From Vermamoeba vermiformis (lineage: Eukaryota): a stretch of DNA of 64,000 nt. Within the stretch, counting starts at the first letter, position 1, and each line of letters opens with the position of its first letter. Under the pieces are notes generated by a model that saw nothing but the letters and a program-made list of their open reading frames with translations, had not been told where the DNA came from and made no database searches. Shown piece by piece: positions 1-64,000 of this stretch. A program made the translations under genes and the position numbers. The stretch is from positions 248,001-312,000 of the forward strand of contig JBEWZL010000236.1 in the NCBI GenBank assembly GCA_045837725.1. Reading direction: 5' to 3'.

Positions 1-866
1 GTACAACCTCGTTGCGCGGAGGAGAACTTGAAAGGCTAACAGAGTTTGTATTAGATCCTGCACTGTTTTTTCGAGGAGGAGTGGGCTGATTTTGAGCGAT
101 ATTAACATTCTTGACTAAAACATTGGTGTTGTTCGAGCTGGAATTAGGTCCATCCGAGATCGTCAACTTTTCGACATCCAATCCCGTGCTCTCGACGCCA
201 GATGTTCGTAAATCTAAAATTAAAAATATTATGGATTAATATTTTTAAATACTCGAAGCTCCTTTAAACATAAGAATTGCTTTTGTAAATTTTTGCGAGC
301 GGATCTCGTGATCCATTCAATGCTCCTTCCATAAATTGCTCTTAATATTTACCTGCATTAACATGCTCTTTTATCCATGCCGCCAAATCGTCCACAGACT
401 GAACAGATATGTTAATCGGAGATCACGACGAAATTTTGCTCGCATAAATTAATATTTTTTGTAAGCGCAGAATAATATAAATTTGATATGAAAATATTTT
501 ATATTAATTCTTAGCGCCAAATTTATCATTAATAAAAGTATAGAAAAGGTCTGGCTAATTCTAAACTGCAAAAAAAAAATTGGATCTTACCCCAATAGGA
601 ACGTCATCCAAAAATATAATAGGAAATCCTTTCTTAAGACTCCTATCGCCTTTTTCTGATAATACTTTTTGCTGGATCTTTTCACGAAGACTAAGATTAT
701 TCGTAAGATCGACTTCTTTGACTTTCTTGCCTTCAATTCCAACACTTTTTAATAGCTCCTTTGCAGTCTTCATATTTTGAATGACTTTAGGGGTCACATT
801 AATTCTCATGAGATACAGGGTGGCGGTACCACCTAATCCCGAAGATCGACCTTGTGCTTCGTCCAT
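1..866 (-). CDS. Glutaredoxin/SH3BGR-like N-terminal domain protein (multi-exon; 3' end runs off the window)
   Basis: Exon 1 encodes MDEAQ...VKEVDLTNNLSLREKIQ...GFPIIFLDDVPIG, a Grx-like 'P.IF.....IG' motif with no CxxC. Further exons lie at ~353-398 (SVDDLAAWIKEHVNA) and within ~1-212. Confidence 0.6.
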
Positions 867-1064
867 TGTATTTTACGATAGCTAGAAGTATCTAAATATA
901 TCGTATCTATGGTGCTCTTCTAGTATAGCGTAAGTTTAAGAATTAGAATTAGTTCGCTGCTTATAAATTCTTTGGTTTGACCAAAGTTTGACCGGATCTG
1001 ATCCATTTTAGGCCAGCTGTCTTTACTTGTTGTTTTTTTATTTACAAAATTAAATTAAATTAAA

Positions 1065-3805
1065 TTAATCGTCGGCAAGCATTTGCAATCCTCGTTTGTT
1101 GATGCTTTGTACCAGATCTTCAACACTGTTCAGGAGCATCACATTCAGCGCTGTTTCCATAGTATTCTTAATCTTGGTTGAGAACAACTTCATTAAGATA
1201 TTATACAGCCAGGCAGCCTTAACAAACATTAGGACAAATGAATCGTATACAACAAATAGTAAGGCCTTACCTTTGCCTCTTTAATGTAGATCTCGATGCC
1301 ATTTACTTTGATATTCAAATTGTTAACTTTAATGCTCGGAATTCCCATGATCGGAGACACGACGTCAAAGATCAACTTGATCTCGCCTCCCTACCCAAGC
1401 GTTAGCTGTATGTAATATCAAGATATGTTCATGAACGTACAAGTATCTTGGCCGACGCTTGACCTTCGTCTGAGAGGTTAGGAAATGCTAATTGACGGTA
1501 CGCCCAATTCAGTGAGACCACGTGCGCAGTCCATTTTTTCACTGAACGAAGGAAAAAGTTAGCGTCGGAGCAACTTCCGAGAAGCGTGTAATGTTACCTT
1601 CAATTTCTAATTTGGTCGACGTGAAATTGACTATCACATCGTCAGGGTCCACTATTGTCTCGTCCTCTGGCTGTCGCAGCACCATGTCATTCACCAAATA
1701 ATTCACTTCTCCGATCGGCGTTGCCGTGACATCCCTGAACAATTTCAATTAACATATTGCCTTATATGGTAATAATACGTACTCGAACTCGTTCTCAATG
1801 TCGCCTATGTCAAATTGGTCTTCCAAGAAGGTCAATATCTCCGTCTTGATCGCCAGTTTAATGTCATCAACATCTTGGTGCGCGACTGCTCTGAAGAACG
1901 AAATCAAGGAGTTCTGTGACTCTTGTTCAAATCGTTGTTGAATCTCCATTTTCAATGCTTCAGACAACTTTTGATATTCGGGCGATTCAATCACTTCGTT
2001 GTAATGTGAAAAAATGTATTGCAAGCAAATGAACTTCATGCTTTCTGACAACGAGTCTGTGATATCTAACAGCTCACATACAGTCTCCGTATCTATATAT
2101 ATGTTAATATATCGTATTTAAATCAATTTTGAATTCAACGTACCGATATTATCTTTAATAATTTTTTCGCAGTATTTCTGCAGACTCGGGACCATGAACT
2201 GATTTGCAGCTAAAAATACGCCCAATGCATTTGCAGGTGTGACTTGGTTCTCGCGCAATCTTCCGTTCATATATATACATTCGAGCATAATCAAAAAACT
2301 GTTGAAATCGGGACAATCTTCCAACTTGATCTCGTTCAATTCTTTTTCTTTCATGAAGCCCATAAACATCGCTTTGAAATATTCGCCTGCATAAAGAACG
2401 TTAAATTTCCTAAAAAGGAAAAATCCGCGGTGACTTACACGAAGAGACTAAAACGATTTTGTGACAGTGAATTGGTTTGTTGTTGATAATTAATGTAACG
2501 TCGCTATTAAAATCTTCTTTTAACGATCGAATTTTCATCTTATCGTCGTCCGTTTCCAAATAAGGCAATTCTGCGTCTTGATCTTGGTCATCCTGATTAC
2601 TGCCCTTATTTTTCTGCAGATTCTCTAGTGCATCAAAGTGCTTAAAGTTCAATGCTTTAAATGCCTTCAAAAAGTCCGTATTGAAGGTCGAAGGCTCGCA
2701 GAACGCTTCATCTGCTTGCTCGCAAATTTGTCGCAGTCTGTTTAACCCTAGTAGTTGTGCCTCCAAATACACGCTATGTAATTCTTCATCTGCTAAACTG
2801 TTGTCGTAGTTAGTTAGTGCCTTCTGAGTATAATAACCATAACTCGTAATGATAGGCTAGCTATACTTACTTGGCTTGATCCGTGTACAAATATCTAGTC
2901 ACTTTCAACAACGTGTTTTCTTTCATTTCCATCTCTAGTCGTTTCTTCTTGCCTAAAATAAGATGTTAATATACACTGTGTTATATATAGAGTAATACTA
3001 ACCTTGTTCGAATGGAATGCTCGATAACAATACTTGCAAATACTCAGATCTGGCAGCTAAGATGAACTGATGTGCATGAACTTCCTTATTATCAGACGTT
3101 ACTAGTATCACGTCGCTGAATGTCGGGTCGTTAATGGCACTGGTCAAAGCTGTCGCTAACAATGGCACCGGCGAGATTTCCACCTGCATTCAAATAACCA
3201 GTTCAGAAAACGAATCACAAGATTACGAAGAATAGTGGATATCTCTAGTATATTTTAATACTATTTCGCTTGAATAATACTACAGGTCAGTCAAGGTTGA
3301 CAAAATCTTAGATCGCAAGATCAAGACCGAAATAGTGACACCACTTTGTAAGAACAGATTATTTCATATTAATTATATTTATATTTTTAAAATGCTTAAG
3401 TGAGCGATATTGTCGTAAAATTAAGCATAGGAAGCATTTTTGGTAGGATCAGAAATTTACTTACGAATTTTTCCTCTTTTCTACGCGGCGGAATGGCTTC
3501 ATTTTCAAATCCAGTGTCGTCATTTAACCCAAGATTGGCTAATATGCTCTAATTTAATTATTAGAACGATCACATAATTACATCCGGAAATTGAACGGAC
3601 AAAATTACTTCCGAAATTTTTAAATTCAACAGTAATTAACGCACTATTATTACAAATATAATATAGAGCTTACCATATTCGTGGGATGATTTAATAAATA
3701 TTCTATGGACTCTTCAACATCATTCTGATGTAATTGTAGAACTTGCGTCAATACAGGCCTATCAATATGCGGAAACATAGCCGCAAGTTCATTAACCTCG
3801 CTCAT
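1065..3805 (-). CDS. CUE domain + tandem BTB/POZ + C-terminal BPI/TULIP-like domain protein
   Basis: Exon 1 from ATG 3805 is MSEVNELAAMFPHIDRPVLTQVLQLHQNDVEESIEYLL (CUE MFP...LL). BTB motifs FSDVILVTSDNKEVHAHQFILAARSEY and SDVTLIINNKPIHCHKIVL. C-terminus has WAYRQLAFPNLSDEGQA and AAWLYNILMKLFSTKIKNTME. Stop TAA at 1065-1067. Exon phases checked at the 5' end. Confidence 0.75.
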
Positions 3806-3972
3806 GGTAGTATTATACTATTATATTGACTCGTATGTGTGATTGCTGATCTATGAATAAAAAATGATTTTCTAGAATCAACATTATTTTTCCACCATTC
3901 ATCGAGCAACATAACAATATCAACGTAAATTATACGTTGTAATTAATAATCGCTAGGTGTTCTACAGATAAG

Positions 3973-4843
3973 ATGGCTGACAATAACAAAAAGCAAAAGA
4001 CGGATGCCGCTGGCTTGGGCGAGGCTAAAGTAAGCTATATAATTTTGTAATAATTTTTAAAAATCACTTTATGGTGTTTCGAATGTTTCCCACTCGATAC
4101 AATACGAATTATCATGAAAATTATTTTTTGGGATCCGGGTTGCTGTGCTCGCGTAACACGAATTATCTGCATGGCATTCCCTTACACGTCTTTTTTTAAT
4201 TATAGAAAGGCATGACTTGGTGCGTTTGCGTGGACGGTAGCGACAAAGCAGATGGTGCCTTTCAATGGACTGTCAACACGATGAACAAAGAGAAAGTACG
4301 TTAATTAAACTAATATTACAACCACCTCGTAATTAACAATAATTAATAGGACACTTTGGTTGTGTTGAACGTCTCCGAGAAAGTCAGCAGTACCATGAAA
4401 AATTATAGCAAATTCTTCAGCAAAATCGAGGCAAGTTCTGAGCTCTAATTATACTACATTAAGGAATATATTATTATAATAGTACTAACGCAAGCTCTTT
4501 TATTGTAGGCTGAGTTGAATGAAGAAGTCAAAAATCATCAACAAGAAATTGTCCACCGCTACGAGCAGAAATGCAAAGAATTGAACGTAAGTTACTTAAA
4601 TATGCTAATTATAATATATTGACATATATTGACAATAATTTGTTTCATTAGCTCCATTTTTCAGTGAAAGGCATTATCGCTGCCAATGCCCGCGAAGAGA
4701 TCTGCCACTACGTCGAGCACAATGACGTTGATAATCTCGTGCTGGGCAAGCGCGGCATGAGTGACAGTGAACGACTGCTTTTGGGCTCCACGACTGAATA
4801 TTGCGTCAGACACGCGCACGCTAATGTTATTGTCGTTAAGTAA
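3973..4843 (+). CDS. Universal stress protein (UspA family), 5 exons
   Basis: Spliced translation gives WCVCVDGSDKADGAFQW...NAREEICHYVEHNDVDNLVLGKRGMSDSERLLLGSTTEYCVRHAHANVIVVK*, with the USP G-x2-G-x9-GS motif. Absent from the ORF track because the exons are short. Confidence 0.92.
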
Positions 4844-5044
4844 ACATGCCTCTATAATCAATATCTCACCTTAAATATTGCCCTGTAATGTATTAACTCA
4901 TTAGAGTACAATACAAAGACAAAATACTACTAATACTAATAATTTTGCTGGCAACTACATAACGAGATCAGGATCCGTAGTTAAAAAATTCTCCGAGTAT
5001 CCTCTTAGTTCTTAATTAGTCTAATTATTCCTATTTATTACAAA

Positions 5045-6311
5045 TTACATTGTTATTTGTTTCTTTTTCTTATTGTTCAACGATTGAAAGAGCGGATCCA
5101 AGAGTTGAGTCCACTGGTCAAAAGTCCAGTCGGAACCAGCATTAGTAGTAACACCGTTGACTGCGAACATAGGTGTGCCGTACATGCCCTTGCTGGTAGC
5201 AAACTATTTCAAGGAAATTATCAGTTTCAATACGCCGTGTAACGAGTTTCTCGAAAGACATCAGATCCGCGGTCAAATCAAAAAGCTTCAGCTAACTAAT
5301 TAAACACTCTATGCATCGCTATCGGTCAATTGCTAAATAATTTTGCCTAATCATTACCTTCCAGCTCACGCGAGAAGCGCTGTCAATGTCCGAATCTGCC
5401 ATGCCTTGAACCAATTGGTTCTTAGAAACACCGATCTGCGTGATCAAATCTCCGATCTGCGAGATAACTTGGTTCATCGACTTGTTGGCGGTAGGAGCGT
5501 TGTAAAAGCTTTGTTGATTGGCGAAAATCAGATCGGTCCACTTCCAAATCAAGTTTTCGTTGACTTCAGCAGCAACAGCGCCCTAATTAGATCATCCATA
5601 TTAGTATCGATATCATTTCGTCGTATTTTGCCTGAACTGGACAGTTGGGCCGGATCCAGCATTTTTAGGGCAAATTGAATTATGTTTGAGACTTACAGCC
5701 TTTTGCAACAAGAATGAGTTGTGATGGTAAGGCAAGGCTAATATATGCATAACGAACTGCAATTTTTGTGGTCCATAGTGCTGCAAGACTAAAAAAGAAC
5801 GGGTAAGGCGCTGTCCGAGATTTTTCTTTGTAAAATTCTTTCCAACAATACATTTTATTGTATGTTACGTAGTATTAAAATCCATAAATATAGTTATAAA
5901 ACTAGAATTAATTACCTTGCTTGATGATGGGATAGGAAGCAGAGGAATCCGGGCATTGGAAGTCAAAATAAGCTTCGAGCAAGACTGGTGCACTATCCGA
6001 GCCTTGTTGGTAACCTGAATAATAATATTAATATGTTATTTATCAGATAAAATAGATATTTATTTATAAAAGAATCTTCTAGATCTGATCCGAAGCTAGG
6101 CCGTGGTCTGAAAACGTATTTATTTATTTACTGCGTAAATTTGACCAACTAACTAATTATTATTTTTACTCGAATTTTAATTGGCCTTAAGGAAACCAAA
6201 TTGAAAAGCTGAGGGATCCTTACCATCGTAAGTGGGGGGGATTGGAGGCTGCGACATTGCTCCAGCAAATATAGCCGATAGTGCTAATACTACTAACAAT
6301 AAATTGTTCAT
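5045..6311 (-). CDS. Secreted DsbA/thioredoxin-fold protein (CxxS)
   Basis: Signal peptide MNNLLLVVLALSAIFAGAMS; LEAYFDFQCPDS; LPYHHNSF; C-terminal GTPMFAVNG...WTFDQWTQLLDPL. Confidence 0.8.
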
Positions 6312-6445
6312 TTGTGTTGCATCAACTTGACAAAATATTCGTCTCAAGGAGCGGAGCCAAAATTGAAAATGACCGCGGCGAAGCGGGACCGCAAAACAAT
6401 ACTTAGTAATATTACACTAAATAACACTTTATTTACCACGCGTAT

Positions 6446-8606
6446 TTACAGTGGATCCGGATGGAAGTAAAAAGCGATGGCCAAAATGCCGTAAATTACA
6501 ATCATCAGTGCACCGTGCAGCCAATGCGCTTGCCCTTCTCTCGTCCATTTGTTCATAATAAAGGCAGGCACGAGCACCGATAGTACTTCCAATAAGAGGA
6601 ACTTGAGCGACAAACTAATGTTCGCGATCCAGCCAATAATGACGAGAATAGGGGCCATCAATATAAACATGAGAGTGCTGCTGAAGATCAATTGTGCAGT
6701 GACTCCTTCAATATGGCCTCGAAGGGTCGCTCTGGCCATCGCAAAATTATCCGCTACGTGGCTCACTACATCCGGTACAAAACCATCAGTACTCAACTTT
6801 AAATGGTATATTCGTTGTAAATATACTAATACTGACCTGAAGGTATGACGATCATGCCTAAGAACGTATAACTAAGTCCCCATTCGCTATGTACCTGCGG
6901 CAAAGTCGACAGCATTAAAATGGTCTCCAATACCAATAGAACACCTAAACAATATCATTAGCTCATTATTGTAGTGTTACAATTGAAGTTCGTACCTGCT
7001 ACGAGAAATAGAATGACAGAACCAACGAGGGTAATCTTTGGATCTTTTCCGTCTTGGATGTCAATGAAGCTCGCTTTGTGAGTCTTGCTCAACAATACAA
7101 TAAATAGTACCAGCCATAACTATTAACAACAATGACGTCGCGCGAGACATTTTGAGCAAACCAACGGCTCCAAGGTTGCCTAAAAAAATGTTGCCTTATT
7201 AGGTCCAATTGCTATATTAAACAGCCCGAAATCGATACATAAACGCGATATATTTTCTGAGACTTACCAACTGATAGCGACAACACGAATGGAATGAGCA
7301 AGCTACACAATCCAAGCAACATAATCAACGAGTTCATATGCAGTGGTCGCGAGTTAATATTTACATAGTCGTTGTGTGCACTGCCTATAAATACGATGTT
7401 CATAATTAATACACAAAAGGAAGCATTAATGAGTTGATTTCTAGAACAAAAAAATTGACGCGTACCTGAGAGCAAACTGACGCCAAACACGACCAATAAT
7501 TTACATAAAGCGAAGCCTAATATCAATGCCTGCACTAGCCTCGTCAAGCCAGTAGTCAATGCTAAATATACATGCCATGTTAGTGTTATTGAAGGATGTC
7601 TATGCCAACCAAAAGTGATGATTGGAACTCGTGTACCACGTACCAATTATAGTTATAATTAGCTCAGCTGCATTAACGACAATAAAATTAATAGCTAATT
7701 TAGCCTTTTTAGGACAGTTCTTAACCATATTCTTAATGGAATACCGCTACATTACTATTGTCAGTATTATATTTCGGATCCGAAACTACTGTGAACTTAC
7801 CAATAACCATACTAACGGTATCATACTAACTATAGACAATACAAAATCGGCGATATAACCGAAGTTGACTAAATGACCTGTTTTTGAAGGTTGAGAATTA
7901 TTAGTAGGTGAGATCGGATCTTTGAGCCTTGTTAAGAACGTACTGATTAAAGTGAATGGAACTGCCGCTAGTAAGAAATTAATCCAACTGCTAATCAGTA
8001 CTGTTAATATGCCTTGCATATGGTCTCTAAACGTCACTAATTGTAAAAACATTGGTTAGATCCACTGCGTGCGCCATAATTGACAGCAATCATACTCTTT
8101 TTCTTGCGTGTATTTCGCGCCTCTTCAACGTCCTCATCGTCATGCCTCTCACTAAGTACAATAATAAATAATTTGTTATTTTAGGGACAGTCATATGAAA
8201 CATACGGCATTGGTTCTTCAGCAACATTCGACAAGGCACGAGAGCTCATTTTAGGCGGCACAACCTGTAAAAATTATTACATAATTTAAAAGAAAATATA
8301 GCATACTTATTATTAATCGAAGTTTATATTTGATATATGGTCCAATAAAGCTATAAACTGTTCTGCTTAAATAATTAACGGAATTTACAGGAGTAAAATA
8401 GGAACAAAATAGCGCTTGTTAGGACTAATAATGCTCGATAATAATTATTTCAATTTTTTACAATGCAAATGGAGAATATTAAAAGCGTAACTGACACGCA
8501 AGTAAATCCAACTTACACTCTGAATATTCTCTTCTTCGTCTTCTTCTAAGTAGTCCTCGTCTTCTAATAGGTGAACGAGCTCTTGTCCTTGATCTTTACG
8601 CGACAT
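6446..8606 (-). CDS. Divergent Ca2+/H+ exchanger (CAX/VCX1-like, CaCA superfamily)
   Basis: SSWINFLLAAVPF; LSIVSMIPLVWL; C-terminal EGQAHWLHGALMIVIYGILAIAFYFHP matches the CAX 'DG.SNWLEG..L...Y...A..F' end. Acidic N-terminus from ATG 8606. Confidence 0.75.
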
Positions 8607-8832
8607 GGAACTGCTTCTAACAAAAATTAAACTTTCGTAAATGAGCACGCGCACCGAGTCACGCCAGCTTCTAAATCACAAATACAGAGTGACAGGCACA
8701 CCCGTTGTAGCAAAGATGTACAACAGTATTCTTTCGTTAAGATGCCGTAATCAGAATCAAGCGAGCGTACTGTACAAAATTGCTCGATCGGGATGCGATC
8801 AGCTTACTTTAGTTGTTGTTTGTATTTACAAT

Positions 8833-10177
8833 TTAATGCTTCTTGTGAGAAGTGCTCATAGTGTGCTTGAACGAGGGCATAGCCTTCTCTTTGAAGGAGT
8901 TAGGGCTGTTCGGGTTAAAGTTGGCGTAGATGCTGTTCAAAATGCTAGCCAAGCGAATACCACCGGCAATCAATTGTTGCTTGATAATAGGGAAGTTCTT
9001 GTTGAAGTAGTTGTCGGCCAAGTAGGGCAAATCTTGATCGGGAGCGTTATCCTCCTACATCCGAATGAAAAATCAGAATCTGGCTTGCAAGGGGGTAGAT
9101 TGATATAAATTTGGAATTTCTCTTATTCAGAAACTCAGTACGATGTGATACTCTCAAAGAATTCAAGTCACAGTTGATCATCTTGTAAGAGGAGCGAAAA
9201 TCAAATCCGCGGGGAGCTGGTGATCCAGCCCAAGGCTCATACGAAGAGACAACTTACCGGTAAGATATTGTAGCATGCAGTTCTGGTGTAGTAGAACGAG
9301 CTGTTAGCCCAACGAACAGGATCCATGGTCTTAGTGTAGTACGGGATCAGATTAGGGTTGTTGTTGATCACGTCAGTCAACTCTTCAGCGAAGGACTCAT
9401 AATCACTGTCTATAATAATAATGTATTAATAATCTGCCACTTAGACGGGCGGTGCACGAAGACTTACTGTGGTGGTAGATGAGGCCAGTATCCCAAACGC
9501 TATGGAGCTCTTCGTGCTCCTTACGATCGTACAATTGTACCTTTCGGTTGTTGCCACCACGATCGGCAGTGTAGCTCACCTAAAGAGAATCATTAATAAA
9601 CAATCGACCGACGAATCTGATTTGAAAAATCTTTGGCACTCCCAATTTAATAATAAATTTGTGATAAAATGAATAAATATGATATAAATTTCTCATTATG
9701 AGCGAAATTATCGTTAGCACTTACGTGGAGGGGCTGATGTACATCTCCAACGAAATGAACCAAAAATGCCAAAGGACTGGGAGTATCCTCGTGCCAATTG
9801 TCATTGGGCACATAGTAAGGAGTGGTGGTTTGCAAAATTTTAGTGTAATTCAGAATGGCACCAACGACACAGAGGTTATTCGAGGGGCATCCAACTGACA
9901 TGGTAAATTCAGTAGCGTCCAAGGGCATGTCGACGAAGTGCAAGGGAGTGGACCAGGCACCGTGAGAGGTCGCGCGGTAGGTGTCGGGTTGAGGAGCGAT
10001 GTCTACGATGGTAGTATCTTGGCCAAGCCAGACACTGCATGCAGATTGCGCGTTGTCGGTCAACAAAGATTGAGCGATAGCTGCAACGACCTTGTGGCCT
10101 TCAACACCCCATGCGACTACGGCAGGGCAAAGAAACACTCCAATGAGTGCAATCACCGCGAGTGTTGTGGTTTTCAT
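8833..10177 (-). CDS. Secreted S1/P1 nuclease
   Basis: Signal peptide then WGVEGH; WSTPLHFVD; FLVHFVGDVHQPLH|VSYTADRGGN; LHSVWDTGLI; QQLIAGGIRLASILN. Confidence 0.95.
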
Positions 10178-10264
10178 ACTGCGGATTTGAAATATTTTGC
10201 ACGAAGGAAAAACAATCAGTTGTTTTGTATTTTTGACCGAGTAAGCACTGCTCCCGACTTGAAA

Positions 10265-12771
10265 ATGGCTGCTCACGAAGAAGTGATCTTACCCTGGTAC
10301 CAAGTCGTCTTGGTTTACCTCAGTTTCGTGTTCATCATTACGTTGGGCTACATCAACGAGTTTTTGAGCAGAGTATTCGCCCCGAAGACTAGACCACCTA
10401 AGGTAAATTAGAAAATGCACGAATAAAGCTATAATACAGCAAGATCATGAAATTTGACGATTAACCGCTTCAGATCGGGTTTGACAATTTGAAAAAATAA
10501 TTATGATCTCGTTTTCCTTTATTAACTTTTTGATAATTTTAGGGCTACTCGCCTTGGTTTAAGGACTACGAGGCGTTTTTCAACCGTCGTATGTACTCGC
10601 GTATTAGCGACTGTTGGAATAGACCGATCGCCAGTGCTCCTGGTCCCAAATTCGACGTAATTCAACGAGAAACTGTTAAACAGCCTCTCTCTTGGATCGT
10701 TGATAACAAAAAGACAGTGTATGTAATTAGATATCGAGCTCTCAAGCGAATTATTAATGTAACGGCTTCTGATCTTTGGATTCACCGGTCTAATTTATTT
10801 TTGCTATAGGCTCTCGGACAAGACAACTACCTGCTTGAACTTGGCTTCATATAATTACTTGGGTTTTGCTGACACTAAGGGCAAACACATCGACGAAGTT
10901 ATTGCCAGCGTTAAGAAGTTTGGTGTTTCAACTTGCAGTCCTTCTTTGGAATTAGGTAATTATTTAATTGTGATAATTATTGGCGAGATATTGAAGCTTT
11001 ACGGGTTGTCACGAGATGTGCCCGATATTTTCAAATTCCGCTTGCATTTTACATACATCGGTTAATTCATCTGATTATTTATTGATGGAGACTAATGATT
11101 ATATCTTACTACGACGGTATATGAATACAATGATTCTGATATAGTACCTGAAGTTTTCCATCAATATTTTCTGATTAACCGCCTAATTAATTATTGCTCA
11201 TTTAACACGGCATGATTAGAGATAAATAATAATATGATCATACACTATAATAGATATTGATTATTTTAATTTTACAAGGTACCACATCTCTTCATGAAGA
11301 GCTCGGTCAATTGATTGCTCGATTTGTTGGCAAAGAAGCTGCTCTTATTTTTGGTCAAGGCTATGCTACTAACTCTACTAACTTGCCGGGTCTTCTTGGC
11401 AAGGTAAGCCAGATTACAATTTTTGATTATAGCGCGACAATGGATCCGTCAGGAATAATTCTCTTTTCGCATTATTTGGATATTTTAATAATTATAATTC
11501 ATAGGGCGATCTTGTTATTAGCGACAGCTTGAACCATGCTTCGTTGGTCGTTGGCTGCAGAAGCAGTGGATGCAAAACTAAAGTCTTCAAGCATAATGGT
11601 ACTAATAATAATTATTTCTTCATTCACACAGTAGGACCATAATTAATATCAAATTATAGATATGGAGGATCTTGAAAGAGTTATTCGCGAGTCTATTGTC
11701 GAGGGCCAGCCCCGCACTCACCGTCCTTGGAGAAAAATTATGATTTTGGTCGAAGGCATTTACTCTATGGAGGGCGAGATCTGCAAATTACCCGAGATTG
11801 TCAAGTTAAAGAAGAAGTACAAGGTACATTTATATTTCATTATAGCGAGATTATGTCGCGACAAATCATTGTCAGAGGCTATCTTCGTGCAATTGACTCG
11901 TCGTTCAATATATTCGAATACTAATGACGATTATAGTGCTATTTGTACGTTGACGAGGCTCACTCAATTGGTGCTTTGGGCAAGTCAGGCCGTGGTGTCT
12001 GCGAGTACTGGGGCGTTGATTTTGCCGATGTTGACGTGTTGATGGGAACTTTCACCAAGTCTTTTGCTTCGGTCGGTGGTTACATTGCTAGCTCTAAGGT
12101 ACGTCATATTACATAATACTAACACATAGATCATTGTATGAGTGAACGATATGCTGATCTCTTGTGCTGTTTTTAGGACGTTATCGATCACTTGCGTGAG
12201 AGCTCTGTCGGTGGTCTGTACGAGACTTCTATGCCTCCTGGCAACGTGCAAGAGGCCATCTCGTGCTTGAAGATTATTATGGGCGAGGACGGCACTGACC
12301 TCGGTCGCAAGAAGGTCCAACAATTGCACGACAACAGCAACTACTTCCGTCAAAAACTCATTGATATGGGCTTCCAAGTAAGTCACACGCACTAGTCCTA
12401 GGTAAACATGATAATAATAACGGCGTTATTTTTTGCAGGTCTTTGGTGAGAAAGACAGTCCTGTTATTCCTATGATGTTGTATTACCCTGCCAAGATCAG
12501 CGCCTTCTCTCGCGAATGTTTCCGCAAGAATGTAAGTACACTAATACTACGGCTATTTAAAGCAAATGCGAATAGTTTGCTAATAATTATTTATTCTTTT
12601 TAGTTGGCTGTGGTCGTCGTAGGTTTCCCAGCTGTACCTTTATTGTCAAGTCGTGTGCGTTTCTGTATCTCCGCTGCGCATACTCGAGAAGATTTGGACA
12701 ACGCTCTTAAGGAAATTGATCATATTGGTGATCGCTTGATGTTGAAGTACGGATCGAGTCGACAGCACTAA
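10265..12771 (+). CDS. SPTLC2: Serine palmitoyltransferase subunit 2 (LCB2/SPTLC2)
   Basis: [67 protein letters not shown] (PLP lysine); [11 protein letters not shown]. Confidence 0.96.
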
Positions 12772-12866
12772 GCTGATCTGTTTTTTTTTCTGTCACTTGT
12801 AGTTATTCTTCTTGTCAATTTTGTGTTTTTTGTGTTTTAATAGTAAATATCCCCATATCCTTCGAA

Positions 12867-13645
12867 CTAAATTTGTTGCAGAAAGAAAGGATTAATTTCT
12901 GGTTCTTCAGCGCTAGATGCGTTGTTGTTATTGGCATTTGTGTTCGAATTATCATTATCTTCGTCGCTAGAAGACTCAAAGAAGACAGGATTGAGCTCCT
13001 CCTTGCCACTTTGAAGCACAGTTTGAACTCTGGATTGATACATTTTAGTCAAAAGTTACGAAAAGTAGCCGGATCCACGTACGTCAAATATTTCTTTGGC
13101 GAAGCTAGAGCGTTACTTATAACATTCTTTTCTTTTAGATGGTCGACTATATAATGCCTAGTTAGTATTGTAGCCTTATTCAAGCCTTAGACTACGAACC
13201 TAAGCCTTTGAACTCTTCGATGTTGTTCATCACTTGCCATAGGTCGTTAGAAACGATCGACTTCTGCGCCTAATATTTTTAATTTTATTATAATTAATTA
13301 TAATGCTATTGATCGTACTTACTTTATTGTAATCTTCGTTGTCTCGTTTCGTTATGACACCTTGCAGGACTACTTTCAGAAAATTCGTGGCAACTCTGCA
13401 TTAATTAGTAAAGTATGAGTGATATATTTATATAATCTTATAGCTAATTAATCGGAATCAAACGATTATTTCGGATCTGTAACTGAGCAAATAATTTTTA
13501 AAAATACTCACCCATTCAGAAACGCAGCGCTATCGTCCGAAAATTCTTTATCAGGAAATCTGTCCTTGAGAGAATTTGTGGATATTAATTTTGGCAACGG
13601 TACGTCAGATTCGTATTGTTCATGGCCAGATCTCTCGCGCAACAT
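12867..13645 (-). CDS. Small protein with a putative histone-fold (NF-Y/DPB/CHRAC-like) and an acidic/Asn-rich tail
   Basis: Spliced translation PLPKLISTNSLKDRFPDKEFSDDSAAFLNGVATNFLKVVLQG...KSIVSNDLWQVMNNIEEF resembles histone-fold helices 1-3. Tail ESSSDEDNDNSNTNANNN. Confidence 0.45.
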
Positions 13646-13780
13646 GTTTTGTTTGCTTTGGACTCCGCAAATTAACTTTGTAATATGGAGTAGATTTATG
13701 GTGATCTTCTTTGCAGGAGATAATTTTTGATGTTCTTTGGATAATCGCCATTTTATTTCAGAGAAAATAACAAATCCACA

Positions 13781-15614
<1,834 letters not shown>

Positions 15615-16184
15615 TACGGTAAGATCTAGTTACGTCACTTAACGCTATGTATACTGTATAATTAATTAACAGACAGATTACTTCGAAATAAAGCCTAATT
15701 AACGGTAAATCCATGTGTGAGCTATTTACGCGTAAACAATCTGGAGCAAAGATTGAAATTTAATGAGTGCCTAATTTAGCTACATGTCATCTTGTCAGAT
15801 AAGATTAATATATTCCAAAAACCGACTCGACTTCATTATACTCTATCAATACGAAACTACGGACCACGCGACCTTGGCAAGTTAAGTCAAGAAACGTCAA
15901 ACCAATCTCTGCCATCGACCTCAGCATGCTGTCCTACAGTAAGTGATAGCTTAGTATAGTAATATATATATCATTACATTATAATACAAAAATATGATCG
16001 CGATGCTCAAGAACAAATAATAATACATTAGCTTGAATAATCACGATTAAGGATAATTAGTTATACCTGCTCCCAAGGTCTACCTTGAATTTATTGGGGA
16101 GTTGGTCTGCCGCTAGTATATTATAGTAATATAAAATATAGCGCTGCGGTATTTAAGTTTAATATATATTACCCGAAAAAAGCA

Positions 16185-18339
16185 ATGTCGTTTGGTTTTA
16201 ATTTTTTTCACCGGTCCAGATCTTTTGCAATTATTTAGAACGAGCACTAAATCCTATTGTTTGCAACAGGTCGCCATATTCTCATCGCTTTATTCATCAC
16301 CTTGGCCCTATTCATCTCATCGGGCACCTCCGACCTCGTCGTATATGCGCCGTCGGATCTTGCAGGCCAGTATACTGCCTACCCCATAATCTACCGGAAC
16401 AACTTCCGAAACGAGACAATCGACGGACAAATCGTACTGCCCAATGCCACAGATGTGACGGATAAGATAGTCTTAATGGTCTATTATCGGGCTACCTATT
16501 TAACACAGATCCGCGCACAACAGAATCGAGGTGCACGTGCCGTGATTATTAGCGCTCAACCTGGAGGTAATATATCAATATTATATATGTCACATAATTA
16601 TAGTTTTTTGAATGTAATGACGACCAATTCCAATTAAGTTTTCATGAAATCATTAATTTATTTCTTGCATTTACTATGGAATACTTTATTACGAATCAAT
16701 CGCAAGTAGAAATCTTGATAATATTAATTCAGCAAAGTTTATCGTTTCGGTCAATCGTTGTGGGATCGGGCGTTTTCTCTAACCAGTATTTTCTTGTAGT
16801 TACTCCAGGCCAAGCGAATTACGTTCTCGATGGCTCCAACGAAGACGACGTAATTTTGAGCGCATGGCACATCACTTACGCGGATTACGGCAAGCTGACT
16901 AACGTTCTGGCAAAACAACCGGATGTCGTTGTCAACGCTACTTTGAGTCCCGCAGGTAAACTTCAATTGATTCAGTTTTGCATTTACTCTTCAATTCTGC
17001 AATCTGCCTCACAGGCGCAGGCGGAAGCCTTAAATTGTATAACTTCAATTTTGCCATTTATGGATCTGCTGCGGTTGAGATGTTTCTCGGCACAATCTCG
17101 CGATTTATTCGTATCTTCATCCTGACCGAATTTGAATTTGAGCAGGAACTAACCCATGGAAGTACTGGAACGACTCCTTTATGGTCTTCGTGCAAGTCTT
17201 ATTGACTGCATTCTCGGCAGCGAATTTGGGTCTTGCTATTTATAGACTCGTTTGTCACATCCGCGCCGATGGCTGCCGCAAGCGATTGCCTCAAGCGTGC
17301 TTAGAACTGATTATAGTCGGCAATATATGTAAGTCCAATGCAATTACGACGAGAAAAATTTGTTCATAATCAAAAATGCTAATTTCTAATGTAGTCCGAT
17401 TGCTCTACGTTGCCGTGGATCCGATCTGGTCACGTGGAGTCTATCCATTGCCATTACAACACGTCTTATGGACATTCTCGCACCCTTTCAGCTTATCAGT
17501 CACGATTTTGATTACGTTCTATTGGTAAGATCTATTTTTCTGAAATGCAATCTAATTGAAAGGGCCAGTTCCGGCCTATCGGTTACGCTAAGTAATTTAT
17601 AATTGAGAGTCGCTCAATATGTTATAGCTAGTAACCGAGACCTATAATAACATTCTTACACCGATATTGTATTATAGGCACGACGTTATGCACGGCATGT
17701 CACTGAACATCAATCAAATGCTCGGTCGATTCAAGATCCCGTTCATCATTGTTATCGTCATTCTCTTCGGTATTGAGATTGGATTTGGCATTACTAGAGC
17801 TCTGATTACTGTCACTGGTGTATTAGTTACGACAATGATCACCGCCAACAGCTCGATCTACGGCGGAGTTTGCTTTGCTTTTGCGGTCTTTTTCTTCGTG
17901 ACTGCCGGAAAATTGATGCATGTGCTTAATAACAAGCAAGAAAAATCGAGGCGAGGCAAGACTCTCGCAAGAGTAAGTCAGATCTGTGGAAATTTTTGAC
18001 ATTTCCAAAATTAGAAATTTCAAATCTACGGTATATTTAATCGATTATTATCCATAGATGACGACTAGAATTATCGTTATTGGTGCGTGCTTAGTCTCCC
18101 ACGTGGTTATATTCATTCTCATCGCAAACACATCATTTTCGGTGAACCCGATCCCGTTCGGCACGATCTGGTTCTTCTCCTATTTGGTACTATGCGTTCA
18201 AGACCTATTCCAAATTCTTGCCTTAGTCCCCAAGCCCAACAAAAACTCATCGACGAACAAATCGTCTAACAAGGAGGCATTGAATACGACCCACAGCGGT
18301 ACCACACAAACAATAACGGATGCGACTACTGCCGTTTAA
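16185..18339 (+). CDS. PA-domain + 7-transmembrane receptor-like protein, paralog A
   Basis: Signal peptide; PA motif KIVL...QIRAQQNRGARAVII; seven hydrophobic segments including LITFYW; Ser/Thr-rich tail. Start inferred from a short first exon ATGTCGTTTG. Confidence 0.75.
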
Positions 18340-19068
18340 ACTGAATATGAACACGTATGCTTATATTGTAAAATAGTAAACTCATTTATAAGATTATAGA
18401 TCCGCCCGACTCAATTTGTACTGGGTTCAATTCAAGATCGGGGCACAAATAAGGATAATATAAATTGGAATCACAACGCTAGCCAATACAAATAGCGTCC
18501 TAAACAATAGTCAATGATTGTTTATTACTGTTTGCGCCCTCAATGTTCCGCTCAACGATGTTGTCTCTATTCTTTGTCGGAGCAGACTCCGATCCCTGGG
18601 ATCCCGAAAAGACGTGTGGACTGTACTCGATAGTTTTTATTGCGTTACTTAAGTCAAACAAGGAATATTTTTCGGGTAATATCAAAGTTAGCTGAAATCT
18701 GCTCTCATTTTGTTTGTTTGGTGCACAATGACAGGACCCAAAATCTTCAATCATTTCTGCCCCAGTTTTTTAGTATGTCCCATTGTATAAAGAAGAGCAA
18801 CACAGCAAGTGATATACTTTTTGTATTAAGCTGTTAAGACGGGTGTTAATAAGTGCTCATTTGGTGTGTTCGTGGATCTCAAAATAATTCAACAAACGAC
18901 GATGCGTAAGTAGTAACTCTTGTTTTTAGAATAACCTATGTACCATATAATAATGTTCATGCGTACCTTTTCGAATGCGCGCAATAGGAACATATTTTCA
19001 TGAAAGATTTATGGCCGCCAGCGGATCGTTGTGCCGCCAGGCATTCAAATCGATTACTTTATAATGAT

Positions 19069-21135
19069 ATGTGCTTGCGTATGAGTTCAATCCAATATTT
19101 CATTTTCGTTTTTGTATTGTCAAGAAACGCTATTCGTTTCGGATTTGTTGCAACTTTTATACAGAGATTGACACCGTTTTTTCAGAACTAGGTTCAAAGA
19201 AAAGCATTCTATTCTTCGTAATAGCGCTCGCTGTACACACGACGATAGCAGAGCTTATCATAAACAGCCCTGCATCCATTGAAGGCTCGTACATTGCTTA
19301 CCCCATTATTTATCGTTTCAACTTCCGCAACGAAACTATTGATGGAGAAATAGTGCTTGCAAATTCATCGGATGTTACCGATAAGATTGCCCTCGTTGAA
19401 TACTACAGGGCTGAATATCTTTCGCAGATCCGCACCCAGCAAAATCGAGGTGCTCGAGCGGTAATAATTAGCGCTCCGCCATTATGTAAGTCTAAATATA
19501 TATTTACTCTTTATTATAGTTTGAAATTAAGATTGCTGACACAGAAACTAAATAGATTCGAGATCTCGACTTTACTAATTAATCTTGTCTCACAGTTATA
19601 CCCGGCCAGGCCAATTATATCTTAGATGGATCGTCAGAGGAGGGCGTAACATTAAGCGCGTGGCATATATCATATGTAGACTATACTAAGATTGCCGAAG
19701 CCCTCACAACGTTACCCAACGAAACAGTTAGTGCGACGTTAAATCCGAGTGGTAAGATTTAAAGTTGAATTAATTAGGCACCATACTATGACCAATACCT
19801 ACGCGCCATTAATTAACGCTGTAAATCCCGCTGCTTTGAATAATTGATTGAAAATAATGACACTTTGACGACTTTCCTAATTTAGTACCTAATGAGTTTA
19901 CTTGTTCCCAAATCCTAATTAACCGAATGAATTTCTTCAGGAGAGAACCCGTGGAAGCATACTAGCGAGACATGGATGATATTTTTTCAAATCTCGTTGA
20001 CCCTCTTCACTTTGGCCAATCTTTCGCTCGCTATTTGGCGCATCGTTGAACACGTGAAAGCTGACGGCTGTCACACCAGATTGCCTCAGGCGTGCTTGGG
20101 ATTGATTATAGCCGGCAACGTCGGTAAGCTACCATATAACCAAATAGTAATTACGGGTACTAACTCGTGTTAAAAGTTCGTTTGATCTACGTTGCGGTGG
20201 ATCCGCTGTGGTCCCGAGCGATCTATCCGTTGCCATTAGAACACTTATTGTGGACTCTATCACATCCATTCAGCTTGGCAGTAACGATTTTAATCACTTT
20301 TTATTGGTACGTTCAGATGACACGTGTCAACAAGTCAAAGTGTCAAAGTATACAAAAATATCGACACGTTATTATCAGTTAATATTTTTGTAAATACTGC
20401 GGTAGCGAACTTATTCGATTATTTTAGGCACGACGTTATGCACGGCATGTCACTGAACATCAATCAAATGCTCGGTCGATTCAAGATCCCATTCATCATT
20501 GTTATCGTCATTCTCTTTGGCATTGAGATTGGATTTGGCATTACTCGTGCGTTAATTTCAGTGACTGGAGTGCCTGTAGCCATCATGATCGTCGTCAATA
20601 GCATCATCTACTCGATTGTTTGTTTGGGCTTTGCGATCTTTTTCTTCGTAACCGCTGGCAAGTTGATGAAAGTCTTGAACAAAAAGAGCCGCGGAGAAAA
20701 GAGCAGACGCGCTAAAACCCTTCGTAGAGTACGTACATCCATATAGATATTTCCTTATTTAGAATTTGATTTGTCTGAGTTGCTCGCCGAAATTTTGCGC
20801 GATGTTTTATTACTTCCTAAAAAGGAAATTATTTCTAATACCGATCTTTGCAGATGACGGTGCGAGTGGTAGTGATTGGCGCATGCCTCTTGTCCCACGT
20901 GATCATCTTCATCTTGCTATCCAACACGTCCCTGGCAGTCGTGCCAAGCTCCTCAGCTGTCATTTGGTTCTTCTCGTTTTTGATCTTGTGCGTGCAAGAT
21001 TTGTTCCAAATTCTCGCTTTGGTGCCTAAGCCGACTAAGACTTCATCCATGCGCAATACTTCGAACAGATCTACTTCGCAGAACAACGAGCACTTGAACA
21101 CTGCTACGCCAACAACGTCTACTAATGAAGTTTAA
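19069..21135 (+). CDS. PA-domain + 7-transmembrane receptor-like protein, paralog B
   Basis: Same exon layout and motifs as paralog A (AYPIIYR.NFRNETIDG, QQNRGARAVII, LPQACL.LII.GN, VQDLFQILAL). Confidence 0.75.
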
Positions 21136-22204
21136 TAATAAGGCTGTTTAACAAACATTAGATTAAATGTAAAATAGAATTCTAAGTTAACAATAAACCA
21201 ATCTGATACCTGATTAGGACATAAGTCACCTGCTACAATATCGCACGCCCTTCACAATCGCGAATCGACCCACACAACAGGAAGAATGACCGCCAATGGC
21301 CTCGGACCAAGCACACATCAATGTTGAAGACTGACATCTGTCAACAAAGAAGGAAGCGCTGCTTCTGGGTGAGCAATAAAGAACTCCCGCACAACTGAAA
21401 AAACTCTACTTAACGTTAGTTTATGGCGCGGCATTGATACGAAATTAGGCACGAACGCATCTACAGCTGATCGTTGGCAAACAAAGAATTCACTCCCTTC
21501 AGTGCCCCGTCTCGCTGTCAGTTCTTTGTCAAGCTGGGTAGTGCTCGCCCTGACTCAAGTAAAAACCTGGCGCGTTGCGCTTTCACCCTCCAAGGCGTGT
21601 GTGAATGGTGTCCTGCTCCGCGACTTGACGCTGCACCGAGAGATGGGGATGACGTTACCACCGGGAGCTCCCAACGTGCACTCAACCCAACCACTGCCTC
21701 CCCTCGCTTAACTACTGGAGAGTAGAACACCTGTCGGTAGCAGTGACAACTAAGGAGTTCGTTTCCCAGACCGACTCCAAAAATAGCTGGTTCAAAGGTT
21801 GACTAGTTTATGATCCAAATGATTACCATGGAGTGAATAATGCAATATTTTACGATGGTACCAAGGCTTACCCATTGCAAAACGCTATTTTGACATCTCG
21901 AAACTGCATCTTCCGAACGATTTCGGGTTGTATACAACCAGATCCATTACCTTACCCACTAGACGATTAACTAGTTAGTGTTGTGCTCATTTTCTATTGC
22001 TTACAACAGTAGCCATGTACATAATCGAAGGCGATAATATTCGCGATCGTACATGTGAGTCGATTTTGTGATCCAAAGGTCGTGTAATCGTTTTGAAGTC
22101 GCAAAGGGGTTTATTTACAATCAAAAAGACAAAAATAGCAGATCTGGTGTTGTTCAGCTGATTTTTTTCGCAGAAAAATTGAATGAGGATTATATATTAC
22201 ATTA

Positions 22205-25200
22205 TTACTTGAAGCCACTGTCCAAGCGCTGCTTGACTCTCGTAGTTTCATCGATAAAATTTACAATATGTTGTTTTTCTGGCTTTTGATGGTCTCGTTG
22301 CAGCCAGTCGCGAACTTTTGCTTCGAGTTCTTGCCATCCGATTAATTTTTTGGATCCGTTCATCCATAAGCTGACCATAGTCTCACTAAATACGAGATTA
22401 GTATCGTGTATAGCGGTATATACGTATTAATTTAGATAATGGCATAAACTGAATCAGATCTGGATTACGTCAAATATAGTTTGCGATTTAAACATAAAAA
22501 TTTGCTTAATTTAGCTTACCTCGCTGGCAATTGATGCGCCAATACTTTTTGACTAATGGTGTACTCTTTTAATACAGACTTGGTTTGTTCTATCAGCTCT
22601 ACACGACGAACGAAAAGTCAGCAAGTTAAAATCAAAATACTTCCAAATTAGGAAGCGTTCATCTTATTGAAAAATTTTCGCTTACCTGGATCGGGCAATT
22701 GATATTTCTCCGGCACTCCAACGCCTTGATCTATAAAATATTACCAGTTAGTAACCGGATCTAAAATAGAAAAAATTCGTTTAATGTTGCAGGATGCATC
22801 CATCGTTTTGCTGTTAATATTGCATAATTTCATATTTAAATACTACCGTACCTTTAGGCTTTGACGAGGTGATTTTCCGCCGCTTTTTCTTTCGTTTTCG
22901 CTCTTCATATGAATCATCGCTCGACAACGCCCCAGCTCCCGAGGCCGAGTCACTATCATCGGTCAACGCTTGGTCAACGCTAGTACCGTCCTCTTCGCCG
23001 TCGGCGCGACTGCTGGTCGATTCGTCTTTAGTTTGAGGTCGCTTCCGCTTCGTTGTAACGGACGGGCTGGATGTAGGCGGTGTTTTCGGAGTTGCAATTT
23101 TCTTATAGGGCTGTTGTTGTGGCTGTATATTAGCTTTATCTTCGGTTTTCATATCCGCTTCAATTTTCGGTTGGTTGTGAAGCAGATGCGGTGCTATGTT
23201 TGGCGGTGGATCTTGCGCTATATAAAAGTGATTCACTGGCGTGTGATGTTCTGCTTCGTGAATAGAATAGGCAGGTAGGGCATATACAGGTGTATTTTGA
23301 GGTAGTTGTTGGTAGCGCAAGTGCGGTGCTGTTGGTGGTGGATAAATCGGATGATTTTGCGCGGGAGCATAGATCTGCATTGGCGGTTGTTGCTGATGCG
23401 GGGCTACATTACTATGCATATGTGGGTGGTGGTATTGTTGATGAGGTTGCTGATAATAATACCCGTAGTTCGGGTTGTGTTGTAAACTGGATGTGGGATG
23501 GCGTTGATTGATGTTTTGATTGTGCCCTTCGTTAGGCATATGAACACTACTGTGCGATTGATTATGCGGCGGGATGTGCTCAGGCATGGACTGCACGTAT
23601 ATAGGAGACTGAGGAGCTCCGTGTTCGATTAGTTTGCGCTGCTCTTGGTAGCGGATCTCGCTCGGGTTTTGATGAGGTAAAGAAGCAACCATATGAGGAG
23701 CAGTATGATGGCTCGTCATTGGATCATTATACGGTCCAACCTGCTAGAATACACGTCAGTACAAATGTTCCTGAACAGCGTTAATTAATTTTGAAGAACT
23801 GCAATTTCCATATAAGGCAAAATTCAAATTCTAAAAGCAAAAAAATCCGGATTGTGCGGCAATAATGACGTAACACAAAGTAAAATTAGTGTATCTATAA
23901 GCGATCGACGTCGCCATAACTAATTAAGCGCTAATATCGAAAAAACCGGAAAAAAGTTGCCGGCCTACGTGCCGTTTCAATCCACTACGAAAGGCCAATA
24001 GCAACAAATAAATAAATAACGGTAGTATTGTCGTTCGAATATTTCTGGAATTTGAGATAATAAGACCGTGGGAACGATAAATTGTTAAGTCTATCTACTT
24101 TTCCCAAGTATACTCGAATTTACGATATTCAATACTACCGTTGCATATATCTACTATGGCCTCCGTTTAGGGTGCATTAAATATGATCGAATTGGGTGAT
24201 TCAAAAATCATCTGCTTACCGATCTGTGTTGAGGCTGGTGCGTCGTGTCCACCGCCTGAGGTTGAGCGAATGAAGCACTAGGGTCTTCTGGTTCATCGCT
24301 GTAGTATAATGGATAATCGTCAATAATCAAGAAGATTATGTAGGATGTAACGGGATATAAATGGAGGGTATGGTTATTGCGCAGATGGTATTTAGTCAAT
24401 TAGCTCGACAGGTGAAATAAATAATAAATAAGCCAATTAAATTGAATTTTTGCCGTCAAAAATGATCTACAAAATTATTAGATATTTTTTTGAGGTATTA
24501 TTATTGGATGAAAATCTTTTTGGATGGGGTGGTAGTAAAAGTAATAAATTAGCGGTGCTGCATCCAACCTTGCTTCTGTATAGCCGTGGTAATAGGCAGA
24601 ATTATAATAATATCGTTGATTATCTGCCATCCTCTGCTGTAATAAATATCAAACTAGCAGGCGATCGACGCAATAGGCATTGGATTTAGTTTCGAGATCC
24701 AACACGACTTGATGGTGTCAACTAGCCAATTAAATAGTGTAAGCTCGTTGGTTTGGGACAACAAAAATGGCGCCAAAAAAATCAACGACGGTTATTATTA
24801 GGAATTGGATCTGGCCCACGTGGTTGGAAGGCGGAACAATTGAATCGACATTAGTGAATTTAGCGACTAAAAATAGCGAGATTGTTAATCTTGCGGGAGA
24901 AGCGAAAAATTGGATTCGCATCTCATGATCTTGATTCACCACTTATAGATCTTGCTCCCAATCAGTAAACGCTCGCTGGATCAAGGTGATGAATTAAGTG
25001 CAATGGTAGATAGCCATATATGAGTCAAATATTTTGCCGCTGCAAGAAAATTCGGTGCGCGCTGCCGTAAAGCGAGCAAATAAAATTAGTTTAAAAACGG
25101 ATCCGGTCCACAATCTCTGAAGCGAGATTAGCAGGTAAACCCAATCTCTCTCGAAGATACTCGGATGATTACAGATCGGACCAGATCCTCCGTGAGTACT

Positions 25201-25805
25201 CGAATTGGAATGCCATATTATAAACTCGGCGTATTATGACAGAGCTTTAAAGTATGGCATTAGAATTCCGGTGGTTTAGTTCACAATGTTTCGGGGATCT
25301 CGTGCACTTAAATTGGCATGCTAAAACAGGAATAATTATGTGAGTCCTTGCGTTAGTGTTCTGGCATTCCGGACCGAATCTCTCCGAGCATACTTGGTGT
25401 ATTTTGCAACGTGTGGATCGCGTGGGATATCCAGCGAACGGGATTATGCTGGTTGTGATCTCGCGGGAGATCAGCGGGTTTAAGCAATTAAAGAGACTTG
25501 GCGGGATCGAAAAAGCGTGCCAAGTCCCTTGTATTATGGATGGCTAGCATCTGGCGGATTTTTTTACCGCTGGGATAAATTGTATTTGAACGACGGCAAA
25601 AATACAGAAATCAGATGAAATATTGAGTATAAGCAGAAAAGGCTTGAAACGGCGACACGAGAAATGGTATCATCCGTATTGCCCCGTAATTAAATATGTC
25701 ATTGCAAAGCAAATTTCAATCTGGATGTATAATAAGGGTGAATTACCTGGATTGCTTGCTAACGAGAGCGTCTATTCCAATCCTATTAATTGAACTCGAT
25801 GTCAT
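22205..25805 (-). CDS. Putative transcription factor: His/Gln/Pro-rich region, NLS and C-terminal Cro/C1(XRE)-like HTH
   Basis: Large exon ~22850-23740 is H/Q/P-rich and contains RKRKKKRRK. The 3' exons give LKEYTISQKVLAHQLPASETMVSLWMNGSK. The 5' exons (25805-25747 and 24299-24219) join in phase, but the start is uncertain. Confidence 0.6.
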
Positions 25806-26189
25806 CCTAGTTGATTCTTCTAAGAGTTGACTAGCATGATTGCTAGTAGATGTACGAGCTATTGCGTTGCAACACCAAGGTGGTTCTGGTTGTTGTTTCG
25901 AAATATGGTTGATCTGTTGTCTATCAATCAAAAATGCCATGAAACTGACCCGAAACGAAGAAGAATTATTTTATTTATCGTTCGGCGAGGTTCTAATTAT
26001 GGCAAAATTCAAACAGGAAGCACAACCGGACAAAGCCGTTTTCCAAAACCAGAATCTTGTGATATTTTCTTCTTCCCACGCCTAATTTCAAAGTTTAGTC
26101 GTATTAATCACCGGCAACTGGCCGCAACGCTGCTGGAAGTATTCGAAAGTACACCTTATCCAAGTACCTAATTTTCCGTAATCTCCGTC

Positions 26190-27285
26190 ATGACAACGGT
26201 CAATACGCAAGATAAAACGCAGCGTAAGGAGGCTTTAAACCATAATAATAAACGAAATTAGAAATAATTTTTCGTGTTACTAAATTCACGCAAAATTCAA
26301 TTTATGGCTCGATCAAATAGAAACACTGACAAAATTTATTTCTAGGCTGGCTTAATCTGTTGCTTGATTTTTTTGAAGCAGCCATTCACCAAATTTTGTA
26401 TTGTCGCGAAGTGTATCCGAAGCATTGAGTAGGCCTCCGAGCCCAAGGGGTCGTGTTTTCCTCAAAAGCGAAAATCAAGCGAGGTTCCGTAGCTCAGCGG
26501 CAGAGCGGATGACTGCAGATCATCAGGTCACCGGTTCAAATCCGGTCGGAACCTTTTCTTTTTACTTTTTTGTTGTTACCATCCTTGACCCAAACAGCTA
26601 TCCCAAGCAGCTTTTTACTCGAGCTCAACTTTTTGGTGTACCTATTCAACGATCCCACGCAGAGGAGCTCAGCAACTACATCCGCAACGTGGTTTCAGAT
26701 CTCAACCCGTTCTTGGCGAAGGTATTTTTGGCTGCATTACGCCTTTTACGCTCTAAGTTCTTACGTTATGCCCTAGGGCGTCATTGAAAGTGTTATGGTT
26801 GATATCATCGATGACAAAGAGAAGACAGTATCGGGTGCGTATTAAGACATGCACGGGTCTGCGACGGAATAACACATATCGACTTACCAGCCATTGCTAA
26901 CTCGTGTTCAGAACGCTTTGTATTTGAGACTCCAGTATTGTCGCCGACCGAAGCCAAGACTGATAACGAGGACTTATCGTCTTTAGTGGAAGCGTTGAAA
27001 TCAGTTCTACTGCGGATTTCGGCAGTAAATTCGCACATGGCTGCTCCCAAACGAGGTAAAATTTCATAAACTGGTGTGTTTCGCACTTACTGATCGAGAT
27101 ACCTGTTACGACGGTTAGATCTTCAATTTGCAATTAGGGTGAACACCAAAGACGAATCTATGCTCAAAAGTCTTACGTGGATTGAGTCTGAAAAAGAAAA
27201 CAAGCAGAAAACGTTTGGATCGCTTCTACCCTTGCGATCTGTCAACGAATCCGGCTTAAAAATGCAGCTTTTCGTAAACTATTGA
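26190..27285 (+). CDS. REV7: HORMA-domain protein REV7/MAD2L2
   Basis: DFFEAAIHQILYCREVYPKQLFTRAQLFGVPIQRSHAEELSNYI; ERFVFE; C-terminal LPLRSVNESGLKMQLFVNY*. Confidence 0.88.
26413..26597 (+). other. Putative U12-type (minor) GT-AG intron of REV7
   Basis: Donor GTATCCGA; branch-like TCCTTGAC at 26582-26589, close to the CAG acceptor. This splicing restores CREV-YPKQLF in frame. Confidence 0.6.
26483..26554 (+). tRNA. tRNA-Cys (GCA), intronless, inside REV7 intron 2
   Basis: Acceptor stem GGTTCCG/CGGAACC; D-arm GCTC..GAGC; anticodon arm GATGA-CTGCAGA-TCATC; T-arm ACCGG-TTCAAAT-CCGGT; discriminator T, followed by a T-run Pol III terminator. Confidence 0.96.
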
Positions 27286-27483
27286 ATCAAGTGGGAAGAA
27301 CACCAAGATTCGCGATCAAACGCGAAATCATGATTTTACTATGATGGGTGGAATATATTTAGATTGGCGGTCAAATGCCGCTCGTTGCAATTATTCTAAA
27401 GTGGTGTTGATTCACTTTAATTACGTTGTGCTCGCGCAAGCACCAATCCTGCCTTAGCGCGCATTGTATCAACAATACATTAA

Positions 27484-30400
27484 TTAAATCGGTCCGATTT
27501 TATTTAATACACGAAGATTGAATGCGACATTAATTTCAATAAATAGCGGATACGGGATTTGCTTGAAGAATGGCTTTTTAACGACTTCCTCGTAGTTACT
27601 TACGATGTAGTTCAATATTTTGTCTTTAATCTTCTCTTCTCCTAACTCCGTAGCCATATCTAACAGCTCCAAACAGTTTTCAGTTGTCAATGAATTTCGC
27701 ACTGCGTATCCACAATGAATTACGAGCGGTAAGTGCTCCGTTGCGAGACCGAAATAAGCTGCAAAATAGCAACATACGTCAGTGTCAAGTTTAATTACGC
27801 TTCGGCGAACAAATTTAGCACACCCGGCCCGAAAAAAATTTGCACGCGTTTTTCAGATACTGCGCAATCGGAATAAATATTTCCGGCTTTAGACCGTATA
27901 AAACAAAACTGTACATTACCTGAGTTGACCAATATATACATGCAGTCGTAAGGATTCTTTAAGTGGCTTTGTTTGCCGGAGTAGAAATAACGGATCAAGC
28001 CTTTTGCTGCCTCGTAAGTTATGCCTTGTTTCTTATTAGGCCCTGGTATCTTAAGTACACCTAACATACGTATCAACATTAGTACCAGCGGGATATTATT
28101 ATCGTGGACGGAGTTCACAATGCAAAAGCTTTTTATCAGATCACAAAGTTTTAGTTACCCGAAGAGGCCTCCGCCATTCCAGACCTGAATAAAGCTGCAA
28201 AGAAGGCGCAACGCGTTGATAAAATTAATTTGTGACACCATATAAATCGATCTTCGACCTCGAGCTTGAAATCGCATTCCTAATTAGCTTACCGTTAATT
28301 TTGACATTTTAAATATAGTCCATATGTTGCAACAACATATTATTCATCGTAATTGCTACGTACCACTTGTTTAGTAAACAAACTATCCATATCTTTTGAC
28401 AGGGAAATGTTCGTCGTTACACCGAGCTCCCAAATCTGGTTTAGAGTCATCTCTTCACCGCTAATCTCCACCGATTCCTTAACGATGCTAGCAAATTGTT
28501 TATAGCCCAAGATGCGCGACTCAACTTGGTCAATTATCGCCCCATTCGATCCCGTCGTGTGTAAGTGTAACAAAACTCCACGGATCTGTCCCAAATATGA
28601 CTCATTAGCTACGCCTTATCGGAAAAATAGCAAGAAGAATCATATTAAAGCGACTAATGGCCGATAGTAACGCATATAATGTAACTGGATTTCAGATCCA
28701 AATTTAGATCCGTTGCCAATCAATCGGCCGATGTTTGATTGCTTACCACCGCTTCGAGTTCAAACTTTAAAGCTTCTTCTACGATAGTCACAGCGTCTCT
28801 AAGCCTGCAACGGAGAATTAAATTGGTATCGTGGCATCCAATCATCTAGGATTTAAATTGTTGTACGTACTGAAATACCAAAGCTAGGCGTCGAAAGCAA
28901 TGTTGTTTTAATAGGTCCAAGTTGAATAAGGTCGCCAACGCCAACAATCCGATCAGATCTTTGACACCGTCCACCGAATGTTCCGGCAACACTTCTCCAT
29001 AAATATAATTAATCAGGGCGTTAATGCTCTTGTCGCTAACAGGCAAGTCGTTGAATATATTATTAGCGTTCTTTCGTTCGAGCATTTTGGGGCATCTGGC
29101 CAGTAAGATCGGCGAGTGTAAAAACAACGTCTTCTTGTTGATAACTATTTGGACATTGGAGCTTTCTTTGCTTGCCAACAGTTTTAAAAAGTCTTTTCGT
29201 AGTAAAGCAGCTGTTGCTTGCCCGGGTGTGCCTAGAATGCGAATTTTCCAAATAAGGTAATTTGAATTTAAAACTCAAATCCGTACCACTCAACGCTGCG
29301 CAATGAGAAGAGACCGAGCTGATATGCGAGAATAGTACGTGCTCGTAACCTAAGATAGGTTTCGGTACTAAAGAGCTCTTCTCTGCTCCATGTCCAAGTT
29401 TGCCGTAGGCGCCGGATCCCCAAGTGTAGATTATACCTTCCTCTATAGATGCGGTTAGTATCAATTTCGATTAGATTATACATTAGTACTACGCACCTGT
29501 CAAAGCAAGGCTATGATATTTGGCAGCTACGATGCAGATAAAGGTCACGCTAGTTTTGATTTTTGTAGGTCTCAAGCATAAATTATAATTGCCGTGCCCT
29601 AATTGGCCGTAACTATTCTTGCCCCAGGTATATATCTCGCCCTCCTCTGCAGATACAAATCTTAAATTGTGGGAACGGACAGATCCAGAAATAGATCCAG
29701 CGGAAATATAGTGCGCGGAGGATTGAATGAAAAATATCTGCAATCTCGCTACTTACCAGACAATGCCATACTATGCGAATGACCAGCAGAGACTGCAGCG
29801 AAAGGCACGTAATTGAACCCTTCTATTTTAACCGGTGTAGCGACATTGGATGTGTTGTTATGGCCTAACCGACCATAAGCGCCGTACCCCCAGCTGTATA
29901 TCCGTCCATCCTCTATATTAAAATCAGATAAGTATCCATCAGGATCATTAGAATTAATCCGCTACAAATTGTTTATCAAAAGATTTTCAGAACGTAAACA
30001 AAATCAAATCAAAATTAAGGCAAGTAATTTACTGTAATATTATAGTTTACCCGTTAGCGCTAGAGAATGATAACTGCCGCAAGATACTTGAGTTATTTTG
30101 ACGTTGGATGGGAAGTTGAGTAGTCTCGGTTTGTAACAATCGTCCGTTCTACCAGTGCCTAATGCGTACCTCGCACCACAGCCCCACGCGTAGACTTGGC
30201 CTTTGTCTATTTTGAAAGAAATCTATTTTTAGTAACTTGTAGAAAGCAGTTCCATCTCGGACGGATGGATCTTGCAGATTGGACTCGAAGAAAGCATACC
30301 TGTAACAGCCATAGTATGCGATTTGCCCGATGATACAGAAACGATCCGCGTATGTTGGAGATCTAAGTCGAGATCTTTAGTTGGTTGAATTTTCCTTATT

Positions 30401-31313
30401 TAGAAGTACGGATAACCTCGCACGAGATTTCCGAATTCTTACCGCAGATTACGCGAGGTTTGTACTGACTAAATTCATCGCCGTGGCCTAAGCAGCCATG
30501 CGCTCCTAGACCCCAAGTATACACATGACCTTCTTCTGTAAATTGAAACCGTATTAGTAGCTGGAGCTATTATAGTAACGTGTAGGATTAGATTATGTGG
30601 CATGTATAGTTCAGCTGCGCGGAGATTTCGCAACTGAGTTAAAATGGATCGGCTAAATTAGTTCGTACGTGTAAGAGCAGCTGTATGAAAGTAGCCAACG
30701 GAGATTGCGCTAAATGTAACGTGCTGCAGGTCTTCTAATAGAGTGGGGATGAGCCGAGAGAACTTGTCGCCATGGCCTAGCCTAAAAATAGTCTCAGTAT
30801 TGGCTTGCCAAAAAAAGCGAGATCCGATCCGGTACACGTGATCAAAATCGTTCTTAGAATTGGCTTGTTGGGAAAATTAGTACGTACTTGCCATATTCTC
30901 CATCACCCCAAGTATAGAGTTGGCCCTTTTCTGTTCGATAGGTAATTTAGTAACTGTTTTCAGCATCTTCGTTACTGCGCGCAAATTACAATGGTTTCTT
31001 ACCGTTAATTGCAACGTTAAAATTAACGCCCGCGCCAATATGAGTAAATTTGATATTAAAATCCATTTTACGCGGCTGGTGAGCATCATGTTTCCAAGTT
31101 CCCAAACCGCCGTCCTTAGCACTGCCCCATGCAAACGCGGTGCCATCTGTAATTAACGGAAATCATATTTAATGTTTAATATTAAATTATTACGCGTAGA
31201 GCAAGTCAATTGATTGTAATTTACTTCAATCGAAAAGACCTTTTGGAAATTCAACAAAAATCGTGCATTAATTTTTAAAAATATAATGACCGCATACCTG
31301 GTACAGTGGTCAT
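27484..31313 (-). CDS. RCC1-repeat + BTB/POZ domain protein (RCBTB-like)
   Basis: Repeated YTWG.G.YG.LGHG exons; ISSVSSHCAALS; BTB motifs LHSPILLARCP and WCHKLILSTRCAFFAALF; LTTENCLELL. Confidence 0.9.
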
Positions 31314-31441
31314 AAATCCGTGACTATAACTATCATGTTCAGAGTGCGAAAAATCGGATTCGGAAATTGACGACTTTCGGATGATTGAGACTTCCATTTC
31401 GGTTAAACTATTCGTGTCATGTATTCTCTGGTGTCTTATTT

Positions 31442-31480
31442 AATGCATTTCATAATATTATGAAATGCATTTCATAATAT
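31442..31480. repeat. Two overlapping perfect palindromes (30 bp and 26 bp) in a divergent intergenic region
   Basis: AATGCATTTCATAAT|ATTATGAAATGCATT (31442-31471) and ATATTATGAAATG|CATTTCATAATAT (31455-31480). Confidence 0.9.
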
Positions 31481-31563
31481 GCGTTCATTAATTGCCAATT
31501 ATTTGAAAGAATCTTTTTTCAGCTAATTGCAATTTTACTCAACGATGCAAAAAATCGAACAGC

Positions 31564-33887
31564 ATGGAGCACCGTAGAATATTAGCCTATGGTCTCTTGT
31601 TACTCGCTTGGTACGTTAATTAGCATTATTGGATAGTTTTGGCTCGCATTAACTCGTCTGCTTAGCGTGCTAATTTGTAGAGGTGAATCTGAGCCAAGCA
31701 CGCAAGAAATCGAGAAAAAAATATTCACAACGAATGATTTATTAGAAGAAAAACAGCTAGAAGTTTTAGAATGGGAGGACGGGCCCGGATTTATTGATAA
31801 GGTAAATTTGTTTATCTTCCCTCAAAGTAAAACACGTCAAAAATATGGAAATATTTATTATTAATAATTATCGATATTTTTACTGGGATTTTTGACTGAG
31901 TATTTATTTTCTGAAATCGAATTTCGTTAATGAAAATATTCGGATCCCATTTTCTGACGTGGTCATCACAGTTACTCGCGAAAAGAGTGCCCGTAATATT
32001 AAAAAATTCACCTGCAACACAATGGGCGGCTGTAAAGACATGGAACCCGAAGCACATGGCCGAAAAAGCTGCGGTACGTCGAACACATCTGATCTACCTT
32101 CGTACACCATGACTAAGTGTCGTTATATGAAAATAGAAAGCTACAGGAGTTAAAATATACAATAAGCGAAAATTTCCAGTCGGCTGTTGCGAATTAAATC
32201 CAATGTCGCAAAAAGACTTTTGGGATCGAGTGGAAATGAGTCAGGAAGCAGGTACGTCATAGTTAATACGAACTAATATATCTAATATAATATTATGCGG
32301 TATTTGATAATATTAATGATATTGAAGCATATTCAAGAGTAAAATATTTTTCGGATCCAATGCACTTTTTGACATTGCCTTTATCTTTATAGGCGAGTAT
32401 ATGTACTTCAATGGCCAGGCACATATACTAGGCCCCGCTCTCGAAAAGGAAATAGGACCAAAATTTTTTATGGAGCGCGAGGGACGAATGACCAATGTGT
32501 GGATGGGCAACAAAGGCGCGACTGCACCATTGCATCACGATCCGTTTGAGAACTTTTTCGTGCAAGTCTACGGAACGTAAGTCATAGTATATAGTATACT
32601 AGTGATATACTCAACGGGACTTGCCTTTTTAGGAAAAAGTTCTACTTGTTTCCGCCATCAGAGCATCGCAATCTCTACGTACATCCCAAGACTCACGCGA
32701 TGCACAGACACGCACAAGTGGACATTGACGCGCCTGATCTTGAAAAATATCCCAAGTTAGAACACGCGAGGGGATTTACATTGTTGGTAGAGCCAGGCAC
32801 CGTGTTCTATTTACCACCGTTTTGGTTCCATCAAGTCGAGTCGTTGACTGACACGATTTCGATCAACACGTGGTACCCGTCGACTGTTGTGGTAAGCATT
32901 GTTATTGACAAGGCCTCTGTACAGTTTAACAAAGTCGCGTGTCACTCCAAGGCAACACCTATCACTCCAACACTTATGTTTGACACGTGTCATTTGTCGC
33001 TCAACGGCAAAACAGAAATTATTGACTGATGTGCGACAGTATAGGCCTCCTTATGCCCGTTCTATAGTACCAACTTTCTGAGAATTTTTGCTTTACAGGA
33101 ACAAATGGGCGAGGCTTGGGACGAAAACATGCCGTTCAATCCTGAATGGAGCGACGTCAATTTTGTCACGGCTGTCAAATACGTCATCAGCAAGATGATC
33201 GAAACAGTCTACCCTGGCGAGAATTCAGTGAAAGAGTTCATCGGCGAACTCGTTAGAACTCGATTCGTGCCACTGTACAAGAACTCTTCGGCCGTAGATT
33301 TATTGACTGGTACGTCCCATACCACATTTGACACCTGTCACACCTATAACTCGACCGTCCATTCGCATCAAAATCAGTTGATGCTAAAAATAGCTCACCC
33401 GGGTCAGCCTTTCGATGACACGTGTCAAATTAATGTTGCCTTCACTGTCCGAATTATGACCTTAATTTCATTGTAGGAGTGAATACCGTGAAAGATCCGC
33501 ATCTCCAAGTACATTTGCACGAACAACAAGAGCTCGATGCGAGTATTTTTGCACCGGCATTGAGGGACGAAGAATTCTGTGGCGGACCTCCTGACTTTAT
33601 TGAAGGCGAGAAGTCAGTGTTGAAAGAGTTCAAACGCGCTATTAAACGGTTGTCGGCTAAATTTAGCAACGCGCCAAAAGGTAACAAAGAAGAAAGTTTA
33701 TTTTTAATGTTTTTTAACGATTTTTTTTTGGTCAGATCTGCGAGACGTGCAAATGGAAGATTATATTGAAGATATGATAGGACAGGTACGATATCGATTT
33801 AACGTCCATATTAATATTTATTAACGAATCATTTATCAGACTGTCGGCGACCGAAAAGTGTTCAAGTTCCTGCAAGACTGTTTCTAG
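31564..33887 (+). CDS. JmjC/cupin-8 2OG-Fe(II) hydroxylase (FIH/JMJD5-like) with an N-terminal hydrophobic leader
   Basis: PVILKN..ATQWAAVKTW; NVWMGNKGATAPLHHDPFENFFVQVYG; FYLFPP; EPGTVFYLPPFWFHQVES..SINTW. Confidence 0.88.
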
Positions 33888-34053
33888 GACCGTAATTGAA
33901 CCTGTACGAGCATTTGTTGTGTAAATAATAAATTTGGGCTGAATTCTCGCCGAGATGGGACCTCATGTGAATCCACGGTCCAAATCCTCCACATTTTTGT
34001 TTGGATGTAACCAAAATTCGGTTACAATTTTTTTGAATCTTCAAGAATAAACC

Positions 34054-35701
34054 ATGGAGCAGTTGTTAGCTGAAGCTAAAGATGCTGGATTTCTAGAAGC
34101 CCTCGAAGAGCTGTTCAAGGACGGCGTTCTAAGCTTTGAAGAGTATCGACACAGAAAAGAGGCCCGGATGTCGAAGGTAAAAATTATCTGATGGTTCTAA
34201 TAAATAGTTTAATAATATCTAAATTGCAATTACGAATTTTCTACCTTAATATTCGATAGTAATGAAATAAATAATATTTTTTCCAGTAAATAGAATCTAA
34301 TTTTCTAACTTACGCTTGTACATTAGAAAAAACCAGATACTACAACTTTCAATACATTTGGAGGCAGTGCTAGTACCGTGGCGTTTGATGCTTCAAAATC
34401 AACAACGACGGATTTGGCAGCTTTTGATCTGCGCGCAGGTTCAACTCAAAGCACAACGGCTTCATTCGATGTCATTGCTAATTTTGATAAATTAACTATT
34501 GGAGGATCATCGACATTTCAACTCGGTACAAGTGCAACGACCCCCTGTGAGTCCAAAAAAAAAAAAGGATCGGATCCGATCTGACCCGCATTTTTTGCTA
34601 AGTGCCAAGTACTACATCCACATCTGGTTCGGAGACAGATGTTAATACGGCCATTCCAATGCCACTGCCAAGCAAACAAGCTGCTACCCAAGAGTACAAA
34701 ATTTGTTTGCTGGGTGACGCTGCAGTCGGCAAAACAACTTTCTTGCAAAGATTTCGCAGCGGAATATTTGGCGATGCTTATCAACGTATGCTATATATAC
34801 GAAAAATCAATGAATCTACTCACACGTCTCTTAGCTACGATAGGTTGTGAAGTACATCCGGTGACTTTTAACACGAATCAAGGACCAATCACAGTTCGAG
34901 TGTGGGACGTCGCTGGAGAAGAGAAATTTAGAGAATTACGCCAGGGATATTAGTAAGTCGCAGTGAGCCCCAATAGTATTATAATAATAGTATCAACGCA
35001 ACTGTGAAAAATATTGAGTGACACGTGTCATTTTTTTTTTCACGTGGCATTTGTCCCTGTTGAGTTATCTTGTAAAATTTGATATCAAATAGTGAATTAA
35101 TAAGATGTTTGTAGTATAAAAGCCGACGCGTTTATCATCATGTTCGATTTGACCAACAGATCGTCGTACAAAAATGTTCCGACTTGGTACAACGAGGCAG
35201 TTCGAGCAAGTAGTACTACTGCACCAATGGTCCTCGTGGGAAACAAATGTGATTGTAAAGACAGAAGGATTAAGCCGAAAATGATTATGTTTCATAGAAG
35301 AAAGGTACCTCGTTCATGGGATCTAGATCCGTCGTAAATTTTCATATTATTACATTATATTATATTATTTCTATATTAACCTTAGTCTTCATTTTCACAG
35401 AATATTCAGTACTATGAGCTGTCGGCCAGAGCTAACTACAACATCGAAAAACCGTTCTTGTATTTATTCAGAAAATTAAGAAAGTAAGTGTCATTCTTTT
35501 GAAAATGAATTATAGTTATTTAAATAGGCCTATTAATTATTAACTAAAAGTGCTAGTGACGTCAATTTGAGTTTTGTTGAGTCACCAGTGCTGCAACCGC
35601 CTTCTGTGCCGAACTCCATGCAAATGATGCAACAATACGAACACGAATTACTAACGAGCGTGACAGTTCCTCTGGAGGAGGATGATGACGATGAATTTTA
35701 A
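34054..35701 (+). CDS. Divergent Ran-like GTPase with N-terminal extension
   Basis: [85 protein letters not shown]; acidic C-terminus EEDDDDEF*. These are Ran-specific signatures. Confidence 0.9.
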
Positions 35702-35924
35702 TAAAACTTCATAGTTCAGTGAAAATGTAACCAGATCCGTGCACGATTTTGCAATTAGATCCGTTAGTTTTCTCATGATGTGAAGTAACGGAGTTTTGCG
35801 TCGCGTGTTGAGGGGTGGAAGATCAATTATATTATATCATATTATGTATTGTTATATAAAAGTGCAAATCTCACTTCGTGTAAGGTTCGGAGAAATTTCG
35901 ATCCAAGATCTGTTTTTTATGTAC

Positions 35925-37238
35925 TTATATTCGTTTGGCAATTTTAACGGCAGTCGCACTTCCCACCGCAACAATTTTGAACCACAATCTGCCTATACTA
36001 TTCAAATCGTCTATTAACAACTTCGTGTTTGATAACGGATCCGTCGTTCGTGAAAAATAATGCTTTTCTGCGTCTTTTTGATGTAAAATTTCTTCCTCGC
36101 AACAGTGTTCAAGTAACCTTAATATAATACGTCAGTATTGTGCCGAGCTTGTCGTGCAGATCCGATCGAGATCCACATCCAAAATTAGTTTCGCTACTGA
36201 GTTACGAAATAATGGAGCAATGGCCTTATTAAATATAAAGGGTCTTATTATAACATACCGTGTTAATTCTGGGAATGTTTTCGATGCGCGTAACGGTACA
36301 ATTTGCTCCATGTAATGTTTCTCGACAAAAATTTCGACTGCATTAATGGTAACGAATAACGCCCTATAATTTTGATAAATATAAGTATGTGGATATATAT
36401 AAATATTATCTATCGTCGTCTAGGTGGTACCTGGGTCCGAAAAAAAGTGTCGGAAATAAACCGAGCAAAAATCCAGCGAGTTTCCAAGGGCCTAATAATT
36501 TGCTTCGATGTTCTTTCGGCACTATTTCATTCATATAATCCAAGTGCTATATAATAACAAGAACGAGTCAATCGTGTTTCAATTTCTTTGCCGGATGTGG
36601 CTTAAAAAATTGACTTTGTTGCTTACCAATTGTTCAGCCTTCTCGTGCGTTAATATTAATTGAATAGCAGTATTCCATGATTTACTAGATAAAGCAAATC
36701 GTTCTAGAGATTTGAATCCTTTCACTTTCGCTTGCAATTCAGCTCCTTTCTTCGCACCTTTGTAAATCCACACCGCTCCGGTTTCCCCTGCATGGTCTAC
36801 AATTGACTGTTAAAACAATGCCATACATATTTAGTATTTTTATATGTGCCTGATCTTAGTTCGGCCCAAAGTGAAGGAGAAAAATTTACGGATTCGCTTT
36901 GGATGCGCTGTTTTGCTCGATCATTGAATTGATATGTCGTTTGATGGCGTGAAGTCGACTAATAGAGTATTTTGTTAATATTATATAACATATTCCAATT
37001 GATTTAGTACGGACTTAGACAGTCACGCGAGGTCAAAGGAGATCGCACGCAATTTATTTTTGAAAGTTAATTAAAAAATTTGCATTTGTTAAATTACGTC
37101 TACTATAGTAATATAAAACAGTTTTCAAGCACTTACGTAATTTTTAAAATTGACTGGAATATTTTGACATTTCTTAGTTAAAACTCTTCTGTTAGAAGTA
37201 GACGTGCAGTACCGAGACAAGGACCGCGATAATAACAT
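35925..37238 (-). CDS. COQ7-like (demethoxyubiquinone hydroxylase family) di-iron protein with a putative mitochondrial presequence
   Basis: VDHAGETGAVWIYKG; HEKAEQLHL; RSKLLGPWKLAGFLLG; AVEIFVEKHY; EEEILH; C-terminus VAVGSATAVKIAKRI*. N-terminus MLLSRSLSRYCTSTSNRR. Confidence 0.85.
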
Positions 37239-37421
37239 GCTGCTTTGTATTTACAATGTGAATAATAAATAAATTTAATAGACCTGTTGTGCCTGTTTGG
37301 CCGCTTTTCAAAGTCTAGAATTTTTTTTAAATCGAAGTTTGAAGCCTCCGAATTATAAATCGCTTGTATTGTGGGACAATAAATATGAGAAAAAATGTAA
37401 CAAGCACGTTTACATGGTACA

Positions 37422-39110
37422 CTAGGATATGATCGATGCTCGAAACAGGTACGGCATGGAGTCCAAAAGCTGATCTTCATTGTACACGATTCCATTGCCA
37501 GTAAAAATAGTTACAGTTTGCAGCGTGGTTAAGGCAGTTAAATGACATCCGGTGAAAGATGGCGAAGCTAAATCAATGTGCAGCGTCGTTAGATTCATGA
37601 ACGTTGTAAATGTCAATAATCTGTCGTCGTTATCAATGTACGGCAGCATTAGATTTTCCATATTAGTTAATGCGGCTAAATCGATCCAAAATTGCTCGTT
37701 ATCTCCTGCTATCTCCATGGAGGAATTTTCAATATGCAATTGCCTTAATCTTGTCAGATCCGATAAGAAGCGTTCTTTGTAGTATACGGGGAATAATGTT
37801 AATGCCTCTAAATTCGTCAATGCTTTAATTGTTTTTAAGGCTTTGTTCGTGCTCAGGCCAAATGTGATTTGTAAGTGCGTTAATTGTGACAGTTTGGCTA
37901 GATCTGGCATGTTCTCGATTTCAATATAACCCCCGCGCTTTTTGTCAATAACCAAGTCTTTCAAATGCACCAAATTTTCAACTTCTTTATAGCTTCCGTT
38001 ATAGTCCTCTCCTCTGTCAATGTACAACTTCGTCAGATTTGAAAAAATTGCTAAATGTTGGCTTCGATTGATAGAATGCAGTATGAGAGAATTCAAGTCG
38101 GTTAAATTGCTTAGATATTTCAGGTCTATTTCTGGGCCTTGTTGTCCTATTTTTAACTGTCGAAGTTGTGTCAGATCTCCTAACAAACATAATTGCGTTG
38201 GATCTATTTGAGAGGGTCCGTCGATGATTTGAAGATATCGTAATCTTTTTAAACTCGTCAATGATTCAATATTGCTTGTTGACCAGGCCTTGCAAGGACA
38301 AGTTAGCGTTAGTTTTGTCAGCCAGACGTTATTTTCAAAGACCGGCAAAAACTTGCAACCAACCGAACAACACTCTAACGATGTTAAATATCTAAGCTGT
38401 AGTGTATTTTCGCTACTGAAGTTGTTGTATTCAAATATTTTTAAATTCGTCAATTGCTTCCAGATCTCGCTGCCAGATTCGATGTTGCCTTGAAAGCTCA
38501 TTCGTAACGCAGTCAATCTTTCAGGTCTTTGTACTAGCGCAAATGGCCATGTATTTATCGTCTCAAAATTGAATGAAAAATCTACGCTGCGTAAATTTGG
38601 CAGGTTCTGCAAGATCGAAGTGAACGAACTTTGGTGACAAGCCCATTTTGTTAACTTTGGAAACGCTTTCCATAGCTGGGGTGGAAAGCCATCTTTATTG
38701 AACGTCATCTTCTGCCTAAAACGCTGGTGTACATATCGCCAGTCTTCCATGTTGGTTAATGTTGAAAGCTGCATCCATTGATCTTCCGTTGGTGCCGGAG
38801 ATCGGTTTAAAATGAGTCCATAATATCCGACATGGTTTAATTTCTTTAGATTTGTTAGCTTTGGCAACTGAAGAATCAGATCTAGATCGCTATACTTGGC
38901 TTTGCAAATACTGAGCTCGATCGGCCACGAATATTTTGATAATCGTTCAAAAATTATTGGAATATCTTCCGATTTTGTAAAATATAATTTAAATTCGTTG
39001 TATTTGATTGTATTGAACCATTTCGTGTTTGCGAGCCTCATCTGTCGTTTTGTCTTGTTGCCCATGAAGCTGACGATTAATAGCCATAAATCTTGAGGAA
39101 GATTATCCAT
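37422..39110 (-). CDS. Intronless F-box + leucine-rich-repeat protein
   Basis: MDNLPQDLWLLIVSFM (F-box-like start) followed by many LxxLTNLxxL repeats in one uninterrupted ORF. Confidence 0.85.
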   Translation of the reverse strand: MDNLPQDLWLLIVSFMGNKTKRQMRLANTKWFNTIKYNEFKLYFTKSEDIPIIFERLSKYSWPIELSICKAKYSDLDLILQLPKLTNLKKLNHVGYYGLILNRSPAPTEDQWMQLSTLTNMEDWRYVHQRFRQKMTFNKDGFPPQLWKAFPKLTKWACHQSSFTSILQNLPNLRSVDFSFNFETINTWPFALVQRPERLTALRMSFQGNIESGSEIWKQLTNLKIFEYNNFSSENTLQLRYLTSLECCSVGCKFLPVFENNVWLTKLTLTCPCKAWSTSNIESLTSLKRLRYLQIIDGPSQIDPTQLCLLGDLTQLRQLKIGQQGPEIDLKYLSNLTDLNSLILHSINRSQHLAIFSNLTKLYIDRGEDYNGSYKEVENLVHLKDLVIDKKRGGYIEIENMPDLAKLSQLTHLQITFGLSTNKALKTIKALTNLEALTLFPVYYKERFLSDLTRLRQLHIENSSMEIAGDNEQFWIDLAALTNMENLMLPYIDNDDRLLTFTTFMNLTTLHIDLASPSFTGCHLTALTTLQTVTIFTGNGIVYNEDQLLDSMPYLFRASIIS

Positions 39111-39516
39111 TATTATACTATAAGTAGCCGTTGTTGTGTAAAAGCAGGGTGGAATGAAAAAAGAAAAAAATCGAATCTTTTTAGAGCCCAGACCGCATTG
39201 CAACACTATTGAATATTCAAGGCAATTATTTAATATTATGGATATTATATGGCATGATTTATCCGGGTATTCGTCACCTTGAACAACAAAACAAAACGCA
39301 GATTAGCCTTGCAAGCACCAAGTTGTTCTGCATAATCAAATAATCGCTTTTCAGAAAATTATTTAGTACCATATGTGACAAAATTTAAGATATTACCGAC
39401 ATTATTGAGCGAGTATCATAATAGCGATCGGATCTTAGCACTTATTGCCTTACATGGACGACAGTAATACAAAATTAATAAGTAGCATTTATTCTCGATT
39501 TCAGTTATAGGAATTA

Positions 39517-39632
39517 TTTTTTTTTTATTAAATTTTTTTTTTTTTTTTTTTTTTTTATTTTTTTTTTTTGTCCTCCCTTTTTTTCTTCCGGGGGGGGAGG
39601 GATTTTTTTTTTTTTTTTTAAAAAAAAAAAAA
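39517..39632. repeat. Poly-T/poly-A low-complexity tract, probably low-quality sequence
   Basis: Long T runs interrupted by short G/C runs. Confidence 0.8.
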
Positions 39633-39681
39633 TAAAGTCTATAATATAACTAATTTGTATTTTTTTAAGTACAGATCTGCT

Positions 39682-40288
39682 TCAGTAAGTACGGTACGGA
39701 GCGTATCGCCTGCATCCACAACGAGCAACTAATACTAGAACACCTCCGATCAAGGCTATAAAGCCAATTATAAGTCCGGTGATTAATCCACGCGGTGCTT
39801 TCTGATGAATGGTGCAACCGTGAATCCCCGAGCACATCCAGCAATAAGAGTAAGTCACGCAGTCTTCTACTTCTATTACAGGGTTGCCACTGATATCTCT
39901 AGAAACGCAAGAACTGAAATATAAACGAAACGTTAATACTTTGAAAGAACCAGATCCGATCGGCAATTTGAGGACTAAGTACTTACGCTACACCATCACA
40001 AATTAAATAGCCACAAGTGCATGCACCTTCTGACAAACAAGTACTGTTCGAGTTACTAAACTGAGAGCATGAGTCGTTGTTGGTAACAGCGCTCGGATCG
40101 GCAACCACGTGCTCAGGCACAATAATAGAACTACCAACGATAGCACTTCTAACTTCAACATGCTTACAGTATTGTTTAGTATTATACCCGTATTGATACA
40201 CAAGTGAGTTAAAGACTTGAGTGTCAAACGGACCAAGAAGTTCACAGGTGGACGGGACGCAGTCACATTGTGACTGGACAAGAGTCAC
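39682..40288 (-). CDS. Small cysteine-rich single-pass membrane protein (5' end unresolved)
   Basis: Cys-rich ectodomain (CDCVPSTC, CSQFSNSNSTCLSEGACTCGYLIC), one intron at ~39900-39985, TM GLITGLIIGFIALIGGVLVLVA, tail RCGCRR. Confidence 0.6.
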
Positions 40289-40592
40289 TTAACATATACT
40301 AGTATGAGCCCTTCGTCCACTTAGTTTACCTAATCAGTAACGTAGAACTTTTAGCTAGATCTCACGGTTGTTGAACACTAGTTCAAAAAGGTAGTAAAAT
40401 CGGTCGGTACGCCGGAATAGGAATTGCTACAACAATTGCCCTGGGTGATAATATGAGGAAAGCGGTGTCTTGATGTTGAAAAGGCGGGTATGAAAATAAA
40501 CCACCTTTTTGAAATTCTTGTACTATTCGCAGAACCACAAACTATTATGCACACACCGCACCACTTCAATAACAGTGTAAGCGTAGACAACG

Positions 40593-42504
40593 ATGAGTCT
40601 AAATCATTGGTCCTTTGGCAATCAACCGGCGCTAACCTTGCTCGAGCTTGACATGATGAAGTTCAGCGGAGCTGTTAGAGAAAAGAATAGATGGTGGGAA
40701 AAAATAGAAGACCAAAATATTAGGAGGAAATGGAAGGCCGAGGCAAAGCAGCAAGGTTCGATTCGAGTTCTGAATTTCAATTATTTATCGAAATTATTAT
40801 TAAAAATCTCTATAATTTAATTTCTTGATTCCACAAGGCCTTCCTGCAGAAGCGATCTCCTATATATTTAAAGAATTACGGAATTATTATTTGATCCAAC
40901 AAGAAGGCAAGATCGGAGCAGCTGCGGTGGATGGCACTTACAAAGCAGATGACTTGATTCCAACTTCGTTAAAGCAACAGTTTTTAGAACAAGTAGCAGC
41001 GCTTGAGGCCGATCCTTTCTCTGAGAAGATGTGGCACCCAGATTCGAACGAGCAAGTGCTCGATCTAGTTCACCCGTCAATGCATTGCTTTGTGGCTGAT
41101 AAATCGCGCATATATACTTCAAGAGACGTTGATTATATGCCGTGGTTCGATTTTTGTTCAGGCGACAATGCTCAAATTTTGTCATCGGCGGAATACACTG
41201 CGTAGGTGCCAGCGAAATTTATTTTATGAGTAAAACTAACGTACATTAATATTTTTATATAGAAAGTGGAACAATGGAGTCAAGGATCACGATACAAGTG
41301 CAAAGTATCAATGGCTGCCATCAGAATTTAATGTCGACTTGGACGGCAACGTTTCTATAAATAGCTACATCAATAACTTGCACCCAATCAAGTACAAATC
41401 ACTCTACTCGAGCATCAGTCAAATTTTTGCCCAGTTTATTCCGTTGTTCTAGCAACGTTCTAACGGATCTGCAAAATCCTCGGAGCCGGCTCCGAATGAG
41501 TCGTATCAAAGGCGAGATTGTTTACCCAAATGGAAGTCCCTGCCCGCCAGAAAATCCACTTTATCCCTACGATGACGAGCCGGAGCATATTTTTCAGCGG
41601 AGGTTCGAGCGACATCTGCCACTACCAACAAAAGTACCAAAATGGCGAGGCAAGTCACTAACAATTGAAGTTTGTTATACTAGTACGTTAAATTCGTGGA
41701 ATTCTTAAGCTATTTTTTACAGATCTGGATTTCCCGCTTGAATACGAATTGATAGGAAAATCGCTACAAGTTATCGTCAAAATGGCGAATATAATATTGA
41801 CGCCCGAGAAACCAACGTACAATGGAGGTAGTTGGCACGTTGAAGGCATGAAAAATGAGCGAATAGTAGCGACGGGAATATACTACTACGACAGCGAGAA
41901 TATCTCCGAATCGAGATTGAGCTTCAGAACGGCGATTAGTGCCCCGCGCTACGAGCAAGACGATAGGAAAGGAGTTAGAACCATTTATGGACTTCCTGCA
42001 GAAGGCAAGCTGAATCAAGTCGTGGGCTCCGTTCTCACATCCAAAGACAGGTAAGAACGCATCCGCGATACAAAAATACCCGCTGAAATTACAAGAAAAT
42101 TAAATAGTTATTAATCGTGCGCTTACTTAGGTGCCTAGCGTTTCCTAATACGTACCAGCATCAAGTGCAGCCGTTCGAACTGATAGATAAGACGAAGCCA
42201 GGCTACAGAAAGATCCTAGTGTTCTTTTTAGTGGATCCTGCCAGCCCAAATTTTATCGACGGCACGCGTCCCACCACAACAAACAGAGTGGTATAGGTAC
42301 CTGTTATACACCATACGTCGCGGTACCTATTTAGAGCTACTGCCCGATGAGATCTTTGCGAACATCCTACAGTACGTGGATGGGCCAATGAGCCGAGAAG
42401 AGATGGCAACGCATCTGACAGAACTCATGAAAGAGCGATCTAGATTCGTGAAACACAATTCCGATGTAGTATTTGAAAGGTTTTATACCCTATGCGAGCA
42501 TTAG
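40593..42504 (+). CDS. DUF4246-family protein (2OG-Fe(II)-like) with two apparent frameshifts
   Basis: WHPDSNEQVLDLVHPSM; YQWLPSEF; SYINNLHP; LQVIVKMANIILTPEKP.Y.GGSWHVEGMKNERIVATGIYYY; FPNTYQHQVQPF; C-terminus LCEH*. Confidence 0.85.
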
Positions 42505-43068
42505 CACGATTCTTCGTTGCAGTGCGATGAAAAAGCGTTGATGAGACTAGATTGGAATATTTGAATGCTTATAAAATTAAATATTGTAATAAAATACTAC
42601 GTAGGCAAAGGTGAAAACTAGGATGCTAGTAGAGGGCTTAACTTAAAAGAGATCAAAAATTAAATTTAATAATTAAAATAGATGCGCTCCAACATCAGGA
42701 CAACGTTCGAGGCTAAGTGAATTCTTATCGGACTATAAATAAAATATTTACGTACTTGATTAAGGGACCCAAAGGTGTTACTGCCCAGTTCAATTTTTCT
42801 AACGGCTAAATCTGAGATCTCCTCTCGTGCACCAAAAACAATAAGATACTCGCTTGTGTCGTACATAATTCAATAATAGATAAATAACAAAGATGTTTGG
42901 GCAAAGCAAGCTTGATATTTTTTAGCGAGATTAGCGGAGATTTTTTCGAGCTTGTTTTAGCTACCAAAAAATCCTTTCAAACTCGTTTTAAAGTATAGCA
43001 CTACAATAGGTCGCTATTTGTATATTCAATTATTGCTATAATAGCCTAGATTTGAATATCAGAAGTAA

Positions 43069-46000
43069 ATGGCGGACCAGAGTGCCGAAGCGGCCGCATC
43101 TAAAAAAGATCTTAACAGAAACGTAGGTTATAATTTTAATAATATTACTAACGAGTCACTTTCATATAATAGGATGCTATTCTCGATTGGGTTAATTCTA
43201 GACTGAAGGCGAGAGAGTTATCCATTGACACACTTTCAGATTTAAGAGATGGCGTTAAATTACTCCACCTTTTAGAAATTCTGTCCAGTGATGCCGTTGG
43301 AAAATTCTATCAACAGCCTAAAACTGAAGTATTTATGGTGGAAAATTGCAGCATCGCGTTGAACTTCTGTAAACAAAAAGGGATTAACAAAATTCGTGTT
43401 GGAGCGCAAGGTAATTTTATATTGACCATTATTTATTGCGTATATATTACCGATAATAATATGCCATCGATTATTTGCATTGGAAATAATCCTTGATCCC
43501 AATTTTAAATTTCTCTTTACAGAGATCGTTGACAACAAAAAGAACGCAATTTCTAGCGTCTTATGGAACGTTATGCAATTCTACCGTGATACTGCAGTAA
43601 GTACTATTGATTGAATCACAAGATTCGCTAGAAACAATAATTGTATTATTATTGGCTTCGGATGCGCAACATAATTTCGAGTTTTCATCAACCGAAAAAA
43701 TTAATAATATTATTATTAAGGCCGATTACGACTTAAAAAGACTCGAAGCCGAAGAGCCTGTCACGCCACGTGGCCAATCGGACCATAAACTCGAAGCACA
43801 TCCGCCGCAAACAGAAGTTAATGCAGAGACTTCTGAAAAACGTAATTCTACCGAGTTACCGACCGTTCCTAAACTTCAGTTAGATACCTCTGGCGATGGT
43901 ACAAAAGAAGAAAGGCGACCACGCAGATCTTCCTCGAAGAACGCAGATGGCGCGGATGGAGCCAAGTCACCGCGCGATAAGCAGAAACGAGAAAAGAGAC
44001 ATAAGGACAAGAGCTCTAAGACACCTAGAGACCGCAGACCTTCAGAATCTGAAGAGAACGTGAAGTCTACATCGGTGCCCAGCGTTGAGTTGAGTGCTAC
44101 CAAATCGGGCAATAATAACAGTTTGGAGCCACCTAAGGCTGACAACGGCTCAACGACACCGGAGATGACACCGAGAACAGCGGAAGAGTACTCGTTATTA
44201 ACACAGATTTACTCGGCAGTTGCACCAAGTAAGGCCTCAATGATGGGCAACAAACGCGCGACCATCGCGACAAGTTCGCCTGAAAAAACAAACTCGAAGA
44301 GTGATTTGAGAGCTGAGCACGCTAGCAGCACATCAGCTGGCCACTCTGAGAAGAATTTGACCGAATCAGGACCTCAATCTATATTACGTAAGTAGCATAT
44401 TAGCTCGAAAGTTTGGTGTTCGCACGGGATAGATCTGACCGGATCTAATTATGATTCATTTAGCTTCACCACGAGGACCTAAGCCCGCTATTCCTCCTCG
44501 TCCTCAAAGCCTTCACCGCGAGAATTCAGTTCCTGTTCGCCCGCCAAGACCAGATAAAGAAGCTGGCGCCGCCAAGACACAGCCCGAACCACCTCCAAAA
44601 GTTATCAAGCGCGTTGGTTCACAGCCCGAATTGAATTCGCCTTCGAGCCAAGCTGGTGGCATGGAGTCATCGGATTCATCTTCAGTTCCTCAAACAGCAA
44701 GGTAAAAATTCAAATTTTTATTTCCAAAAAAGGCAAGTCTAATGTTTTGGCTTAGATTGCACCGTGAACCATCAAAAGTTAAAATTCCCAAGATCTTCCA
44801 ACAAGCTGAAAATCTTGTCGATGAGAACGCCAAATTAAGAAAAGAAGTTGAACGATTGAGGATCCAAAACGAACAGTTGTTACGCGAACTCGAATTACGC
44901 GAACCTACTTCAGCACGTGATCGATCGGACAGCGAGAGCAACAGCAGCAATAACGCAGTGCCGTCTGGTGCTTCGAGCGACAAATTGGACACTAATCGTG
45001 CTCATCATGGCAGCGGCGACCGTAGCAGCGTGACAGTAAGTCAAACTCAAAAAATTAATTAACCAATGAATAGACACCAAATCACGTGACTTTTAATACT
45101 AATTTATTCCATTATTTTAGTTCCGTTCAATTGTCAGCTTGGTGAATCCATTCGCTGGCTTGAAAAAGAAGAAAGAATTGACGCCCAACGAGCAAGCAGA
45201 AGAAATTGCACGATTGAACGAGCTCGTCAAAACCAAGGACAAGGAGATTGCACGATTGACGAAGGAGCTGGAGGGCTTTAAGAAAGAGCACAACAAGAAC
45301 TCGCGAAGGTCCTTGAGCGGCAACGCCCCCGTGTTGAGTGAATTGAAAGAAGAAAAAGGGTACGTCTTCCAAGCGTCTTTAGGCACGTGCAAATTGATCT
45401 CTAACAACCCGTTCATGAATAGAAAGAACAAGTTGTCTTTGCGCAAGATTTTCACGGGTGGATCACGTGACAAGAAGCGTGATGGCCCCGCGACACTGAG
45501 CGAAGAGTTTATTATGGAAGAAGAAGAGTATTTGACTGCTTTGACCGTCATTCAAGCCTTTATACGACGCCGTAATGCCATGGAAAAGAAGAGCTCGCTT
45601 TGTACGTCTAGATCTCACACAAAAAAAAACTATACGAGCGTTGTTCTAACTTGATGTTTTGCAGCCAATTCACGTCCCAAGCGCGAAGATTTGTACGATG
45701 TCTCAGCGGTGACTACCATCCAAGCCGCGATCAGAAGATACCGCGCCATGGGCTTCTTGCAGAAACTTTGTACGTAGCGGTCTAGACCGACACAAAATCA
45801 CGTGGTATGACACGTGACTAACGAGTTTTGTGTGTGTAGTGTACTACAAGAAGAGACACAGACGAGTCACCAAGGTCCAATCACAAATCAAGATGCACAT
45901 GGCACGCAACAACTTCAGAAAGTTGCAGCGACGAAAGTACATTGCCGCTGAAATCACTAACACTGAAAGAACTTACGTCGAGGGCCTGCGCAGCGTCGTT

Positions 46001-47384
46001 GATGTAAGTATATGCGACACTTACCATATATGGTAATAGCGTATTGATGTTGGAATTTAGGTCTACTTGATCCCGTTTAAGACCAACGGAATTATTACGC
46101 CCGATCAGAGCAAGACGATTTTCAGTGAAATTCAAGTTATTATGGCCTACAATCAGATGTTGCTCAAACAGTTTGAAGACCGCGTTGCCAAGTGGACCGC
46201 TGACGGTTGTCTCGGAGATATTTTCGTCAAGACAGTACGTGGCACTGTTTATCACGTGATCGATCTAATATTGCCTTTTTTAGACTGAATTCTTGAAGGT
46301 CTACACGACGTATTGTAACAACTATAACAAGGCTATGGAATTGATCTACGAGCTCAAAAAATCAAACCCTGCCTTCTTGGATTTCGTCACGGTACGCGAA
46401 ATTATCTTCCTAATTTGGCAGTTAAATCAAAAAGAACTAACGCAAAGCTTTTGTCTCAGACCTCGCGCAGAGATCCTCGTTGCAAAGACCTCGAGTTTAT
46501 GGACTTGGTCGTGTTGCCCATTCAACGTATTCCCCGCTACGTGTTGTTGCTCGAAGACATGGCGAAGAGCACACCGCTGCGTCACCCAGACTACCAGCCC
46601 TTGGTCACGGCCCTCGAAAAGATGAAGACCGTCGCGCAGTACGTCAACGAGCGCAAGCGTGACAGCGAGAACTTGCAGAACGTGCTCAAGATTCAAAACA
46701 TTCTTACCAACTACAACGTAAGTTGATCAATTTAATAGCCTTGCATTTTGTTGGGCTGAGTTTGTATGAATTTTTTTCACGGGCACTAATGATGTGATTT
46801 GACGCGTAGTTGGCCAAGCCAGCACGAAGATATTTGGAAGAAGGCAGCGTGGTGATGATCACAGGCACCAAGCGCAAGAATGTATATGCCTTCTTATTCA
46901 ATGATCTGTTGCTGTTCACTAAGAGAAATAAGACGAAAGTCATCGGTAAGCACGCGTGATCCGGATCCAAAACATGACTGGATCTCTCTTCAAATGACTT
47001 CGTCAATGACACAATTCCTTATTAGGTATTGCCCTCGATGCCTTGGCGAACAAATTGACCGGCAAAGAAGAAGAAAAGACCTACAAGATGTTGGTCGAAG
47101 TGCCGATCACAGGTGACACGCGCTTGCAGATCCAAGAACTGACCAATCAGAAGAAGCCAGAGAAAATCATTTCATTGAGTTACGACGCAGTTTCAGTGCA
47201 GTTCACTATGGAAGAGGCTGATCGTCAAAAATGGATTAATTCACTGAACACCGCGATCGACGAGCAACATAAGCGCAAAGAATCGATGAAAGTTGAAGGC
47301 AAGCCTGACTTATTGGGACCTGCCACTAGCGAGAGGAGACGTAATACTGTTGATTTGAGCACGAGCACTAGCTCAAATAAGTAA
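43069..47384 (+). CDS. RhoGEF with calponin-homology, coiled-coil, IQ, DH and PH domains
   Basis: CH: ILDWVN...DLRDGVKLLHLLEIL. IQ: IQAFIRR, IQAAIRRY. DH: EITNTERTYVEGL, LKVYTTYCNNY, LPIQRIPRYVLLL. PH: YAFLFNDLLL...QKWINSL. Confidence 0.93.
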
Positions 47385-47636
47385 TGTTATATTAGCAACG
47401 GGCCGACAGATCTGATGTTCGACGGATACCGTGCGACACCTTTTATTTAATATTTAATTTTGTAGTGGTTAATAATAATCGATTGTAAATGTACCCATAC
47501 ACTTGTGATAATAATAAATAAACTCAAAGAGTAAAACAATAGTTGAGCAGCGACAAAAACTATCATCCCTTTTTAAACTACTAAACTTTTTATTGCGACC
47601 TAAATTGTGTCGTACAACCAATTTAAATTAAAGAAA

Positions 47637-49402
47637 CTAACAGAAGGCGATGAAGATTGAAACAAAGAGAGCGATGTTCATCAAGGCAATCACGCTCGCA
47701 TTGCTTGTTTTCCTGACTGGAGCAGCAACAGGTGGGCTGACTGGCACTGCAACAGGGACGACAGGAGTTTCAGCGAGAGGTTGAGCGATGGGTGCGGCCA
47801 TAGGTGCGGCTACGGGAGCGGCAACTGGTGCAGCAACAGGAGCGACAGGAGCGGCGGGAGGGACCGGATCTTGTGGTACCTTTTCAACACCCTTAATAGT
47901 GATGTCAGAAGAAGAGTAGACCAAAGTAAAGGTGCTGAATGCAGTTCCAGAGTCCGTGGTCTTGTAGACGGTGGTGTCAGTGGCCACATAAAGCGTGTTC
48001 GTGCCGTCGCCGTTGTCAAAAAACACGTGCGAGTTGAACTCTACAGTGCCCACATTATCCGATGTGGAGTACGTGATGGACCATTCATCATTTGCATAGG
48101 TCATCAAGTGCACTTTGGACGGGGCTCGTGTGGTCACATAAGCAAATCTGCCGTTGCTCGTGAAAAAGACAGTCATCTGCATGATCTGATCCACCAAGGT
48201 ATTCGCGTAAAAAGTGTTGGTCGGTTGAGAACCAGTAGTGATAGGCACGACACTAGTGCCGACAATAGCAGCACCCCAGTTATTGCCATTGAAGTTCGTC
48301 ACAATGAGGTTGCCGCTCGTGATGTACACGTCTTGCACTTGAAAGACGTTATTCACCAGACTCTCCGGGGACAAAGTGTCTCCTGCTGTCACGTGGCCCA
48401 CTGAAATACAAATGAGTTAGACATTATAATAAGATAAAAATAAAATAGATTGTGTGGTATTAAATAATTCGGGTTTAGTCCCAAAAACCTTTAATTAATT
48501 GACCGCAAATCTAGCGGATGGGACCGAAACTATTTTCAGTTCCTTATTTGTACATAATTAAACGCAATAACGGTCAATAATAGTTGATAGATTTTGGGTT
48601 CAAGATTTTCGGCCCGGATTCGTTAAGGTATTTTTGGATTAACAAAGAAGTAAATTTTGTTAAACAGTAAAGTTTAAAAATTCGTACCAATGTAATCTCC
48701 AGCAATATAGATGTCTTCGCCGTCCTTCAAAGCGCGGTACAAGTTCTGATTGGTTCCGAAACTGAAGGTGGTCGAAGTGTTGAGGAATCCGGATGGGTTA
48801 ACGATACCCACAGTGTGGGCATTATTTTCGTTGAAGCACATAAGAGTAGCAAGTTGACCGTCAGTGGAGAGATGGGGGGCACCAGCGTACGGATTTAGGG
48901 TCGTTTTGCAATACGGCGAGAGCTCGATCGTTTGAACTACGGAACCACTCGTAGTTAATTCTTTGATGTACGTGGTGACCTGAGAGGTGGAGCCCACATC
49001 TGAAATGAGCATTAGTAATTATTAAAGGGGGAAGTTAACGGTTTCTATTTTTAATTTTGAATCAAATCCATAAATCGTTATTTTTAAAAATTGCGAAACG
49101 TAGGCTAAAGAAGCACTTTCGTGCTATAACAACAGGAATTAATTTAAGCATGCAATTGCATAGCTACGAAAATTAATTTTTAAACATAATTTGGATTTAG
49201 AATAATTTTCGCAATTTGTAGAGCTGAGCTGTATTTAATAAAACTATATATACGTTAAACGTGTAGACTGTGAATACGGATCGGACTTACCAGCAGCACC
49301 GGATCCGTAAACAATCATAATGTTGCCAGGGGTGAAAGGAAATGCAGCCGCCAGAACTACCAAAGACAGCAACGCAAAGCCTGAGAATACCAATCGGCGC
49401 AT
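47637..49402 (-). CDS. Secreted/cell-surface protein with a PVAA-repeat stalk and a hydrophobic C-terminus (possible GPI anchor)
   Basis: Signal peptide MRRLVFSGFALLSLVVLAAA; FTPGNIMIV; beta-rich domain; (APVA)n stalk; SNASVIALMNIALFVSIFIAFC*. Confidence 0.8.
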
Positions 49403-49589
49403 GACTTGTGGTGTTGCGTAATAACGGTTAATTATAATCAATATTGTTGGCGGAAGAGTTTGTGGCGGCAAAAAACAAGTCTTAAATTTCCTTTTTTGGG
49501 AAACTTCCCATCCACTTTGTTACAAACACGCGACATCGCGTTCATTACTAAATGTTTTGCCTAGTAAAAATAGTGGGGCGGGTGTGTAT

Positions 49590-49640
49590 TAAAAAATTTT
49601 TTTAAAAAAAAAAATTTTTTTTTTTTTTTTTTTTTTTCCC
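49590..49640. repeat. A/T homopolymer tract
   Basis: Alternating A and T runs ending in a long T run. Confidence 0.8.
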
Positions 49641-50247
49641 AAATTTTAAGTAGCGTATTTCCCTTATGCATTATGGGAAATAGTAATAATTACTATGTAA
49701 TTACTCGGGCATTGCTCGCTGCTTGTTCCGGGTTGGGGTTGGGTTTAAGCTTTTTTTACTGATGAATCAGTGTTAGGATCCGATCGACGAACAAAATTAA
49801 ATCATTTCTAAAGAGGTCGCAACAGCCCTATCGACTATATTACTATACCTTTATTTTCTTTATGTCTAAATTATCTTGGTGAAGATCCAATAACGGCTAC
49901 AAAATCTTTCGGTAGTACAAAAAAGGAAATTACGGTTCCCTGATCTTACAATGAACTTTCATGAACTTCAGTGGTTAAAATTGACATCTTAATCTAATTG
50001 AATCCGATACCTAGCTTTTCTATGTCGGAAGGGCCAAGAACAATTTTTCTTCGGCAGATGTAGTGTTTAGTTCTAGCGAAACGGTCCTCACCTTCAATTT
50101 CGTGCCTTTGATTGGTGCAAAATTAGGGCGCATATGAGTATTGTTTAAAAGACAAGCCGCTCTAAAAATAGGATTTTTTTGTCACGTAAAACATCGACTT
50201 TTTTTCAGTAAACACCGGATCTCTTGCTCCAGTTCACCACAACAGAA

Positions 50248-53200
50248 ATGTTAGCAAGAAGAAAAAAGATCGGACTTAAGACTAGCACGACTAAGAAGCC
50301 TAGTGTTATAGATCCACGAGGCTTTGAATTGTTCGTGAATTTGCCTTCAGAGATCAAGCTGGCTATTTTTGATTACGTGCCATTTGCGCAATGGGTAGTC
50401 TGTTTATCGAGTGTATGCAAGGAATGGAGGTAATTTTCTGGCAGAAAAAAAACGAAAAATTACGAATTAATTTTGCTCCTCCTTGATCTTGCTTTATTCT
50501 CACAATTTAAATATGAATCGAATTTAAACTATTATAATATCTATTTAACTAATATAATATAATTTTAGAAAGCTGTGCCTTCAGTCCCAAACGCCAAAGA
50601 TCTTGCAGGCAGAAAAATTCACTCCCTACGGCTTAATTACTGCTACAGCTCTCTATGAAATTGTGAAAAATTACCAAGTAGTTGGGCTTGATATTAAGGG
50701 CTTGTCTCCTTCATTTAGAGAGAAAGTGTCTTGGACGCTCATCTTGACTGCGTCAAAACAATTGTCGTGGGTCAATATGGTGCGCCTAATTAGAGAAATG
50801 CCAAGCAAGAATGTGAACGTTACTTGCACAGCTACGTCTGTAGTATTTAGAAGTAAGGAAATATTTTTTTTGTTGCCTGAGATCTCGATCTAATTTTTTT
50901 ATTATCTCCTAGATTACGGAATGATGAATAATTGGCTCCACCTATTTCCAAATGTAAGAGATGTCCGATTACATTCCGGTTTTCTTGCCGCTGGCTCATT
51001 CACGTTCCAACCACATCCATTCATCAAAATTATGCGATTCAACGTCAAGAACTTTGATCAAGGCCTATTACTTCTATCTTCGATCAAGACTTACGCTCCT
51101 AATTTAGAAGTAAGAAAATAATTCCTTATATTTGTTATTCATTGAATTTATTTTTTTACCTGACCTTAGGAGCTTCATATGTACGTCTATGAACGATCGG
51201 ATACGGATCAGTATACTCCACGACAACGCTTGCAACAAGTTTATCAACCGTTAGAAGCAAAGGCTGAAGAATTGGGCATTAAAATATATTGCAGAAATTT
51301 ATTTTTGTTGGTGAACGATCCGGATGTGTTCATCGAGTCGTTTAACCAGCAAAACTTGCCCTACAGTTATTATAGATCTTCTGCGCCTGTCAATAGAGTA
51401 CGTCCGACACATAACGGATTTTAGTCCTTATTAATTTTAACTTAATTTTTAGACCCTTCTTGGCGAGGCAGTTCGTCAGTCTTCGTTGCCCGTCGTAGAA
51501 TTTTTATTGGAAAATGAAATAACGACGCTTGAAAAAGAATTCGGGCCGTATCCGGACGCGGATTTATTCTACCGATGCCCTTCAGTTCGTTTGCGAGGTC
51601 ATTATCCTTTTTTGGTCGATCCGCAGGTTGGTCAAAGAAAATACAACGGCAATGCTTAATTATCTCCTTGCAAAGGGATATGATATTAACAAAAAGGTAT
51701 GATATAATATAATAATATAATAATATTAATTTAAATAAGAAATTAATAATCGACGTTTCTAGATCGACGGAAAAACTTTCTTTGAAGTTGAAGATCTGAG
51801 CCACCCGACTATAATGCACTTAGTCTCGCATTCAAACGTTGATTGGACTGTAAAAGCATCGGATAATGCTACAAGTACGTTTTATTTTACTATTTAAGGA
51901 AATTTCTAATCGGATCCAATTAGTCATCCATAATATTTTTCAAATGGCCGCGTTAGAAATGTTCCGCTATGCAGCCCAAAAAATTCCGCACGATGTCATG
52001 CAAGAATTATTGAATATGCAAGATGAGGGAGGAAACACGCCGTTGCATTTGATTTACAATTGTCCCGAAGAAATTTTCGACGAAATTGCCAAGTACGAGC
52101 TGAATTGGGATATTAAGAACCACGCGTACGTAAACAATATATAGTTAGTAATAGCAATATTATTATTTTATTAATACTTAATCAGAGGTGCAACGCCGTT
52201 GCTTTCTTTAGTTGAAACTCTTCGCTACGATAATTTAGCCACGCATTTCAGACGTAAGATTCATTTATCAATTTTATTTCCTTTTTTGGAATATTGCGAA
52301 AGCTTAATTTTTTTGCAAACTCCAGGAATGGTTCCGTTAGTGCCGTCGATTCAAAAGGGAGTTGTTTCAACAGTCTTTGCAAAACATCGATCTGCAAATG
52401 TGTTATTGCCCGAAATAGAATTATTTGCATCACGTGGCGCGGATTTGAACGAAGTTGTTGACGAGACCCCGGCTGTCATGTTGCTGACTTGTTTCTCGGA
52501 AGAACTCATTCGTGTAAGTCCCGAAGTAATTAATACTCATTTGCACGATCGTATTTCCTTATTTGGAAGTCAATTTATCGTTTGCGAAGTTCGATTATTG
52601 AACTATTTTTTGATGTTACGGATGTGTCTAACTAATTTTTGTTTAGGAATTGGTGAAGCACGGCGTTAATATCCACGTGGTCGACAAGAACAACCAAACT
52701 CTATTGTTCAATTTATTAACGCAGAATTTGGTCGTCAATCGATTGGAGATTTTAGAACTGCTCGTGAAAGAATTCAAGTTTAACATCAATCACCTGTCAA
52801 AAGAGCATTTGACACCTTTGACATTTGCACTGAAAAACAAGCATAACGATGAAACTATTGCAAAGTTATTGGAACTCGGCGCGAACGTAAGACAAAAAAC
52901 TTCCTTATTTGGAAAAGTCTTTTTTAACACTTTCCTAATTTAGCCAAATCTTTGCGGCTTCAATTTTCTTCCGCCGCTCGGTCACGTGTCTTCAAATTTA
53001 TACAACGCAGCTATGGCCCTGCCAATTATCACGTGTCTGTTGAAAGCGGGGGCAGATCCAAACATGAAAGTCTACAACGAAGACAAGACTATAGTAGTAC
53101 TGCCCTTAGTCAAGCTGTTGAACTCGTTTGACTCATTGCCCGTGTTGCATTTACTGCTCGAATATAGTAAGTCACATTCAAACTATTTTTGACAGGTGTG

Positions 53201-54711
53201 AAAAAATTAAAATGACACGTGTCACAACTAATTATTTCACGTGTCAAAGTACTAAGACCCTTTGCTCAATTAGCATAATGTTTAAGCAAAAGTTTTACCC
53301 CACACCTGAATTTGCGTTTCCGACTTATTAAGATTTGAACTCAACACGTAATAAGTTCAAATTTTATTAAGGCGCGGATATTCACCTCACAGACGACATT
53401 GGCAACACATTGCTGCATTTGTTGAAGTTCCCTGTGCACATTGAATATTTGTTACCTCGCCTCGACGTCAATGCTGTAAATCATCTCGGTCAAACGCCGC
53501 TTTGGGGTCCGTACATATATTATGACCAAAAAAAGGCAAACTAGATCTAACTTTGCTAAAATTTTCAGGGGCGAATCTTCACCAGGATTCGTTGGTGATG
53601 ATGCTGAAAAGAAATGCAAACATTAATCACGTGGCCATTGACGGATCTACCCCGTTACATTTCATGCACCAAAATGTGCATACGATTAATTATCTCCGAG
53701 CATTGTTACGTGAAAAAGACATAGGTACCAAAACAAGACTTTGCGTGGCTTTTTGAAAAACTTCACTTTTTTATTTCTGAATTTAGACATGTCCGTCGTC
53801 AACAAAATTGGCCAATCTTTTGCACACGCGGCACTTTCCGGTCCCATGTTCTACGTGGAGATTATTAACACTTACAACAATTGTTCCGATGAGATCATGC
53901 GAGCGAAGATCAGATCCGCTTTCAATCACGTGGACATCTTTGGCTGCACCGCACTGCATTACATTTGTGACTCGCGTGTGGACGTGTCAGTGGTCAAACA
54001 GTTCGTGGAGACTTTTGAATTGGACGTCAATCCCAAGTCAAATTTCATTTTGCAGGCTTCGTAAGTTTTTGCAAAGAATTTCTTCGATCCGAAACTTTGC
54101 ATAAATTTATGCAATGTCTGCTCTCGATGAGATGTCGTATATAATTATTAACGTTACATTCATATAGATGGTTGCCTGAAGTCATTGAATACTTGCTGTC
54201 GCGCGGAAGTGATCCGAACAAACAATCTGCGGACGGAAATACCTTGTTGCACGCTGTTTGCGGCAAAGCGGAAAAATTGGACGTCGTGAAAATATTATTG
54301 AAGGTAGTACGAACGCAGTGGTAATTACCATAATAGGAAATAACCTTAATTTTCATCAGTACGGAGCTTCAATCGAGATTAAAAACAATTTCGGACAGGC
54401 ACCTGTTGATATCGATCCAAATCTTCGCAATCCTTACGGTACGTAATGAATTTTATCAATTTTATTTTTCGTTACGCAATATAACTTTTTTTCTCTTTTA
54501 GGCGCAGTTTATTATGGCTCGTTAAACAAAGAAGAACCAAATCCGCCAAAGTAATTTATTAATATTAGTGCTTCGTTAAATTTAAATATTGACCTTTTTT
54601 TTTTATTGCACTAGCGTTACGGTACGACGAGCTCACATGAGATTTCCTTTTGGACGCGAAGACAATCTCGATAATAATGAAGATGAGGATGAACCCGAGG
54701 AGCCTTTTTAA
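50248..54711 (+). CDS. F-box + ankyrin-repeat protein, paralog 1 (one apparent frameshift)
   Basis: LPSEIKLAIFDYV...LSSVCKEWR (F-box); many ankyrin repeats (GNTPLHL, TPLTFAL, GSTPLH, GCTALHY, GNTLLH); acidic C-terminus. Confidence 0.88.
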
Positions 54712-54910
54712 TTAGATGTAGATATTAACTGTTACTAACGGTATGTTTTCATATTACGCCGGATGTGCCACGCGACAAACCAATTTTTGTTGCAAAATTT
54801 GGCTAAAATTGATGCAATTTCATATATTGCAATTTAAAGACATCTTAAACGTGCAATAATATGTATTAATAATATTTATTTAGCGATAGAAGTAACTATA
54901 AAACTCAAAA

Positions 54911-55447
54911 TTGAAAACAAGCGCGATCCGATCTGGACCTCTTTTCAGCAAGCTCTTCAACCTATTGTTCTTATTCCTCGAGCCTGTGGGAACATTAGGA
55001 GCAGGAATATATGCACTAATAAATCCTGGCGTATTTGCATCACTGATCTTGGACATTACGGCAAAGGATGCGACTACAAAATTCTTTTCAGGATCATTTG
55101 GCGTCATGCTCGTAGTGGTTAGTATTATGCAATGGTTTTCTATATATCATGGCAATTCTCAAGTACGATTCTGGACCATTTTCTCGCTGTTTATTGGCGA
55201 TCTTCTCGTCATCGGCGGCTACTACGCATCCAAAGACCACGTGCCCGTAGCTAAAGGCTTGTTTTTTACTGTAGGCGCGAGTGTTGTATTCGCCATCATT
55301 AGAGTAAGCTACATGATTGCTTCTCTATTTCGTGTGGCAATAAAAAGAATAAATCTAATTTGTTAGATGATACATAGATGCTATTCATTAGATCCACACG
55401 TTCATTTTAAAGAAAATCAAACAAAGCCGCTAGAGTCGAACATCTAA
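54911..55447 (+). CDS. Small four-TM membrane protein of unknown function (start codon unresolved)
   Basis: Four hydrophobic segments (FLEPVGTLGAGIYALINPG ... LFIGDLLVI ... VFAIIR); intron at ~55304-55366. Confidence 0.55.
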
Positions 55448-55803
55448 GTTAAAGCCACCGGTATATATTGATTTTTGAAAATAATTCAAAGGTCTTAAAT
55501 TTAGAAAAGCGCGAAAATAAGTTAAAATAGTTGAGATGAAATTTGTAGCGAATTGTAGCAATATCTTGCGAATGCTACTTGGTGGCATGGAACCTTCCGA
55601 AGAAAAGTTCCACACTTTAAGTCTCAAACTTCAGGCAGTCGAACTTTCTGGTCTCTAGGCGATAACGTCCATAATGCTAGGAAATTTTACTGATTTTTGT
55701 GGGCATGCGCTCATTTAAATACGAACAAGGTCAATCATTTTTTCGTCAACTTCGGATCAAGTAAGAACAACATTTGAACTAGCTTCGAATACGACAATCC
55801 AAT

Positions 55804-56590
55804 ATGAAATCATTCTTGGTGACATTAGCAGCACTCTGTTTGGCAACCATTGCCCTGGCAGATCCAGCCAAGCCAAATCCACCAACGGACTACTCTCTAT
55901 CAGCTTTTGCCATTACTCCCAGTGGCTACGCATCCGTTAACACTTATTACGACCAAACTAATCAGAGGTAAATTATCTATTACTCAATCGTTAGCAATTA
56001 AAACTAACGGGGATCCAAAATTAGAACTCGCACTGATGTTTATGACACCAATTTCAACCAAGTTGGCGAGTTCATTGGACTTTATGCGATGGTAAATTAC
56101 TATAATCTTATAAAAAATCAAGTCTAATCACAGTATTTGCATAGAATCAAGCTTACTGGTACGACAGCGAATCCGGCCAGTGCACCACTTGGGCCTTGAA
56201 TTCTGATTGGATCAACACTTGGGACTTCTTGGACAATGCTACTTATGCCGGTGTTGATGAGTACTACCCTGGCAAGCAATGCGACCTTTGGCTCTCTCAA
56301 TTGGGTAAGTACATCCGAATCTAAATCCGCTAACAAAAAGAAATTAATCGTACTTAGACGATGATACGACTTTGGCCGCTTGCTTCTCCGACGATTATCT
56401 CGTCTATTTGGGTGTATATAACGGCCCTAACGTCAACTCGATCTACTTTGTGACCAACTTCGTTGCTTATGTTGACCCCGACGTGTTCAGCTTGCCGAGC
56501 ACTTGCAGCTCTTCGTTCAAATTATCAGCGAACTTGCGTATGATGAACTTGAAGAAATTCAAGGTTCCTGCCCATCCTCTTCTCTTTTAA
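55804..56590 (+). CDS. Secreted ependymin-related-like protein
   Basis: Signal peptide MKSFLVTLAALCLATIALA; YYDQTNQR; GQC; LDNATYAG; CDLW; C-terminal DPDVFSLPSTC motif. Confidence 0.6.
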
Positions 56591-57215
56591 GCAGCATATT
56601 TTTCAAATGACACCTCACCGAGTTTTTTTTATCCTGGATCACTTAAGGATAATTTTTTAGTTGTCAGTCGCTCTTTGTTAGTAAAATAAACGACTTATAT
56701 TCGTAAGTTGGGTTGCAAATACTCCCGATCGAAAAATAATATTTTTAAAAATCAGCAATATTGATTGAACGAATTTAAACAGCATAAACGAATTTAAGAG
56801 CATGAATATTATATTACTAGGTTAATAATTACCAAGATATTGCGGATTCGACAGAAACTAATGTTGTATCTAACTCAGACGTCGTTTGGCCACGCTCTAA
56901 TAAATTAATCTCCAATCAATAAATGCGACGTTTAAAGGTGATGAGTTTAGGCGGCCTTTAGTGCTGATGCGTTTGGTTTGGGACAAAAGCTACAGCGAAA
57001 AATTTCGCACCGGTGCGCACTTTTCCAACCAATCACAAACCGTGCAACACGTATGTAAATTTTCCTTCAAGAAATAATTGAGATAGAAGTTGTTTGGATG
57101 ATACACCGTGTCCCGTACTCCGTGCCATCTGAGCTAAAAATATCCGAACAATTGATTTAATTGATTGTGTTCTTTTTGGGACGTAAATACCTCTATTCAT
57201 CAACAATTAATAGCA

Positions 57216-58756
57216 ATGGAATACTTTGACCTGTTTGGCTTGCCCGCGGAGATTGTGCAGGAAATCTTTCAAAAGCTGACCATTTATGAATCCATACAGT
57301 ATGTAATACTACAGATTTATTTATTAAAGTAATATCGATAATAATATCCATTAAATTTACGTGTTCTTTTATTAATTAGGTCAGGTCATTTGATGATCTC
57401 CAAAAATTGGTCTTCCACGCTATGGAAAGCGCAATCAGATCTCGATATCGATAGCAAATACTACAAGCTAGATAGAATTTATAATTTGGTACTTCCTGGA
57501 AATATCAAACGGCTCAAAGCGAGTGCCGCCAAAGTCATTGAATTTGCGGACCAGATTCTCTCGTTCCATAATCTACAGAAAATAACGACAGAAAAATTGG
57601 ATAGCAATGTGTGCAATATCATCAACAAATTAACATCGTTATATGACCTATTGGCAACGAACAATTCGTTAACAAAAGACGATCTCGTGTCCTTTGCAAA
57701 TAGCTTTACTCGTCTGACAGCTGTAAATATACTGAACATTACTAATGTTGACGGTAAGTATGCGCATCATATACAATCATGATTAAGTCTGATCTGACCA
57801 TTATTATTAAAAGACTGGCCTAACATTTCGAATCTGGTCAATCTTCGCTTTGCTTCTTTTCCTAGAAATTCATTTACTCCTGCCTTCTACTCGCGGCTCT
57901 TAGCTCATACAAATCTGGCTCATTTAAACGTCGGATTTTGTCGGATCACCAAAACAGGCATGGATTCAATTTGCCAACTGACGCAGCTCAAGCAAATATC
58001 GTTACTAAAATTACCGAACCAAGCTGACCCAGCCGATGCGTGGCTGCAATTCTCAAAATTGACTAGTTTGACTGCACTTGCCTGCCACATCCCTGTAGAT
58101 GCAGCTCACCAGGTCAGCAAATTTGTAAAACTCAAGTCATTGAATCTTCATCCCGAAGATTATCAAGCACCCTTTGACATGAACTTGTATTCGACCTTAA
58201 CTGCACTCGAAGAAGTTGATCTTGGAACCTCTTTCACGAAATTTCCCACCACGTGGACAAATCTGAAGAGATTTAAGGCTATGCATGCACGCATTGATAG
58301 CAACATGAATTTTGACACTTTGACATGTTTGAGATTATTCGTAGCGGATTTGGACCCGGGCGCATGTCACAACTTGTCAAAATTGACGAACCTAGTCGAG
58401 TTGCGACTATTAGACCAAACTTATTATAAAAATTATACAGGTATAGTAACAGTATTATTTAGATCTTTTCAAACAAAGCTGATAGGAATTTTTTTCACGT
58501 AGATATATATCACCTGTCAAAGTGTCAAAATCTACGTTCGCTGTGTGTAACAGCGGACAGCACTTGTGCCGATATCATCAGCAAATTATCGACATTAACA
58601 TGGCTCGAAATATTCTGTCCGGGTGGCTCTTGGCCTGAAGAAGATATTTTCAAATTGACTGTGCTAAGTAACCTCGTACGAGTCAACTTAGTCATGAATT
58701 CTAAGCCCGATGGCATTGAAAAAATGTTGACCACGCGTTCTACGGGCAAAAAATAA
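57216..58756 (+). CDS. F-box + leucine-rich-repeat protein (3 introns)
   Basis: LFGLPAEIVQEIFQKL...MMISKNW, followed by LRR-type LxxLTxLxxL repeats. Confidence 0.8.
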
Positions 58757-58986
58757 GGCCTTAAAGTGTAAGCAAGCCAGATCCGACAACGTCAAGTAAA
58801 CCGTTTAATGTTCATACAGACATTAACACGATCATAATATAGGATTGCAATTGTTTTCCATGGACTTCTCTTCGGAGGACTATAAAAACCGGATGCACGT
58901 GCTCCGTTTGGCTGTCAAAAAAATTTTCGGTGGCTATTTTGTTTTCGGCTCTAAACTAAAACAACACGCGTCATATTTATTATTCC

Positions 58987-61360
58987 ATGGTAAATATGCG
59001 ATCGTTGGTACTCTTCAGCTGTATTTTCTTGCTGTTTTCAGCGGATGTCTTAGCTGCTGTCAAACCGCAAACCCCCATCCAAAACGTTGTCGTGCTTATG
59101 CTTGAAAATAGAAGCTTTGATCACTACGTTGGATACTTAAAACAGACTCTCAATCCTGATATCGATGGCCTCACTGGAAACGAATATAATTTATACAATC
59201 CGCAAGATCCCAACTCCAAGAAGGTCTATGTGAACAACAAATCGTCCTTAGTTACACCTAACCCTGGTCATCAAATTCCGGGTAAGTAGAAATTTATAGA
59301 CGATGATGAGACCAAGTGTCAAGTCACGCGATCAAAGCCCGACTTTTTCTTAGGCATTCAAATTAATGTCTCTACTTATACTCAATATTATACTCATATT
59401 TAATTCAATTGAATAATTCACTTTTAAACCAGAATTAAATTCTAACAATCGAAAATTCAGATGCCACATTACAAATCTTTGGCAAGCAATATCCTGGCTC
59501 TAACGATGCTCCCAATATGTCCGGCTTCGTTGCTAGCGCTGAAGGAATGCAGAAGGTTAGATTCAAGCGAAAATAAGACTACTTGACTCTTCATGAAATT
59601 ACTTTTTCGGACTTGTAGACTTAGAGTTTCAGATCTGCAGTTTTGTTGCAGTCATTTTATTATATGCGTATCATACTTATAATATTAACCATTATTAGGG
59701 ATGGGGACCTAACGTTATGCAAGCATTCGCCAACACGAGTGTTTCAGTTACTGCTACCTTAGCCAAGGAGTTTGCTTTATTTGATCGCTGGTTCAGTTCA
59801 GTACCTGGTACGTATCAATTAATAATACGCACTCATATACGACATATGAAGTTCGCGTGCACCGGATTCTCATCCGCTCGAATAGTTGTTCGAAAAGTAA
59901 AATCAACACAAAACAAATTATTATTACGATCTTTATGATATTTGAGCACCATTAGTGCATTAGGTGCTAAATTGCACGATAACTTTGATAAACTAAAAAA
60001 AGAAACTGGATGGCACGGGACGGGACGACAGCTAACTTATTGACATTTTTGTAGGCCCCACTGAAGTCAACAGATTGTACTTATTATCTGGTACTTCTCA
60101 TGGCTTGGGCTACAATGACCCTATCAAACTTGGAGAGGGCATGCCTCAACGCACGTACTTTGACGAGTTCCAAGATCAGGGTCTTTCGTGGAAGATCTAC
60201 TTCGATCAAATCCCCACTGCCATGTACGTAATTATTCGTAAATTAATATGGATATTAATGGTGTAGTATAGGTTCTTGAAAAACCTTCGTTCTGTGAATT
60301 ACATCGAACACAACTTCAAAATTTTAGCGCAGTTTGAGCACGACGCTGCTAACGGCAAGTTGCCTCATTTCTCGTTCATTGAGCCTCAATACTTCTCTGT
60401 ACCTTTATTCCCTGCCAATGATCAACATCCTTCGCACGACGTCTCACACGGTAAGCGGATTTGTATTTGTACTGGATGCGATCTCGAAGTGGTTGACTCA
60501 TTTTTGGATTTTATAGGCGAGAATTTAATTAAGAGAATTTATACTGCCTTGAGAAACTCGCCTCAATGGAATTCAACTCTTTTCATCGTCACCTTTGACG
60601 AGCACGGTGGATTCTATGACCACGTTCCTCCTCCAATGAACGTTCCTAGCCCTGATGGTATTAACACTAACGACCCTGTATACTTTGGCTTCGACAGATT
60701 GGGCATTCGTATTCCTACGTTGATGGTTTCTCCTTGGATCAACAAGGTAATTCGATCTGATCCAATTTGAGCTGAACCATAGCTCTGAATCCTACCGCTA
60801 TCAATTTATTACTGAAAAGAGCGTATATTAATAACATTTCCTTGAAAAACAGGGCACTCTCATTCACGAACCTGAATCTGGTTACTTCGATCACACATCC
60901 ATCTACGCCACCGTTCGTAAGATGTTCAACTTGCCTAATTACTTGACTCAACGGTAGGTATATGCGATTAAACGAAATGAGTACTAATTAAACCAATTTT
61001 CAGCGATAAGTATGCCGCTACATTCGAGCAGATTCTTCTTCAACGCAAGACTCCTCGTACCGACTGTCCAGTTGACTTGCCTAGCCCTAAGAACGTTAAG
61101 ACATTAGAGGTAATATACGATCCTATTTTTAATTTGTGGATTGCTTTGCGCCGAAGTGCGGATCTAATTAGAAATTACAGATGATCGCTATGGAGCATTC
61201 GCAAGATTTGAACGACTTACAAAAGGGATTTACCGACTTAGCAGCAAGCTTGAACGGTCTCCCTGGCACTCCTGAGCATATTAAAACCGAGCATGACGGA
61301 GCCAAGTTTGTTAAGAAGCAGATGGACTTGCTCTTTGGTCGTCATGGTGTCAAACTTTAA
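58987..61360 (+). CDS. Non-specific phospholipase C (phosphoesterase family)
   Basis: IQNVVVLMLENRSFDH; LAKEFALFDRWFSSVPGPT..NR; ANDQHPSHD; TFDEHGGFYDHVPPP; RLGIRIPTLMVSPWI; FDHTSI. Confidence 0.95.
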
Positions 61361-61538
61361 ATAAATAGTATTTACGTTAATGTCGCAACATTGGGGTGTT
61401 GGCGCCAATTGTAACGTTGCAATAATAAGTCTCGTACGCAACAAAACGGAAAATTTGGTTATGTTTCGAAAACAAATGAAATGTTAACCAACATTTGTTT
61501 TGTGAATCTCATGTTGCACTGATTTTTTGTGGATCGAG

Positions 61539-64000
61539 ATGCAACAAGTGCAACAGAGATTTTTTTCTAAAGAAGCGCCTGTAAAAAAAAGAACATGCCG
61601 CAAGAGTGCAGAGAAGAAGGAACATAATGAATACATCGATCCACGAGGCTTTGAATATTTTGACCAATTACCAGAGGAAATTAAGCTTGCAATATTCGAC
61701 TATTTTCCGTTCCATGATTGGTTATTGCAATTATCGCCAGTTTGCGCTAGTTGGAGGTAAGGAATTAATTACAATTTCCAAGTATTAATTTTTTTTAATT
61801 ATTTTTCGCAGATCTCTTGCTTATTCGTTTAATTAATTATCAAATAATTGTAGAAAATTAGTTACGCAATGTAACCGACAAAAGATCTTGGACCAGAATG
61901 TTTTCCTCTTGCTCGGCTATACTTTTATTCCGCATGCAGCCATGTTGGATATTGTTAAAAGTTATCAAATTTATGGCCTCAATCTTGAGTACGCTAATTC
62001 AGCAAAGCTGAGCGAACTGTTGGCCGCATCCAAGCAGCTCAATTGGGTCTCTCTGACGGACTTTTGGAAAGAGTGTTTACCTCCGAAGAATATTTTACCC
62101 AATACCGTATCATCTGTTGCTTTTAAATGTAAGTCTTATTGGCAATCACTGTCACATCTGATCTGACATCCGTACGGAATTATAATTTAATTTTATTAGC
62201 GTGGACGGAATATCAAGCCCTCAAAGAATTATTTCCAAATATTAAAGAGCTGAAAGTGGCGCGAGCAGGCGTATTGAAAAGCCTCGAACACCTTTGCCAT
62301 CCGAACCTCAGAATTTTGCACACCGTGGTTCAATCTCAAGGCGAAGCAATTGACTTAATTACTCGTATTAGATCGGTGGCACCAAATATAGAGGTAATAA
62401 TATATTATGAGCGAATGTCGTTATTCAAATGATACTTTATGATATCTTTTACCGGGATCTGTCAATCGTTTAATTTCTATATATACGATAATATTAATTT
62501 TGTTCGTAATATTGAGAGTCATATTAACGGCGAATATATTTTAGACTTTTGTGCATTGTTAATTGTTTGTGTTTTTTTTTTTTTTTTTAATTACTAAGAT
62601 TTGTTTCGCTCAGACCTTGCATTTACAACGCCAAGAGGGGGGAAGGTTCCAAAGAAAGCGCAAAGAAGGTACCCTTCCGACAATGCCTTTAGAGCAAGAC
62701 GAACAGTTGGAAAAACTAGCCGCCGAGATGAACATCAAACTTTATTGCCGCAACTTGTACGAGTTGATTCCCTACCCGAATTTGTTCATCGAATCGTTCG
62801 TGAAACAAGGGCTGCCTTACTCTTATTATATGAAGGTGCAGGATAAGAAGGTACGTCTGTTATAATCAAATGCAACGCAAAGCAATCTAGATCTAGATCT
62901 CGATCCAAATATGGATCCATAATTCGTAGTTTGTCGTACTAATAGTTACGTATTGTTTTAATAGACCTTGTTGAAAGAGGCGTGTCACAATTTGGCTTTA
63001 CCAATTGTGAAATTTTTGCTTGAAAACGGTCACACGACGATAGACCGCGAATACAAAGTCAATCCACCAAATATCTTCAATCGGGTCCTTGAACCTGCCA
63101 GCGGAGCAAAGAAGAAATCTTCCTCAGTGAACTCATTGTTCTCGTATGGTTGGCAGTTGGACGACAAATCCGAAGCAATGATTGACTACTTGTTGGCGAA
63201 GGGCTTTGACGTTAATAGATCGGTACGTTAAATGCAAAAATAACGAAATTTCGCTCATACGATTGAGAATTGACCAAAATTTTTCTACAATAATTTAACG
63301 TGGTCATTAATAATTATCGCTATATTTGTTAGGTCAATGGCGAAACCATATTTGGAAATGTTGAACAGGACGTCCTAGTGTACGTTTTACAACGCACTCA
63401 AGTTGATTACAAACGTAAAATTGATAGCGAAGGCAATACAGGTAAAATCTTTCTTCAGGCAATCAAACGCCATTAACGGGTTTATTTCCAAATATAGTAA
63501 TCCACTGCTTGATGCGTGATAGTTTGCTTCTCGGTTTGGAAATTGCGAAGAAACAATTGTCCAAGTCGGAATTAATCGAGGTATTTTCCATCAAAAACGA
63601 CGACGGAGACACTCCGCTGCTTATGGCAGGATTCGAGCAAGAAATTATTGAGTTTTTGATCGATTTGGATCTTGGATCTGTGTGGGACATACCTAACGCT
63701 TCGTAAGCGACCATATATTTTAAATGAATAAACTAACGTCGGTCAATTAACTTTTTTCCAGAAATGAAACGCCCCTTGTAAAATTCGTTAGTGAATGGAG
63801 AGGACAAGTGAACGCATCATTAATGAACTTAAACAGTAAGTAGCTAATCATATTAAATCATTAATAGACTTTTTTCATGAAAATCAATAGTGACACTTTT
63901 CATAAATCAGTTTGAACCGGGAGCAAATTAATCTTTGCAACAATTTTTTTTAAATGTAAAAGCAATGATGATGTGATAATTACGTGCATAATGTTCACAA
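61539..64000 (+). CDS. F-box + ankyrin-repeat protein, paralog 2 (3' end runs off the window)
   Basis: IDPRGFEYFDQLPEEIKLAIFDY...VCASWR; IKLYCRNL; FIESF..Q.LPYSYY, shared with paralog 1; ankyrin GDTPLL. Confidence 0.85.

Follow-up and report, generated by a model that had tools for sequence, protein, structure and literature searches.

A tRNA-Cys gene in an intron of REV7 whose splice signals resemble the U12 type

The window studied here, by which we mean the whole stretch of 64 kb that was analysed, is eukaryotic DNA with a G+C content of 39.4%. It contains a REV7/MAD2B gene on the plus strand, modelled as six exons arranged around a tRNA-Cys gene, with a joined product of 197 amino acids. 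The features of the locus are presented in Table 1. The product is identical in 173 of its 197 residues to protein P0002, which is named MAD2B in one source and carries PF02301, and in 170 of them to P0003. When compared with solved chains, P0003 is closer to MAD2B/REV7 (5e-22), of the HORMA class, than to MAD2A (1.5e-12), so that the host gene is REV7. Among 1.84 billion representative proteins, P0003 (82%) is the only REV7 with more than 40% identity over most of the length. The next homologues after its own cluster in that set are 34–39% identical, and those with a name among the next ten are holozoan: two choanoflagellates, a sponge, a snail and two vertebrates. As judged from these sequence comparisons, the lineage behind the REV7 of the window is poorly sampled. 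Atlas look-ups gave only HORMA and F-box clusters of mixed phyla. An early fungus, an amoebozoan and a bdelloid rotifer were considered as sources; the rotifer is unlikely, given that several annotated proteomes of bdelloids are public and the scan showed no REV7 above 39% identity outside the cluster of P0003.

Table 1. Position of the REV7 exons, of the second intron and of the elements found inside it
Feature	Position in the window	Strand	Evidence or remarks
REV7/MAD2B exon 1	26190..26223	+	ATG at 26190; spliced X3 and X4 contigs
REV7 exon 2	26346..26412	+	ends ..CGC GAA GT, phase 2, within a Val codon
REV7 intron 2, GT-AG, 185 nt	26413..26597	+	skipped exactly in one X3 contig, one X4 contig and one X23 read
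Donor GTATCCGAAG / GTATCCGAAGCA, copy 1 of the direct repeat	26413..26424	+	6/8 to RTATCCTT
In-frame stop TGA upon retention	26426..26428	+	translation ends ..REVYPKH*
tRNA-Cys(GCA)	26483..26554	+	Rfam RF00005 and ARAGORN; sense, inside REV7 intron 2
A-box-like TAGCTCAGCGG	26490-26500	+	read from the sequence
B-box-like GGTTCAAATCC	26533-26543	+	read from the sequence
Three T-runs, Pol III terminator-like trailer	26554-26557 TTTT, 26559-26563 TTTTT, 26566-26571 TTTTTT	+	sequence
Branch motif TCCTTGAC	26582..26589	+	8/8 to U12 TCCTTRAC; contains TTGAC (major-type YTRAY)
REV7 exon 3	26598..26721	+	begins with CTATCCCAAGCA, copy 2 of the direct repeat; first base C
REV7 exon 4	26777..26834	+	model and spliced contigs
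REV7 exon 5	26912..27055	+	model and spliced contigs
REV7 exon 6	27119..27285	+	stop TGA included; model and spliced contigs

Two REV7 proteins of relatives, P0001 and P0004, come from different sources and have 148 amino acids each. Both start at the same place in the middle of exon 3 (VQRSH..), with introns 3–5 removed. Such a start could reflect a short isoform, a relative in which the tRNA intron is retained, or an error of gene prediction. Genomic REV7 of relatives was found in none of the 591 stretches matched in a protein-guided scan of metagenome contigs. A pattern search for DNA of relatives, with the 3' half of the tRNA joined to the start of exon 3, also gave no result.

The Pfam content of the window comprises F-box/LRR, BTB, RCC1, DUF4246, S1/P1 nuclease, phosphoesterase and Cupin_8. 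At least two F-box/LRR genes are detected by Pfam (37422-39299 in the minus strand, with weaker matches at 57798-58499) and two further genes were judged by eye from starts that resemble an F-box; the other gene spans are 50212-51421, 57345-58753 and 61506-62429, all of them in the plus strand. Genes with BTB, RCC1-BTB and ankyrin repeats are also present within the 64 kb; a homologue search with the neighbouring RCC1-BTB gene found none. Positions 16251-18336 and 19068-21132 (+) correspond to adjacent paralogous genes with several exons, which resemble multi-pass membrane proteins and have no Pfam family above threshold.

Intron 2 is a true spliceosomal GT-AG intron, which is precisely removed. 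We aligned four public runs (X3, X4, X21 and X23) on positions 26150-27330. A contig of 629 nt from X3 and another of 877 nt from X4 are both fully spliced and 95–99% alike. Positions 26413-26597, with GT..AG ends, are absent from both of them, with no ambiguous letters at the junction. The same contigs also splice the four other introns of REV7 at the positions of the model; the junction of intron 1 is found at the same position with one letter substituted. The junction 26412/26598, which the earlier note had set as the RNA check, is thus seen in the two contigs, and it is also present in one raw read of X23. The raw RNA reads of X21 (nine) and X23 (four) are few and all of them are less than 95% alike; they come from a diverged relative and are uninformative on retention and on strand. 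Translation of the unspliced form agrees with the early stop that had been predicted upon retention. The folding energy of the intron (-45.9 kcal/mol) is that of its shuffles (-46.1 +/- 3.5), i.e. it has no special structure.

The tRNA found inside this intron is complete. ARAGORN places a tRNA-Cys (gca) at 26482-26555 in the plus strand, the single tRNA in 64 kb, while Rfam RF00005 matches with its full model and 70.1 bits (gathering score 29, E 2.9e-13); the Rfam run over the whole window gave no match besides this one. The cloverleaf is present, with an acceptor stem of 7 bp (GGTTCCG/CGGAACC), the anticodon GCA at 26515-26517 and a discriminator T at 26554. The U73 discriminator is an identity element of cysteine tRNA. 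The elements given in Table 1 as A-box-like and B-box-like are those which we take, from the box consensus sequences, to be the internal promoter. The T-runs at 26554-26571 are the sole T-rich tract in the 3' part of the intron. A complete sense tRNA-Cys with a T-run terminator had been described from the sequence, and both programs as well as the three T-runs bear this out; it had also been said to fill most of the intron, which is not the case, as it occupies only 72 of the 185 nt (39%). Since it has its own A and B boxes and a terminator, the gene should be autonomous and transcribed by Pol III.

Two further observations concern the surroundings of the tRNA. About two reads of X21, less than 95% alike over the tRNA (26470-26589), continue for some distance on both sides of it, after which they no longer resemble the window. 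These reads, too few to interpret, might derive from a second tRNA-Cys locus of the relative whose flanks are similar, as a copied insert would predict. A perfect inverted repeat of 10 nt is also found between exon 2 (26362-26371, GCTTGATTTT) and the positions just before the tRNA (26471-26480, AAAATCAAGC). It would loop out the donor; we estimate that about 0.08 such pairs are expected by chance per 400 nt.

The splice signals have been compared with those of other introns of the window. The comparison set has 27 introns: five from REV7, supported by RNA, eight from a serine-palmitoyltransferase-like gene, delimited by eye, and 14 from a CH-IQ-RhoGEF gene, obtained by spliced alignment to P0005, a protein of a relative. 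The donors GTAAGT, GTACGT or GTATGT are present in 13 of the 26 other introns. None of these 26 has C at +5, and three have C at +6. G at +5 is missing in eight of the 27 introns; seven of the eight have G at -1, whereas REV7 intron 2 has T. It is the only intron of the set with G at neither position. We have also scored the donors with a local major-type matrix (leave-one-out, positions -3 to +8, GT left out). Intron 2 has a score of -5.57 bits, while the other 26 range from -0.46 to 7.83 with a median of 2.65. The 6898 decoy GT sites have a mean of -5.02 bits and 53% of them equal or exceed the score of intron 2: by the major-type consensus its donor cannot be told from a random GT. The earlier remark that a donor with C at +5 and +6 is unlike the others is right, and these figures allow a stronger statement.

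The 3' end is less peculiar. The nearest YTRAY is TTGAC, with its A at 10 nt from the exon, and the local range is 8–27 nt. The share of pyrimidines at positions -17 to -3 is 0.60, and eight of the 27 introns have a lower value, although the share of T at the 3' end (0.20) is the lowest among the 27. The branch motif near the 3' end had been correctly noticed. A poor pyrimidine tract does not distinguish this intron from its neighbours.

When the intron is compared with the U12 consensus, its first six nucleotides (GTATCC in GTATCCGA, +1 to +6) match RTATCCTT and the full consensus is not reached. The deviation at +7/+8 had been pointed out before; we confirm it and find that +9 differs too, the donor having GAA from +7 to +9 instead of TTT, which speaks against the U12 type. 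These three positions of a U12 donor pair with U11 and U6atac. The branch motif is complete, with its A at 26588, 10 nt from exon 3, followed by CAG at 26595-26597. Exon 2 ends in AGT, so that positions -2/-1 are GT and not AG. GTATCC is found at 11 of the 6903 GT sites of the window, and TCCTTRAC with its A at 9–16 nt before AG at two of the 6772 AG sites, one of which is that of intron 2. For a GT..AG pair taken at random, the joint expectation of both elements is about 5e-7.

None of the 26 other introns is U12-like, no pair of RTATCCTT and branch motif exists in the 64 kb, and GTATCCTT does not occur in the window. The sole exact ATATCCTT (12855, +) follows the serine-palmitoyltransferase-like gene, in its 3' flank; it has no U12 branch motif downstream and is probably due to chance. 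Relaxed scans for donor and branch gave 94 and 154 pairs, which we consider as noise; only intron 2 coincides with a mapped intron. Intron 2 of the RhoGEF gene (43411-43522, +) has an ordinary donor, AAG/GTAATT, yet it contains ATCCTTGAT, which agrees with the U12 branch motif in 7/8 positions; the branch A of its TTGAT is 27 nt before the exon. Since an ordinary intron carries such a sequence, a branch-like motif is not exclusive to REV7 intron 2.

Published work gives a frame for these signals. According to PMC10853781, AG at -2/-1 is never found in GT-AG introns validated as U12-type; where AG is present, U12-type motifs can be read by the major spliceosome. In PMC11347168, those 'minor-like' introns which respond to inhibition of the minor spliceosome have no G at -1, a conserved CC in the branch motif and a short distance from the branch to the 3' end. 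REV7 intron 2 has all three features. Among the variant U12 donors listed for Trichinella (PMC2846911), T is retained at most of the +7/+8 positions. The minor spliceosome is missing in many lineages (PMC11347168) and its introns and snRNAs are patchy in fungi and amoebozoans (PMC11347168; PMC10639083). The former source also mentions that C. elegans splices introns classed as minor, with no minor snRNAs found there. The gain of minor introns is considered very rare (PMC10639083). Our literature search, which did not extend to supplementary tables of minor-intron genes, found no report pairing MAD2L2 with 'minor intron'.

A new feature which we have found in this analysis is a repeat of 12 nt at the borders of intron 2. 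Its first 12 nt, GTATCCGAAGCA, match the first 12 nt of exon 3, CTATCCCAAGCA (26598-26609), in 10 positions and in the same register. Across the window, a match of this quality has a frequency of 1.1e-4 per position when the spacing is the same; the value is 1.2e-4 when spacings of 40–399 are taken. Both mismatches correspond to third codon positions of exon 3, i.e. synonymous sites, and for this reason the retained intron still reads VYPK. The 70 nt which precede the tRNA have 51% G+C, as compared with 22–48% in the other 26 introns. One joint read of X23 fits GTATCC for six letters; it weakly suggests that the relative has a GTG Val codon, which would make the copies of the repeat more alike. 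We found no terminal inverted repeats at intron 2 and no second copy of the insert in the window.

These features can be explained by the insertion of about 173 nt, the tRNA with a leader of 58 nt and a trailer of 43 nt, into ..GAA GTN TAT CCN AAG CAG.. with a target-site duplication of 12 nt. GT would have come from the left copy of the repeat and AG from the end of the inserted fragment. In that case the donor is a duplicate of the Val-Tyr-Pro-Lys-Gln codons, GTATCC being that of Val-Tyr-Pro, and probably not an old U12 signal; if the insertion is true, it was not inherited as such. On these sequence features we consider the chances of an origin by insertion of a tRNA fragment as evenly balanced. 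Such an insert would need to be spliced immediately with a poor major-type donor, which is easier to understand if a minor spliceosome reads it. Creation of U12 introns by transposon insertion with target-site duplication has been proposed in Physarum (10.1101/2020.10.12.336362). A U12-type intron newly gained in this way, in which the donor would derive from codons and the insert would have brought a perfect U12 branch, is an unlikely event in our estimate.

Two ways of splicing have to be weighed. The signals of intron 2 appear closer to the U12 type than to those of its neighbours, and it plausibly belongs with the 'minor-like' introns. Removal by the minor (U11/U12) spliceosome, if the organism has one, would be the single most likely mechanism, with a probability slightly below one half. 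The U12-type label of the earlier note is plausible from the GTATCC core and the 8/8 branch motif, but it is weakened by the mismatch at +7 to +9 and by the lack of a second U12-like intron. The intron might instead be of the major type (U2) with a very weak donor, its likeness to U12 being a by-product and the tRNA an ordinary passenger. GTATCC would then be simply the duplicated Val-Tyr-Pro codons and TTGAC an ordinary YTRAY which happens to follow TCC, while the T-rich Pol III terminator may act as a pyrimidine tract. Major-type splicing has to account for a donor which scores about as a random GT, in the sole intron of 27 with G at neither -1 nor +5, and for a perfect branch motif at the right distance, which is expected at about three in 10,000 AG sites. 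Nevertheless several facts agree with it. The donor matches the codons of exon 3 in 10/12 positions and the duplication explains GTATCC equally well. TTGAY branches are present in introns 2, 8, 10 and 13 of the RhoGEF set (GEF_2, GEF_8, GEF_10 and GEF_13), and ATCCTTGAT is found in an ordinary intron. The ends are GT-AG, the branch distance of 10 nt is inside the local range, and local donors are loose, as just half of them have one of the three common sequences. The sources already mentioned also report that U12-type motifs are readable by the major spliceosome (PMC10853781) and that C. elegans, in which no minor snRNAs were found, splices introns of the minor class (PMC11347168). We regard splicing by the major spliceosome as only slightly less likely than by the minor one; mixed or other cases take the remainder.

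With respect to origin, the intron may be old, the tRNA may have entered it later and the repeat may be due to chance. In nematodes tRNA genes move quickly in and out of introns (PMC3342880), and the lack of a second copy of the insert in the window fits this alternative. The repeat was noticed post hoc: with about 200 implicit tests its chance becomes about 0.02, an estimate which includes a generous correction. Against an old intron, the repeat is in exact register with both mismatches synonymous, the G+C content before the tRNA exceeds that of all the other introns, and the Val GTG codon suggested by the X23 read would raise the likeness of the repeats. We consider that an old intron falls only just short of an even chance. 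A different proposal, made in the earlier note, concerns the consequences of the arrangement: slow splicing would compete with cleavage of the tRNA by RNase P/Z or with Pol III occupancy, and thus tie the output of REV7 to tRNA processing. The tRNA is indeed in sense within the pre-mRNA and intron retention yields an early stop; tRNA-like molecules are reportedly excised from a Pol II intron in Arabidopsis GUT15, and P0001 and P0004 start in the middle of exon 3. However, this coupling finds no support: the X3 and X4 assemblies contain only fully spliced forms, and in Caenorhabditis nested tRNA genes are common (264 of 608) and turn over fast with no effect on the host (PMC3342880). We judge the coupling as very improbable.

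Comparison with known systems shows which aspects are shared. With U12 and 'minor-like' introns (PMC11347168; PMC10853781), REV7 intron 2 has in common the GT-AG ends, the GTATCC core, the absence of AG at -2/-1 and of G as first base of the following exon, and an exact TCCTTRAC near the 3' end. It differs by GAA instead of TTT at +7 to +9 and by a donor which seems derived from coding sequence. The nested tRNAs of C. elegans (PMC3342880) are also complete, with an internal promoter and a host which is normally spliced, but here the host intron has only 185 nt and atypical splice signals, and in our reading the intron signals of the window are not those of a nematode. In introners, and in the transposon model for the U12 introns of Physarum (10.1101/2020.10.12.336362), a border repeat in register also allows splicing to restore the frame; the REV7 intron differs in having no terminal inverted repeats, no second copy in the window and a tRNA gene as cargo.

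Intron gain by repair of double-strand breaks, with short flanking repeats, has reportedly been modelled in Daphnia. In Arabidopsis GUT15, tRNA-like RNAs are said to be released from the intron of a Pol II transcript: a tRNA-shaped element is likewise found in sense inside an intron, whereas the tRNA of REV7 has its own Pol III boxes and terminator and should therefore be independent of the host transcript. The arrangement by itself is ordinary, as both its components, a nested tRNA gene and a minor-like intron, have precedents.

If a minor spliceosome is present in this organism, REV7 intron 2 indicates the extent to which a perfect branch motif lets a U12 donor deviate from the consensus over +7 to +9. 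If the repeat did arise as a target-site duplication, an intron was born here from a tRNA insert, with a donor provided by codons, and the locus has kept the record of it. A newly gained U12-type intron, if true, would be a rare documented birth of a minor intron outside Physarum, with a mechanism which is still legible. An origin by insertion would then be relevant to the ways in which introns, perhaps also those of the minor type, are gained.

Follow-up and report, generated by a model that had tools for sequence, protein, structure and literature searches.

The window, by which we mean the whole 64-kb stretch of DNA that was analysed, carries a gene, intact and spliced, whose product is a fast-evolving Ran-family protein. 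This gene runs from an ATG at 34054 to a stop codon at 35699-35701 on the + strand (34054-35701) and encodes 353 amino acids in seven exons, with about 143 residues preceding the G domain. Comparisons with environmental proteins showed, at the level of sequence, that its product is a member of a small family of Ran paralogues composed of an N-terminal motif, a variable linker and a Ran-type G domain. The explanation that we favour for the protein as a whole, with a probability of roughly 0.45, is a dimeric, tethered Ran with rebuilt switches, which would respond more weakly to RanGAP and would be mostly GTP-like.

Gene model and Ran identity

Each of the six introns (49-162 nt) begins with GT and ends with AG, and the 353-codon frame is free of stops across the seven exons (Table 1). 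The features that a preliminary description had ascribed to a Ran-like gene here, namely a GDAAVGKT P-loop, a GAA codon at 34918 and an N-terminal extension, were all found at their positions. An in-frame alternative acceptor for exon 7 lies at 35551; we preferred the acceptor at 35557 because the length of the protein then equals that of Ran and of the relatives described below. A tblastn search with the model found no second Ran-like locus within the 64-kb window (other matches, E ≥ 3.6). Genes of the S1/P1 nuclease and phosphoesterase families are also present in the window and, together with the intron lengths, point to a eukaryote other than an animal.

Table 1 Features of the Ran-family gene, in positions of the window
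Feature	Position	Strand	Residues and remarks
Exon 1	34054..34176	+	aa 1-41; conserved helix motif, SHOCT-like, predicted homodimer interface
Exon 1 motif	34087-34158	+	aa 12-35; conserved, SHOCT-like helix motif
Exon 2	34327..34546	+	aa 42-115; Ser/Thr-rich low-charge linker, one FG, four FD motifs
Exon 3	34603..34785	+	aa 115-176; linker end, P-loop, first part of switch I
P-loop GDAAVGKT	34713-34736	+	aa 152-159
Exon 4	34835..34952	+	aa 176-215; aligns to Ran residues 42-79
Switch I Thr (Ran T42)	34837-34839	+	exon 4
Switch II	34906-34947	+	aa 200-213, exon 4
Glu codon 204, GAA (Ran Q69)	34918-34920	+	exon 4
Exon 5	35115..35304	+	aa 215-278; G-domain core; Pfam Ras E 2e-13, PDB Ran E 3.4e-17
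NKCD	35242-35253	+	aa 258-261, exon 5
Basic patch HRRK	35293-35304	+	exon 5
Exon 6	35401..35483	+	aa 279-306; exon 5-6 joint seen in X1
SAR motif (canonical Ran: SAK)	35422-35430	+	exon 6
Exon 7	35557..35701	+	aa 306-353 and stop; Ran-specific C-terminal extension, matches Ran/Gsp1 only
Acidic tail EEDDDDEF	35675-35698	+	C-terminal end of the protein, exon 7

Five sequencing runs contained small shares (0.05-0.12); the evidence used here comes from one of them, X1, a run with a roughly 95% identical relative whose contigs are spliced. These contigs join exon 2 to exon 3 and exons 3-4-5-6 to one another, with joints at 34546>34603, 34785>34835, 34952>35120 (five letters intervene) and 35304>35401 (recorded as 35302>35399, cut +2). 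The X1 piece covering 34684-34785 in exon 3 has 0 differences from the window, and the only indel in the coding pieces is a deletion of 3 bases at 35690, whereas more indels occur in the 3' UTR. Five unplaced letters stand before exon 2 in X1, and depth over exon 1 is zero. Linkage of exons 1 to 3, which the preliminary description had put forward for checking, was thus seen for exons 2 and 3, whereas the joint of exons 1 and 2 was not directly seen. That the N-terminal exons belong with the GTPase is supported by the exon 2-3 joint of X1 and by three relatives whose arm and G domain share one frame. Three RNA runs (X6, X7 and X8), which bear the species label of one of the best-matching runs, gave 3, 0 and 3 reads, all partial matches to a short stretch of intron 4 (35004-35035); these numbers do not bear on whether the gene is expressed.

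Exons 4, 5 and 7 matched Ran better than they matched Rab, Ras, Rho or Arf. Against solved structures, exon 4 matched Ran with an E value of 1.1e-11 (Rab6, 1.6e-4) and exon 5 with 3.4e-17 (best non-Ran match, Rab-3, 8.5e-9), and all 28 sequences that exon 7 matched at E ≤ 1 were Ran/Gsp1 (best, 1.3e-5). A C-terminal extension with an acidic tail is also present, and there is no prenylation box. Conserved columns that are changed in the window protein number 42, and none of them is the P-loop Lys/Thr, Thr42, Asp65/Gly68 or NKxD. Because all canonical ligand positions are kept, the G domain would be expected to still bind guanine nucleotide and Mg. As queries in word-indexed protein searches, exons 3 and 5 gave zero matches at E ≤ 0.001. 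An exhaustive protein search with exon 5 gave 2163 matches at E ≤ 0.001, and the best 150 of these included no close orthologue as a representative, the top identity among them being 62%. According to PMC6177115, Ran usually occurs in a single copy and ranks with the best-conserved proteins of eukaryotes. The earlier proposal of a Ran paralogue with a remodelled P-loop, a remodelled switch II and an extra N-terminal arm is supported.

An N-terminal arm in a small Ran family

A search of a set of 278 proteins with the arm (aa 1-140) returned five matches at E < 1e-3, which fall into three clusters (P0176, 2.4e-11; P0171, 1.1e-10; P0156, P0079 and P0155, 2e-5 to 4.5e-4). Three environmental proteins, P0079 (302 aa), P0171 (376 aa) and P0176 (406 aa), which carry the JGI/IMG label ‘GTP-binding nuclear protein Ran’, have the same layout as the window protein, with the N-terminal motif, a Phe-rich Ser/Thr linker and a Ran-like domain. 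For one relative, arm and G domain lie in a 302-aa frame on a 917-nt contig that is hardly longer than the frame. P0079 is about 40% identical to the window protein over its whole length. The window protein and these relatives share derived states in the G domain: NKC[DE] replaces NKVD, Ala86 is Phe, Phe157 is Ile or Val, and the canonical His30 is Leu in the relatives and Phe in the window protein. They differ in the P-loop (GDGG or GDGA in the relatives, GDAA in the window protein), in the linker motif (FG in the relatives, FD in the window protein) and in the acidic tail, which the window protein and P0079 keep and P0171 and P0176 lack. Exon fragments of the relatives end at the ends of window exons 3, 4 and 5, and at least three intron positions are shared.

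A tree of the G domain (225 columns, with the arm columns dropped) placed the four arm proteins on one branch with UFBoot/SH-aLRT support of 97/88, and 200 bootstrap trees recovered this branch in 98% of cases. It does not include three further long-branch rows. The terminal branch of the window protein is about 12 times the median length (2.12 vs 0.18). Scans of metagenome contigs with P0079 and with the family alignment A1 gave 48 and 597 pattern matches, none of which was confirmed. By these comparisons, the arm is a trait of the family and is not peculiar to the window gene. Full-text searches of openly readable articles found no description of such a protein, and the arm-bearing Ran family seems undescribed so far.

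The arm begins with a two-helix motif of about 35 amino acids, G-[FY]-x-x-A-L-x-x-L-x-x-D-G-[VI]-L-S-x-E-E-[FY]-x-x-R, in which 13 residues are invariant in six sequences (the window protein and five relatives' sequences). A resemblance to SHOCT (PF09851), which had been suggested from the sequence, is real and recurs at the same N-terminal place in three relatives, but all scores lie below the Pfam gathering threshold of 27 bits (window exon 1, 17.8 bits, E = 0.0028; P0079, 18.1; P0171, 16.6; P0176, 13.7). SHOCT is named for its C-terminal position, whereas the motif is N-terminal in the window protein. Designed ankyrin-repeat proteins gave the only PDB matches of exon 1; we rejected homology to them, as each matching stretch was insignificant and the resemblance was that of a generic helix-turn-helix. 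The ESM Atlas gave no usable match for exon 1.

The 41-aa motif is predicted to homodimerise. Its homodimer scored 0.62, against 0.01 for the best of three controls, and three runs agreed in at least 96% of contacts with a partner pLDDT of at least 87. The dimer mark of this predictor was reached by 21 of 30 microbial proteins solved as one-chain pairs and by 0 of 23 single chains; for eukaryotic proteins the counts were 17 of 29 and 0 of 30, but only one of seven without an older solved relative reached it. Passes among eukaryotic proteins may reflect memorisation by the predictor, and all of these counts are small. The predicted interface (residues 4-6, 8-17, 19-20, 25-26, 30, 34 and 38) holds 8 of the 13 family-invariant residues, namely A8, G12, A16, L17, L20, L26, E30 and R34. 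The suggestion that the protein is possibly oligomeric gains support from this model.

In the Ser/Thr/Gly-rich stretch that follows, FG occurs once (aa 52-53), and aa 49-105 include seven Phe at intervals of 3, 9, 13, 14, 6 and 11; the sequence AAFDLRA in exon 2 is common to the window protein, P0171 and P0176. This stretch had been likened to nucleoporin repeats, an idea that fits the linkers of the relatives but not that of the window protein. The linkers of the relatives are enriched in FG (P0171, 5 vs 0.98 expected, P = 0.0014; P0176, 3 vs 0.64, P = 0.018), whereas the one FG of the window linker is not above chance (0.48 expected, P = 0.40) and the linker is not a repeat of the FG-nucleoporin type. 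The relatives' linkers have 5, 3 and 1 FG, which with the window gives 10 combined against 2.2 expected. FD occurs four times in the window linker, against 0.47 expected, and 0 of 5,000 shuffles reached this number; the FG and FD enrichment test was selected post hoc, after the data had been seen. Exon 2 contains no Pfam family, and the ESM Atlas gave no lead for it (best score, 0.87, to bacterial hypothetical proteins).

Altered switches and the catalytic centre

Conservation was judged against 26 canonical Rans, in which 128 columns are at least 90% conserved. The window protein keeps 86 of these 128 columns, whereas P0171 keeps 103 of 126, which makes the window protein the fastest-evolving arm protein at such columns. 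It lacks the catalytic Gln and the two P-loop glycines of canonical Rans: Gln69 (26 of 26 canonical Rans) is replaced by Glu204, and Gly19 (26 of 26) and Gly20 (25 of 26) by Ala154/Ala155. Where the three arm relatives stay canonical, the window protein has changed in the P-loop (G19A), in switch I (E34I, E36G, K37D, K38A and V45C) and in switch II (T66V, Q69E, G74E and D77Q). The X1 relative has the same P-loop but a C at 34918, which makes codon 204 CAA (Gln), and P0079, P0171 and P0176 all keep DTAGQ; P0176 does so while carrying one of the two Gly->Ala changes. The Gln->Glu change is therefore specific to the species of the window and, contrary to the preliminary description, does not define the paralogue. 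It may even reflect a single-base assembly error at 34918. On this evidence, Gln->Glu came after T66V and after the changes in the P-loop and in switch I.

It is possible, although unlikely, that the protein is a normally cycling GTPase, with Glu204 as catalytic base and the Ala-Ala P-loop tolerated; it would then be a specialised isoform of Ran that can still hydrolyse GTP, with nothing novel apart from the dimerising arm. Glu is the mildest known replacement of the catalytic Gln. Other families of small GTPases naturally have residues other than Gly at the positions of Gly19 and Gly20. The X1 sister combines Gln with the P-loop of the window protein, and P0176 combines DTAGQ with one Gly->Ala change, which suggests that a family member can still function when only the P-loop is changed. 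Every nucleotide and Mg ligand position is conserved as well. However, none of the 26 canonical Rans and none of the three arm relatives has lost the catalytic Gln, and the number of residues changed in the two switches suggests that regulators handle the protein differently. Intrinsic GTPase activity is increased in Ras Q61E, according to PMC2987813, whereas PMC2132962 describes Ran G19V as a dominant mutant locked in the GTP-bound form. The term ‘hydrolysis-impaired’, which had been applied to the protein, therefore leans more on the Gly19/Gly20->Ala changes, as the Glu mutant of Ras hydrolyses faster. Impaired hydrolysis of the window protein is an inference.

Over 501 comparable coding positions, we counted 9 synonymous and 10 non-synonymous differences, which gives a dN/dS of about 0.33; pN/pS is 0.21 in the arm and 0.51 in the G domain. 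Divergent Ran-pathway duplicates in Drosophila have reportedly been proposed to be linked to genetic conflict. A selfish or conflict-driven duplicate of this kind, in which recurrent positive selection explains the fast evolution, would account for the long terminal branch, the G-domain pN/pS, which is high for Ran, and the concentration of changes in the partner-binding switches. We consider it very unlikely, as the overall dN/dS amounts to net purifying selection and the family is old enough for divergence to about 40% identity. In addition, the gene is not a retrocopy: unlike the intronless, mRNA-derived copies of the Drosophila type, it contains six introns, and distant relatives share the positions of at least three of these.

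Slightly less likely still is a decaying duplicate that is becoming a pseudogene, with relaxed constraint and a GTPase switch without specific function. Such decay would be compatible with the number of conserved columns lost and with the loss of the catalytic Gln in the species of the window only, but the frame is intact over seven exons with canonical splice sites, the close relative in X1 has spliced, transcript-like contigs, indels in coding sequence are limited to the one 3-base deletion, and dN/dS (about 0.33, and 0.21 in the arm) is low. A wrong gene model, in which a Ran of about 223 aa starts at Met131 and exons 1-2 are 5' UTR or part of another transcript, is scarcely credible: Met131 does lie 13 residues before the first G-domain strand, about where canonical Ran starts, and the unseen exon 1-2 joint of X1 leaves room for it, but 130 in-frame, stop-free codons lie upstream of Met131, the arm is homologous to the N termini of three relatives with arm and G domain in one frame, its pN/pS is low, and the gene upstream ends in a separate stop at 33886, after which an AATAAA occurs.

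Proposed mechanism and comparison with known Rans

In the dimeric, tethered Ran that we favour, the N-terminal motif would pair two chains, and each Ran domain of the dimer would hang on a flexible tether. The switches would have been rebuilt in two steps, the first comprising Gly19/Gly20->Ala, four switch I changes and T66V, which are shared with the X1 sister species, and the second Q69E, which is confined to the species of the window. The likeliest effect would be weaker RanGAP-stimulated hydrolysis and changed affinities for partners. Such a protein would be mostly GTP-like; as a bivalent Ran that does not cycle fast, it may hold or titrate karyopherin-type partners.

A more far-reaching proposal, which we regard as distinctly unlikely, is a second Ran system, in which the FG/FD linker and the GTP-form G domain of a dimeric Ran engage the same transport receptors, and which is RanGAP-resistant in the lineage of the window. 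If true, the roles of Ran and of an FG nucleoporin would be united in one chain, and in the lineage of the window the protein would serve, at the pore or spindle, as a constant RanGTP signal that does not depend on hydrolysis. A self-pairing arm and a Phe-rich tether on Ran paralogues would constitute a new architecture for the Ran switch. The family also forms a series, from an intact site (P0079 and P0171) through one P-loop change (P0176) and two changes with Gln kept (X1) to two changes with Gln->Glu (window), which would amount to a natural experiment separating Ran functions that need GTP hydrolysis from those that need only the GTP-like shape.

Like canonical Ran/Gsp1, the window protein has G1, G2 (Thr42), G3 (DxxG), G4 (NKxD) and HRRK; its C-terminal extension is likewise long and ends in an acidic tail, and it lacks a lipid-modification box. 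Ran is under the control of RCC1 and RanGAP, and its partners include receptors of the importin-beta type, NTF2 and RanBP1. Canonical Ran lacks the extra N-terminal residues, and the window protein differs from it in Gly19/Gly20->Ala, Gln69->Glu, four switch I residues, Gly74->Glu, Asp77->Gln and SAK->SAR. The GTP-locked laboratory mutants G19V and Q69L of Ran are substituted at the same positions, Gly19 and Gln69, but carry Val and Leu where the window protein carries Ala and Glu. Drosophila Ran-like is an intronless retrocopy. It is likewise a divergent extra copy of Ran in a lineage with an otherwise single Ran; unlike it, the window gene has six introns and an arm that is common to distant relatives.

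Gene model, splicing and neighbourhood

Open frames joined at GT..AG borders (33400-36400 read) give a seven-exon gene on the + strand, whose coding sequence of 1062 nt encodes 353 residues. The sequence bore out a Ran-like gene with P-loop GDAAVGKT and a GAA catalytic codon, as set out in the preliminary description; the G at 34918 may be an assembly error.

Features of the Ran-like gene and its neighbours (positions in the window)
Feature	Position	Strand	Residues	Basis
Exon 1	34054-34176	+		frames joined at GT..AG
Exon 2	34327-34546	+		frames joined at GT..AG
Exon 3	34603-34785	+		frames joined at GT..AG
Exon 4	34835-34952	+		frames joined at GT..AG
Exon 5	35115-35304	+		frames joined at GT..AG
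Exon 6	35401-35483	+		frames joined at GT..AG
Exon 7	35557-35701	+		frames joined at GT..AG
P-loop GDAAVGKT	34713-34736	+	152-159	
Switch II	34906-34947	+	200-213	
Glu204 codon GAA	34918-34920	+	204	
tRNA-Cys (GCA)	26482-26555	+		sole Rfam match in window
S1/P1 nuclease exons	9647-10288	-		E 4e-28
Phosphoesterase family exons	60267-60770	+		E 3e-36

Exons 3-6 matched the Ras family in Pfam (best on exon 5, E 2e-13), and exons 2 and 7 matched no family. Exons 4, 5 and 7 were compared with all solved structures: exon 5 matched Ran at E 3.4e-17, the best non-Ran structure being Rab-3 (8.5e-9), exon 4 aligned to Ran residues 42-79 (E 1.1e-11), and exon 7 found only the C-terminal extensions of Ran/Gsp1 (28 of 28 sequences at E<=1, best 1.3e-5). 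These alignments fix the numbering, a window residue minus 135 being the Ran residue; Thr177 is thus Ran T42 and Glu204 is Q69, with Ala154/Ala155 placed at G19/G20 by gapless extrapolation through the family alignment. The designation as a Ran paralogue holds: by every sequence criterion but the catalytic glutamine and two P-loop glycines, the protein is a member of the Ran family.

Linkage of the N-terminal exons to the GTPase was found in part. Logan contigs from X1, a sequencing run of a related organism, are approximately 95% identical to the exons and skip exactly the predicted introns, with joints at 34546>34603, 34785>34835, 34952>35120 (5 letters between, replacing 35115-35119) and 35304>35401 (tabulated as 35302>35399, the cut being movable by 2). 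In a processed molecule, then, exon 2 runs directly into exon 3, and exons 3 to 6 follow one another without introns; X1 is classed as RNA by guess only, and its contigs might, strictly, come from a processed DNA copy. Predicted joints 2-3, 3-4, 4-5 and 5-6 are present in the X1 contigs and joint 1-2 is absent from them. The contig that covers exon 2 begins 2 bases 5' of the exon, preceded by 5 unplaced letters that match the expectation for the end of exon 1 (...AG) joined to exon 2, a match that proves nothing. The frame upstream of Met131 is open for 130 codons. Together, the X1 joints, the open frame and the arm-bearing relatives are three lines that say the N-terminal exons belong to the GTPase gene.

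Raw RNA runs X6, X7 and X8 gave 3, 0 and 3 reads, all partial, on a short intron 4 stretch, and are no gauge of expression; those of X6 and X8, the only ones touching the region, match at 35004-35035. Between a short frame of Met plus 30 codons (33955-34050) and the ATG at 34054 there are 3 bases; the frame can count as an upstream ORF only with a transcription start 5' of 33955. Just before the frame lie the stop of the upstream gene (33886) and an AATAAA, the intergenic gap being about 170 bases. The palindromic 10-mer GACACGTGTC (CACGTG core) occurs at 20319, 32982, 33417, 35020 and 53214, five copies where 0.02 are expected (a count that none of 100 shuffles attained), one in intron 4 and two in the gene just upstream; the flanks of the copies differ, which indicates a motif and not a repeat element. 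An RCC1-BTB gene (~27480-29470, - strand; RCC1 repeat E 6e-10, BTB domain E 4e-6) lies some 5 kb upstream of the paralogue; it is of RCC1-like/BTB type, which does not in itself make it the Ran exchange factor. Two neighbouring + strand genes (16251-17999 and 19068-20746) encode near-identical peptides, in which a long hydrophobic stretch and the N-terminal region recur almost verbatim, and look like a recent tandem duplication. Genes for LRR proteins are also among the neighbours, and introns are short; given how these gene families are usually distributed, the S1/P1 nuclease, phosphoesterase, RCC1-BTB and LRR genes and the short introns suggest a non-animal eukaryote.

The N-terminal arm and its relatives

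An exhaustive protein search with exon 5 returned 2163 proteins at E<=0.001, with none above 62% identity among the 150 listed. When the spliced model was compared with stored proteins, the environmental protein P0079 (302 aa) aligned to residues 12-337 of the model, arm included. A search of 278 stored proteins with only the arm (aa 1-140) gave five matches at E<1e-3: P0176 (2.4e-11), P0171 (1.1e-10), and a single 90% cluster made up of P0156, P0079 and P0155. All five start with the same helix motif as the window protein, 13 residues of which do not vary among the six sequences aligned (M1, A8, G12, A16, L17, L20, D23, G24, L26, S27, E29, E30 and R34), followed by a variable Ser/Thr-rich, Phe-studded linker and then the Ran-like domain. 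The arm had been called SHOCT-like, and Pfam does match SHOCT at the same place in the window protein and three relatives (E 0.0028, 0.0022, 0.0067 and 0.054), all below the cut-off of 27 bits (best 18.1); P0011, an extended Ran without the motif, had no such Pfam match. P0011 (270 aa; hydrophobic N-terminus, DVAGQ) and P0035 (280 aa) are further Ran-like proteins on long branches; both lack the arm motif and have extensions of other kinds at the N- or C-terminus.

The likeness to nucleoporin repeats suits the relatives' linkers, FG occurring ten times in the four linkers taken together (window 1, others 5, 3 and 1) against 2.2 expected (0 of 5000 shuffles reach 10), but not the window linker, where one FG is no more than chance would give (P 0.40). 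FD occurs four times there against 0.47 expected (0 of 5000 shuffles), the FG and FD tests both having been chosen after the data were seen. The window, P0171 and P0176 linkers have [AS]-F-D-[LI]-R-A in common.

In a maximum-likelihood tree of 225 columns, from which columns filled in <30% of rows, the arm among them, had been dropped, the four arm proteins fall on one branch (UFBoot 97, SH-aLRT 88, 98% of 200 bootstrap trees), with the window protein sister to P0079, P0171 and P0176. This branch may reflect long-branch attraction, but three other long-branch rows lie outside it, and the shared arm is evidence for the grouping that is independent of the G-domain tree. The relatives, from JGI/IMG environmental data, carry no annotation beyond 'GTP-binding nuclear protein Ran'. 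The contigs with their full-length frames extend little beyond the frame (302 aa on 917 nt, for example). Fragments of these proteins the size of single exons occur on contigs of 7-523 kb, and the fragment ends coincide with those of window exons 3, 4 and 5. We infer that their genes have introns in the same places and that arm and G domain share one mRNA. Fragments of all three types (P0151-P0160, P0280-P0283) are on contigs of 7347, 273751 and 522845 nt, and these equal sizes suggest that the three may be paralogues in one environmental genome, possibly linked. We found no description of the arm architecture in the main text of openly available papers, and full-text hits for SHOCT with GTPase in eukaryotes had none on Ran by title or abstract; the conserved architecture appears to be new.

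Co-folding the 41-aa exon 1 peptide as a pair, with no family alignment, gave a homodimer score of 0.62 (best of 3 controls, 0.01), with contact agreement between runs of at least 96% and partner pLDDT of at least 87. The score mark was reached by 21 of 30 microbial proteins whose solved structure is a pair of one chain and by 0 of 23 solved as single chains, and by 17 of 29 versus 0 of 30 from eukaryotes, where only 1 of 7 without an older solved relative reached it. The predicted symmetric interface (residues 4-6, 8-17, 19-20, 25-26, 30, 34 and 38) takes in 8 of the 13 invariant residues, among them a ladder, A8/G12/A16/L20, with the spacing of four that tight helix-helix contact would need. 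The prediction supports, but does not show, pairing of the arm with itself; 'possibly oligomeric' thus gains a candidate dimer, predicted from a short peptide.

Switch changes, their timing and possible mechanism

In columns where 26 canonical Rans show at least 90% conservation, the window protein keeps the consensus at 86 of 128, P0171 at 103 of 126, P0176 at 88 of 126 and P0079 at 87 of 128. None of the 42 changed columns in the window protein is a nucleotide or Mg ligand position. All four arm proteins have NKC[DE] for NKVD, have lost His30 (to Phe in the window protein and to Leu in the others), and carry Ala86 to Phe and Phe157 to Ile or Val. Changes at which the three relatives stay canonical cluster in the P-loop (G19A; G20A is common to the window and P0176), switch I (E34I, E36G, K37D, K38A and V45C) and switch II (T66V, Q69E, G74E and D77Q), the last confirming that switch II is remodelled.

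X1 equals the window over 34684-34785 (P-loop and first part of switch I) and has no listed difference at codon 201 (T66V), so these changes are older than the split of the two organisms; its difference list leaves out ~31 bases at contig piece ends, hence residues 205-214. X1 has C at 34918, which makes the codon CAA (Gln), and codon 217, Lys in the window, is the canonical Gln in X1. The Gln to Glu change is thus present in the window but arose after the split, in its species, the three relatives being canonical here. The coding comparison (9 synonymous and 10 non-synonymous differences over 501 comparable positions) gives a dN/dS of ~0.33, or 0.21 for the arm and 0.51 for the G domain, on small numbers. 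The gene is under purifying selection, loose for a Ran, and genetic conflict, decay or a wrong gene model are the least probable readings.

The protein has a Ran-type G domain whose nucleotide ligands are intact, together with the basic patch, the acidic tail, the conserved helix motif and a disordered linker. The motif would dimerise, and the rebuilt switches may alter handling by RanGAP, RCC1 and receptors. We tentatively favour a mostly GTP-like dimeric Ran, at a probability of about 0.45. For impaired hydrolysis, what support there is comes by analogy and is indirect and mixed. Ran G19V is described in a passage of PMC2132962 as a dominant GTP-bound form, although it carries Val where the window protein has Ala. 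Ras Q61E has increased intrinsic GTPase activity according to a passage of PMC2987813, so Glu204 may not cripple catalysis at all. A sequence of P-loop change first and Gln to Glu later would suit a protein that could already do without fast GAP-driven hydrolysis, and suits a benign swap equally well; a normally cycling Ran is the next, rather unlikely, reading.

Most eukaryotes have a single Ran, a few duplications aside, according to a passage of PMC6177115. Where canonical Ran has the catalytic Gln and two P-loop glycines, the window protein has Glu204 and Ala154/Ala155, whereas the basic patch and acidic tail of canonical Ran are both kept. The window gene is not a retrocopy; the Drosophila Ran-like gene is reportedly an intronless one.
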